NCBI GenBank assembly: GCA_039934135.1
Contig: JBDTMT010000001.1
Coordinates: 1 to 46,355, forward strand
Origin: a bacterium
GTDB taxonomy: Bacteria; Desulfobacterota; Binatia; HRBIN30; CADEER01
Reading direction: 5' to 3'
DNA length: 46,355 nucleotides
This document shows, in pieces, positions 1 to 46,355 of the stretch (its first letter is position 1; each line of letters begins with the position of its first letter). A model generated the notes under the pieces. That model was given only the letters and a program-made list of their open reading frames with translations, had not been told where the DNA came from and did not search any database. Both the position numbers and the translations under genes were made by a program.

Positions 1-3
1 ATC

Positions 4-1188
4 TCAGAAGAACACATGCAGCTCGGCGCTCCACAGATCCTGGTTGTGACTCGGGATGGTCTCGACGCCGTTGCCGACGGTGTAGAAAGCGCGCACTTGC
101 ACGAAGCGGGCGAGGAACGGTTCGACGCCGACGGCGAAGTAGTTCTCGGCGTCGTGCGCCTGGCGCGGCAGCTGGCCGTCGTAGTCGGCGTAGTTGAACG
201 CCACCTTGGTGTTCAGCCAATCGAAGAACAGGTAGTTCGCCTCGGTGTAGAGGATGAATGAGCCGGTGCTGACGTTCTGGCCGCTGGTAGTGCTGGGAAA
301 CGAGTAGTGGCCGAAGTCGGCTTCGGCGAGATAGGTCAGCCGGCCGAGGTTGGAGCCGCCGAACACGCCGACAAAGCTGGTCTCGTTGTCCGAGGAGTTG
401 GCCACAGAGCCCGACAGACCGATCTGGACGTTGCGCACCACCGGCAGCTCGTCGAACAGCGCCGAGACCGTACCGCTGAACTGCACGTCGGTGTCCGCGG
501 AGACGCCCTGCGACACCGCCATGGCCGCCGCCACCGGCCCCGGCTCCCAGCCGAGCTCGAAGGCCGGTTGGCTGACGTTGAAGCTGTAGCCGGTGGTGGC
601 CGAGCCGTTGCGGCCGCCGCGCGTGAAGGCGCTGTCGTTCTGGATCTGCAGACCGTAGGGCAGGAACATCTTGCCGCCCTTCAGGTAGAGGTCCCACGGC
701 AGCAGGAACATCGCCCACACCTCGCGCGTGTCGAGACTCGGGGCGAAGCGCTGATCGAGGTAGAAATTCAGCAGGTCGGGGATCAGGTTCACGTTCAGGT
801 AGCCGACCGCTTCGTTGACGTTGACGTCGAACTGCTCGAGTCGACCGCGGAAGACCTGGTTGTTCGACACCGTGCCGTTGGCGCTCGGCTTGTCCTGCAT
901 GATCGCGGTCATGTCGACGCGCAGATCGGCGCCGATGCCGACGTACTGATTCAGATCGCCGGTGAACTTGTCCGTCGGCTTGGTCAGCGCCGCGAACCAA
1001 TCCGGGTAGTGCAGGATCTCCTTGGCGTGCGCCGCGACGAACGACGTGCGCATGCCGCCGCCGGTCATGTTGACGTGGCACGCACTGCACTTCTGCCCCT
1101 CGCGCACGGCGAGATACGGCTCCGCCGCCGCCGCGCCGGCCCACGCCACCACGATCAGCCCCAGCAGCCATCCTGCGCGCATTCGCAT
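4..1188 (-). CDS. Secreted outer-membrane beta-barrel (porin-like) protein with a single N-terminal CxxCH motif
   Basis: ORF 4..1293. The most plausible start is the internal MRMRAGW (1188), which gives a signal peptide LLGLIVVAWAGAAAA/EP. A CSACH motif lies shortly after the predicted cleavage site. Long alternating-hydrophobic strand pattern and aromatic C-terminus ...AELHVFF. Family not identified. Confidence 0.6.
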   Translation of the reverse strand: MRMRAGWLLGLIVVAWAGAAAAEPYLAVREGQKCSACHVNMTGGGMRTSFVAAHAKEILHYPDWFAALTKPTDKFTGDLNQYVGIGADLRVDMTAIMQDKPSANGTVSNNQVFRGRLEQFDVNVNEAVGYLNVNLIPDLLNFYLDQRFAPSLDTREVWAMFLLPWDLYLKGGKMFLPYGLQIQNDSAFTRGGRNGSATTGYSFNVSQPAFELGWEPGPVAAAMAVSQGVSADTDVQFSGTVSALFDELPVVRNVQIGLSGSVANSSDNETSFVGVFGGSNLGRLTYLAEADFGHYSFPSTTSGQNVSTGSFILYTEANYLFFDWLNTKVAFNYADYDGQLPRQAHDAENYFAVGVEPFLARFVQVRAFYTVGNGVETIPSHNQDLWSAELHVFF

Positions 1189-1511
1189 GTGCCTCTCCCC
1201 CAAGCTCGACAGCCGCCATCTGGCGACCGGCGTCTTCATCGACGCTGACGCGCGCAGAATCAAGCGCCGCGAGGTAAAGGGCCGGATCGCCACAGTGAAG
1301 AGCCGCGCCGCGGCGTGCTGGCCGCGTCAGGACCAGGTGTCGGCGCTCGGAGCGGGGCGGCGCAGCGTCACCCCGAGGCGTACGACGTGCGGAGCGCCAC
1401 TTTCGCGCCAGCGGATCGCCGCGCCGCGCGCCGCTGCAACGCGGCGGAGCCGCGCGTCGCGCCTGGTACGATCCGTGCGAATCTTCGCGGTCGAAGGGCG
1501 GATCGGCTGGT

Positions 1512-3692
1512 ATGCGGGACCCCACGCGGGACGGAAGCTTAAAGGAAGTACTGCGTGCGGAATTGCGTCCACTGCTCCTGCAACGCATGCGCGGCGGGCT
1601 GTGGATTCTCCTCGTCGCCCTGCTGCTGTTCTTCGCCCAATCGCTGTCCTCGTATCCGGATCGCCTCGGACCGCTGTACGCGATCAAAGCGATCCAGCTC
1701 GCGACCATTCTCTGGGCTTTCTGGATGCTGGGTCCGGCAGCGAGTTGGCGGCGGGCCGTGGCGGTGGCGCTGGTGGTGCTGGCCGAAGTCTGCGCCACGA
1801 CCGTCGCGTCCGACGTCATCACTGTCGACGTCACCTCGGCGATGCTGCTGTTCAGCATCCTCGCCATGGGCACCGCCATGCTGTTGCCCTGGGGCGTCGG
1901 ACCGCAGGCGCTGGTCGTTGCCGGTGCGGCGGTCAGCATCGCGGTCAACGTCTGGTTGTTGCCGGGAACCCTGGGGGCGAACCTGCCGCCGGCGGTTGCG
2001 GCGGTGCTGGCCTTCGTCACCTCGCTGTATGCAGCGGCCGTGCTCGAGCGTTTCCGGCTCGCCGAGCACGCCGCCGGCGAGGCGCTGCGCGCCAGCGAGT
2101 CGCGCAAGAGTGCCATCGTGGCGGGCTCGCTCGACTGCATCATCACCATGGATGGCGAGGGCCGCATCGTTGAGTTCAATCCGGCGGCGGAACGCGTCTT
2201 CGGCTATTCCGCCGCCGCCGTGCTCGGCCGCTCGCTGAGCGACACCATCATCCCGCCGCAGCTGCGCGAGGCGCATCTGCGCGGCCTGGTGCGCCACCTG
2301 GCGACCGGCGAGGCGGCGGTGCTCGGGCGGCGGCTCGAGCTGCCCGCCATGCGCGCCGACGGCAGCGAATTTCCTGTCGAGCTGACCGTGACGCGCAACG
2401 ATCGCGGCGGTCCGTCGCTGTTCACCGGCTTTCTGCGCGATCTCACCGAGCGCAATCTCGCCCGCGAAGCCGAGGTGTCGGCGGCGCTGGTGCGCGCCAG
2501 CCGCGAGATGATCGGCCTGCTCGACACCGACATCATCCTCGAGCGCCTGCGCGCGTTGACGATGGAGTTTCTGCACTGCGAAGGCAGCTACACGTTGATC
2601 TGGCAGCCGCAGGAGGATGCGTTCGTGGTCCGCGCGGCGCCGCTCGAGAGCCCGTTGCACGGCGAGCCGCTGCGGGCTCGCACGCTGCCGCGGGAAGCGG
2701 CCGCAACGCTGATCGCCCGCGTGCGGCGCGAGGAGCTGCTGCGCATCGCCGACGGCGCGGCGGATGCCATCGGCGCCGCGCTGCCGCACCAGCGCGGCGC
2801 CGGTTCGACGCTGCTGCTGGCGCTCGGGCATGGCGAGGCGATGGTCGGCATGCACGTTGCGACGCGGCAGGCGGCCGGCGCCGGCTTCACGGCGCAGGAG
2901 CAGACCATCGGCCGCGGGTTGGCACAGATCGCCACCATGGCGCTGACCAACGCGCGTCTGGTCGAGGAGCTGGAGCGCGCCGACCGCGTCAAGTCGGAGT
3001 TTCTGTCCACGATGTCGCACGAGCTGCGCACGCCGCTGAACGTCGTGCTCGGCTATGCCGAGATGTTGGTCGATCCCGAGGTCCCGGCTGACCAGCGCGC
3101 CGCATTCGGCGTGCGCATCCAGGGCGCCGGACGCACGCTGCTGGAACTGGTCGAAATGACCCTGGACCTCGGCCGCGCCGAAGCCGGACACGACGAGGTG
3201 CGGCTGACCCCGTTACGCCTGCCGGGGTTCTGGCGCGGCCTTGGCGAGGATTGCGCGCGCCTGCCGCGCCCGCCGAGCGTCAGCATCGAGTGGGACGGCT
3301 GTCCGCCCGAGGTGACGCTGCTCACCGATGCGCGCAAGTTCGCCATCATCATCCGCAACCTGATGGGCAACGCCCTGAAGTTCACCGAGACCGGCTGCGT
3401 CCGCGCCGAAGCGTACTGCCACGACGGCGCCCTGGCGGTACGCATCAGCGACACCGGCATCGGCATCGATCCCGCGCATCAGCAACTGGTCTTCGAACTG
3501 TTTCGCCAGGTCGACGGATCCGACTCGCGCCGCTACGGCGGCGCCGGCCTCGGCCTGTACATCGTGCGCCGCTACGTCGAACAACTCGGCGGCCGCATCG
3601 ATCTCGCCAGCCTGCCGGCGCACGGCTCGCACTTCACGGTCTCGCTGCCGATGCAGGCCGCCCCGATGGTCGGGCTACGGCGCGTCAGCTGA
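1512..3692 (+). CDS. Membrane-bound PAS/GAF sensor histidine kinase
   Basis: 726-aa ORF. N-terminal block of hydrophobic helices. PAS-like segment (SAIVAGSLDCIITMDGEGRIVEFNPAAERVFGY). H-box MSHELRTPLN (nt 3011-3040). ATPase boxes NLMGNALKFT, DTGIGI, GGAGLGLYIV. Confidence 0.85.
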   Translation: MRDPTRDGSLKEVLRAELRPLLLQRMRGGLWILLVALLLFFAQSLSSYPDRLGPLYAIKAIQLATILWAFWMLGPAASWRRAVAVALVVLAEVCATTVASDVITVDVTSAMLLFSILAMGTAMLLPWGVGPQALVVAGAAVSIAVNVWLLPGTLGANLPPAVAAVLAFVTSLYAAAVLERFRLAEHAAGEALRASESRKSAIVAGSLDCIITMDGEGRIVEFNPAAERVFGYSAAAVLGRSLSDTIIPPQLREAHLRGLVRHLATGEAAVLGRRLELPAMRADGSEFPVELTVTRNDRGGPSLFTGFLRDLTERNLAREAEVSAALVRASREMIGLLDTDIILERLRALTMEFLHCEGSYTLIWQPQEDAFVVRAAPLESPLHGEPLRARTLPREAAATLIARVRREELLRIADGAADAIGAALPHQRGAGSTLLLALGHGEAMVGMHVATRQAAGAGFTAQEQTIGRGLAQIATMALTNARLVEELERADRVKSEFLSTMSHELRTPLNVVLGYAEMLVDPEVPADQRAAFGVRIQGAGRTLLELVEMTLDLGRAEAGHDEVRLTPLRLPGFWRGLGEDCARLPRPPSVSIEWDGCPPEVTLLTDARKFAIIIRNLMGNALKFTETGCVRAEAYCHDGALAVRISDTGIGIDPAHQQLVFELFRQVDGSDSRRYGGAGLGLYIVRRYVEQLGGRIDLASLPAHGSHFTVSLPMQAAPMVGLRRVS

Positions 3693-3711
3693 CCGGGAAG
3701 AGCAGAAATTC

Positions 3712-3732
3712 GGGCACGGGCAGGGGCACGGG
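3712..3732 (+). other. G-quadruplex-type motif GGGCACGGGCAGGGGCACGGG
   Basis: Four G3-4 runs with 2-3 nt loops, in the convergent intergenic gap between the kinase and the lipoprotein gene. Confidence 0.4.
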
Positions 3733-3751
3733 TCGAATCGGATCAATTCCT

Positions 3752-3776
3752 CCCCAACCCCCAACCCCGAACCCCC
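3752..3776 (-). other. G-quadruplex-type motif on the minus strand (plus strand reads CCCCAACCCCCAACCCCGAACCCCC)
   Basis: Four C4-5 runs (3752-55, 3758-62, 3765-68, 3772-76) separated by 2-3 nt, immediately after the stop of the minus-strand lipoprotein gene. Confidence 0.4.
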
Positions 3777-3785
3777 TGCAGATCT

Positions 3786-5780
3786 TCACTCCGACGCGCA
3801 GCTCGGATCCGCGCTATCCCACGTGCAGCTCGCGTCGACTGTGCAGGCGGGCTGCGCCAGGATGTCGCCGCAAGTGTTGGGCAGGGTGCCGTCGCGGCGC
3901 ACGCAGCAGGGGCGATGCGAGAAGATGAAGGAGGAGTTGTTCGCCGCGTACATGCCGTGGCAGCCCATGCAGTCGGCGGTGTTGTACTGAATCGGCGAGT
4001 CCTCGCCGCCCGGGCAGGGGACCGCCGCCTCGGCGGCAGTGGCGACGCAGTCGCCGTTGCAGCCGCGGCAGAAGCCCACATCGTTGTTGTTGCTGCAGCC
4101 GGTCAGGCTCGGCGCCGTCGCCGCGACGGCAAACGTCTCCAGCGTCGAGTCGCGCATGGTGCATGGGAAGTTGGCCTCGAACCCCGGCTCGTAGAACGGG
4201 AAGTTGGTCGACGCGCCGCGCAGCGGCCACTGCGTGCTGACCAGGAAGTAGTTCCTGAAAACGTTGTCGGCGCCGAAGAAAATCCCGATGGCGCTGAGGT
4301 AGTGCGTCGTGCACTGCGTCGGCAGGATCGTCGAGACCGTCGGGTTTGTCGGCCGCGTCACCTGATTCGGCACCAGGTCGGTCGACGCCGGACTGACCTC
4401 GCCCGGGTAGAGCTCGAGATTCGGACAACAGCGGAACTGCGCCGGCGAGTCCTTGGTCGCATCGTACGCCGCACATTCGGCCGGCGTGCGCATCGGCGTG
4501 CAGTTCGCATCGTAGAACGAGAACTGCGGCGCGCCGTCGTTGATGCCGGCGGTCGGCACGTTGAGCCGATGCTCGAACGTCGCCCACACCCACTCCGGAT
4601 TCCCGAACAGCGCCGGCATGTAGATGATGTGCAGGCCGACCAGACCCATGCGGTGCAGCGTGCAGCGCTGCCCCGCCGGCGCGTCCGCGTCGAAGATGTT
4701 GAACTCACGCGTGTAGTAGGTTCCCGCCGCCGATTCCTGCGCCGTCAGCTGCCGCCACGCCGACTTGATCTCGGTCGCGCCGACATCGCCGGGCGTCGGG
4801 CCGTCCGCGACCAGCGCGGCCGGGAAGCCGCCCGGCGTTCGGCCGGGAGGGTCGCTGTAGTTGCGCACCAGGTTGGGCACGATGCCGGCGAGGCTGGCGC
4901 CGGTCATCCAGTAGTCGTTCTGGTTGACGATGAACTCCCACTCGGTGCGGTTGACGCGGATATCGTAGAAAACCGCATTGCCGTTCTGATCGACCAGCGT
5001 GCCGCCGCCCGCTTCGACGCTGTCGCCCAGCCCGCCGGTGGAGCCGAGTTCGTGCGGCTTGCTGCGATAGTTGGCGGAGACCTTGCTCGACATGGTCAAC
5101 GTCGGCCCTTCGCAAGGTGACGGCACGCCGAACAGATCGGCGAGGGTCGGATAGTCGAGCCAGACCGTTTCGGCGTGCGCGGTACCGGCGGCATCCTTGG
5201 CGCCGAGTTGCTTTGCCGTATCCGGATAGCCGGGCTGGGCGGCATCGGCCGGCCAGTTCAAGGCGATGAACAACTGCCAGGCGAGGTTGTCGGCACTCGC
5301 CTGTCCCGGCGCCCAGGCGGGGTTCTGCATGCGCGGATTGCAGACGTCGGCCGGAACGCAATAGCTCGGTGCCACCGCTTCGATGGCGTCGGTGCACGAG
5401 TCGAGCCCGCCGGTCATCGCGGTGCTGGCCATGGTCGGGTTGGTCATGTCGTTGTCGGGCGTCTGCGCATTGATGAAATCGCAGGTGTAGAAGGTCAGGC
5501 GCTCCTGGCAGGTCGGGTCCTGCTGGTAGAGCGTCGTGCCGAGGTGCTTGCCGTCGAGGTACTCGGAGTATCGCGGGTAGCCCCAATCGAACGTCGGCTT
5601 CTGCGGTGCAGCGGTCGGCGTCGGCAGCGCCGTGGCGGTGGTGCTCGGCGCGACGGTCGGGGTGGGCGACGCGGTTGCTGAGTTGTGGTCGCTGCCGCCG
5701 CAGCCGACGAAGCCGAGCGCCAGCACGGCGCAGGCGACGTACGCCAGGCCAGAAGTAGTCATTGCCGCCCTCGCATGCAT
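3786..5780 (-). CDS. Cys-rich secreted lipoprotein of unknown function with a C-terminal CxxCH motif
   Basis: 664-aa ORF. Lipobox ALGFVGC after a hydrophobic h-region (alternative start MTTSGLAY at 5762). Pro/Thr linker. Many conserved-looking Cys. CMGCH motif near the C-terminus. Confidence 0.6.
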   Translation of the reverse strand: MHARAAMTTSGLAYVACAVLALGFVGCGGSDHNSATASPTPTVAPSTTATALPTPTAAPQKPTFDWGYPRYSEYLDGKHLGTTLYQQDPTCQERLTFYTCDFINAQTPDNDMTNPTMASTAMTGGLDSCTDAIEAVAPSYCVPADVCNPRMQNPAWAPGQASADNLAWQLFIALNWPADAAQPGYPDTAKQLGAKDAAGTAHAETVWLDYPTLADLFGVPSPCEGPTLTMSSKVSANYRSKPHELGSTGGLGDSVEAGGGTLVDQNGNAVFYDIRVNRTEWEFIVNQNDYWMTGASLAGIVPNLVRNYSDPPGRTPGGFPAALVADGPTPGDVGATEIKSAWRQLTAQESAAGTYYTREFNIFDADAPAGQRCTLHRMGLVGLHIIYMPALFGNPEWVWATFEHRLNVPTAGINDGAPQFSFYDANCTPMRTPAECAAYDATKDSPAQFRCCPNLELYPGEVSPASTDLVPNQVTRPTNPTVSTILPTQCTTHYLSAIGIFFGADNVFRNYFLVSTQWPLRGASTNFPFYEPGFEANFPCTMRDSTLETFAVAATAPSLTGCSNNNDVGFCRGCNGDCVATAAEAAVPCPGGEDSPIQYNTADCMGCHGMYAANNSSFIFSHRPCCVRRDGTLPNTCGDILAQPACTVDASCTWDSADPSCASE

Positions 5781-6015
5781 CTCCGCTCCTCCTCCGAGCG
5801 CCGGGTTCGCACTCCGACTGCGGTGGACTATGCCTCAGCGCGGACAGTGCCGGAAGACGGCATCGGCGGCGGCGTCGGGCGCGCGTCGCTGATTCGGAAC
5901 GAGCCGCTCGTCGCACCTGACTCCATCACGCGGGCTCACCCAGGGTTTCGGAGATGGTACGATGATGGAACATGCGTAGAGCGGACTGGCGGGCGCGGAT
6001 CGGGATGAAACGTAA

Positions 6016-6856
6016 TTGCGCGCGGCGTGCGCAGCGCCTGTGGTCGGCGTGCGCCCGGGCCGCGACGCGGCGGCGCGACGCGCTGCGGGCGCCCTGCGGT
6101 CCGCGGTGCGCGGTGGGATCGCGGTGACCAAGACCGTCGCGAGCGCCGCTGCCGCGGCGCCGCCTCCTGCCGCGTCGTGGCAGCCGACGGCGGGCGTGCG
6201 CCGGCACCTGCGCCGCTTCACGCCGCTGCTGGTGATGGCGCTGCTGGCCGCCGCGGCACTGTTGCTGCACCACGAATTGCGCAATTACCACTACGCCGAA
6301 GTGCGCCGCGCCCTGCTCGCCATCTCGTGGCGCACTCGACTGACGGCGCTGGGGCTGACGGCGCTCAGCTACGCCATGCTGACCGGCTACGACGCCCTGG
6401 CGCTGCGCTATCTGCAGCGCCCACTGCCCTACCGGCGCACGGCGCTGGCGTCGTTTCTCGGCTACGTCTTCGCGCACAACATCGGCCTCTCGGTGTTCGG
6501 CGGGGCGGCACCGCGCTACCGGCTGTACTCCGCCTGGGGATTGGCGCCGGGCGAGATCGCGCTGCTGATCGGCTTCACCGGCGTGACCTTCTGGCTCGGT
6601 ATCTGCACCGTGGTCGGCATGGCGCTGGTGCTCGACGCGCACGCCCTCGCACCGGTGGTGCACGTCAGTCCGGATGTCGCCCACGCCCTGGGCGGCGGCT
6701 TGCTGGCGCTGGCGGCCGCCTACGTGTTGCTCACCGTCTGGCGACGGCAACCGCTGCAGGTGCGCGAGTGGACCATTCCGTTGCCGCGGCCGCCGATCGC
6801 CCTGGCGCAACTAGTGGTCAGCGCCGCCGACTGGGTGGTGGCCGCGGCGGTGTTGT
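6016..6856 (+). pseudogene. mprF: MprF-like (lysyl-phosphatidylglycerol flippase/synthase, TM region) 3'-truncated fragment
   Basis: Polytopic membrane ORF (HHELRNYHYAEVRRALLAISWR..., YRRTALASFLGYVFAHNIGLSVFGG, QLVVSAADWVVAAAVL). It resembles the N-terminal flippase part of MprF-family proteins. Similarity stops at about 6856, where the frame runs into the antisense of the acvB fragment. The C-terminal synthase half is absent. Start codon uncertain. Confidence 0.5.
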
Positions 6857-6857
6857 C

Positions 6858-7205
6858 GTGCTGGAGGCGCTCGCTGAGATCCTCGATCTCCGAAAGGAGG
6901 TAGTGACAGCCGTCGTCGCTGGCGCTGAGGCCGCGTTGGTATTGGCGCAGATCGACGCCGATCGCGGCGACGCCGTCTGCCGCCAGGGCGCGCGCGACAC
7001 CGTCGAGGCCGTCGTTCCAGCCGTCGCGATCGGAGAACAGAAAGACCAGCCCGCGCGCCGCGCCGCTCGGGGCGTAGATGGATACGGTGCCGAAGCGGCC
7101 CTCCGGGCGCCGCACGACGCCGCTGCCGCGCGTGCAGCCGGCGAGCCCCAACAGCGTGGCGAGCAATGCGGCGCCAGCGCTGGCGCGACGCACGCATCCT
7201 GGCAT
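6858..7205 (-). pseudogene. acvB: AcvB/VirJ-like (lysyl-PG hydrolase family) lipoprotein, 3'-truncated fragment
   Basis: Start MPGCVRR (7205) with lipobox LLGLAGC. VirJ-like block GLVFLFSDRDGWNDGLDGVARALAADGVAAIGVDLRQY...DDGCHYLLSEIEDLSERLQH. After about 6858 the reading frame is merely the reverse complement of the mprF fragment. Confidence 0.5.
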
Positions 7206-7594
7206 GGTCTGGCGCGTAGCCGCCCTTTGCCGGCGGCGCAAGGATGTGTCGCCGGGATTGCTGATCGTCATGGACGCCATCACCCCCGTGCGTTCCGCTA
7301 TGCCAGCAGCAAGGCGCGCCCCAGCAAATCCGCGTCGTGCGCGCGCAAACTCTTCCACGCTCGATGCGTCGCGTCGGTAGATTCTGCCCGCCAGCTCGGC
7401 GCGCCAGAAAGAAGTCGCTCGGCGCGTCTCATCTTCCGTCAGACGTACGCCTTTTGCACAGCGCACCGCGTCGCATCGAGGACGGTCCGACACAGCCAAA
7501 CAGAGACTCCAACCCACCCAGGCCGCGCGCGGGAACAGGCGCCGACGCGCGCACGGCCATCACCGCGCGCGCCGTCACTCAGGGAGGGGATCCG

Positions 7595-8290
7595 ATGAAG
7601 CGAGCACTCCTGTTCGGCGCCATTGCCGTGTCGTTGATGAGCGTCAGTGCGGCTCAAGCGGGCAACGTGTGCGTGTATACGGCCAGTTATGCGCTCGGCG
7701 TCCGCTGCCCGGTACACATCGGTACACAGGTCTGCCTGACGCAGAACGCCGCCATCGGCAGCAACTGCGATTTGAAGCTGAGCTGTTTCGGCGGCCCCGG
7801 CTTCTTCTGCAGCGCCACCTTGGTCCCCAAGAGCAGCGGCCCGGTGCCGCAGTGTCCGGGCGGGAGTCTTCTGCAACCGCGCGGCTTGAAGTGCTTCGCG
7901 CCGAGCCTCAGCCTACCGCCGCGGGGCACGCCGACCGACACACCAGAGGTGCCCGCGACGGAAACCCCGACCGAGACGCCAATCGGCATCGACACCGAAA
8001 CGCCGACATCCACTCCCACGGTCACCGAGCTGCCCAGCTTCACGCCGACCGGCCTGCCGACCGGCACCGCGACGGCGACGGTGACCGCGACGCCGCAAGA
8101 GACCGCCGCCGAAACCGCGTCGCCGACCGCCACCGACACACCGACATTGGCGATCCCCGCGACGGCGACCGTCACCGGCACGCCGACCGGCACCGCCGCC
8201 GCCACCGTGACGGAGACGCCCACCGGTACGCCGACTGGCACCGCCGCCGCCTTCGCTTTCGTACGCGTCGCGAACTTCAAACGGCACTGA
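7595..8290 (+). CDS. Small secreted protein: Cys-rich N-domain plus Thr/Pro-rich repetitive tail
   Basis: ATG at 7595 preceded by AGGGAGGGGA. Signal peptide MKRALLFGAIAVSLMSVSAAQA. Ten Cys in the first ~100 aa of the mature protein, then TETPTxTPTGT-type low-complexity repeats. Confidence 0.6.
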   Translation: MKRALLFGAIAVSLMSVSAAQAGNVCVYTASYALGVRCPVHIGTQVCLTQNAAIGSNCDLKLSCFGGPGFFCSATLVPKSSGPVPQCPGGSLLQPRGLKCFAPSLSLPPRGTPTDTPEVPATETPTETPIGIDTETPTSTPTVTELPSFTPTGLPTGTATATVTATPQETAAETASPTATDTPTLAIPATATVTGTPTGTAAATVTETPTGTPTGTAAAFAFVRVANFKRH

Positions 8291-8443
8291 TTGCCTCGTG
8301 CGTGCGACCGGCGGTTCTCTCGCCGATCGCACGCGCGCTCATGGCATCCTCGGCCGAAACCGTCTCCATTCTTCCCGACCCTCTCACCCCCGCTCTGGAC
8401 ACCACTCTCCGCGGCTGCAAAGTTCGACGGCTGCGGCGCCGCC

Positions 8444-8529
8444 GGAGGGGTGGCCGAGTTGGTCTATGGCACCGGTCTTGAAAACCGGCAGCCCGCAAGG
8501 GCTCGGGGGTTCGAATCCCTCCCCCTCCG
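8444..8529 (+). tRNA. tRNA-Ser (anticodon UGA), type II with long variable arm
   Basis: Acceptor stem GGAGGGG/CCCCTCC. Anticodon stem CCGGT/ACCGG with loop CTTGAAA (anticodon TGA). Long variable arm CAGCCCGCAAGGGCTC. T-loop GGTTCGAATCC. Discriminator G. No encoded CCA. Confidence 0.9.
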
Positions 8530-8535
8530 TTTCTT
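8477..8535. repeat. att-like direct repeat, copy 1 (inside tRNA-Ser 3' half)
   Basis: CTTGAAAACCGGCAGCCCGCAAGGGCTCGGGGGTTCGAATCCCTCCCCCTCCGTTTCTT, identical to 9330-9388. Confidence 0.9.
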
Positions 8536-8567
8536 CACGTCGATCGGTGGAGCCGTGATCTGTCCGG

Positions 8568-8831
8568 TCAGGCTGAAGCCTTCAGCAGGACCTCGTTGAT
8601 GATCGTCTGGTATCCTCGCCGTCGCTTCTTGGCTTCGCGCTTGGCCCAGACGATCACGCGCGGATCGAGTCGGATCGACACCGGCGTGTACTTCGCCGCG
8701 CCCTTCGGCGGTCGCCCGCGCCGCGGCCGGACGGATGCCAGCTTCGCCTCGATCGCCTTGCGCGCCGCCTCGACCTCGCGGGCGCTGCGCCGACGTGCCT
8801 TCTCAAAGGGGAACTCCTCGAGCTTCTTCAT
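8568..8831 (-). CDS. brnA: BrnA-like antitoxin (ribbon-helix-helix type)
   Basis: Start MKKLEEFPFEKARR (8831). Motif YTPVSIRLDPRVIVWAKREAKKRRRGYQTIINEVL is typical of BrnA-family antitoxins. Overlaps the brnT 3' end by 29 nt. Confidence 0.7.
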   Translation of the reverse strand: MKKLEEFPFEKARRRSAREVEAARKAIEAKLASVRPRRGRPPKGAAKYTPVSIRLDPRVIVWAKREAKKRRRGYQTIINEVLLKASA

Positions 8832-9105
8832 ATCGCATGCGCTCCCGCCGGCTGGCACGCCGCGCACTGATGATGCGCAGCGCCTCGCCGGCCTCGCGGA
8901 TCGTGTACACGACGACCAGTACAGCCGCGTCCGCGGCACCGATCAGCCACGTGCGCTGCTCACTCGCCGTCGAGTGACGCGGATCCGGTGCAACCAAGGC
9001 GAACGGATCATCGAATGCGGTGATAGCCTCCTCGAATGTGACGCCGTGCTTCGCTCGGTTCGTTCGAGCCTTTCTATCGTCCCAGTCGAACCGCACTTTC
9101 AGCAT
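8803..9105 (-). CDS. brnT: BrnT-like toxin (DUF497 family)
   Basis: Start MLKVRFDWDDRKARTNRAKHGVTFEEAITAFDDPF (9105), a characteristic BrnT N-terminus. A TATTAT hexamer lies 7 nt upstream of the ATG, so the mRNA may be leaderless. Confidence 0.75.
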   Translation of the reverse strand: MLKVRFDWDDRKARTNRAKHGVTFEEAITAFDDPFALVAPDPRHSTASEQRTWLIGAADAAVLVVVYTIREAGEALRIISARRASRRERMRYEEARGVPL

Positions 9106-9192
9106 GTACCGATAATACGCCGGCCTGTCCAATCTCACCCCCGATGACGATCTAGGGGTCCTGCCTGACGGCCGGAAGTTGGCCCGACGATT

Positions 9193-9215
9193 CTGCCAAT
9201 ATTCTGCAAATCAAC
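9193..9215. repeat. 23-bp repeat CTGCCAATATTCTGCAAATCAAC, copy 1
   Basis: Matches 10194-10216 at 22/23 positions. A degenerate third copy CCAATATTCCTGC lies at 10418-10430. Confidence 0.7.
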
Positions 9216-9329
9216 CTGGAGTGACGCCGCGGTCCAGCGAGGGACAGCAGGGTACGATGATCGCCCAAACGCCTTCTCGTGCAGACACAGAGGCAGCCAG
9301 AGTCACGTGGCAACACCCACCCCGGCGCA

Positions 9330-9388
9330 CTTGAAAACCGGCAGCCCGCAAGGGCTCGGGGGTTCGAATCCCTCCCCCTCCGTTTCTT
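9330..9388. repeat. att-like direct repeat, copy 2 (orphan tRNA-Ser 3' half)
   Basis: Identical 59 bp. Lacks the tRNA 5' half, so it is not a functional tRNA. Confidence 0.9.
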
Positions 9389-9464
9389 TCTTCAATGCGC
9401 CGCCGGTACGGTGCTGCAGGCGTCTGGGTGCACGATGTTGGGCGAGCGGCACGATGCGCGCGGG

Positions 9465-9502
9465 TTGTCGGATCACAAAATTCTGGCTAGAATCTGGCCA
9501 GA
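9465..9502 (+). promoter_or_regulatory. Putative sigma70-type promoter plus tandem palindromic operator of the RelE/ParE-Phd module
   Basis: TTGTCG (9465-70), 17-nt spacer, TAGAAT (9488-93). Two adjacent half-palindromic boxes: TCTGGCTAGA (9482-91) and the perfect palindrome TCTGGCCAGA (9493-9502). These end 1 nt before the ATG at 9503, implying a (near-)leaderless transcript. Confidence 0.5.
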
Positions 9503-9823
9503 ATGCGTTACGAAATCATCCTTGCGCCTCAGGCGGTGGAAGATTTCAAGGCGCTGAAAGCCGCCGATCGCGCGGCAGTTCGGGATTCAATGGAGCAGCA
9601 TCTGCGCCCCGAGCCGGAGAAGACGAGCAAGAGTCGGATCAAGCGGCTGCGTGGCATGCGCCGGCCACAGTACCGACTGCGGGTCGACGACATTCGGATC
9701 TTCTACGACGTAGTCGAGAGACGCGTGGAGGTGTTGGCGATCGTGGCGAAGTCAGAGGCCTCGGCGTGGCTCGTGCGACATGGCGAGCGGGCGACGCCAG
9801 AGGAAGGCGGAGAGAGTACATGA
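9503..9823 (+). CDS. RelE/ParE-family type II toxin
   Basis: 106 aa. MRYEIILAPQAVEDFKALKAADRAAVRDSMEQHL...RIKRLRGMRRPQYRLRVDDIRIFYDVVERRVEVLAIV matches the RelE/ParE fold pattern. The stop overlaps the next start (ATGA). Confidence 0.7.
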   Translation: MRYEIILAPQAVEDFKALKAADRAAVRDSMEQHLRPEPEKTSKSRIKRLRGMRRPQYRLRVDDIRIFYDVVERRVEVLAIVAKSEASAWLVRHGERATPEEGGEST

Positions 9824-10155
9824 AGGAAGTGGCATTGTCGGAGGTGAAGGACGATCTGTCTCGTTACCTGCGCCAGGCAGCCAAGGAGGAGATCCTGATC
9901 ACGCGTCATGGCAAGGCCGCCGGCGTATTGATCGGCTTCGAATCGGAAGACGACTGGTTCGACTACAAGCTGGAGAACGACCCACGGTTCTTTGAGCGCA
10001 TCGCTGCCGCGCGAGCGAGCCTGCTGGCTGGGAAGGGCGTGCGCCTCGAGGATCTCGGCGCCGCAGGACCAGTCGTTCAGGGTGCTGTCCCGGCGCGCGG
10101 CAGGAAGCCTGCCCAGGCTAAGCGCACGGCGGCCCGCGGTGGCCGCACGCGGTAA
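9820..10155 (+). CDS. Phd/YefM-family antitoxin with basic C-terminal tail
   Basis: Start MKEVALSEVKDDLSRYLRQAAKEEILITRHGKAAGVLIGFE (9820), in frame with ORF 9307..10155, whose N-terminal part is spurious because it crosses the att repeat. Confidence 0.7.
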   Translation: MKEVALSEVKDDLSRYLRQAAKEEILITRHGKAAGVLIGFESEDDWFDYKLENDPRFFERIAAARASLLAGKGVRLEDLGAAGPVVQGAVPARGRKPAQAKRTAARGGRTR

Positions 10156-10193
10156 GGTTCGGCGAATCCCGAGGGAATCCACCCCAACCCGTC

Positions 10194-10216
10194 CTGCAAA
10201 TATTCTGCAAATCAAC
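10194..10216. repeat. 23-bp repeat CTGCAAATATTCTGCAAATCAAC, copy 2
   Basis: See 9193-9215. In both places it is followed by GCCGCGG. Confidence 0.7.
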
Positions 10217-10334
10217 GCCGCGGCGCCCCTCGTGCAGCTGTCGGCGGACGTCGATGCGGCCGCGCAGCTCGAGGAGTGCCCCGCCTCTGCCGAATGAGCG
10301 AAAAAGCTCCTTGTCTGATCCCGGCTTGTGACGC

Positions 10335-10502
10335 TAGTGCACCGCCGTCGAGATCGCGTTCATGCAGATTGGCGTCCCTCGGCGTCCCTCGCGGCGTCAC
10401 ACCGCCTCGGAAGATTCCCAATATTCCTGCGTCGGCGTTCCTACCGAGCGACGCCGATGAAACGCCAATCTGCATGAACGCGATCTCGACGGCGGTGCAC
10501 TA
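10335..10502. repeat. Perfect 41-bp inverted repeat flanking an 86-nt spacer (MITE-like element or long hairpin)
   Basis: 10335-10375 TAGTGCACCGCCGTCGAGATCGCGTTCATGCAGATTGGCGT is the exact reverse complement of 10462-10502. The spacer begins with the tandem GGCGTCCCTC GGCGTCCCTC (10371-10390, first unit shared with the arm). Lies in a 650-bp non-coding gap. Confidence 0.8.
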
Positions 10503-10804
10503 GGTCCGTCTCGTGGGCAATCGGGTCGGCGGGACCTGATGCGGACAAGGATTTTGAACTGGCGCGGTCACGGGAGGAGAGGATCTCGCGCGCTATCGCA
10601 AGGCCGGCGGAGCGGGGAACTGCTTCGTCGCCGCGGTCGCCGGCGTCGCTCCCGGCTTTGCAACACGGGGGGTGGAGAAGAGACTCAGCCCTGGCGAGGT
10701 AGGATCAGTTCTCCCAACCCGATGCCGAACGCAGACGGAGGCCGCGATGCCCGCGCACCCCACTCGCAACAGAGAATCTGTGGGTCCCCTTGGTGTCTTG
10801 GTGG

Positions 10805-12130
10805 TCAGTCCTCCTGCTGTTGGCGAAGGACCGCCGAGCCAAGGTCGAAATGGCGCAATGCCACGAGCTCGCGCTGCAACGCGGCGCGAAAATCCGGGTG
10901 GGCGATCGAGATCAGCGCCACGCCGCGCTCACGCAAGCTCTTGCCGTGCAGATTGACGGCGCCGTACTCGGTCACCACCCAATGCACATGGGCGCGCGTC
11001 GTCACCACACCGGCGCCGGCTTTGAGCTCGAACACGATGCGCGACAGGGTTCCCTTGGCCGCCGTGGATGGCAGCGCGATGATCGGCTTGCCGCCGGCTG
11101 AGCGCGCCGCGCCGCGCAAGAAGTCCATCTGACCGCCGACGCCGGAGAAGATGCGATGGCCAATCGAATCGGCGCACACTTGGCCCGAGAGATCGACCTC
11201 CAGCGCCGAGTTGATTGCCACGACCCGATCGTTCTTGGCGATCACTGCCGTATCGTTGGTATGGTCGCACGGATACAGCTCGACCAACTGATTGTCGTCG
11301 ATGAAATCGAACAGGCGGCGCGTGCCGCTGACGAAGCTGGCGACGATGCGACCGGGGTGCACTTTCTTCCTGGCGTTGCTGACCACGCCGCCCAGGGCCA
11401 GCGGGATCAGGCCGTCGGAGAACATTTCGCTGTGCACGCCGAGATCGTGCTTGTTCCCGAGTTGTGCCAGCACCGCGTCGGGAATCGCCCCGATGCCGAG
11501 CTGCAAGCATGAGCCATCCTCGATCAGCCCGGCGATCAGCTCGCCGATCCGTTGCTCGACCGCACTCGCCGCTGCCACCGGTTGCTCAGCCAGCGCCCGA
11601 TCGGTGTGCGTGAATGCCGTCAACCGCGACAGTGGCACGGCTGAGTGACCGTGCGAGCGCGGCATCTGCGCGTTGATCTCCGCCAGTACGGTCGTTGCCG
11701 ACATGACCGCGGCCATCGCCGTGTCGACCGACGTGCCGAGCGTGCACTGGCCGTGGCGGTTCGGCGGCGACAGCTGCACGAGCGCGACATCGAGCGGGAT
11801 CTGCCGCGACAGGAACAGCCCCGGCACGTCGGAGAGGAACACCGGGATGAAGTCGGCACGCCCCTCCGCGACCGCGCCACGCAGGTGCGGCCCGACGAAC
11901 AGCGACACCGAGCGAAAGCGGTGCTGGAGCGCCGCATCGGCAAACGCACAAGGTCCGCTGGTGTGGAGATGGTACAGCGTGACGTTCTCCAGGTCGCCGC
12001 GTGCGCACATCGCCTCGAGCAACACTGCCGGCGTCGCCGCCGCTCCGTGCACGAACACCCGGTCGCCGCTGCGGATCTTCGCGACGACCTCGTCGGGCGT
12101 GCCGGCACGCAATCTCATAGCCTCGTTCAT
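10805..12130 (-). CDS. Acetyl-CoA hydrolase/transferase family protein (4-hydroxybutyrate CoA-transferase-like)
   Basis: 441 aa. N-terminus ...KIRSGDRVFVHGAAATPAVLLEAM...NVTLYHLHTSG and C-terminal GGQMDF, TVVTEYG blocks are typical of the family. Confidence 0.85.
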   Translation of the reverse strand: MNEAMRLRAGTPDEVVAKIRSGDRVFVHGAAATPAVLLEAMCARGDLENVTLYHLHTSGPCAFADAALQHRFRSVSLFVGPHLRGAVAEGRADFIPVFLSDVPGLFLSRQIPLDVALVQLSPPNRHGQCTLGTSVDTAMAAVMSATTVLAEINAQMPRSHGHSAVPLSRLTAFTHTDRALAEQPVAAASAVEQRIGELIAGLIEDGSCLQLGIGAIPDAVLAQLGNKHDLGVHSEMFSDGLIPLALGGVVSNARKKVHPGRIVASFVSGTRRLFDFIDDNQLVELYPCDHTNDTAVIAKNDRVVAINSALEVDLSGQVCADSIGHRIFSGVGGQMDFLRGAARSAGGKPIIALPSTAAKGTLSRIVFELKAGAGVVTTRAHVHWVVTEYGAVNLHGKSLRERGVALISIAHPDFRAALQRELVALRHFDLGSAVLRQQQED

Positions 12131-12410
12131 CCCGTCTCCTGGCGCAGCACAACTCGGACAAGTCGCGGCAAGTCGTGAACTTCGCCCTCGCGCTGCACCG
12201 CCATCGCTCGCGGCGCCGTTAGTGAGGATTCAGGTATTCGCATGCCTTGCCGGCAAAGGCACCGCGGAGCGTTTGCCTATCCCGGAAAAGAACCCGACGG
12301 GTACGTTGGACCGACAGACCCAGATCCTCGCTGCACCCGCCGAGCCAGGACGCAGCGCCGAACGGCGCGATCCTGGCGTGCCACGCCGCGAGCCCGAGGC
12401 TCGCTGCCGA

Positions 12411-12848
12411 TCATCTCGGCGGTAGTACCATCTGTGTGCAGCGACACAGCGCCATGGTTCGACCGCTGGTCTCGTTGGTGACCGTCGCATCCCATACGTG
12501 GGTCTGACGACCGAGATGAAGCGGCGTACAGCGACAGGTCACGCGCTCGCCGACGCGCGCCGACGCCAAGAAGTTGGTCTTCAGCTCGATCGTCGTGAAC
12601 GAGCTGCCGGCGGGAATATTGTTGCCGCAGCCGATTGCGGCGCAGATGTCCGCCAGCGCGATCACCGCGGGTGCGAACAGGAAGCCCGTCCCGGCGATGA
12701 GGTTGGCGGTCACGTCGATGTGTCCGACGACCAGATCCGTGGCCGAATGGTCGAACACGCACCCCAGCTGACCCGGCACGAGTGCCGCGAAGAACTCAGT
12801 CGCGCTGCGCGCCCGCATCGCGGCGTCCGTGTCGTCAGGTTGAGTCAT
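12411..12848 (-). CDS. PaaI-family (hotdog-fold) thioesterase
   Basis: Start MTQPDD (12848). Blocks GHIDVTANLIAGTGFLFAPAVIALADI, FTTIELKTNFLASARVGERV, GRQTHVWDATV resemble the PaaI/4HBT hotdog signature. Confidence 0.75.
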   Translation of the reverse strand: MTQPDDTDAAMRARSATEFFAALVPGQLGCVFDHSATDLVVGHIDVTANLIAGTGFLFAPAVIALADICAAIGCGNNIPAGSSFTTIELKTNFLASARVGERVTCRCTPLHLGRQTHVWDATVTNETSGRTMALCRCTQMVLPPR

Positions 12849-13037
12849 GATGGGTTCCTTCCCTGTCGCGCTGCGGCGGCGACGCCACCCGAGCGTTGCC
12901 TGCCGTTCGCATGGCAGCGCCGTGATTGTGCGGCGAGACCCGCTCCCGAGCACAGACCTGTTCTGTGCAGTTCAACCGCCGTTGCTCCTGATGGCGGCAG
13001 CGTATCAAGAAGTGTCCCGTGGCGGCTCCTCCCGCCA

Positions 13038-14628
13038 TCAGCCGCGCGTGTGGACGCTGACGTGGTACGGCTCGAGCGTGTCGATCGAGTCGGGGCGCTA
13101 TCGACGCCGCGGTGCCAGCGGAAATGCGAGATGGTGATTTGATCGGGCTCGACGTCGAGTAGGTGGAAGCCGTTCAGCTCCTGGATCGGCGTGATGGGCT
13201 CGAGCGCCAGGTGTTGGGCGGGTGTGGCGACCGTGCCGCGCGCAGCGGACGGCCAGCCGACGCCGGTGCCGGGGGTGCCGCTGATGATGCTGACGATGGG
13301 GTTGGCGCGGAAGTCGTTGGCGCCGCTGGCGAGAATATGACCGGAGCCTTGGCCGTGGATGTCGCCGCTGACGAACAGCGGCAGACGCGGCATCGCCGAG
13401 GCGGCGGCAAGCAGGCGGTCGTGCTGCGCCAGAAAGCCGCTCGCCCAGCCTGGCTTCGGCACCTCGGTGGTCAGCGCGCCATCGACCAGCACGTCGGGAT
13501 ACCACTCGGCGTATTTGCCGGCGGTCCAGCCGGGTGGGTTCGACGGCATGTGGATGATCTGCTGTGCGTCGCTCTCGGCCATGCGTGCATGTAACCAGGC
13601 TTCGACGTCATCCGGCACCAGTCCGGCGTCGGCACCGTCGGCCGGGTGCATGAAGCCTTTGCAGTCGTAGAGCAGCGCTTCGAGCAGGTGGCCCCAGCGT
13701 ACGGTGCCGAACGATTCGCTCACGCCTTTCGGGCGGTCGCCGGCGCCAGCGCCCGGCAGCGTCACCGGTCCATACGGATCGGGCAGGAACTCCGGGTAGT
13801 AAAGCCACTGCGTGGCGCGCGCCAGCGCGCGACTGAAGACGTCGGGCGGGAACGTCGTCAGCTCCGGCGTCACCTGGTCGTCTTCAAAGTAGTCGTGATC
13901 GTCGCGCAGGAAGAAGACCGGCGTCGCGCGCAGCATGGTGCCGTAGAGCTCGGCGATCTGACCATCGACGGCACCCGTCAGCACGCCCTCGTTCGCCGTG
14001 CCGAGCACCGGTTGGTTGCGGTCGAAGGTCCCGGCGATGCGCTTGGTGGTCGGCGATTGGCCGAGCAGCACGGCCGAGATGCTGGCGCGCAGATCCCAGT
14101 AGACATGGTCGCCGTTGGCCACCACCACATCCGGCGCGAAGCTGAGGCCGCGCTGCAGCAAGCGCCGCCGTATGGCCAGCGGGACATAGAGGCCAAAGGC
14201 GTCATGGCCGCCGGCGCAGGTGTAGGCCAGGATGGCGCACGTGCTGTGGCCGCGCGTTCGGCGCCGGCAGCGTCGTCAGCAACCACGGCGCGGTGATGGC
14301 GCGGCGGCCGATGCGCAGCACCAGTGTATGGGCGCGTTGCGAGACCAGGTCGCGCGCATCGAAGGCCCAGAAGCGACCGCTGCTATCGGTTGGGATGCCT
14401 CGCAGCGCATGCCCGTCGACGCGCAACTCCGGCGTCGCGTCGGGCGGCGCCTGCAGTGACACCTTGAGGTAGATGCGATCGCTGCTCGCGGTCGCGAGGA
14501 TGTGCGCAACCTCGCCGTCATCGGTCGGCTGCACGACCGTGCCGTCGTCGCCGCAGCCCGACAGGGCCAAAGCCGCGCCGGCGGCGCCGGTGAGACGGAG
14601 AAAGTCGCGCCGCCTCATGCGGCTGGTT
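13038..14628 (-). pseudogene. Tat-exported metallophosphoesterase-like protein, disrupted by two frameshifts
   Basis: N-terminus MRRRDFLRLTGAAGAALALSGC (14628). Frame switches near 14231-14240: ...APNARPQHVR in one frame, then ILAYTCAGGHDAFG...ANGDHVYWD...LRDDHDYFEDD...SGDIHGQG in another. A second shift occurs near the GGGG run at 13092-13095, after which a GC3-rich frame reads SIDTLEPYHVSVHTRG-stop (13038). Confidence 0.6.
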
Positions 14629-14966
14629 GGTACGCTGCTGCGCGGCTTGTCGGGATGGAGAACCGGCACTTGCCTAACAGAGTTACGGCAACAGCCAAGC
14701 GCCGGTCGGCGTTCTGCGCCAGGCTGATCTCGGATCAGCACGAGGAATGCAGGGCCGTTGAAACGGAACGGACGGCGAGTACCGTACTGGCGCGCTGGCC
14801 GCGGGCCGAACGCTTCGGCGGCCGGTCGGGGGAATGCCCCGGACCGGCCGCCGCGCGCGCTGCGACTGGGTCGCCTATACCGCGGGAGCAGTCCGTGCCG
14901 CCCGCAGCGCTTCCACACCCCGGCCGCCGCCCGACGGCAGCGTGATGCCGGCGTGATCCGCGACTG

Positions 14967-15797
14967 GAAGTCGGGGTAGGCCGGGGCACCGTGTTCGCCG
15001 ATGTCGAGGCCTTCCTCTTCCTCCTCTGCCGTGACGCGGATACCGATCGTGGCCTTGAGCGCCAGGAACAAGGCGAAGCCCGTCACCATGCACCAGGCGA
15101 ACACCGCGAACACCCCCACGGCCTGGTGGACGAGGAGCGAGGCGCCGCCGCCGAAGAGCAGGCCGTCGCCAGTCGTGCCAGGGGAGAAGACGTCCTCCGC
15201 GAAGAGGCCGAGCGCCAGCGTGCCGAAGGAACCGCAGACTGCGTGCACCGATACCGTGCCCACCGGATCGTCGACCTTCAGCGTCCGCTCGACGAAGACC
15301 ACCGATAGCACGACGAGGACGCCGGCGCCGATGCCGATGATGATCGAGCTGCCCGCCGACACGAAGGCGCAGGGGGCCGTGATGGCCACCAGTCCGCCGA
15401 GTGCACCGTTCAGCGTCATGCTGGTGTCGGGCTTGCCGAACATGATCCACACGGTGAACATCGCCGCCAAGGCGCCTGCGGCCGCGGCCAGGTTGGTGGT
15501 GACGGCGATGTGCGCGATGGAGATGTTTGCGGCCATCGTGCTGCCCGGGTTGAACCCGAACCATCCGAACCAGAGGATGAACACCCCGAGCGTCGTCAGC
15601 GGGATGTTGTGGCCGAGGATCGGGTTGGGCTTGCCGTCCGCCCGATACTTCCCGAGCCGGGGACCGAGCACCGCGGCGCCGGCGAAGGCCAGCCACCCGC
15701 CCGTGGAGTGGACCACGGTCGAGCCCGCAAAGTCCCACATGCCGAGGCTCGCGAGCCAGCCGCCGCCCCAGATCCAGTGACCGACGACCGGGTAGAT
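14967..15797 (-). pseudogene. amt: Ammonium transporter (Amt/MEP family), 5'-truncated remnant
   Basis: Amt similarity runs from IYPVVGHWIWGGGWLASLGMWDFAGSTVVH through FGWFGFNPGS, VDDPVGTVSVHAVCGSFGTLALG to EGLDIGEHGAPAYPDF. The N-terminal ~130 aa of a normal Amt are absent in all frames. The listed 584-aa ORF is a stop-free chimera running into the next gene. Confidence 0.6.
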
Positions 15798-16160
15798 GAG
15801 GGGAACCCTAGCAAGTCGCTCGCCGGCCAAATCACGCGTGTTTGCGAAGCTCAGGGACCGTTTTGCCGCAGAATTGGGCAATCTGCTGCCCACATACCAG
15901 GCTGCTGCTGGACCGTCCGGCAGTCTCCACGGCACCTCGGAGGACCACCGGGACACCCCGGCGACGCCTGCCGATTCCGATCGTGCCGATCCCTCCTCGC
16001 GCTCAGCGCATAGGCCGCATGAGCCGGCGAATTCACAGATCCGGGGGGTATCGGACGTGCCGTTGCGCGGGCACCCAAATTGCCGGCGACCGTCCTCGTG
16101 CGGGTGCGTGGCGCTGGCAAGGGTTGAAATTAGGCCCTGGCGAGCGGTGCGGACGGGGGT

Positions 16161-16331
16161 GGGCGTGCGGCCAAGATCACCACCAGCGTCGACCGCGTCC
16201 TAGACGTCTTCTACGTCACCGATCGCGGCGGGCGGAAGGTCGACAACGCCGCGCGTCTAACGCTCATTCACGACACGGTGCTCGAGGAGCCGAAGCCGCT
16301 GGAGGACGTGGCGGCGCGCGCGAAGGAGTGA
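16161..16331 (+). pseudogene. glnD: GlnD (PII uridylyltransferase) C-terminal ACT-domain remnant
   Basis: The frame after the stop at 16131 reads GRAAKITTSVDRVLDVFYVTDRGGRKVDNAARLTLIHDTVLEE...AKE-stop. The AKITT...DVFYVTD pattern is the conserved GlnD C-terminal ACT motif. No upstream GlnD sequence is present. Confidence 0.45.
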
Positions 16332-16556
16332 TGCAGAGGCGCGCTGGGAACAGTGTCGGCTCCCGGTTGTCCGTTCCCCGACTGGGAAGAAGCGGTGCTG
16401 GAGGGCGTCGACGCCGCCATGCACGAGCTGTCGTTTTGCCGGTCGCCAGTCATCCGCGCGAGATGGTTCCGGCTGTCCGCCGACCGCGCCTCGACCAGTT
16501 CAGGTCGAGGGCGCGGTCGGGTGGAGCGCGCACGTCTCACGCAGGTACGGGCGTGA

Positions 16557-17666
16557 TCAGCCGCCGCGGATCGCGTTGACGACCTGCGCCGCGTTGATGG
16601 TCTGACCGCCCCACTTCAATGAGCCAAGGATGAAAACCCGATCGTCGCTGCCGAGACCGACGGTGCCGCCCAGGCCGACGTTCACCCACAGTTGGTAGGC
16701 GCCGGGTATGCGGAAGTTGCTCGTCAGTGCACCGCGGAAGCCGTTGCGCGCGCCGCGATCCTCCGGATCCTCGTAGAGGTAGGCGCCGTCGAGCGACACC
16801 GACAGTGTCGGCCGCCCGACCCGCATCCGCACGCCGGCCAGCAGGGTGTCCTGGCGGAAGAAGGTGTCGTCCTTGTCGGGGTCGGGCGTCTCCTCATCGA
16901 GGCGGTAACGTAACCCGAACATCAGTTGGGAGGTCTCCTCCAGCAGTCCCGGCGGCTTCTTCAGTATTTCATTGGCTTCGTCATCGGTCTTCGCATCGCG
17001 CGCTCGGCGCAGCCTGTCGTCGAATCCGTAGGCGAACGTGGACCAGAAGGTCGCGCCGTTCCACTGCGTCGAGCCGTTGGTGCCGTCCTCCTGGATCCAG
17101 GTCGGCGCGGCGCCGATGTCCCAGGCGGTTCGGTTCCAGTTCCGTTGCTTCGCCTCCTTGTGGCAGACCTCAACGTCCGCTTCAGCAGCAACTGCGGCAC
17201 GGCTGACAGCGTCCTGGAACTCTTTGAGGGTGGCGAAGTCGGTGGGGCGTGGAATGACCGACCGCCTCAGGCATCTGCGCAGCAGGATGTCGAGCCGCGG
17301 ATCGCCATAGTCGATCGGCGTCAACTTGAAGCCGAGGGCGAGCTTGAGCGAGGTGTCGTCGCTGTCGGTACCCTTCGTGGTGGCCGCCGACACCTCAAAG
17401 TTCGACGCCAGCTGCTGTGCCAGCGAATCCTCATAGTCCTTGATCGTCAGTTGCTTGCCGCGCAGCAACAGCCACGGAACGGTGTCGAGCGCCAGGCCGG
17501 CCTGGAAGTTGCCGTTCGGATCGAGCCCACTGAGGACGTCGACCGCAACCTGCCGCGGGCTGGCGGGTCGGGTGATCGTCTCCGGCGTGAGGTCGAGGGC
17601 GGTGAAGGCGGGCGATTCCGGCACCGCGAGGTCGAGCTCGGTGAGATCGGCCGGCAACTTATCCAC
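16557..17666 (-). CDS. Hypothetical protein (369 aa), beta-rich, no signal peptide recognised
   Basis: GC3-consistent ORF starting with GTG (17666), overlapping the upstream gene's 3' end by 8 nt (17659-17666). No recognisable family. Alternating strand-like C-terminal half (GAYLYEDPEDRGARNGFRGALTSNFRIPGAYQLWVNVGLGG). Confidence 0.55.
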   Translation of the reverse strand: MDKLPADLTELDLAVPESPAFTALDLTPETITRPASPRQVAVDVLSGLDPNGNFQAGLALDTVPWLLLRGKQLTIKDYEDSLAQQLASNFEVSAATTKGTDSDDTSLKLALGFKLTPIDYGDPRLDILLRRCLRRSVIPRPTDFATLKEFQDAVSRAAVAAEADVEVCHKEAKQRNWNRTAWDIGAAPTWIQEDGTNGSTQWNGATFWSTFAYGFDDRLRRARDAKTDDEANEILKKPPGLLEETSQLMFGLRYRLDEETPDPDKDDTFFRQDTLLAGVRMRVGRPTLSVSLDGAYLYEDPEDRGARNGFRGALTSNFRIPGAYQLWVNVGLGGTVGLGSDDRVFILGSLKWGGQTINAAQVVNAIRGG

Positions 17667-18192
17667 GACCTCGACTGTCCGCTTCGACTGCGCCGCGACG
17701 ACCGCGCTCGAAGCGGACGATCTCCGTGTCGCCCTGGGTCAGCGTCACGCTGAGGAAGAACCGGGCGCCGGGACCGAATTTCAGGGCTTTGATCCACACC
17801 ACCCAGAAGAGCGTGAAACGGTCGATGTCACCGAGGTCGGCGAGCGTCGGGACGAGATTGAACTCGTCTTCGATGTCATCGTCGTTGGTGCTGTGCGCCA
17901 CCTCGCTCGGATTCATGCCGTTCTGATCCCAGAGCGACACGCTGTACTCGCCAAGCTGCAACTGCGTGACTTCGATGCGCATGCGGGGAATCGGCCCCGC
18001 CGCTGACAGGGCGACCTTCCGCTTGTCCTCGCTGCTGTCCGCCGCTGCGGCGCCGGCTTCCAGGTCGCGCGTCCGCGATGCGGCTGGAGCTCCGCTGGAC
18101 CTGCTCTTCTTCGGCCGCGTCTTCTTCGTTGGAGCGGCCGGTTTGCCGGAGGCCGCCTTGCCGCGGCTACTACGCTTCGCCTTACGCGCCAT
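17659..18192 (-). CDS. Hypothetical protein with Lys/Arg/Pro/Ala-rich (histone-H1-like) N-terminal tail
   Basis: Start MARKAKRSSRGKAASGKPAAPTKKTRPKKSR (18192), preceded by GAAGGAGGGG. A C-terminal ~110-aa globular part follows. Translationally coupled to 16557..17666. Confidence 0.55.
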   Translation of the reverse strand: MARKAKRSSRGKAASGKPAAPTKKTRPKKSRSSGAPAASRTRDLEAGAAAADSSEDKRKVALSAAGPIPRMRIEVTQLQLGEYSVSLWDQNGMNPSEVAHSTNDDDIEDEFNLVPTLADLGDIDRFTLFWVVWIKALKFGPGARFFLSVTLTQGDTEIVRFERGRRGAVEADSRGRG

Positions 18193-18294
18193 CTCCCCTC
18201 CTTCGTGGGCGGCGAAGGTTGGGGGTGGCCACGCGACGTTCCCGCTGCTCACCGGCAAGTGGCAGTGGCGCTATCAGTCGAGGAGACGGTGCGG

Positions 18295-18315
18295 CGATTG
18301 GGACTTCCCCCGATG
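18295..18315 (-). promoter_or_regulatory. Island motif copy (CATCGGGGGAAGTCCCAATCG in gene orientation)
   Basis: Ends 102 nt upstream of the 18192 start and is oriented toward it. Core GGAAGTCCC shared with 36851, 37711, 37872; related core at 18526. Confidence 0.5.
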
Positions 18316-18525
18316 GCGGAGCGCGGGCGCGACACCGGCGCGCCATGACCCGATCGCGGACTGGGGTGATCTCGATCGCCACCACGCAGCTCGGCCGGCA
18401 TGTCGATGGACTCGGACGTCGGCGGGCGCCGAGCTCGCACCGCGCCGCGCCAAGTGACGGTGCTGTCTCGGCGCCCGCTCGCCGAAGTTCGGGGTCGTGT
18501 CGCGCCTGGCGGCCGGCGGCGCCAC

Positions 18526-18545
18526 ATTAGGGAAAGTCCGTATTG
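18526..18545 (+). promoter_or_regulatory. Island motif copy (ATTAGGGAAAGTCCGTATTG)
   Basis: 109 nt upstream of the 18655 start, oriented toward it. Followed by TTGTTC, 18 nt, then TAAGAA, which could be -35/-10 elements. Confidence 0.45.
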
Positions 18546-18654
18546 TTCCTTGCGGTATCCGCATCCTAAGAACGCGCCCCATGCCGCCCCATCGATACGC
18601 TGCCGAGGGCCGATCACTGCGTGCGCCGTCCCGTCGCGCGGTGAATGCGTGCGC

Positions 18655-19446
18655 ATGATGGGCGCGCTCCTACTCGGCCTCGCCGCGCTGTTCGTCGTCG
18701 TCTGCGGCTGGAAGCTGGCGCTGCTCGGCGCCGCCATCGGCCGCCTGCGCAGGGTATCCCCGCGCCGGCGCCCGCTGCTGAGTCAGGCGATTCGCGCCCA
18801 CACGCTGCATCTGCTCCTCGCCGGCGTCGGCATCGCATTGCTGCTGATGGCCGAACGGCTACCCGGCGACGTCTATCTGTATGTCGCACCTCCGCCGCAC
18901 CCGATCGCGACAGCCACCGTGGCGACACCCGGCACGCCGCCGCCCACGCCGCCGCCGACCACTCCGCAAGAAGTGCACGCGATGCGGCTGGCGCGCGAGG
19001 AATTTGTCGACTTCCCGCCCTTCGCCCCAGGGTGCGCCTGCGATGACGAGAAAGCTCGGGACGACGAGGAGACGCAGAAGGTAAAGGACCAGCGCGCGCG
19101 CTCGGTCGAGGAAATGGGCCGACGACTGGCGGCCCAGTACAACAGCAACCAGCTGCGCTTCGTGCTTGTCGTCGGCACATTCGACCACACGTCGCTGAGC
19201 CCTGAGACGAACCGCCGCTATGACAGCAACACCGCGCTGGCGCAGGAGCGAGCCGAATGCGTCGCGCAGATGCTCAGGCCACTCCTCGAGCAGAGCGCCG
19301 CGGGCGCGGACTGGGACGAGATCCTGCACACCATGGTTGCCGGACCGCAGCATGCGCGCGGCCGACATCCCACGGAGCTCTTGCGCGCCCGAGATCGCGG
19401 CGTCCGCATTCTGGTCGGCGGCGACACGGTGGAAAGCAGAGGCTGA
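18655..19446 (+). CDS. Two-TM membrane protein with Pro-rich linker and OmpA/MotB-like C-terminal domain (tentative)
   Basis: Start MMGALLLGLAALFVVVCGW (18655). Second helix LHLLLAGVGIALLLMA. PPPTPPPTTP linker. C-terminal VVGTFDHTS...YDSNTALAQERAECVAQML...RDRGVRILV resembles the OmpA-like peptidoglycan-binding pattern. The stop overlaps the next start (TGATG). Confidence 0.5.
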   Translation: MMGALLLGLAALFVVVCGWKLALLGAAIGRLRRVSPRRRPLLSQAIRAHTLHLLLAGVGIALLLMAERLPGDVYLYVAPPPHPIATATVATPGTPPPTPPPTTPQEVHAMRLAREEFVDFPPFAPGCACDDEKARDDEETQKVKDQRARSVEEMGRRLAAQYNSNQLRFVLVVGTFDHTSLSPETNRRYDSNTALAQERAECVAQMLRPLLEQSAAGADWDEILHTMVAGPQHARGRHPTELLRARDRGVRILVGGDTVESRG

Positions 19447-22208
19447 TGACCAATCCAGCACCCCGTGCGCAGGCGCATTCGTCGCGCAGCTACCTGACCG
19501 ACACGTCGACTGAACACGACCGGCTCAATTTCTACGACACCGCGGTACGGGTCGCCGCGCGTCTGTCGCACCCGTCACAGCAGACGCCGCTCAGCGTCGC
19601 CGTCCAGGGCGCGGACGGCAGCGGCAAGACGACGTTCATGCGCTTGATGCGCGCCGCGCTAAAGGAGCAAAACAGCGCCTGCTGGAGCGTGTGGTACGAG
19701 CCCTGGCGTTTCGATACGGCGCGCGATGCCTGGCGCGGGCTGGTCTACGAATTCACCGACACTGTCGGCACCCCTCAGCGTCGCGGCCGGACATGGTTCG
19801 CCTCCGCCAAGGGATTGATGGAGCGGCGCTGGTCGTACGATCTGCTGCAAGCGGTCGAGGACGATCCGGGTGGTCCGGAGGTCACGCGGCAGTTCAGACG
19901 CTATCTCGAGCGCGTCGCCCAGCGCCTGAACGGTGCGCATGGACCGGCATCGCCGCTGGTGGTGGTCTTCATCGATGACCTCGACCGCTGCACGCCGGAG
20001 AGCGCTGCGGCCGTCCTGCAGGCGTCGACGCTCTTGCTGAACAGCCGCGGATTCGTGACGGTCTTCGGCCTCACGCCGGGCGCGTTCAACTCGATCGGCC
20101 GATCGGCCGCCGCCGGTTCCGGCACCAAGACCCGGATCGCCTCGCCCGAGCGCTTCTTCCAGATCGCGTTGCAAGTGCCGACGGTCAGTCGGGCCCAGTT
20201 CCGCGCCTACGTGGACGCGTGCGTCGATCAGAGCGCCTGCCCGTTCGATCGACGCTGGACGGATGTGCTGTCCTGGGTGCTGTTCCCCAGCCCGCGTGAC
20301 GTCAAGCGGTTCCTCAACTACCTGATCTCCGAGTGGGACAAGGCGGACAGTGCCCGGTTGCTGCCGAGCGAGGCATCGATCACCGCGGGCCACTCGACGC
20401 GCCCTGGTACGAACGACCCGAGCGTCGACGATGCGACGACGGCGGCGAGTGGTACGACGCTCGGCACGACGCCGCCAACGCCGAGCCCTCGTGCCGAGGC
20501 GGCCGGCGTGCTGCGCTCGTCCGCCGACGCGGCGCACTCCCAGTTCGTCCTGCTGGCTCTGCTCACGTGGCGCTTCCCCGAGGTCGCCGACTACCTGCGT
20601 GGCGCTCAGGCCGATCCGGACGCCTTCGACCGCCTGGTCCGCGCCGCGCTGCGCGCGGATGCCGAAGATACCGGAATCGAGGTCGCTGCCCCCGGCGATG
20701 CCAAGGAGGGAAGGGAGCACGGATTCCTGGCCGATCCGGCGCTGCGTGGCCTGATGATCGATTCCTTCGGCACGGCCGAAAGGGGGGCGCATCGTCCGAC
20801 CCTTGTTCCGCCGTTCCGGTCCCCGGCCGAGCTCGGTGGCTTGTTGTTCCACTTCGGCGGTGCGCCGTCGGCGGCCGATCCGCTCAGCGGGTCGCTCGGG
20901 CCGGTCAATCCGGAATGGTCGGCCACCACGAGCCTGCAGGAGGCGCGCGACCGCAGCGCGACGCGCGGCGACATGGCGGCGGCGAAGTGGAGCGCCGAGC
21001 TGCTGCAGCGCCGCCAGTCGACCGATGCGATCGTTAGCATCCGTGCCTATCGCGAGCAGGCGCGCAACAACCAGCAGATGGGTCTGCAGGCGGAGTCGCA
21101 CAATCTGGCGAACGAGGCGCTCGCCATCGCCGCGGGCAACAAGGTCTCGGCCGGGCAACGACCGCTTGCGTATGCCGAGGCACACCTCGCCCTCGCGGAA
21201 CACTTCGCCGCCTTCTCGCCGCTCAGCTCGGCGATCGACCAGGCGCAGGAGGCATGGACCTTCGCCCTCGAGGCCAAAGAATCCAACACCCAACTGCAGG
21301 CGCTGATCGCGTTAACGTATGCGCGCAAGCTCGACTGGCAGAATACCCAGGCGATCGCGGACTGCCGGCAGGCCCTCGAGCTGGACGGCAAGACGGGTGG
21401 CCTGCGCGACGTCACGTTGCGGCTTCTGCTGGCCGAGCTGCATCACCGTCAGGCGCGCCAACACCAGCGCGAATGCAAACAGGCCGCATGGCGCGCCGAG
21501 ATCGACGCGGCACTGGCGCAGAGTGCGCTCATCGATGCTGCGATTGCCGCCGCCCCGCGCGACGAGCGCCAGCGGTACGAACGCCTACGCAGGCGGCTGC
21601 TCGACGCGCAGCGCGACGGTCTCACGGCGGATCCCAACACGCCGAGCCAGCCGGTCGCCTTCATCAGCTACGCGCACAAGAATCCGGAGCCCTTCGGCCG
21701 CGTTCGGACGATCCTCGACGCCTGGAGGGTCAGCGGAAAGTTGCACGTGTGGGAGGACACGCAGATCCAGGTCGGCGCGCTCTGGCAACTTGAGATCGAG
21801 AGCGCCCTCGAAGAAGCCACGCATGCGATCATGCTCTCGTCGCCCGAGTACGAGGCATCGGAATTCATCCGTTGGGTCGAGCGCCCGCGCATCAACTCGA
21901 TGTTCAACCGGGGCGACATCACCCTCCTCATCATTCCGCTCGGCGGGGCGGTCACCAAGTCGACGCTGAGCGGCATCCAGTTCCTGTGGCCCCAGCCGCT
22001 CGATTCGTTGGACGAGGCGCATCGCGACGAAGCGTGGAAGGGCATCACGGCGAAGCTCGAGGCCATCTTCAACCCCCCGCCTCCGGCCGGCGGAGGAGTC
22101 ACGGCCACGGCGGCGGCGGGTAGCGAGGTAGGCAACGCCGCGCCCGTCGGGTCAACCGCGTCATCGGCGCCCCCGCCGTCGTCAGACAGGCCGTCCGCCG
22201 GTGGGTGA
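19446..22208 (+). CDS. KAP-family P-loop NTPase with helical-repeat (TPR-like) middle and C-terminal TIR domain
   Basis: Start MTNPAPR (19446). Walker A GADGSGKTT. KAP signature VVVFIDDLDRC and PRDVKRFLNYL. No TM insertion. Repeat-like alpha region. C-terminal TIR: VAFISYAHK...VWEDTQIQVGALWQLEIESALEEATHAIMLSSPEYEASEFIRWVE. Confidence 0.8.
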   Translation: MTNPAPRAQAHSSRSYLTDTSTEHDRLNFYDTAVRVAARLSHPSQQTPLSVAVQGADGSGKTTFMRLMRAALKEQNSACWSVWYEPWRFDTARDAWRGLVYEFTDTVGTPQRRGRTWFASAKGLMERRWSYDLLQAVEDDPGGPEVTRQFRRYLERVAQRLNGAHGPASPLVVVFIDDLDRCTPESAAAVLQASTLLLNSRGFVTVFGLTPGAFNSIGRSAAAGSGTKTRIASPERFFQIALQVPTVSRAQFRAYVDACVDQSACPFDRRWTDVLSWVLFPSPRDVKRFLNYLISEWDKADSARLLPSEASITAGHSTRPGTNDPSVDDATTAASGTTLGTTPPTPSPRAEAAGVLRSSADAAHSQFVLLALLTWRFPEVADYLRGAQADPDAFDRLVRAALRADAEDTGIEVAAPGDAKEGREHGFLADPALRGLMIDSFGTAERGAHRPTLVPPFRSPAELGGLLFHFGGAPSAADPLSGSLGPVNPEWSATTSLQEARDRSATRGDMAAAKWSAELLQRRQSTDAIVSIRAYREQARNNQQMGLQAESHNLANEALAIAAGNKVSAGQRPLAYAEAHLALAEHFAAFSPLSSAIDQAQEAWTFALEAKESNTQLQALIALTYARKLDWQNTQAIADCRQALELDGKTGGLRDVTLRLLLAELHHRQARQHQRECKQAAWRAEIDAALAQSALIDAAIAAAPRDERQRYERLRRRLLDAQRDGLTADPNTPSQPVAFISYAHKNPEPFGRVRTILDAWRVSGKLHVWEDTQIQVGALWQLEIESALEEATHAIMLSSPEYEASEFIRWVERPRINSMFNRGDITLLIIPLGGAVTKSTLSGIQFLWPQPLDSLDEAHRDEAWKGITAKLEAIFNPPPPAGGGVTATAAAGSEVGNAAPVGSTASSAPPPSSDRPSAGG

Positions 22209-22347
22209 ACTGCGTCGTCCGTCGGCGTCTCGGCCGCACGGGGCCTCCGCCGCTGCTTCCCGCGGCCGGGCCCTCTGCCCCCCTCGTAGCGACGGAGAGC
22301 AGGCACGTCGGGAACGGGCAACGAGATCTCCGTGCGGAGCGCTGTGA

Positions 22348-23526
22348 ATGAAACTATGCTTCATTTCATACGCGAGGAACAGCAATCTCGACGGCCGGTT
22401 GACGAAGTTCGTCGAGAAGCTGCAGCAGCAACTCCCGGGGCACCTGCCTCACGGTACTAAGCCCGCCGATGTCGTGTTCTTCGATGTGATGGGCATCGAG
22501 AACGGCGACGAGTGGATGCTGCGTCTAGCGGAAGCCACGCGTCGTTGTCGGGTGTGCGTCTGCTTCTACAGTCCACCGTACTTCACGAGTGAATATAGCG
22601 GGCGAGAGGTGCAGGTGTTCCTGCAACGCGTCCATGATTGGAAGACCACGAATCCCGGGCGGGATGTGCAGGCGATCATCCCGGTCATTTGGAGACCCCA
22701 CCATCCGATCCCTGCCGTCTTGCAGGTATTCCAATACGCTCACCAGGGTCTGCCTCCCGCATACGTCGAAGACGGGTTGCACTCGCTCGCTATGCGAAAA
22801 GGCCAGCGAGACGCGTACAATAGAGTTCTCGAAATCCTTTCTGCACGGATCGCAGCTGCATTGCAGGGCGCGCCCCTACCCGATGGACCGCCGATTGCCT
22901 CGTTCGGACAGGTGGCGAGTGCATTCCACGTTGCGCCGAGCCCAACACGGTACGGTGCGTCTGTGATTCTACTCGCCACCCCGGAACGCCGGATGCAGCC
23001 ATTCGCCGCCGCGGCCGTGTCGCTCGATGTCCTGGTGGAGCGAGTTGCCAACAGAAGTGCGGTGCCGTTTCGCGAGATCAATCTCGGCGCACAGACCGCC
23101 GCCGACGTGGCTGCGTCGCAAGCCGCACGGGAGATGCCGGTGTTGGTCGCGGATCGTGCGTCGCTCAGCTCGCCACTCAACCAGCCGCTCGTTCGGGCTC
23201 TGGCGGCGACCTTTGACGCGTCTGCCACTGTGGTCGTCTTTGGCGATCCATCGCCAAATGCGTCCGATGCGGCCGCGGATCTCCGCGGTCTCATCAGCAC
23301 CGCATTCGTGCCGTGGGGCAGCGGTCTGGGATCGACGTCCTGCCTCGTGGCAACCGATCCGGCGATTTTCGAGTCGGAGCTGGAACGTCGATTGACGAAG
23401 GCTCGCCACGAGCTGATCTCGGCTGACCCGGCTGGGCGCGCTCAGCACTCCGGCTTGGAAGCGGAGGCCGCGGCTCGCGGCATCTCGGTCGGCAGTCAGC
23501 CCGTTCTGGCGAGTCCTGGTGCCTGA
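22348..23526 (+). CDS. TIR-like domain protein (FxsC-like architecture: N-terminal TIR-like domain plus uncharacterised C-domain)
   Basis: MKLCFISYARNSN...VVFFDVMGIENGDEWMLRLAEATRRCRVCVCFYSPPYFTSEYSGREV. Visibly lower GC and GC3 than flanking backbone genes. Confidence 0.7.
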   Translation: MKLCFISYARNSNLDGRLTKFVEKLQQQLPGHLPHGTKPADVVFFDVMGIENGDEWMLRLAEATRRCRVCVCFYSPPYFTSEYSGREVQVFLQRVHDWKTTNPGRDVQAIIPVIWRPHHPIPAVLQVFQYAHQGLPPAYVEDGLHSLAMRKGQRDAYNRVLEILSARIAAALQGAPLPDGPPIASFGQVASAFHVAPSPTRYGASVILLATPERRMQPFAAAAVSLDVLVERVANRSAVPFREINLGAQTAADVAASQAAREMPVLVADRASLSSPLNQPLVRALAATFDASATVVVFGDPSPNASDAAADLRGLISTAFVPWGSGLGSTSCLVATDPAIFESELERRLTKARHELISADPAGRAQHSGLEAEAAARGISVGSQPVLASPGA

Positions 23527-23527
23527 T

Positions 23528-25417
23528 ATGCCGCCACGACGAATTGTAGAGTCGGCGAAGAAAAAGCCGCGCGCGGCCGCCTCGTCCAAGAAATCGGCGC
23601 GCGCGCCCGTCGGGAGAGTCATCACTTTCTATTCCTACAAGGGGGGCACGGGGCGCACGATGGCGCTGGCCAACGTCGCTTGGATTCTGGCCAGCAGCGG
23701 CCGCCGTGTGCTGGTGATCGATTGGGACCTCGAGGCACCCGGTCTGCACCGCTACCTGCATCAATTCCTCGACGACAGCGAAGGTACCAACCGGCCCGGG
23801 CTCATCAACTTCCTGTGGGAGTTTGTCGAGGGGGCTCGCGCGCACGTCGATTCCCCGAAGACCGAGTGGTTCGCATCCTATGCGAACCTCGGGCGCTATG
23901 CCTGTTCGCTGGAGTGGGAGTTCCCGGGAGACGGGACGATCGACTTCATCACCGCTGGCCGTCAGGGTTCGTCGTATGCGTCCAGCGTCACGTCATTCGA
24001 CTGGAACGAATTCTATGAGCGGCTCGGTGGGGGAACCTTCCTGGAGGCGGTCAAGAAGAACCTACGTAGCGAGTATGACTACGTCCTGATCGACAGCCGC
24101 ACCGGCATCTCCGACAGCTCGGGGATTTGTACCATCCAGATGCCCGATGATCTGGTCGTCTGCTTCACGCTCAACACGCAGAGCATCCGCGGCGCGGCGG
24201 CGACTGCGGAATCGGCATTCCAGCAGCGCATTACCCCCAGTCGCGCACCCGGGCTGCGGGTATGGCCCGTGCCCACTCGAGTTGAGCTGGCCGAGCGCGA
24301 TCGACTGGAGCGAGCCCGCGACGAAGTGCGGGCTCGATTTCAGAGATTTCTGCATCATCTGCCAGCGAAGAATCGGGTCGCGTATTGGGGGCGGGTGGAG
24401 GTGCTGTACCAACCCTACTACGCCTACGAGGAGGCACTGGCGGTGCTCACCGACCGCCCACAGCAAGTGGGGTCGCTCTTGCAGTCGTTCGAGCATCTCA
24501 CAAGCTACCTGACCGATGGGTCCGTTGAGTCGCTCGCCAGAGGCGTCGGTCAGACGGGACGGTCGGCTCCGCTTCCACCTGTCGGAGAGGATGTGGGTCC
24601 GTTCTTCGTCAGCTACAGTCGAGCCGATGAGGAATTCGCATCACGCCTGGTTCACGCACTTCGTGACCGGCTGGGATCCGCTTCGGTACTCTGGGATCAG
24701 AATCTCCTCGCCGCGGGCGATCCCTTCGGCGAGAAGCTCGCGGTCGCCATGAACGACGCTCAGGCGGTTCTGCCACTCGTCGGTCCGTCGTACGTCGAGA
24801 GCCCGACGACCGAGAGGGAGATTGCGTACGCGCTCGCCCGCGGCTTGCGAGTCATTCCCTTGCTGCTGCCCGGCGTGACCTGGTCTGACCTCTCCGTGCA
24901 GCGCGAGCCGTTCGAGTCGCTCAGGCGATTCTACGGGTTTGAGTTTGGCAAGGGCCTGCCGTCGACGAAGAAATCCTCCGATCCGCTCCGAGTCGGGAGC
25001 GAGGGCGACGTCGACCAACTGATTGAGTTTCTCCGAACCGCGAGTAGCCGGGGACGAGGCGTGGCGGTGGCGGATCCCGACGATCCGCATCGCGGGCAGT
25101 TCGGTGGCCGCAGCGAGCGGAACGGCTTCACCCTGAGCGCCAGGGTTGCGTCGCTCAGCCGCAGCTGGTTCGAGCTCGAGCTTCGGGTGACACGGTATGG
25201 CGCGCCGACAAGCGATACAGGCGAAGTGGAATTTCATATCCATCCGACGTTCGACCCGCCGGTGCGCCGTGTGCGTGGCGGGAAAGACGGCGCAACACTG
25301 ACGCTCGAGACGTACGGAGCCTTCACGGTTGGTGCGATCGTTCTCGACTCACTCTCGATGTTGGAGCTCGACCTCTCGACGCTCAAGCAGGCGCCTAAGG
25401 TCTTTCGAGAGGGGTGA
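23528..25417 (+). CDS. ParA/MinD-like ATPase with variant Walker A (KGGTGR), fused to a TIR domain and a C-terminal pYEATS-like domain
   Basis: ATG 23528 (alternative GTG at 23519). ITFYSYKGGTGRTMALANVAWILASSGRRVLVIDWDLEAPGL. TIR: FFVSYSRADEEFASRLVHAL...VLWDQNLLAAGDPFGEKL...GPSYVESPTTEREI. C-terminus: DPHRGQFGGRSERNGFTLSARV...VEFHIHPTFDPP...LETYGAFTVGA...LELDL. Confidence 0.75.
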   Translation: MPPRRIVESAKKKPRAAASSKKSARAPVGRVITFYSYKGGTGRTMALANVAWILASSGRRVLVIDWDLEAPGLHRYLHQFLDDSEGTNRPGLINFLWEFVEGARAHVDSPKTEWFASYANLGRYACSLEWEFPGDGTIDFITAGRQGSSYASSVTSFDWNEFYERLGGGTFLEAVKKNLRSEYDYVLIDSRTGISDSSGICTIQMPDDLVVCFTLNTQSIRGAAATAESAFQQRITPSRAPGLRVWPVPTRVELAERDRLERARDEVRARFQRFLHHLPAKNRVAYWGRVEVLYQPYYAYEEALAVLTDRPQQVGSLLQSFEHLTSYLTDGSVESLARGVGQTGRSAPLPPVGEDVGPFFVSYSRADEEFASRLVHALRDRLGSASVLWDQNLLAAGDPFGEKLAVAMNDAQAVLPLVGPSYVESPTTEREIAYALARGLRVIPLLLPGVTWSDLSVQREPFESLRRFYGFEFGKGLPSTKKSSDPLRVGSEGDVDQLIEFLRTASSRGRGVAVADPDDPHRGQFGGRSERNGFTLSARVASLSRSWFELELRVTRYGAPTSDTGEVEFHIHPTFDPPVRRVRGGKDGATLTLETYGAFTVGAIVLDSLSMLELDLSTLKQAPKVFREG

Positions 25418-25423
25418 ACGAGC

Positions 25424-26599
25424 TCACGTCCTTGCGAACGGGCCGAAGTGCGTGGCGACCTCTACCTCGCGTTGGCCGACGGCGCGGCCGATGCGGCGGA
25501 GGCTGTCGATCTGATCGACCGCATCCATCTGTTGCACCGCTTCGGAACGCAGGTCGCCGCAGCCGAGCGCTTCGAGGCCGCCGGGGCTGAGGTCGGCGTT
25601 GTAGCGCACGTAGCGGAAAAGACGTTTGTGGTCGCGCGCTCCGTCCCGCTCATCCTCCGCCGGCAAGACCAGATCGCCCATCTCGCGGTCAATCTCGGCG
25701 CCGTGCACGCAGCGGCCGAAGGTGCGGCAATTCACATCCTGATCGACCTGGATGGCGTACATCAACTCGCTGGGCAGGTTCTGGAGATTGCCGAACAGGT
25801 TGCGTTGCGTGGCGTCGGTCACCCCCGCCGCCGCCCCGGTGCCGACCGAGACGAGCAGCAGGTCCGACTCGCCGGTCTTCCAGTTCAGTCGATAGGCCGG
25901 TTGCGTCGCCATGCGGAACAGCAGGAAGGCGGGGTTGTTGTACGGCGTGACGCCACCGTCGACGAAGACGCGCACGTCGTCCGGCCGCTTGGGATTGAGG
26001 CTAATGATCTCGGGTGGGAAGAAGACGGGTGCCGCCGTGCTGGCACGGACCAGCTGCCAGAGCGGGATGCGCAGATTGCAGTCGTCGCGCTCGCAGTCGT
26101 TGTACTTGGCAAAGGGGTTGCTCGAGATCGGCCACGGGGAGTCTGTGGTGATGTTGCGCGTGACGACCAGCAGCAGGCAGCGCAGTCGATCGCTGGTCAG
26201 GTCGGCGGTGCCGCCGCGTCCGTCGTGGAACACCTTGCGTAGCGTCTGTGCCAGCGGCTCGTCCTTGTAGAGGCTGCCGAGCAGCGAGGTGACGCGCTTT
26301 AGCACCGAGGTCTTGTCGAACATGTCCGCGCCCGAAGAGCGATAGAACGTGAGCAGCTCATCGGTCGACATGCCGATCGCCAGGCCGGCGGCGATGATCG
26401 AGCCGGTGCTGGTGCCGCCGATATAGTCGAAGTAATCGCCGAGCCGCTGGATACCGGTCTCGCGATCGATCTGTCGCTCCATTTCGGCGAGGATCTCCAG
26501 CGTCAGCGCGCCGCGGATGCCGCCGCCGTCGAGAGCCAGGAGCTTGCGCGTTCGCTCGGTGGCGAACCGCTCCCTCAGGTGCTGCGGCCAATCGGTCAT
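25424..26599 (-). CDS. Patatin-like phospholipase
   Basis: LALDGGGIRG oxyanion motif, GGTSTGS nucleophile elbow, FVDGGV Asp motif. Convergent with the previous gene, with a 6-nt gap. Confidence 0.85.
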   Translation of the reverse strand: MTDWPQHLRERFATERTRKLLALDGGGIRGALTLEILAEMERQIDRETGIQRLGDYFDYIGGTSTGSIIAAGLAIGMSTDELLTFYRSSGADMFDKTSVLKRVTSLLGSLYKDEPLAQTLRKVFHDGRGGTADLTSDRLRCLLLVVTRNITTDSPWPISSNPFAKYNDCERDDCNLRIPLWQLVRASTAAPVFFPPEIISLNPKRPDDVRVFVDGGVTPYNNPAFLLFRMATQPAYRLNWKTGESDLLLVSVGTGAAAGVTDATQRNLFGNLQNLPSELMYAIQVDQDVNCRTFGRCVHGAEIDREMGDLVLPAEDERDGARDHKRLFRYVRYNADLSPGGLEALGCGDLRSEAVQQMDAVDQIDSLRRIGRAVGQREVEVATHFGPFART

Positions 26600-26673
26600 G
26601 TGGCGCCTCCTTCGTGTTGATCGCGACCGCTGTAGGAGATGGAAGCGCAGTACCGCGCGACCTCGCCTCGCTG

Positions 26674-26689
26674 CAATCAGGGATATCCC
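26674..26689 (-). promoter_or_regulatory. Possible degenerate island motif (GGGATATCCCTGATTG in patatin orientation; contains the perfect palindrome GGGATATCCC)
   Basis: 74 nt upstream of the patatin start. Matches GGGAAGTCCCAACTTG at 11/16 positions, with the TCCC and TTG blocks at the same spacing. Confidence 0.3.
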
Positions 26690-26770
26690 ATATCGCCATT
26701 GTCGAGCGCATCGGCGAGCGGCCGCTCACGTGCAGGCTGAATCGCACGGTCACATCACAGGAGCACATGC

Positions 26771-26786
26771 GGGTATTCCCCAGTTG
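26771..26786 (+). promoter_or_regulatory. Possible degenerate island motif (GGGTATTCCCCAGTTG)
   Basis: 99 nt upstream of the 26886 start, oriented toward it. Matches GGGAAGTCCCAACTTG at 12/16 positions. Confidence 0.3.
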
Positions 26787-26885
26787 TTAGGCCCGCCGCC
26801 GATCTGACAAAGGCGTTACGCACCCTGCTTGCGCTCGTGTCGAAAGAGCAGGTGCTCGTACGGGACTACATAGCGAGAGGTCTCG

Positions 26886-28871
26886 ATGACTATCCGTCCT
26901 CATGCATTCGTCGCCATGCCGTTCGGCGCCAAGCCCACTGCCGATGGCACGCTGCTCGACTTCAATCGCGTCTATCTCGAGCTGATCCAGCCCGCGTTGG
27001 AGAGCGCGGGACTGTCGAGCTTCCGCGCCGACGAGGAGTTGCGCGGCGGCGACATCAAGACCGACATGTTTCAGGAGTTGCTGGTCGCTGACCTGGTGGT
27101 GGCGGATCTGACGATCGACAATCCCAACGTCTGGTACGAGCTCGGTGTTCGGCATGCACTGCGCGCGCGCGGTGTCGTTCTGCTCTGTGGTGGCCGGACG
27201 ACCACGGCCTTCGATCTCTATACCGATCGCAAGCTGCGCTACGGGATCGCCGACGGTGCGCCGGATGCGCGCACGCTGGAGACCGATCGCAGCCGGCTGG
27301 CGGCGATGGTCCAGGCGACGATGGAGTCGTGGCACGGTCGCAAGATCAGTCCCGTCTACCAGCTCCTGCCGAACCTACAGGAGCCGGACTGGAAGACGCT
27401 GCGCGTTGGCGACGTGCGTGAGTTCTGGGATCAGCACGAGGCGTGGGAGCGACGCGTCGACTTGGCGCGCCGGGACGAGCGCATCGGTGACCTGCTGGTG
27501 CTGGCCGACGAGGCGCCGGTCGCCGCCTTTCGCGCCGAGGCCTGGATCAAGGCGGGCCAGGCGCTGCGCAAAGCACACCTGTTTCTCTTCGCCCTCGAAC
27601 AGTTGGACCGTGGTCTGGCGATCGAACCGCTTCACATCACCGGGCTGCGGGAGCGCGGTATCTGCCTGCAACGCCTCGCGCTTATGGGACTCGCCGGCTA
27701 CTCGCTCGAGCGCGCGCGAGATCACTACCGCGACGTCCTCACGCACTATCCCAACGACCCTGAGACCTGGGCTCTCCTGGGCCGCGCCGACAAGGATGCC
27801 TGGACGGCCGCCTGGCGGCTCAAGGATCGAACACCTGTCCAACGCCGGGAGGATGCCGCCTACGAGGACGCGCTCCTGCGTGCTGCCATTGTCAGCTACG
27901 CGAAGGGCTACCGGGTCGACCAGAACCACTATTACTCGGGGATCAACGCGCTCACCCTCATGCATCTCCATGACGACCTCGTCGAAGGAGCGCGCTACCA
28001 GCGTGACTCGGAGATTATGCGCGGCGCCGTACGCTTCGCGGCGGAGGGCGAAGCGGATCGCGACCAGCTCTTCTGGGCGAAGGCCACGATCGGCGATCTC
28101 GAAGTGCTCGTTGGGACGCCCGACACCGTGCAGCAGGCATACAAGGACGCCATCGCCCTCAACGACAAGGATCCGTTCGCTCTCAACTCGGCGCGCGACC
28201 AACTGCTGATGCTGCAGGAGTTGAGCTTTCGGCCGGAGGCGGTCGCGGCGGGTATCGCCACCTTCGACCGCGCGCTCGCTCGCCTCAAGCTACCGGAGCA
28301 ACAATGGGAGCCGCGCCAGGTGTTTCTGTTCAGCGGCCACATCGTTGACGCGCCCGGGCGGCCCCAACCGCGCTTCCCAGCGAGCAAGGTCGACGCCGCG
28401 CGGCAACGGATCGCCGAGGTGTTGGATCGTCACGCCGCGGGACCGGACGACCTCGCCTACTGCCAAGCAGCCGCCGGCGGCGACCTCCTCTTTCTCGAAG
28501 CGTGTCAGCAGCGCCAGGTGCGTTACCGCATCCTGTTGCCGTTTCCCGAGGCAACGTTCCTCACTCGGTCCGTTCTGCCGTCGACCGACGGGGCGGCATG
28601 GCGCGACCGCTACTTTGCAGCGCTCGGCACCGCCGCCGCGCCGCGCATCATGCCCGACGAGCTCGGCCCGTTGCCTCAGCACGTCGACGCCTTCGAGCGC
28701 TGCAACCTCTGGCTGCTGTATAGCGCGCTCGCCTGTGGCCTCGCGCGGGTGCGTTTCGTCTGCTTGTGGGACGGCGGTGGCGGCGACGGCCCGGGCGGTA
28801 CCGCTCACATGTACAACGCGGTGTCGGCGCGCACCGGCCATGTCGATCGAATCGATGTCCACTCGCTCTGA
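26886..28871 (+). CDS. TIR-like/deoxyribohydrolase-like N-domain, TPR (DUF4071/TRAFs-binding-like) core and C-terminal SLOG-like domain
   Basis: N-terminus: AFVAMPFGAKP...VADLVVADLTIDNPNVWYELGVRHAL. Long helical-repeat middle. C-terminus: VFLFSGHIVD...AAGGDLLFLEA...LLPF...CLWDGGGGDGPGGTAHM (Gly-rich loop plus PGGxGT-like motif). Confidence 0.7.
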   Translation: MTIRPHAFVAMPFGAKPTADGTLLDFNRVYLELIQPALESAGLSSFRADEELRGGDIKTDMFQELLVADLVVADLTIDNPNVWYELGVRHALRARGVVLLCGGRTTTAFDLYTDRKLRYGIADGAPDARTLETDRSRLAAMVQATMESWHGRKISPVYQLLPNLQEPDWKTLRVGDVREFWDQHEAWERRVDLARRDERIGDLLVLADEAPVAAFRAEAWIKAGQALRKAHLFLFALEQLDRGLAIEPLHITGLRERGICLQRLALMGLAGYSLERARDHYRDVLTHYPNDPETWALLGRADKDAWTAAWRLKDRTPVQRREDAAYEDALLRAAIVSYAKGYRVDQNHYYSGINALTLMHLHDDLVEGARYQRDSEIMRGAVRFAAEGEADRDQLFWAKATIGDLEVLVGTPDTVQQAYKDAIALNDKDPFALNSARDQLLMLQELSFRPEAVAAGIATFDRALARLKLPEQQWEPRQVFLFSGHIVDAPGRPQPRFPASKVDAARQRIAEVLDRHAAGPDDLAYCQAAAGGDLLFLEACQQRQVRYRILLPFPEATFLTRSVLPSTDGAAWRDRYFAALGTAAAPRIMPDELGPLPQHVDAFERCNLWLLYSALACGLARVRFVCLWDGGGGDGPGGTAHMYNAVSARTGHVDRIDVHSL

Positions 28872-30330
28872 TCACTGCGCCCGCGCCTGCGGCTGGCGGC
28901 GTGACGCTATCGGACGAGCGGTGTCGGCCGCGGGCTCCATCGTCGCTGCGGCGCTCGCGCTGGCGGCCTGCGGCGGCGGCGCGGGTTCGAGCGGCGGAGG
29001 CCTGGCATTCCGGGCGGTGTGGGAGCGCGCGGCGATCATCGCCGAGCAGCCGGTGGGTTGCGGGATGCCGCGTCCCACAGCGGGGCCCGGAGGATTCGGT
29101 GCCGAGATTCCCGCCGCGGTATCGCTGATCCAGATTCAGATCGAAGCCGCGAACGGCCGTGCCTGCTGCGTTCGCTTGGAAAAGCGCGCGGATCGTCGGC
29201 GGGTGTCGTTCGTCGATGTGCCCGCCGGTCAGGCGCAAGTGACGATCAGTGGCTTCGCGGGCCTGGAGTACGCTCCGCGCCTGGCGCTGCCGGAATGCCG
29301 GCTGGACCCGGCTGCGGACAACCCGGTGAGTTCACCCTGCACCGGCGGCTCACCGGACATCTCCCCCAATCCCAGCTTCCAGAGCGCCCCGACGTGCGTC
29401 GACATTCCGTCTGCCGGAACCCGCGACGCCGGGAACATATCCATTTTCGCGCGGCCGTTCGTCCTGCTTGGCGACTGTGACGGGCCGCAGCTGGTACCGC
29501 CCCCACGTGGAACCGCGAGCGCGACGATCGCTTTCACCGTCGCCGACGCAGGCGGAGCGATCCGACCGGATTCAATACGCGCCGCGGTACTTCAGGGTAG
29601 CCAGACCGTGGAGGTGGCCCTCGGCGCGCCGACGTCATGCGACGACGGGGCCGACCCCAAATGCAGTTGCGGAGCGGAGCCGCTGCAAGTGACGGGAGTC
29701 CGCAATCTGGGTCGAATCCTGGATCGCAGCCTGCTTCAGCCTGGTCCGGCACGCCTGCAGATCTCGGCGACAGACCTTGGCGGCCAGACGACGGAGTTCA
29801 CCTACGGATTCACCTACGCGATTCCCACCGTCACGGAGACCCCGACGCCGACCGCCACACCGTCACTGACTCCGATACCGACCGAGCCCCCGACCCCGAC
29901 GCCGCCGATCGTGCTGCGCATCATTGGCGATCGGGTGGTCCCGGGCGAAGTCGCATCGTTGAACGTCAGCCTCGAGGTGCCGCGCGGCGTCAGCGTGGCG
30001 GCGCTCGAGCAGCAGATTGGATTCGTTGCGACCGTCGTCCGACTGAGCGGCTGCGTAAGGGAACCCGCCATCAGGGACCATCGATTCTTTTGGGGGCTCG
30101 ACCCGCCCGGGTGCGAATTCGGTTGCGATATCCTGCACACGACGATCCTTCCCGTCGACGGCTCGCCCCTGCCATCGACTGTGCTCTACACCTGCGGCTT
30201 TAGCGTCGATGACGAGGCTGCGGCGGGCACCTATCCGCTGACGTGCCTCTCCGCCGCCGCGACGGACAGCGAGAACCAGCGCCTGCCGCTGGTCTGCATT
30301 CCCGGCCAGGTCGAGGTGCCGTCGCCGTGA
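28855..30330 (+). CDS. Lipoprotein with Pro/Thr linker and C-terminal cohesin-like beta domain
   Basis: In frame with ORF 28345..30330. Plausible starts at 28840 or 28855. Lipobox LALAAC-GGG. TPTPTATPSLTPIPTEPPTPTPP linker, then IVLRIIGDRVVPGEVASLNVSL...QQIGFVATV (cohesin-like pattern). The stop overlaps the next start (GTGA). Confidence 0.55.
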   Translation: MSTRSDHCARACGWRRDAIGRAVSAAGSIVAAALALAACGGGAGSSGGGLAFRAVWERAAIIAEQPVGCGMPRPTAGPGGFGAEIPAAVSLIQIQIEAANGRACCVRLEKRADRRRVSFVDVPAGQAQVTISGFAGLEYAPRLALPECRLDPAADNPVSSPCTGGSPDISPNPSFQSAPTCVDIPSAGTRDAGNISIFARPFVLLGDCDGPQLVPPPRGTASATIAFTVADAGGAIRPDSIRAAVLQGSQTVEVALGAPTSCDDGADPKCSCGAEPLQVTGVRNLGRILDRSLLQPGPARLQISATDLGGQTTEFTYGFTYAIPTVTETPTPTATPSLTPIPTEPPTPTPPIVLRIIGDRVVPGEVASLNVSLEVPRGVSVAALEQQIGFVATVVRLSGCVREPAIRDHRFFWGLDPPGCEFGCDILHTTILPVDGSPLPSTVLYTCGFSVDDEAAAGTYPLTCLSAAATDSENQRLPLVCIPGQVEVPSP

Positions 30331-31826
30331 CCGACCGCCGGCCGATACACGCCCTGCTCGCCCCGATGATCGCGTCGTGCGCGCTGGCGCTGGCGACGGC
30401 GGGCGCCGCCTGGGCTGCGGAGGCGTCGGAGAATCTCGTTTCGCGCGGTCTGATCCAGTTCCACCGCGCCGACTACGCCGCCGCCCGGCAGTCGTTCGAG
30501 GCGGCGGTCAGCGCGGATCCGGTGAACGTGGAGGCGCGCCACTTCCGGGCGATGACAGCGGCGCGGCTCGGCGATCTTGACGACGCGATCTTCGATCTCG
30601 AGGTCGTCCTGCTCCTCAAGCCGGCGTTCTGCGAAGCGGCGCTGCAGCTCGGCATCGCCTACCTGCAGTTGGGCGACGACGCCGCGGCGATCGGCGCGCT
30701 CGAGCGGGCGCGCCAGTGTCCGGCGCTCGATCCCGACGCGTCGTTGCTGATTGGCATTGCCCGCCTGCACCGCGACGATCTCGACGAGGCGGCGGATGCG
30801 CTGCAGCGTGCCGGGCAGAAAGACGCGTTGCGCGTGACGGCGGACTACTACCTCGGCGTGGCCGGCGCCCGCCGCTGGCAATGGGATGCCGCCGCGGGCC
30901 GCTTCGAGTCGGTGCGTGCGGCGCGGCCCGATGCCGAGATCGGGCTGCAGTCGGATGCCTATCTCCGCCAGTTGCGCCGCTATCATCTCTCCGCAGCCGT
31001 CGGCATCGATTACGACAGCAACGTCGTGCTGGCGCCGTCGAACGACAGCGTCAAGGCCGACGTCGGCATCACCAATCAGGCTGACGGACGGGTTGCGTTC
31101 GTCGTCGGTGCCAGGGCTGCGGCGCTGCGCAGCGAACACCTGCAGCTCGTGCTCGACTACGATTTCTACCAGACCGTGCAATTCCAGCTGCACCAGTACG
31201 ACCTCACCGCCAACCAGCCGGGGGCCCAACTGCTGTTCAATGCCGGGTCGGTCTACGGCGGGGTGATGGGCCGCTATGGCTACTACCTGCTCGATGGCGC
31301 CAGCTTCCTGCAGGATGCCGAGGCGGCTCCCTGGATGGCCGTGCCGGAGAATGATCTCGGCCGCACTGAGGTCTACTACCGGATGCTGTGGCAGGACTTC
31401 TATCTCAGCCCGTTCCGCGGTGTCCGCGACTCCGTCAACAACGCCATCGGCGTCCGCCAGTTCGTGTACCTGCCGCGCGCCGATCGCTATCTCGTCGTCG
31501 GCTATCGCTTCGAGAACCAGGACGCGACGCAAGCCGACGGGGACGCCTTCGCCTACAATGCCAACCAGGTCGAGATCGGCCTCGGCTGGGATCTGACGTC
31601 GACGCTGAACGCCACGCTCGGCTATGCCTATCGCAACGAGGACTATGCCTCTGCCAGCGACGGACGCGTCGACAACACCAACCATGTCACGGTCGCCATA
31701 CGCCAGGGATTGCGCGACTGGTGCTCGATCAGCCTGGTCTATCTGGGCACGTTCAACGACTCGAATCAGTCGGTCTTCACGTATGACCGCAACATCATCT
31801 CCGCGTCGTTCGAGGCGAGGTACTGA
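30327..31826 (+). CDS. Outer-membrane protein: periplasmic TPR domain plus C-terminal beta-barrel (Slam/DUF560-like architecture, tentative)
   Basis: GTG 30327 (alternative ATG 30366). Signal peptide ALALATAGAAWA. TPR-like repeats (YAAARQSFEAAV..., AIGALERA...). Then an amphipathic strand region rich in Y/D/N, ending ...ISASFEARY. Confidence 0.6.
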   Translation: MTDRRPIHALLAPMIASCALALATAGAAWAAEASENLVSRGLIQFHRADYAAARQSFEAAVSADPVNVEARHFRAMTAARLGDLDDAIFDLEVVLLLKPAFCEAALQLGIAYLQLGDDAAAIGALERARQCPALDPDASLLIGIARLHRDDLDEAADALQRAGQKDALRVTADYYLGVAGARRWQWDAAAGRFESVRAARPDAEIGLQSDAYLRQLRRYHLSAAVGIDYDSNVVLAPSNDSVKADVGITNQADGRVAFVVGARAAALRSEHLQLVLDYDFYQTVQFQLHQYDLTANQPGAQLLFNAGSVYGGVMGRYGYYLLDGASFLQDAEAAPWMAVPENDLGRTEVYYRMLWQDFYLSPFRGVRDSVNNAIGVRQFVYLPRADRYLVVGYRFENQDATQADGDAFAYNANQVEIGLGWDLTSTLNATLGYAYRNEDYASASDGRVDNTNHVTVAIRQGLRDWCSISLVYLGTFNDSNQSVFTYDRNIISASFEARY

Positions 31827-31827
31827 G

Positions 31828-32640
31828 ATGTCCGGACGCACGTGGGTCAGGGTGATCCTGCTCCTGTTGCTGGTGCCGCAACGCGGTGCGGCGGCGGAGC
31901 TCGTCGGCTACCTGGCCGAGTTTTCCGACGTCGTCTACTGCCCGCGCGACGCCGCGCCATTGCGGCAGAGCGAGAAGCCGCGCGATCTCCACTTTGGCGA
32001 CGCCGTGATCACGCGCGACGCGCCCGAGCGCAGCGCGGCGGCGAGAGTGTTTCTCGCCGATCGCCAGACGATCGCCATCGCCGGCAACTCCGAGCTCGTC
32101 ATCTCCGGCGTCGACACGCCCGACGGCATGCGCTCCACCAGCGTGCGACTGAACAGCGGCCGCATCCGCGTCTACGTCAGCCCGGGCGCCCACTGTCAGG
32201 TCGAGACGCCTGCCGCCGTCGTCACGTGCCGGCACACCGATTTCGTCGTCGCCGTCGATGCCAGCACCCACGCCACCGACGTCGTCGTCATCGACGGCAT
32301 CGTCGAGGTTCGCGGCGTCGGCCCGGGCGCCGACCACCCGGTGACGGTCCTGCCGTACCAGATGCTGCACGTGGCCGTCGGTGGTCCAGCGGGCCAGCCC
32401 AGCGTCGTCGGTGACGCGGCGCGCGCCCGCTACAGCGCCGGCCTGGATCTCATCGGAGACGGGACCTCCGAGCGTCTGGAGATCGGCCAGCGGCTCGCCG
32501 ATGGCAGCGAGGTGCTCACCGTCGATCGGCCGGACCCACCTTCTTCGGAGCCCTGGGAACCCGGTCCCCGTCAGGAGCAACCGGGAACGATTGCCAATCC
32601 GCTGTTTGGAGTGCCCGGCAATCTGATCGTTGACTATTGA
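31828..32640 (+). CDS. Secreted FecR-domain protein
   Basis: ATG 31828, 2 nt after the previous stop. Signal peptide VILLLLLVPQRGAAA. FecR-like core ...IAIAGNSELVISG...VRLNSGRIRVYV...VETPAAVVTCRHTDFVVAV...VVIDGIVEV. Confidence 0.6.
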   Translation: MSGRTWVRVILLLLLVPQRGAAAELVGYLAEFSDVVYCPRDAAPLRQSEKPRDLHFGDAVITRDAPERSAAARVFLADRQTIAIAGNSELVISGVDTPDGMRSTSVRLNSGRIRVYVSPGAHCQVETPAAVVTCRHTDFVVAVDASTHATDVVVIDGIVEVRGVGPGADHPVTVLPYQMLHVAVGGPAGQPSVVGDAARARYSAGLDLIGDGTSERLEIGQRLADGSEVLTVDRPDPPSSEPWEPGPRQEQPGTIANPLFGVPGNLIVDY

Positions 32641-35600
32641 GCTGGTGCGCTCCAGAGCGCCACCTTCGGCCAGGCCGCGGGTGGGTCGCTGCGCGGAGGG
32701 CGTGGGCACGCAAACATCGTGGCCGCGGCTGGCGTTGGAATGGCGCGGGACTCTTTGGATCGACGCAGCAGCTCGTCAACCGGCACGAAATCGAACCATC
32801 TGTGGATCCGAGCGGTACCGTCAGCACTCGCGGTCGCGACTGCTAGACCATCGGGGCGGAAAGCCACCTGCATCACCGGCCCCGTGTGGCCTGGTAACTC
32901 GCCGATCTCAGTTCCTGTCGCGCTATCCCAGATACGCACTCGTCCTTCCTCGTCGGCTGTAATGACCTGTGCGTTGGCGCCTGGCCGGAAGCGCGCGCTC
33001 CGCATCGGCGTCTGGGTTCTTGCCGGTCGGAGCGTTACGGCATGCCGTCCGCTGGCTACGTCCCAGATGTGCGCCCCACCGTCTGCGGCTGACGCGATGA
33101 GGAGTCGTCCATCGTCGCTGAAGGCGAGATCGTTCACGCGCCCGTTCGCGCCCGCCAGTGAACGCGAAGTGGCGGTCGGTCCCAAGCTCCAGAGCCGCAC
33201 CGCGCCATCGCTGCCGCCAGCGGCGACCAACGCATCGTCCTGCGGGCTGATGGCTGCCGTGGTGAGCGCGCCGAGATCGACGTCCGGACCCTCGTGCGCC
33301 CAGTCTGCGGCGCGCCATCGCTGCAGCATGCCGTCGGACGCGGCGATCAGGAGCGCGCCGTCATGCGCGAAGGTGACGAAGCGCAGAGTCTCGCCCGCCG
33401 CGCAGCTCACCTCTGCGATGTGCGCGCAGCTCCTAGCGTCCCAGATCGCTACCGTGCTGCCGTCATCGCCGGTTGCCAGCCATCGTCCCTGGCGATCCAT
33501 CGCGACGTATCGCAGCGCCGCCGGGCCACTGGCGAGGGGCGGCGGCGTTATCGTGGCGATCAACTCGCCCACGGCGTTCCACGCCCGCGCGGCGCCATCG
33601 CTGCTCGCGGTGAGCAGGTACTGACCGTCGTCGCTGAACACGGCCGCGTTGACGGCGTCGTCGTGCCGCATCGGTCGGCCGGCGTCGTCGGATGCCCAGA
33701 GCCGCACACCGTCATCTGCGCCGGTGGCGAGGAGATGGTCTTCGGCACTGAACGCCAGCCCCCGCACGGCCGAATCGTGTCCCGCCAGGCGGGCGATCGG
33801 TTCGCCGGTGCTCGCCTCCCAGACGATCGCCGTACCATCCGTGCTGGCGGTCGCGACGAAGCGACCGCGCGCGCTGTATTCGACCGCGGTGATCGGGCCC
33901 GTATGTCCCTTGAGGCGTATTGGTGCGTCCGGTTCCCCCCAGATGGTCGCGGTGCCGTCCTCATAGCCGCTCAGCGCGAAGCGACCGTCGGGGCTGAACG
34001 CGATATCATTTGACTGGGTGACCTTGGGCCGGCTGTCAGGCGTGAAGGCGAACTGGATCCCGGCGCCATATTCTTCGAGCTGCTGCTCGGTCAGTGAGCC
34101 GGACGTCCAGGTTCCGTCGCTCGTCCACACGCGGAGTCGATGGCCATCGATGTAGGCGAGGTGTCGACCGTCTGGGGCGAACGCCGCACTGGCGACCGGG
34201 CGGTGCTCGACGGGAAGATCCGCGATCTCGGCCCCGTCCCGCCACAAGCGCACGCCCTTGGCGCCGGCGGTGAGCACGATCGCATCATCCGGCGTCAGCG
34301 ACACCGCCTCCACGTTGTCGTCGGGATCGAGGGCCCGCGGATGGTCGCTCAGCGATATGTCGCGCACGAAGGCACCGTTCCAGGTCCCGACGACGATGAT
34401 CGGCTTGCGTGTGCCCAAGGCCACCGCCCGCACCTGGCCGGGGTCCGCCGCCCAGCGTAGTTGCCGGTCGACGGCGAGGTTGCGCCGTAAGGCCGGCGCG
34501 CCGATGGCCGGGCGCAACGCGGTCGCTTTGCGCGCCAGGCGGACGCTGTCCTGCGGCCGTCGCTCGCGCGCCGCCTCGGCGTCGCTGACCAGCTGTTGCG
34601 CGTCGGCCGTCTGCCTGGCGACATATGCGCGGATGCCCAACCAACCGGTGATCGATAGGACCACGAGCGCGCCCGTGGCCGCGGCGCCGAGGGACAGCCG
34701 GCGGCCGCGGCGGGCGCCAGCGCTGGCAGCGATGAACTGCGTTTCGACGTCGTCGAGACTGAGCCAACCGTCGCGTTGTAAGGCGCGCGCCTCATCGAGC
34801 GCACGGCCGCGGTAGAGATCCCCCGGGTCGCGTCCGGCGCAGTTCCAAAGCGCGGCGGCGGCGGCGAGCCGCGACCGCGCGCGCAGTTGCTCGCTGTGGC
34901 TCTGCACCCAGGAGCGCAGGGGCTCGAAATGCGTGATGAGCGTCTCATGGGCGAGCGTGACGCAGCTTTCGCCATTTTGGTCGGTGGCGATGAACAGGCG
35001 CGCGCCGATGAACGCGTCGATGAAGGCCCGCCGATGCGGGTCGCTCGCCAACGTCGCCATCCGCGCGTAGCGACGCTGGACGCGCTCGCCCGATGTCTCA
35101 CCGAGGGAGGGCGCGGCCGGGGAGATTTGCACGAGGTGCGCGAAGACGTCGCCAGCGGTGTTCCGGGCGGTCGGATCGAGACGGTCCCAGGTGTCGCGCG
35201 CACGCCGGTTGATCGCGCCCTCGAGGCCGCCCATCGCGTCGTAGGCGGCATGGGTGAGGACGCGGTCCGCGGTTCGCTGCGCGTACAGCGCGTCGAGCAC
35301 GAACTGCAACAGCGGGAGGTTCTGGGGCGAGGCGATGGCGTCGTCGCGCAGGCGCTCGTCCAGCAGCTGGCCGGTCTTGGGGTGCGCCTCGAAACGCAGC
35401 GCAGCCAGGCGGGCGGGCAGGCGGATCATCTGGCCGACTTCGGCGGCATCGGGCCAGCGCAGGTCGTATTGCCCGTTGCCGAGCTTGAGCTCGTCGAGTT
35501 CGGGGAGCTCGTGGCAGCGGGCATAGAAGTCGCTGCGCAGCGTCGCCAGCACGTGTACGCCACGGCGAACGAGACGATTGACGACGGCCATGAACGCCGC

Positions 35601-36800
35601 GCGCTGTTCGCGTGTGATCTGCTCGTCGAACAGCTCCTCCATCTGGTCGATCACCAGCACCAGTCCAACCTTCGGTGCCTTCAGATCGGACAGCTTGGCG
35701 CGCACCTCGTTCGCCTCCGCCGTTCGCTCATCGCGCTCGAGGCTGTCGATGTAATCGTCGATGGTTTTTGCCTGCTTCCCCCGTTCCAGTTGGCCGGCTT
35801 GCAGCAGCGACTCGCGCAACGCGCCCACCGTCTCGTCCAACGCGTTGCGCAGGCGTTCGGCGGTGACCTCGCCGGCGGCCAAACACGGGAGCGCGGTGGG
35901 TCCGATCAGTGCTTGGGCGAGTGCCGCCAGCGGGTCGGCGCCGGCTTGGCGCGGTCGCAGGATGGCGTGACGCCACACCTCGATCGCGCCGACGGCGCGG
36001 GCGCGGAAGAGGCGTGGCAGCACGCCCGCACGCAGCAGTGACGATTTGCCGCTGCCGCTGACGCCGAGGACCAGGACGAAAGGCCGGGCATCGGCCGCCT
36101 GGCGATTGAGCTGATCGAGGATGCCGGTGATGGCGCCGGTGCGGCCGAAAAAGATCGCCTCGTGCTGCAGGTCAAAGGCCTCCAGGCCGCGATATGGCGA
36201 GTCGGGCCACGGGGGGTCCTCATCCCCTCCTGTCTCCGAGACGGACAGGGCACGAGTGACCAGCTCGGTCAGGTCCTCGCCCAGGAGCTGGGCGAACTCC
36301 TGGGCACTGGCGTAGCCCTTGTAGGCACCTTTCCACGCGCCATCGTCGGTGCGAATCTGACGTTCGAGGAACGCCGTGAGGCGCTCGTGCTGCTGCTTGG
36401 CGTCCTCCCAGGTCTTGGCAGGATAGTTGACCGGGCGGCTGTTGCAGTACAGCAGCACACGCGGCGTTCCACGGGCGCGTCCAGCCTCCAAGGCGGTCTC
36501 GAGCTCATAGGCCGTGCCCGACTCGTAGCGCGTGCCGTCCGCCCGCTTGTAGCGGTCCCCTGTCAGTGGCGTGCCCATGCGGCTCCAGACGACTCCGACG
36601 ACGATGTCGCAGGAGGCCGCTTCGCGTAGCGATTCCTGCGGAGCCTTGGCCGCTTCCAACGGCTGCGATTCCCAGAAGTACGATCCGATCGTCGCCTGGT
36701 TGGCGAACTCCCGGCCGAGTTGCTCGATGACCCGTCGCGCTTCCTCGCGCTCGACGCGCACGTCGCTCGGTGAGGAGAGGAAGATGCTGAATTTCCGCAT
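32634..36800 (-). CDS. DUF4062/TIR-like N-domain, STAND-type P-loop NTPase (nSTAND-like), single TM helix and WD40 beta-propeller repeats
   Basis: ATG 36800 (alternative GTG 36818). FSIFLSSPSDVRVEREEARRVIEQL...CDIVVGVVWSRMGT...GTAYELETAL. Walker A GVSGSGKSSLLRAG, Walker B LVLVIDQMEELF. Hydrophobic helix LGAAATGALVVLSITGWLGI. Many GH...W(D/E) WD40 units to the C-terminus. Confidence 0.8.
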   Translation of the reverse strand: MRKFSIFLSSPSDVRVEREEARRVIEQLGREFANQATIGSYFWESQPLEAAKAPQESLREAASCDIVVGVVWSRMGTPLTGDRYKRADGTRYESGTAYELETALEAGRARGTPRVLLYCNSRPVNYPAKTWEDAKQQHERLTAFLERQIRTDDGAWKGAYKGYASAQEFAQLLGEDLTELVTRALSVSETGGDEDPPWPDSPYRGLEAFDLQHEAIFFGRTGAITGILDQLNRQAADARPFVLVLGVSGSGKSSLLRAGVLPRLFRARAVGAIEVWRHAILRPRQAGADPLAALAQALIGPTALPCLAAGEVTAERLRNALDETVGALRESLLQAGQLERGKQAKTIDDYIDSLERDERTAEANEVRAKLSDLKAPKVGLVLVIDQMEELFDEQITREQRAAFMAVVNRLVRRGVHVLATLRSDFYARCHELPELDELKLGNGQYDLRWPDAAEVGQMIRLPARLAALRFEAHPKTGQLLDERLRDDAIASPQNLPLLQFVLDALYAQRTADRVLTHAAYDAMGGLEGAINRRARDTWDRLDPTARNTAGDVFAHLVQISPAAPSLGETSGERVQRRYARMATLASDPHRRAFIDAFIGARLFIATDQNGESCVTLAHETLITHFEPLRSWVQSHSEQLRARSRLAAAAALWNCAGRDPGDLYRGRALDEARALQRDGWLSLDDVETQFIAASAGARRGRRLSLGAAATGALVVLSITGWLGIRAYVARQTADAQQLVSDAEAARERRPQDSVRLARKATALRPAIGAPALRRNLAVDRQLRWAADPGQVRAVALGTRKPIIVVGTWNGAFVRDISLSDHPRALDPDDNVEAVSLTPDDAIVLTAGAKGVRLWRDGAEIADLPVEHRPVASAAFAPDGRHLAYIDGHRLRVWTSDGTWTSGSLTEQQLEEYGAGIQFAFTPDSRPKVTQSNDIAFSPDGRFALSGYEDGTATIWGEPDAPIRLKGHTGPITAVEYSARGRFVATASTDGTAIVWEASTGEPIARLAGHDSAVRGLAFSAEDHLLATGADDGVRLWASDDAGRPMRHDDAVNAAVFSDDGQYLLTASSDGAARAWNAVGELIATITPPPLASGPAALRYVAMDRQGRWLATGDDGSTVAIWDARSCAHIAEVSCAAGETLRFVTFAHDGALLIAASDGMLQRWRAADWAHEGPDVDLGALTTAAISPQDDALVAAGGSDGAVRLWSLGPTATSRSLAGANGRVNDLAFSDDGRLLIASAADGGAHIWDVASGRHAVTLRPARTQTPMRSARFRPGANAQVITADEEGRVRIWDSATGTEIGELPGHTGPVMQVAFRPDGLAVATASADGTARIHRWFDFVPVDELLRRSKESRAIPTPAAATMFACPRPPRSDPPAAWPKVALWSAPAQ

Positions 36801-36850
36801 GTCGTTGGGTGGCCGCACGCCACCGGCATCGGCCCGCGCTCCGCCGCCGT

Positions 36851-36870
36851 CAATTGGGACTTTCCCGTAG
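36851..36870 (-). promoter_or_regulatory. Island motif copy (CTACGGGAAAGTCCCAATTG in gene orientation), abutting a TTGACG -35-like hexamer
   Basis: 50 nt upstream of the ATG at 36800, oriented toward it. The TTG of the motif is part of TTGACG (36848-36853, minus strand). Confidence 0.5.
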
Positions 36871-37021
36871 AAGGTTCACACGGAGCCACCGAGCCGTCTC
36901 CCGTCGCGCCCCCCAATCCCGGCCGAGTCGCCCGTCGTTGCGTGATTCGCGGCCCTTGCCGCTGCCGGCCGCGCCACCTACAAGCCGTCGACGGCGGAGC
37001 GCGCCGCAACGGAGGGCCGTC

Positions 37022-37702
37022 ATGATCACGCGCCGTGAAACCCTGCGCCAGCTGCTGATCGGCACAGTCGGGCTATTCAGCGCCGCGGGCTGTGCCAGAC
37101 TGAGCGCCGAGGCACCCTCCATGGCCGCGTCGTCCTATCGCCGGGTATTTCTTTTCAGCGGGCATATGATCGACGCAGCGGGCCGCGCCACGCCGCGCTT
37201 TCCGGCCGACAAGGAGGCGATCGCCGCCGCCGCCATCGGCGCCGCGCTCGACGCTCGCGGCTGCGGCGGCGGCGACCTCGGCATCTGCGGCGGGGCGTGC
37301 GGCGGCGATCTGCTGTTCGCCGAGGCGGTGCTGGCGCGCGGCGCGCACCTCCAGCTGCTGCTGCCGTTCGACGAGCAGACGTTCCTGAGCGAGTCGGTCG
37401 ATTTCGCCGACGCCGGGTGGCGGCCGCGGTTCTTCGCCGTCAAGCAGAAGCCGCACACCGTGACGCAAGTCGCTCCCGAGGCGCTCGGGCCGCTGCCGCC
37501 GGGTGCCAACCCGTACGAGCGCGAGAATCGCTGGCTCCTCGATACGGCGCTCGCCCACGGTGCCCAGCGACTCGACTTCATCTGCCTGTGGGACGGCGGC
37601 GGCGGCGACGGTCCCGGCGGCACGCGCCACATGGTTGAACAGGTCGAAGCGGCTGGCGCCCACGTCACCTGGCTGGATACCCGCACGCTCTGGACGGTCT
37701 GA
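37022..37702 (+). CDS. Tat-signal lipoprotein consisting of a stand-alone SLOG-like domain (paralog of the C-terminus of 26886..28871)
   Basis: ATG 37022 after GGAGGG. MITRRETLRQLLIGTVGLFSAAGC (twin-Arg plus lipobox). VFLFSGHMID...ACGGDLLFAEA...LLLPF...CLWDGGGGDGPGGTRHM aligns block for block with residues ~470-660 of the 26886 protein. Confidence 0.65.
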   Translation: MITRRETLRQLLIGTVGLFSAAGCARLSAEAPSMAASSYRRVFLFSGHMIDAAGRATPRFPADKEAIAAAAIGAALDARGCGGGDLGICGGACGGDLLFAEAVLARGAHLQLLLPFDEQTFLSESVDFADAGWRPRFFAVKQKPHTVTQVAPEALGPLPPGANPYERENRWLLDTALAHGAQRLDFICLWDGGGGDGPGGTRHMVEQVEAAGAHVTWLDTRTLWTV

Positions 37703-37710
37703 TCGATCGT

Positions 37711-37731
37711 CTACGGGGAAGTCCCAACTTG
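37711..37731 (+). promoter_or_regulatory. Island motif copy (CTACGGGGAAGTCCCAACTTG)
   Basis: Lies in duplication copy 1, 8 nt after the SLOG gene stop. Confidence 0.45.
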
Positions 37732-37871
37732 TCCGCTCCCTTGCCTGTGGGACGGCGGCGGCGGCAACGGTCCCGGCGGCACGCGCCACATGGTTGAACA
37801 GGTCGAAGCGGCCGGCGCCCACGTCACCTGGCTGGATACCCGCACGCTCTGGACGGTCTAGATCGGATCGT

Positions 37872-37892
37872 CTACGGGGAAGTCCCAACTTG
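37872..37892 (+). promoter_or_regulatory. Island motif copy (CTACGGGGAAGTCCCAACTTG)
   Basis: Lies in duplication copy 2. Ends 54 nt upstream of the SARP gene ATG (37947) and is oriented toward it. Confidence 0.5.
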
Positions 37893-37946
37893 TCCGCTCA
37901 CTGACCGAGGCGCTAGCCAGCGTCGGTCGGCAGGAGGAGCGAGGAC

Positions 37947-38927
37947 ATGGCCCGAATCGAAGTGCGGCTCTTTGGACGTTTTGCGCTGTCGCGTGGCGGA
38001 TGCGCGGTCGACAGCATCGGCGCCACCAAGCTGCGCGAGATTCTCTGCTACCTGCTCCTGCACCACGACCGCCCGCATCCGCGCGAGCGGCTGGCCAGCC
38101 TGCTCTGGCCCGACACGACGACCGAACGCTCACGTAAGTACTTGCGTCAGGCGCTCTGGCAGTTGCAGGCGGCGCTGCGTGGCGGCGATCGCGACACGGG
38201 CGCGGATTGGCTGCGGATCGAGACCGACTGGATTCGCCTCGACGTCGACGGCGAGGTCGACGTCGACGTCCTGCGCTTCCAGGCGGCGGTGACGGCCGCG
38301 GCGACCGCCGCCGGCGACGGGCCATTGCCGGCCGAGGTGGCGGCGAGCCTGGAGGCCGCGGTCGAGACATATCGCGGCCCCCTGCTCGAGAATTGCTACC
38401 AGGACTGGTGCCTGCGCGAGCGCGAGCGCCTGCACGATCTCCTGCTCGACGCGCTCGACCTGCTGGCGGCGCATCACGAGGCGGGGCGTCGCTACGCACC
38501 CGCGCAGCAGTGGACCATGCGCCTGCTGCGCGACGACCCGGCCCGTGAGGGCGCCCACCAGCGGCTGATGCGGATACACTACCTCGCCGGCAACCGCACC
38601 CGAGCCCTGCGCCAATTCGACGAGTGCGTCTCGGCGCTGGACGACGAGCTGGGCGTCGAACCGAGCGCCGCGACCACGGCGCTGCGCGATCGCATCCGCG
38701 CCGGCGAACCGGTCTCGCCGGCCGTCGACGCGGGCGCACCCGACCTCGACCATATCCTGCGCCACCTGCGCGACCTCGAACACGAGCTCGCCGGCGTGCA
38801 GGGACATGTCCGCCAACGCATCGCTGAGGTTGAGCGCGTGCGCGCCGGCATGGCCGTGCCGTCCGCCCCGGCCCGCCGCCCGCTCCGCCGCGCGGCGCCT
38901 CTGCCGCGTACCGCGGCGCAGCGTTGA
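37947..38927 (+). CDS. SARP (AfsR/DnrI/RedD) family transcriptional regulator: OmpR-type winged helix plus BTAD
   Basis: ATG after AGGAGG. IEVRLFGRFAL...LREILCYLLLHHDRPHPRERLASLLWPD. BTAD pattern YRGPLLEN...WCLRERERL...LMRIHYLAGNRTRALRQFDECVSALDDELGVEPS. Confidence 0.8.
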   Translation: MARIEVRLFGRFALSRGGCAVDSIGATKLREILCYLLLHHDRPHPRERLASLLWPDTTTERSRKYLRQALWQLQAALRGGDRDTGADWLRIETDWIRLDVDGEVDVDVLRFQAAVTAAATAAGDGPLPAEVAASLEAAVETYRGPLLENCYQDWCLRERERLHDLLLDALDLLAAHHEAGRRYAPAQQWTMRLLRDDPAREGAHQRLMRIHYLAGNRTRALRQFDECVSALDDELGVEPSAATTALRDRIRAGEPVSPAVDAGAPDLDHILRHLRDLEHELAGVQGHVRQRIAEVERVRAGMAVPSAPARRPLRRAAPLPRTAAQR

Positions 38928-39062
38928 GCACCGCGTCGGCTCTGCCGCGGCGGTCGACGCTGGTGAGCCGGGCAGTTGCGGCGTCGGAGTCCTGGCAGCG
39001 GCACCGGATCACGCGGCAGCACCTGCGCCGCCGTGCTCCACTGCGTCGCGCAGCGCGCCGAG

Positions 39063-42000
39063 CTACTTGCGGGGTCGTCGCGTCGCTTGGCCCTGCTTGG
39101 CGCGCGGCGTCGCGGCCGGCTTCTTGCGGCTCGGCTTGGCGGCTGGCATCTTACCGCGCGGCTTGCCGGCAACACGCTTGGGCTTCCTCGCCGGGGCGGC
39201 CGGAGACGCGACCGGCGCGGCGCCGGCGGTGAGGTCGTCGCGCAAGCCATCGAGCCCGGCGCGCAGCCGCTTGCGCCGATCGGCGGCCGGCTGCAACACG
39301 GTCATCTCGATCAGGAACTCCAGCTGCTCGACGATCGAGCTGAGCTCGCGCGGGCTGGCGGCGCGGCGGTGCAGGTTCGCGTAGGTCGTGGAGATCGACG
39401 TCCGCACGGTGGCCTGGTCGAGATCGCCGCTGAGCAGATGGATGAGTACGTCGCAGTCGGGCGCCACGGTGCCGGCCCAGAAATCCGGTTGGCGCGTGTC
39501 GCGCTTTACGCCTTCTCCGCGCGCTTCCTGCAGCCAGCGTGCGACGTCGACGCCCGACTTCCCGCCCGCCCAGTCATACAGGATCTCGGCCGTCAGCCAG
39601 TTGAGCAGCGGGTAGGGGTCGCCCACCGTGAAGGTTCGCTCGCCTTCGCCGGGACCGTGCGCCTCGCGGTAGCAGCTGGCCATCTTCTTCAGCGCGGCGC
39701 GCCGTTGATCGCCGCTCGTCAGCTGCGCCTGACGCTTGTACGCGGCGCCCAGCAACGACAGCCGCTCGCCGGTGCGCCCGAGTTCGAGGAGCCGGGTGAG
39801 CCGGTCGATGGCGCCCTGCACCAGGGCCGCCGGCTGCTCGCCCTTGAGCCCATCCGCGACTCCCTTCTGGAGATCGATCGCGGCGCGGCTCTCGAAGTTG
39901 GCGAGTTGCTCGATCGCCGCCACCGACGGCGACCCGTCGGCGGCCAGCGCCCGGCGCAGCTCCAGGACCGCCCTATCGAACCGCCGCAGCTCGCCATAGG
40001 CGATGCCGAGCGCGGCGAGGATATCGCCGCGCAGCAACCAGTCCGGCCGGATGGCGCTGGCGAGATGGTCGAGCCGCTGGAGGAACTGGCCCATCTCCTC
40101 GGGGCCGCAGGTCCTGGCGCGCTGCGCGACATGTTCCAGGTCGCGCAGCGTCTCGACCGCAGCCACCGGCGACGCTGGCGTCGCGTCGTCGCCCGCCGCA
40201 CCGTCCGGAACGAACGTGTAGGCTGGATCGCCGTAGCATTGATAGGCGCCCCAGGTGTTGAAGCCGGGATGGCGGTCGTAGGTGTCGTTGCGCGCCCGCA
40301 GAACGGCCGTCCCGAACGGCGTGCCGCGTAGCAGGTGAGCGTAGAAGGCGGTGGCGAAGGTCTCGGCCGCCGCGTCGTCCACCGCCCACCCGGCGGCGAC
40401 CACGGCGCGCACGCCCATCTCGATGAATTGGGCGGCGATGTTGGCGGCGAAGCGCTGGAAGTGCCCTTCCTGCAGTGGTGCGCTGAGCGGCGTCGCCCGG
40501 TCAACTCGGGCGAGGTGGCAGCAATTGATGAACACCAGCTCCGGCACTCGCCGCATCTGTTTCACGGCGGCCGCGGTGAGGAAGACCCTGTCGCCGATGA
40601 CCATGCCGCTGACCCGTCGCGGTGCGCGCGTACGGGCGGAAGAGGTCGCGCCCGTGTCACCCGCCGGCGCGCACGAGCCGGCGCTGTCGTTGGCGGCCGG
40701 CTCGACCGGGAAGTCATGCACGCCGTGGCCGGCGAGGTGAAGGACGCGATAGGCATTCGCGTGCAGGGCGGTGAGGATCGCGTCCGGATCGCTCTGGATG
40801 CAGGACCGGACCACGAAGCCGGCGCCGCTCAGGCTGCGCTCGACGGCCCGCACCTCGGTGGCGGCGCCCGGCAACGGCGTCGCGAAGCCGCCCGTCTCTG
40901 GGTCGCCGATCAGCAGGGCGGTGCGTTCGGCGGTGATCTCGACCCGCTCGCGATAGTCGTGGGTCTCCAACTGGCGCAGCACGCCGCGCTCGAGGGCCAG
41001 CGGCCGCTGACCCTCCGCCCAACGGTCCTCGAGCAGCTCCCAGGGATAGCGGGCCGCGCACTCGTCGACCACCAGGACCAGCGAGTCGCGATTCGGCATC
41101 TGGTCCTTCAGCGCGTTGGGCAGCAGCATCTCGAACAGGGTGCGGGCGGTCTCCTGGCTTGAGGCCGGCTGGCGCGTGGCGTGATCGAGGAACTGATCGA
41201 CCAGGCTGCGATCGGTAGCGACCAGCTCGACTTCGGCGCGGGCGCGATTGGTCAGCAAGGCGAAGCGCAGCCCGTCCTCGACGCCGCGGATCTGCAGGCG
41301 CTGCCACCATCCCGCGCTCTCTTCGAACAACACCCGCCAGCGCGCGCCGGCACGCTGGACGAGCAGCGGATCATCGATCAGCAGCCCACCGCGCAATTCG
41401 GCGTCGCTCTCCAGGCCGCGCAACGCTCGGGCGGCGTGGATGGCCTGGTCGCCGAACAGCTCGATGAACTCGACTGCGTCGATCAATACCTCGCGGTCGA
41501 GCTGTGCCTGCCGCAGGGCGGAGTTGGTCCGCACCTCGGCCCGCAGGATCGCCGCCACCGACTCGCGCACCGGCAGACCACCCGCGCCAGTGCCGATGAG
41601 CAGCGAGGTCAGGCACACCGAGCGCGGCGCACCGAGCGGAGTCTCCGGGTCCCGCGGCCGCTCGGCGACGGTCATGACGTAGTCGCGCACGCCGGCGGCG
41701 ACCGTGCGGGTGAGGCCGGGCGCCGTCAGCTCGCCCACCTGGCCGAGTCCGACGACGATCGCCCCGCCGCGGCGAAACGGGTCGTTCTGTAGGACGGAGG
41801 CGTGCGTGCCGATCGCCCCCGGGTAGAGCCCGAGCTGCAAACGGTGGCGCAGGTGGCCATCGAGGTGGCGGTCGAGGACCGCTTCGGCGCTGACGATGGT
41901 GTCGCCGGTATAGTGACCGACGATGACCGGGTGGCGGGCGTACGACAGATCGCCGTGCGCGACCGACACTGTGACGCGATGCGCGGGCGGCGCGGCGGCA

Positions 42001-44627
42001 CGGTGGCGGCGCCGCGCGCCAATCGCGGCGCGCGCCAGCTCGTCCTCATCCGGCATGACGTCGGCGATGTCACGCGGCATGGTGAAACGCTCCTCGACGC
42101 CGCGCACCGCCACCGGCGGCGCCGTCGGCAGACGGGTGGTGTTGCCGGTGTGCAGCAGTTCTAGGAGCGCGGTGAACGCCGGGGCGTGGTTGGCGAGGTC
42201 GCCGTGCTCGGCGTCGGCCATGTACCAGGTCTGCAGTCCCTCCGGGATGCCGGTCGCCCACGGCACGCGGCCGTCTCCCCGGCTGGTGGCGACGAAGCGC
42301 AGGCGGTTGCCGGCCTTCTCGCGGGTGTGAAACTCCATTTCCACCGGTGTCGCCGGCGCCCAGCCGGCGACGTAGAGGACGCGATCGGCGTGCGGCAGCT
42401 TGGCGGACAGCCGCGCGCGCGCCGCGCGCGCCGCCTCGAGCGCCGCGCGCGCCGGCGGCACCCAGCCCTGGTTGTCGATGTCGGCGATGCGCGCCCAGGT
42501 GGCGGGTGCGAAGAAGTCCATCGCCGCATCGTCGGGCAGCATCTCCAGCGCACCGGGGAAGCGGGAGAGAATGGCGAGAAGCTCCTGACGCGAGTGGCGC
42601 AGGTCGGCCAGCGCCAGCTTGCGCAGGGTGCCCGAGGTGCCGACCAGCAGGCTGGTGATTTCGTGCGAGCCGCCGTTGGGGGTGCCGAGCATCACCAGGC
42701 GTCCCTGCGGGTGCGCACAGATGCGGTCCCACAGCTCCGGCGCCTGGGCGATCATCATGCGCGCCACCAGGCCGCCCATCGAGTGGGCGAGGAGGCGCAG
42801 CGGCTGGCCGCTGGCCGTGGCGGCGTCGAGCCGCATCCGCACCTCCTGCCCGAGACGCTCCGCTGCCTCGGTGATCGACCGGCGCCAGTCGTACGGGAAG
42901 GTGACGACGTCGTGCGAGTCGCTCAGGAACTCGACCAGGTCACCGTAGGCGAGGCCGACCAGCGACTGGGTATCGACGTTCGGCGCGTCGATGGCGATCT
43001 TGCGCAGACCACCCGTCGCGAGGCTGAGCGGGTTGATCCAGACGCGGCTCCCCCCGGCCGCGAGATGGCTCCCCATGATGCCGGGTATGACGAACACCAC
43101 CGGCCGCGGACCGGCCGGCCCGCGCATTGCCCGCTGCGGCACCTCACGCGACTCGCCGGTCGGGACGCTGAAGCCGCCGTCGCCGTCATCGGCGCGGGTC
43201 AGGCCCGCCACCACCCGCTCGGCGGTGCGGGAGTTGGCGAAGTAGGTGAAGTGGCTGACCTCGGCCCCCTGGTCGAAGAATGCGCGCACCGCGTTGCTGC
43301 GCGGCGCGCCCCCGTACATCGAGCGGGTGTCCACCACCAGGTCGTGGTCGCCGCCGAAGAACAGGTCGGGGATCAGCAGCTTCAGCGTGCCGAGGAAGCC
43401 GCCGCCCTCGGCGTCGCCGGCGACCACCGAGAGGTCGGCGTCGACGGTGCGGGCGGGATTGTTGAGGAGCCGCACGAGCGCGGCCTCCGGCATCATCGCC
43501 TCGAGGCCGGGCAGCGATTTCGGATTGGTGCGCTCGCGGGCCACGGCCAGCGTCAGGTCGACGATGCCCTCGTACAGCGGGTTCTGGTCGAGGCCCGGGA
43601 TGCGCCCGACCAAGTTGGCGAGGACGGAGAGCCAGCGATCGAGCTTGCCGGACGCCAGCGTCGTGCCGCGCGCCGGGCAGGCGACGCGCACGAAGCGTTT
43701 GACGGTGAACTGGCAGGCCTTGTCGTCGAGCAGTGCCGACAGCTCCTCCAACTCGCGGCGGCGGTCGGCCTTCACCGCCGGACTGAGCGCGGCGTCGGCG
43801 TCGGCATCGTCGCCGCCGGCGTACAGATCCAGATCCTTGGCGTCGAAGGGACGCCGATCGCGCTCGGCGACCCGGCAGAGGAGCTCGCCGACCAGACCGC
43901 CACGCGAGTGGCTGACGATGTGCAGCGGGCGACTGGCGAGACGCTTTAGAGCGGTCAGCAGGTCGATGGCGTTGCGCACCGGGCTCTCGCTCAGCGTGCG
44001 ATGCTCGAAGGCGAAACAGGCCTTGCCGTAGGAGTCGCGCAGGCGGCGGAGCTCAGCGGCGCGCGGCGCCGACCACAGCGCGCCGAAGCTGCCGGCGGTG
44101 CTCGAAGCGGTGCCGTGCAGGAAGAGCAGCGCCGGCTGGTCCGCGGCCAGCTTCGGCAGCGTGTCGGAGAGATCGAGCGGCCCATCGAGCGAGCAGGCGA
44201 GGAGTCGCGAGTCGCCCCCCTCCAGCCGCTCTGCCAGCTTGCGCGCGGCATGCTCCTGCGGGCGGATGTCGAAGATCTGGAGTGCCTTGAGCACCAGGGC
44301 GCCGATGCCGCGCGTCTTCAGTCCCACCTGCAGGTAGGGCGAGATGGCGATCTCGTCGCTGCCGACGCTACGCGATGCCGAGCCCGGGAACTCGCGCCGG
44401 AAGTCTTCGAAGCGCATCCAGAGGCGTACGTCGCCTTCGATGTGCAGCTCGATGACATCGTCAGGTGTCACTCCCTCGATGATCACCGGCGCGGCGGCTG
44501 GTCCGCGCGCCGCATCGAGGTGGACGGCGCCGCGGCGCTTAACCGCCAGCAGACCGCCGGCCCGCCGTCCATCGTCGACGCCGCCCGACGGCACGTCGGG
44601 GGTCCCTGGAATGCGCAGCGTGGCCAT
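39063..44627 (-). CDS. Giant (1854 aa) multi-effector protein: two alpha/beta-hydrolase (lipase-like) modules, CHAT protease domain, TPR-like region and basic C-terminal tail
   Basis: Start MATLRIPG (44627) after GGAGAG. LLFLHGTASS...HIVSHSRGG. VVFVIPGIMGSHL...FPYDWRRS...LLAHSMGGLV (LCAT/PGAP1-like). CHAT dyad RVLHLAGHG / LVFINCCHLA. C-terminal helical repeats, then KPKRVAGKPRGKMPAAKPSRKKPAATPRAK. Confidence 0.8.
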   Translation of the reverse strand: MATLRIPGTPDVPSGGVDDGRRAGGLLAVKRRGAVHLDAARGPAAAPVIIEGVTPDDVIELHIEGDVRLWMRFEDFRREFPGSASRSVGSDEIAISPYLQVGLKTRGIGALVLKALQIFDIRPQEHAARKLAERLEGGDSRLLACSLDGPLDLSDTLPKLAADQPALLFLHGTASSTAGSFGALWSAPRAAELRRLRDSYGKACFAFEHRTLSESPVRNAIDLLTALKRLASRPLHIVSHSRGGLVGELLCRVAERDRRPFDAKDLDLYAGGDDADADAALSPAVKADRRRELEELSALLDDKACQFTVKRFVRVACPARGTTLASGKLDRWLSVLANLVGRIPGLDQNPLYEGIVDLTLAVARERTNPKSLPGLEAMMPEAALVRLLNNPARTVDADLSVVAGDAEGGGFLGTLKLLIPDLFFGGDHDLVVDTRSMYGGAPRSNAVRAFFDQGAEVSHFTYFANSRTAERVVAGLTRADDGDGGFSVPTGESREVPQRAMRGPAGPRPVVFVIPGIMGSHLAAGGSRVWINPLSLATGGLRKIAIDAPNVDTQSLVGLAYGDLVEFLSDSHDVVTFPYDWRRSITEAAERLGQEVRMRLDAATASGQPLRLLAHSMGGLVARMMIAQAPELWDRICAHPQGRLVMLGTPNGGSHEITSLLVGTSGTLRKLALADLRHSRQELLAILSRFPGALEMLPDDAAMDFFAPATWARIADIDNQGWVPPARAALEAARAARARLSAKLPHADRVLYVAGWAPATPVEMEFHTREKAGNRLRFVATSRGDGRVPWATGIPEGLQTWYMADAEHGDLANHAPAFTALLELLHTGNTTRLPTAPPVAVRGVEERFTMPRDIADVMPDEDELARAAIGARRRHRAAAPPAHRVTVSVAHGDLSYARHPVIVGHYTGDTIVSAEAVLDRHLDGHLRHRLQLGLYPGAIGTHASVLQNDPFRRGGAIVVGLGQVGELTAPGLTRTVAAGVRDYVMTVAERPRDPETPLGAPRSVCLTSLLIGTGAGGLPVRESVAAILRAEVRTNSALRQAQLDREVLIDAVEFIELFGDQAIHAARALRGLESDAELRGGLLIDDPLLVQRAGARWRVLFEESAGWWQRLQIRGVEDGLRFALLTNRARAEVELVATDRSLVDQFLDHATRQPASSQETARTLFEMLLPNALKDQMPNRDSLVLVVDECAARYPWELLEDRWAEGQRPLALERGVLRQLETHDYRERVEITAERTALLIGDPETGGFATPLPGAATEVRAVERSLSGAGFVVRSCIQSDPDAILTALHANAYRVLHLAGHGVHDFPVEPAANDSAGSCAPAGDTGATSSARTRAPRRVSGMVIGDRVFLTAAAVKQMRRVPELVFINCCHLARVDRATPLSAPLQEGHFQRFAANIAAQFIEMGVRAVVAAGWAVDDAAAETFATAFYAHLLRGTPFGTAVLRARNDTYDRHPGFNTWGAYQCYGDPAYTFVPDGAAGDDATPASPVAAVETLRDLEHVAQRARTCGPEEMGQFLQRLDHLASAIRPDWLLRGDILAALGIAYGELRRFDRAVLELRRALAADGSPSVAAIEQLANFESRAAIDLQKGVADGLKGEQPAALVQGAIDRLTRLLELGRTGERLSLLGAAYKRQAQLTSGDQRRAALKKMASCYREAHGPGEGERTFTVGDPYPLLNWLTAEILYDWAGGKSGVDVARWLQEARGEGVKRDTRQPDFWAGTVAPDCDVLIHLLSGDLDQATVRTSISTTYANLHRRAASPRELSSIVEQLEFLIEMTVLQPAADRRKRLRAGLDGLRDDLTAGAAPVASPAAPARKPKRVAGKPRGKMPAAKPSRKKPAATPRAKQGQATRRPRK

Positions 44628-44725
44628 CACGTCTCTCCGATCGGGTAGCGGGGTGCCGAGCTTTGCCCAAAACAACGAACAACCGAACGACTCGGGGCCT
44701 GGGAGCTCTTGGCAAGCCGTGCGTA

Positions 44726-44758
44726 CGGGTCACGCGGGATGGTGCCTCGCGTGACCCG
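44726..44758 (-). other. Intercistronic 11-bp-stem hairpin between the caspase-like and CHAT genes
   Basis: CGGGTCACGCG (44726-36), an 11-nt loop, then CGCGTGACCCG (44748-58). No U-tract follows in the transcribed direction. Confidence 0.5.
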
Positions 44759-44781
44759 GCGGAATATGCGGCGGATCGCCG

Positions 44782-45627
44782 TCAGTCCAGGCCGCCGAGG
44801 AAGGGCAGGTCGAGACCGCTCGCGCGTCCCTCCAGTTGCGGGATCTGATCGAAGGCGGACTTCGTCAGCGCCGCGCTGGTACGGGTGTGTAGCTCGCGGT
44901 TTGTCAGCCGCCCGCGGGCGGCGCGGATCGCCTTGCACAGGTAGTAGGTGAGGGCGCCGTTGTAGCTGCCGCCAATGTCGGCGTCGGCCGAGGTCTGGGT
45001 GGAGCGACAGCCGGTGACGAGGATTTCTGGAATGTCCACGGCGACCACGTCACGCGGCGCGCGTCTGGCGGGCGACGAGCGCAGCGAACCGCGAACGGCG
45101 CCGCGCAGCGAGCGCCCGGACTCCTCGGCCACCAGGTCCCACGGGCTGGGGAGGTAGCGCTCGACGACCTTGGCATCCGGCGGCTGCACGGCGCGGGTGA
45201 TGCTGCCGGAGTGGCAGCAGTCCATCACCACGGTCAGACTGGCGCCGCGAGCCTTGACGCGATCGATGGCGGTTCGCAGCCAGTCGTCGAGAAGCGGCTT
45301 CTTCCAGTCGAGATCGGTCGGACAGAGGATCTCGTCGCGGTGGTCGGCCTCGTCGCCGTTCTTGTCTGGCACGTTCGACCCGTGCCCGGAGTAGTGGAGG
45401 AGCAGCACGTCGCCGCGCTTCGACTCCTTGATCAGGGTGTTGATCGCGGCCTTCATCGCCGTGGTGGTGGCGGCGAAGTCGAGCAGGCGGGCGATGTCCT
45501 TGCGCCGGAAGCCGTAGACTTCGGTGAGCACGGACTCCATGTTCTTGACGTCGTTGACACAGCCGCGCAGATCCGCGCCCGCGATCCGGTAGCGGTTGAT
45601 GCCGATCATCAGTGCCTTCTTCGCCAT
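44782..45627 (-). CDS. Caspase-like (peptidase C14 / metacaspase-type) protease
   Basis: Start MAKKALMIGINRY (45627) after GGGAGG. Catalytic dyad motifs LLLHYSGHGS and VVMDCCHSGS. Confidence 0.8.
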   Translation of the reverse strand: MAKKALMIGINRYRIAGADLRGCVNDVKNMESVLTEVYGFRRKDIARLLDFAATTTAMKAAINTLIKESKRGDVLLLHYSGHGSNVPDKNGDEADHRDEILCPTDLDWKKPLLDDWLRTAIDRVKARGASLTVVMDCCHSGSITRAVQPPDAKVVERYLPSPWDLVAEESGRSLRGAVRGSLRSSPARRAPRDVVAVDIPEILVTGCRSTQTSADADIGGSYNGALTYYLCKAIRAARGRLTNRELHTRTSAALTKSAFDQIPQLEGRASGLDLPFLGGLD

Positions 45628-45712
45628 GGTCGTTCCTCCCTCTCGTTCGCCGGATGATGGCGCGGCGCCTGCCGCGGCGGAGTCTCGGGCGTGTCTGCGC
45701 CGGCGCCTCTCG

Positions 45713-46355
45713 TCATTGATGCCGCCAGAACGCGAACGACTGGAACTGGGCACCGCGCCACCAGGCGCTCGGCTTGACGATCAGGCGGTGGTTGGTGACG
45801 CCCGCCTGTGATTCGACCGGATTGCGCACCGCCCCGGCGGCGGTGCGGGCGGCGCGGACTCGATCCTCGGGCGCGACGGCGACGATGTGGCCGGAGCGGT
45901 TGGTGTCCTTGCGCTTGGCGGCGATCAGGCACACCTGTCCGGCATTGGCCGAGGCCTGGAGCACGTCGAGGTCGGGTACCCACTGCCATCCGAAGGCCGG
46001 GCCGAAGTCGCGCAGCCAGTCGTGCAGCGCGTTGGCGTTGAGCTCGCGGACGGTGGCGTCGTAGCGCACCGGCACGTCCTCGCCGGCGCCGATGCGAGCG
46101 AGGGCGGGCGGCGTCCAGAAGACCCGTGGCAGGTAGACCTGCGCCAGGTAGCAATAGTCGTAGGCGTAGACGTTGCAGTAGGTCGTGGTCGTCTTCGGAC
46201 CGTATCGCAAGTGGCTGCGGCGCTCGCTGTCGAGGTAGGCGATGATCGCCAGCAGCTCCGCGGCGCCGCGCGCCGGGTCGCTGGCGCGCCGCCGCGGCAT
46301 GCCGGTCTCGCCGAGCGGAAAGGCGTGGCCGCCATCGCGGCGGCGGGTGATGTCG
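45713..46355 (-). CDS. Papain-fold (NlpC/P60- or CHAP-like) Cys-His hydrolase, putative; 5' end may lie beyond the window
   Basis: TTTYCNVYAYDYCYLAQVYLPR (candidate nucleophile Cys) and NRSGHIVAVAP (candidate His). The frame stays open from 46300 to the window edge, so the MPRRR start at 46300 is not secure. Confidence 0.45.
   Translation of the reverse strand, partial: DITRRRDGGHAFPLGETGMPRRRASDPARGAAELLAIIAYLDSERRSHLRYGPKTTTTYCNVYAYDYCYLAQVYLPRVFWTPPALARIGAGEDVPVRYDATVRELNANALHDWLRDFGPAFGWQWVPDLDVLQASANAGQVCLIAAKRKDTNRSGHIVAVAPEDRVRAARTAAGAVRNPVESQAGVTNHRLIVKPSAWWRGAQFQSFAFWRHQ

Follow-up and report, generated by a model that had tools for sequence, protein, structure and literature searches.

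The 46,355-nt stretch of DNA analysed here (the window) encodes a 226-residue protein, denoted X, in which a SLOG-fold domain follows a predicted twin-arginine (Tat) lipoprotein signal. X belongs, as a standalone protein, to an uncurated family of the SLOG superfamily, with YpsA and DprA as the nearest known folds, and its sequence suggests that it probably works outside the cytoplasm in this lineage, which is unusual for such a SLOG protein. The 33 extra codons that form the signal are found in a small soil-metagenome clade that includes the window. The fold and family membership of X, the features and conservation of its signal, and the genes that usually accompany the family are documented below.

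Fold and family of X

37022–37702 (+): coding sequence of X, 226 aa, a predicted Tat-lipoprotein precursor with a SLOG-fold domain (open reading frame, homologs, model, Foldseek)
37145–37693 (+): SLOG-fold domain of X, residues 42–224 (alignment A1, model, Foldseek, dN/dS)
28314–28868 (+): paralogous SLOG-like domain, residues 477–661 of the TIR-like–TPR-S–SLOG protein encoded at 26886–28871 (BLASTP)
25424–26599 (−): patatin-like phospholipase gene adjoining the 26886 gene, the usual partner of the family (Pfam Patatin, PADLOC phospholipase effector, neighbourhood counts)

The open reading frame listing and the sequence agree with the initial annotation on the position, strand and product length of the gene. 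Its description of the product as essentially one SLOG-like domain is likewise borne out by the AlphaFold (AF2) model of X (pLDDT 87, pTM 0.80), a Rossmann-like three-layer α/β structure whose top Foldseek matches are all SLOG proteins. The best match in the PDB is YpsA (2nx2; E = 1.4e-6, target-normalised TM 0.65), followed by DprA, ShosA, YgdH, LOG, the MoCo carrier protein, TM1055 and TRPM2, and the matches in a viral structure library are DprA-like and YspA SLOG proteins. Sequence searches are far less informative, with no Pfam match to X at E ≤ 10 and empty NCBIfam and PADLOC scans. The best PDB sequence matches were to HSL-type esterases (E = 0.011; GDSAGG aligned on GGACGG), an identity that was rejected because the catalytic serine aligns with an invariant alanine and the fold search gives SLOG.

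All 28 invariant residues of the family in alignment A1 are present in X (28/28), including those of LFSGH..D, GGACGGDL, ER.N and GDGPGGT.H, and the mature part of the protein evolves at a dN/dS of 0.23–0.36. The stretches G90-G91-A-C-G94-G95-D96 and P198-G199-G200-T201 are invariant or nearly so in the same alignment; these motifs, G-G-x-x-G-G-D and P-G-G-T, presumably lie where LOG has GGGxxGxM and PGGxGTxxE, a placement that we take as a lead only.

A profile search delineated a family of 4,178 representatives (~4,200), in which the domain is either standalone, at ~193 aa, or fused after TPR-S; TIR, patatin, SLATT, protein-kinase and ParA-like domains are among its fusion partners. The domain has no counterpart among the curated models of Pfam, NCBIfam and PADLOC. 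Weak Pfam YAcAr matches were found in 14 of 121 members (best E 0.0019), and no member reaches the Pfam gathering score for any curated SLOG family (YpsA, YAcAr, LOG, DprA, LSDAT, TPALS, LD clusters). A patatin and/or TIR-like–TPR-S gene lies within 3 kb in 68 of 86 family loci, patatin being the commonest neighbour (44/86). The family domain is normally cytoplasmic and belongs to a conserved set together with a patatin phospholipase and a TIR-like–TPR-S protein; most plausibly, it would bind or process there a ligand derived from a nucleotide and produced by the TIR-like module.

Such a set is present in the window at the 26886 gene, the product of which has Pfam TPR-S and MAP3K_TRAF_bd matches and an N-terminus that PADLOC classes as TIR-effector-like. 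A BLASTP alignment of X (residues 40–223) with its C-terminus (residues 477–661) has 92/186 identities (49%; E = 1e-43) and includes all four sequence blocks quoted in the initial annotation, which had noted a block-for-block correspondence and called X a paralog of this domain. Similarity over the full domain and the shared invariant motifs place the two in the same family, but a recent duplication of the 26886 domain is rejected as the origin of X, which is 49% identical to it versus 60–88% to standalone homologs.

Among characterized proteins, YpsA of Bacillus subtilis (2NX2) and YspA/YAcAr resemble X in being single-domain, Rossmann-like proteins of ~180 aa with glycine-rich loops after the strands, whereas X is just 16% identical to YpsA and has its own motifs (LFSGHxID, CGGACGGD, ERxN, GDGPGGTxH) as well as the export signal. 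DprA/Smf, ShosA (Shosta) and LOG/PpnN-type proteins share the same fold; however, the catalytic glutamate positions of LOG are His/Met in X, and X is devoid of the DNA-binding extensions of DprA. We know of no DprA/Smf, ShosA or LOG/PpnN-type protein that is exported, and YpsA is a cytoplasmic protein linked to cell division (PMC6459960). The genomic context of the family shares parts with ThsA/Thoeris and BcTir/Tpr-type systems, namely a TIR-like glycosidase with TPR, SLOG and patatin, and "YspA-Tpr" and "Patatin-Tpr" assemblies have been noted with BcTir/Tpr (bioRxiv 10.1101/2023.05.26.542521). X itself stands apart from the TIR-like–TPR-S and patatin genes and has a predicted signal peptide, and the SLOG sensor ThsA falls outside the top 50 structural matches of X in Foldseek.

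The predicted N-terminal signal and its conservation

37011–37015 (+): Shine-Dalgarno-like GGAGG, 6 nt 5' of the ATG at 37022 (sequence)
37022–37093 (+): signal-peptide region of X, residues 1–24 (rule scan, background rate, conservation, GC3)
37031–37036 (+): twin-arginine RR (sequence)
within 37022–37093 (+): h-region, residues 10–23 (sequence)
37079–37093 (+): lipobox SAAGC, with Cys24 at 37091–37093 (rule scan)
37094–37144 (+): predicted flexible tether, residues 25–41, including Met34 at 37121–37123 (model, alignment)

The N-terminus of X, MITRRETLRQLLIGTVGLFSAAGC, contains RR at residues 4–5, an uncharged stretch at residues 10–25 and the lipobox S-A-A-G-C24. In the AlphaFold model the signal region has low pLDDT and the tether a pLDDT of 50–67, both without secondary structure. 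Lipoboxes were called by a PROSITE PS51257-style rule ([LVI/ASTG]-[ASTG]-[GAS]-C, with Cys at residues 15–35) that further demands a basic n-region and six uncharged residues ahead of the box. X and three relatives (P0002, P0003, P0005) pass this rule at Cys24, and three others (P0006, P0007, P0010) are borderline, with NAAAC or NVAAC. A Tat signal calls for an S/T-R-R-x-F-L-K-like motif ahead of an uncharged h-region of at least 12 residues. With T-R-R-E-T-L-R followed by 16 uncharged residues, X also passes a relaxed Tat rule but fails the strict TatP-type expression RR.[FGAVML][LITMVF] because of the threonine at RR+3; the expression is matched by orthologs that have RRALL, RRRLL or RRTVL. 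The Tat profile HMMs (Pfam TAT_signal PF10518 and TIGR01409) matched neither X nor five orthologous N-terminal peptides, although HMMER filters may drop such short, weak matches. X thus resembles known Tat lipoprotein signals in its RR, the x-x-L-R that follows, the Gly/Thr/Ser-rich, moderately hydrophobic h-region and the [AS]-[AG]-C, and differs from them in having Thr rather than Phe, Leu or Val at RR+3 and in its silence to the Tat HMMs. The Tat and lipobox call made in the initial annotation is supported by the relaxed rule, the lipobox and the conservation described below, and opposed by the strict expression and the HMMs.

N-termini of this kind are rare. Only two of the 1,335 ATG/GTG starts in the window pass the combined RR and lipobox rule, those of X and of an unrelated MRRRDFLRLTGAAGAALALSGC gene; among 15,670 starts in 638 kb of high-GC DNA from elsewhere, one passes, a background of ~1e-4. 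Judging from the MRRRDFLRLTGAAGAALALSGC gene, the organism uses such a signal elsewhere.

Six diverged relatives share the signal architecture (P0002, P0003, P0005, P0006, P0007 and P0010/L170). Together with X, these sequences retain M-I/M-x-R-R-x-x-L-R, an uncharged h-region and the cysteine; across the seven h-regions at least 28 amino-acid replacements were counted by hand, none of which introduces D, E, K or R, and the length differences among signal-bearing sequences are whole codons. The pooled 33 signal codons have GC1/GC2/GC3 values of 0.68/0.62/0.84, compared with 0.70/0.80/0.74 for the upstream 150 nt of the window, and, judged by this composition, the signal codons of the clade show GC3 of the coding type. 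In four relatives (L001, L003, L004, L170) the stop of the preceding gene and this start share nucleotides, as ATGA or GTGA, an overlap typical of genuine coupled starts, which argues that the long start is real.

Conservation of the signal is by no means uniform. The signal region evolves at a dN/dS of ~0.7–1.3, values near 1 that are not decisive. Frameshifts disrupt the signal in L169 and L171, and L002 has lost it by deletion; in all three the SLOG domain is intact and starts at the equivalent of Met34, so that export would be dispensable. Met34 of X aligns with the start of the 193/194-aa homologs, that is, the usual start codon of the cytoplasmic members, and each of the ten subclade sequences examined, whether or not its signal is intact, has an ATG or GTG there, which would allow a cytoplasmic isoform. 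The initial annotation had anticipated that a true start past the hydrophobic segment would make the protein cytoplasmic; this situation obtains in L169, L171 and L002, but X keeps an intact long reading frame.

Within the SLOG family at large, a Tat and lipobox N-terminus is confined to seven sequences among ~270 proteins and 168 loci inspected, and a signal on the SLOG domain was seen in none of 80 genome loci. A member in a separate lineage (L112) has an independent, non-lipoprotein Tat-like signal. The export signal, as predicted from these sequences, is evolutionarily labile, having been gained at least twice in the family and lost in some relatives. A literature search for exported SLOG domains or "TPR-S" found nothing relevant. 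The closest relatives were not among the matches listed in a metagenome scan.

The locus around X

32634–36818 (−): gene of an nSTAND1-WD40 protein, divergent from X (Pfam)
36854–36871 (−): 18-nt motif TCTACGGGAAAGTCCCAA, followed by TTGACG, 36 nt 5' of the nSTAND1-WD40 start, within the intergenic region between that gene and X
37583–37902 (+): tandem duplication of a stretch made up of the 3'-terminal 118 nt of X and the 18-nt motif, units 37583–37741 and 37742–37902 (repeat search, 97–98% identity)
37947–38927 (+): SARP-type regulator (winged-helix and BTAD), conserved downstream neighbour of X (Pfam BTAD, synteny)
39063–44675 (−): 1,870-aa protein with α/β-hydrolase (DUF7379, LCAT-like), CHAT and TPR-S, without SLOG (Pfam)

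The conserved neighbours of X are an acyl-CoA-ligase-like gene upstream (in the relatives) and, downstream, the SARP/BTAD regulator and the CHAT–TPR-S gene. L002 and L003 have the regulator in synteny, at 72% identity. The CHAT–TPR-S gene, on the opposite strand, begins ~1.4 kb downstream of X and is syntenic with the X–BTAD pair in L002 (72% identity over 599 aa, tblastn). NCBIfam types the upstream ligase of the relatives only as a generic acyl-CoA ligase, under all cut-offs. In the relatives the long start is coupled to this ligase-like gene; the window has lost the gene, and no remnant of it was found upstream of X. A patatin or TIR-like–TPR-S gene within 3 kb, present at the 26886 copy, is absent at X, where the nearest TPR-S belongs to the CHAT protein.

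Further copies of the 18-nt motif lie 3' of X at 37710–37727 and 37871–37888, both within the tandem duplication, the second being 58 nt 5' of the BTAD start; the duplication itself is absent from L002 and L003. Copies of the motif are found 36–58 nt 5' of the start codons of the nSTAND1, BTAD and 17659–18258 genes, in the same orientation relative to the gene. L002 and L003 have variants of it ahead of the BTAD gene, and L004 has similar repeats before the patatin gene. A role of the 18-nt inverted repeat as the ends of a mobile cassette around X was rejected in view of its position and orientation before start codons and the variants in relatives. Because of its orientation, the motif belongs to the promoter regions of nSTAND1 and BTAD and not to X. 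A sigma-70 promoter and terminator scan of 36600–38000 found none. The initial annotation was right to place X divergently from the STAND-WD40 gene, with the motif in the shared spacer, but the motif is not that of X and the nSTAND1-WD40 gene, absent from L001–L004 and L169–L171, is not a conserved neighbour.

Proposed export of X, alternatives and implications

From the sequence we infer the export, lipidation, membrane sorting and ligand of X as follows. The precursor would be translated from the ATG at 37022 and fold in the cytoplasm, possibly with a ligand already bound; the folded protein would then leave via Tat, be lipidated at Cys24 and have its signal cut off before that residue. The intact SLOG domain would hang in the periplasm on a tether of ~16 residues, probably attached to the outer membrane because residue +2 is alanine, and there bind or hydrolyse a nucleotide-type small molecule. 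Export of X by Tat as a lipoprotein is the best reading, with chances that we regard as about evenly balanced; its periplasmic function is conjecture, and so are the sensing, sequestration and decoy roles suggested in the initial annotation. Its likely partners, patatin (L004, L169), the acyl-CoA-ligase-like protein and the CHAT–TPR-S protein, have no signal peptides, so a periplasmic SLOG domain would be apart from them.

X may instead be functionally cytoplasmic, with translation starting at Met34 (37121), as in ~99% of the family, and with the 33 codons left over from an ancestral signal or coupling region as a neutral or decaying remnant that no longer directs export in this organism. The alignment of Met34 with the start of the shorter homologs, the intact domains that begin there after frameshift (L169, L171) or deletion (L002), the dN/dS of ~1 in the signal region, the silent Tat HMMs and the missing upstream gene that couples the long start in relatives are all compatible with this scenario. 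Nevertheless, it appears somewhat unlikely, given that the long reading frame is intact behind an ideally spaced GGAGG, while the internal ATG has just a weak GAGG, 8 nt upstream; that the 33 codons bear a coding GC3 signature; that RR, a charge-free h-region and the cysteine survive in seven sequences despite so many replacements; and that the background rate of such N-termini is so low.

Both starts might also be used, the ATG at 37022 yielding an exported lipoprotein and that at 37121 a cytoplasmic isoform, so that one gene would provide its ligand-binding module on either side of the inner membrane. This would fit the ATG/GTG at codon 34 in all ten subclade sequences, intact signals included, the use of GTG in lineages with valine at this codon, and the evident viability of the short form in L002, L169 and L171. 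However, L001, L003 and L004 lack a conserved Shine-Dalgarno sequence ahead of codon 34, and the Val/GTG cases, all from one sublineage, lend weak support; on balance we judge dual initiation distinctly unlikely. Since Tat exports folded complexes, the signal of X could, by pure inference, carry along a partner such as the patatin phospholipase, by which a cytoplasmic effector complex would become directed to the envelope. Patatin is the commonest neighbour of the family and lies directly downstream of X in L004, with its intact signal, and in L169, in both cases without a signal of its own, but the window, L002 and L003 have no patatin next to X, and such hitchhiking seems extremely improbable.

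To our knowledge, all characterized SLOG, TIR and patatin immune-type modules act intracellularly. Conflict systems of this type were described by Kaur et al. as being without features of secretion (PMC7159879). It can be speculated that the family SLOG domain is the receptor for a nucleotide-derived immune signal from its TIR-like–TPR-S partner, and that X as a Tat lipoprotein detects or mops up the signal of lysed kin in the periplasm, a form of extracellular alarm sensing in what is probably a myxobacteria-like bacterium that lives socially, or else ferries patatin out by Tat hitchhiking; we consider this very doubtful.

Short of actual export, the X locus would be an ordinary orphan copy of the SLOG family. 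The family itself is defined here as a large, uncurated one with patatin and TIR-like–TPR-S as its standard partners, and the patatin/TIR-like–TPR-S/SLOG gene set is a candidate defence system absent from PADLOC v2. The conserved export signal on X makes a periplasmic role of a nucleotide-sensor fold a specific proposition that is cheap to test. If X does act as a periplasmic receptor or by hitchhiking, it would represent the first extracytoplasmic arm of TIR/SLOG-type signalling.

Fold and family of the SLOG-like protein

X, the 226-aa product of the reading frame at 37022–37702 (+) in this 68% G+C window, has no match in Pfam, NCBIfam or PADLOC profiles, and its family lies outside every curated model. 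In an AlphaFold model computed from an alignment of 121 homologs (pLDDT 87, pTM 0.80), residues 1–40 are unstructured and residues 42–224 form an alternating β/α domain, in agreement with the initial annotation of X as essentially a SLOG-like domain. The top PDB matches in Foldseek all belong to the SLOG superfamily, including YpsA (2nx2; E = 1.4e-6, TM 0.65 normalised to target), DprA, ShosA, YgdH, MoCo carrier protein, TM1055 and LOG, with the TRPM2 N-terminal region ranking lower; a viral structure library yielded DprA-like and YspA/cpYpsA-related SLOG proteins, and 14 of the 121 relatives give weak matches to Pfam YAcAr (best E = 0.0019). Taken together, the model and these matches support the SLOG-like designation at the level of fold. 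A weak PDB sequence match to HSL-type esterases was rejected as a glycine-rich-loop artefact because the catalytic serine aligns with an invariant alanine of the X family. The block-for-block resemblance of X to the C-terminus of the 661-aa TIR-like-TPR-S-SLOG product of 26886–28871 is confirmed by BLASTP (49% identity, 186 residues, E = 1e-43), the alignment taking in the complete domain and every block quoted earlier.

A family profile search of 1.84 billion representatives retrieved 4,178 proteins at a cutoff of E <= 1e-3, of which 2,377 reach E <= 1e-10. The prevailing architectures are a standalone protein of ~193 aa and a C-terminal domain behind TPR-S/MAP3K_TRAF_bd repeats, the latter preceded by AAA_35+TIR, ParA-like, SLATT_1, protein kinase or patatin domains; single examples carry a C-terminal sigma-54 activator or a SLOG-TIR arrangement. 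Among 86 genome and metagenome loci with at least 2.5 kb on both flanks, the SLOG-like gene has a patatin and/or TIR-like-TPR-S gene within 3 kb in 68 (patatin in 44, TIR-like-TPR-S in 54, both in 30), and the domain is fused to TPR-S in 33. The canonical copy in the window comprises the following genes:

25424–26599 (−), patatin
26886–28871 (+), TIR-like-TPR-S-SLOG protein, with an N-terminus resembling a PADLOC TIR effector

This conserved two- or three-gene set (patatin phospholipase, TIR-like-TPR-S protein and SLOG-like domain, fused or as a separate ~193-aa gene) occurs in Proteobacteria, Nitrospirota, Chlorobi, Acidobacteria, cyanobacteria and one archaeal MAG; its SLOG part has no model in PADLOC v2, and the set appears to be a defence-type system that has been described scarcely or not at all. 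In the BcTir/Tpr defence system of Bacillus cereus, the N-terminal glycosidase of Tpr is reported to make a cADPR isomer, and 'YspA-Tpr' and 'Patatin-Tpr' assemblies are listed in the same preprint (10.1101/2023.05.26.542521). By analogy with such assemblies, the SLOG-like domain would most plausibly bind or process a nucleotide-derived product in a Thoeris-like scheme, with the patatin as effector. ThsA is absent from the top structural matches of X (Foldseek, PDB).

The N-terminal extension

The ATG of X is preceded at 6 nt by a Shine-Dalgarno-like GGAGG (37011–37015). A longer reading from GTG 36809 was discounted because the added Arg-rich stretch overlaps the start of the divergent gene. 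The N-terminal extension is restricted to a small clade: relaxed twin-arginine and PS51257-style lipobox rules, applied to the closest 120 homologs and to the 150 top-ranking representatives, selected X and five relatives with no other credible match, and P0010 (locus L170) was added by inspection of the DNA, the gene caller having picked a downstream GTG.

N-termini up to the lipobox cysteine
X: MITRRETLRQLLIGTVGLFSAAGC
P0002: MITRRETLRQMLIGSAGLFGVAGC
P0003: MIGRRALLRRLAGGLAGLASVAGC
P0005: MISRRRLLRRGLAGVPALFILSGC
P0006: MIGRRTVLRRALAVAPLLFNAAAC
P0007: MIGRRTVLRRALAIAPALVNVAAC
P0010: MMDRRTVLRRTLALTPVLFNAAAC

Both rules together admit 2 of the 1,335 candidate starts found in the window (X and MRRRDFLRLTGAAGAALALSGC, by its sequence an obvious candidate Tat lipoprotein) and 1 of 15,670 in a further 638 kb of high-GC DNA from elsewhere. 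The 33 extension codons show the coding signature GC3 > GC1 > GC2 (pooled 0.84/0.68/0.62), which is absent from the 150 nt upstream of X in the window, and length differences among the extensions are whole codons. Over 13 h-region columns, the seven sequences record at least 28 replacements, and no replacement introduces a charge. In the relatives' loci L001, L003, L004 and L170 an acyl-CoA-ligase-like gene precedes the extension, and its stop codon shares bases with the start codon (ATGA or GTGA). These features are evidence, at the sequence level, that the extension is a translated, selected signal. The twin arginines, Leu8, Arg9 and the cysteine are invariant in all seven. The proposed twin-arginine and lipobox assignment fits relaxed rules, but Tat profile HMMs do not match X or five orthologous N-termini and the strict TatP expression fails owing to Thr at RR+3 in X and P0002. 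The dN/dS of the extension (0.7–1.3, versus 0.23–0.36 for the SLOG domain) is of a kind usual for signal peptides but does not decide the matter.

The MRRRDFLRLTGAAGAALALSGC start (14202–14618, −) comes after an ammonium-transporter-like ORF in the same frame and is followed by a separate ORF (12845–14161, −) with metallophosphoesterase-like motifs GDHVYWD and DDHDYFEDD; the arrangement resembles a single gene for a PhoD-like Tat lipoprotein, interrupted by a frameshift or sequencing error.

Neighbouring genes and the repeated motif

The upstream ligase gene characterises the X subclade (L001, L003, L004, L169, L170, L171). On the 3' side lies a SARP/BTAD regulator in the window, L002 and L003 (72% identical), or a patatin without a signal in L004 and L169. 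The regulator is followed in the window and L002 by a convergent hydrolase-CHAT-TPR-S gene (72% identity over 599 aa). The 1,870-aa product in the window has three DUF7379 α/β-hydrolase stretches, an LCAT-like lipase region, CHAT, TPR-S and a basic C-terminal tail rich in Lys/Pro/Ala; no SLOG domain, the usual successor of TPR-S, is present.

39063–44675 (−), hydrolase-CHAT-TPR-S gene; counterpart at L002 2435–4333 (−)
19257–22208, KAP-NTPase+TIR, left part of island (16500–25417)
22348–23526, TIR protein, left part of island
23519–25417, ParA-like+TIR+pYEATS, left part of island
31624–32640, FecR-domain gene
16557–17666, 17659–18258, 18400–19446, 28345–30330 and 30231–31841, ORFs without a family match

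The island motif, TCTACGGGRAAGTCCCAA followed by a −35-like TTGxC, has a chance expectation of zero matches and lies 36–58 nt 5' of three starts, always in the gene's orientation:

36854–36871 (−), upstream of nSTAND1-WD40
37871–37888 (+), upstream of SARP/BTAD
18298–18313 (−), upstream of ORF 17659–18258

Given this position and orientation, and variants before the BTAD gene in L002 (~1370–1410) and L003 (~2800–2830), the motif is probably a promoter or operator element shared by these three genes and not belonging to X. The divergent STAND-WD40 gene and motif-bearing spacer described initially are present, but that gene is not conserved beside X among the relatives' loci. A tandem duplication of 159–161 bp (37583–37741 and 37742–37902, 97–98% identical) repeats the 3'-terminal 118 nt of X together with the 18-nt motif, so that the BTAD gene has two upstream motif copies; it is absent from L002 and L003 and specific to the window. 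L002 instead carries two adjacent 17-nt motif copies. The motif arrangement and the duplication account for an apparent inverted repeat around X.

Gain, loss and proposed location

The signal appears labile within the X subclade. In L002 (81% identical) a deletion has removed the ligase gene together with the first ~20 codons, and a lipobox remnant, ctgtgccagactgg, persists out of frame (~700–778); in L169 (~330–425) and L171 (~350–449), as read from assembled contigs, the n- and h-regions are in different frames, through a real shift or an assembly error. The SLOG domain is intact in all three from the codon equivalent to Met34 of X, where the 193-aa family members usually begin. In these three loci the product would be cytoplasmic, the case that the initial annotation gave as refuting export; the long ORF of X is intact. 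Signals on SLOG-like domains, found in none of 80 genome loci, occur beyond the seven sequences in a soil metagenome contig (L112 2763–3395, 61% identical to X), where a Tat-like, non-lipoprotein N-terminus, MRRREFIAGLGGAAAWPAGAHVQQ, is joined directly to the domain start; this lineage seems to have acquired its signal independently. Since both gains are of twin-arginine type, they fit a domain that would fold in the cytoplasm and cross only via Tat.

In the preferred reading, to which we give about even chances, X would be translated from ATG 37022, exported by Tat in folded form and lipidated at Cys24, presenting an intact ligand-binding or enzymatic SLOG site in the periplasm; Ala at +2 would, under the E. 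coli rule and assuming a diderm host, probably direct it to the outer membrane. The host is probably an uncultured Gram-negative bacterium from soil; Myxococcales MAGs, at 69–70% identity, are the best named relatives of one of its housekeeping enzymes, a weak pointer. A less likely alternative is a cytoplasmic X started at Met34 with a relic signal; the loci with lost or frameshifted signals speak for it, the intact long ORF against it. Because ATG or GTG is kept at codon 34 in all ten subclade sequences, a cytoplasmic isoform, or a cytoplasmic-only protein in some lineages, is possible, and dual initiation in X is a still more doubtful option. That the signal carries a partner such as patatin by Tat hitchhiking is very improbable. 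That the usual partners have no signals speaks against a simple sensor-effector role for X in the periplasm.

The weight of an exported SLOG domain is limited by the tiny clade and the evolutionary instability of the trait. The idea nevertheless has clean sequence evidence, is unusual and testable, and X would represent a new, exported version of the SLOG domain of conflict-type systems, in a family that is itself uncurated.
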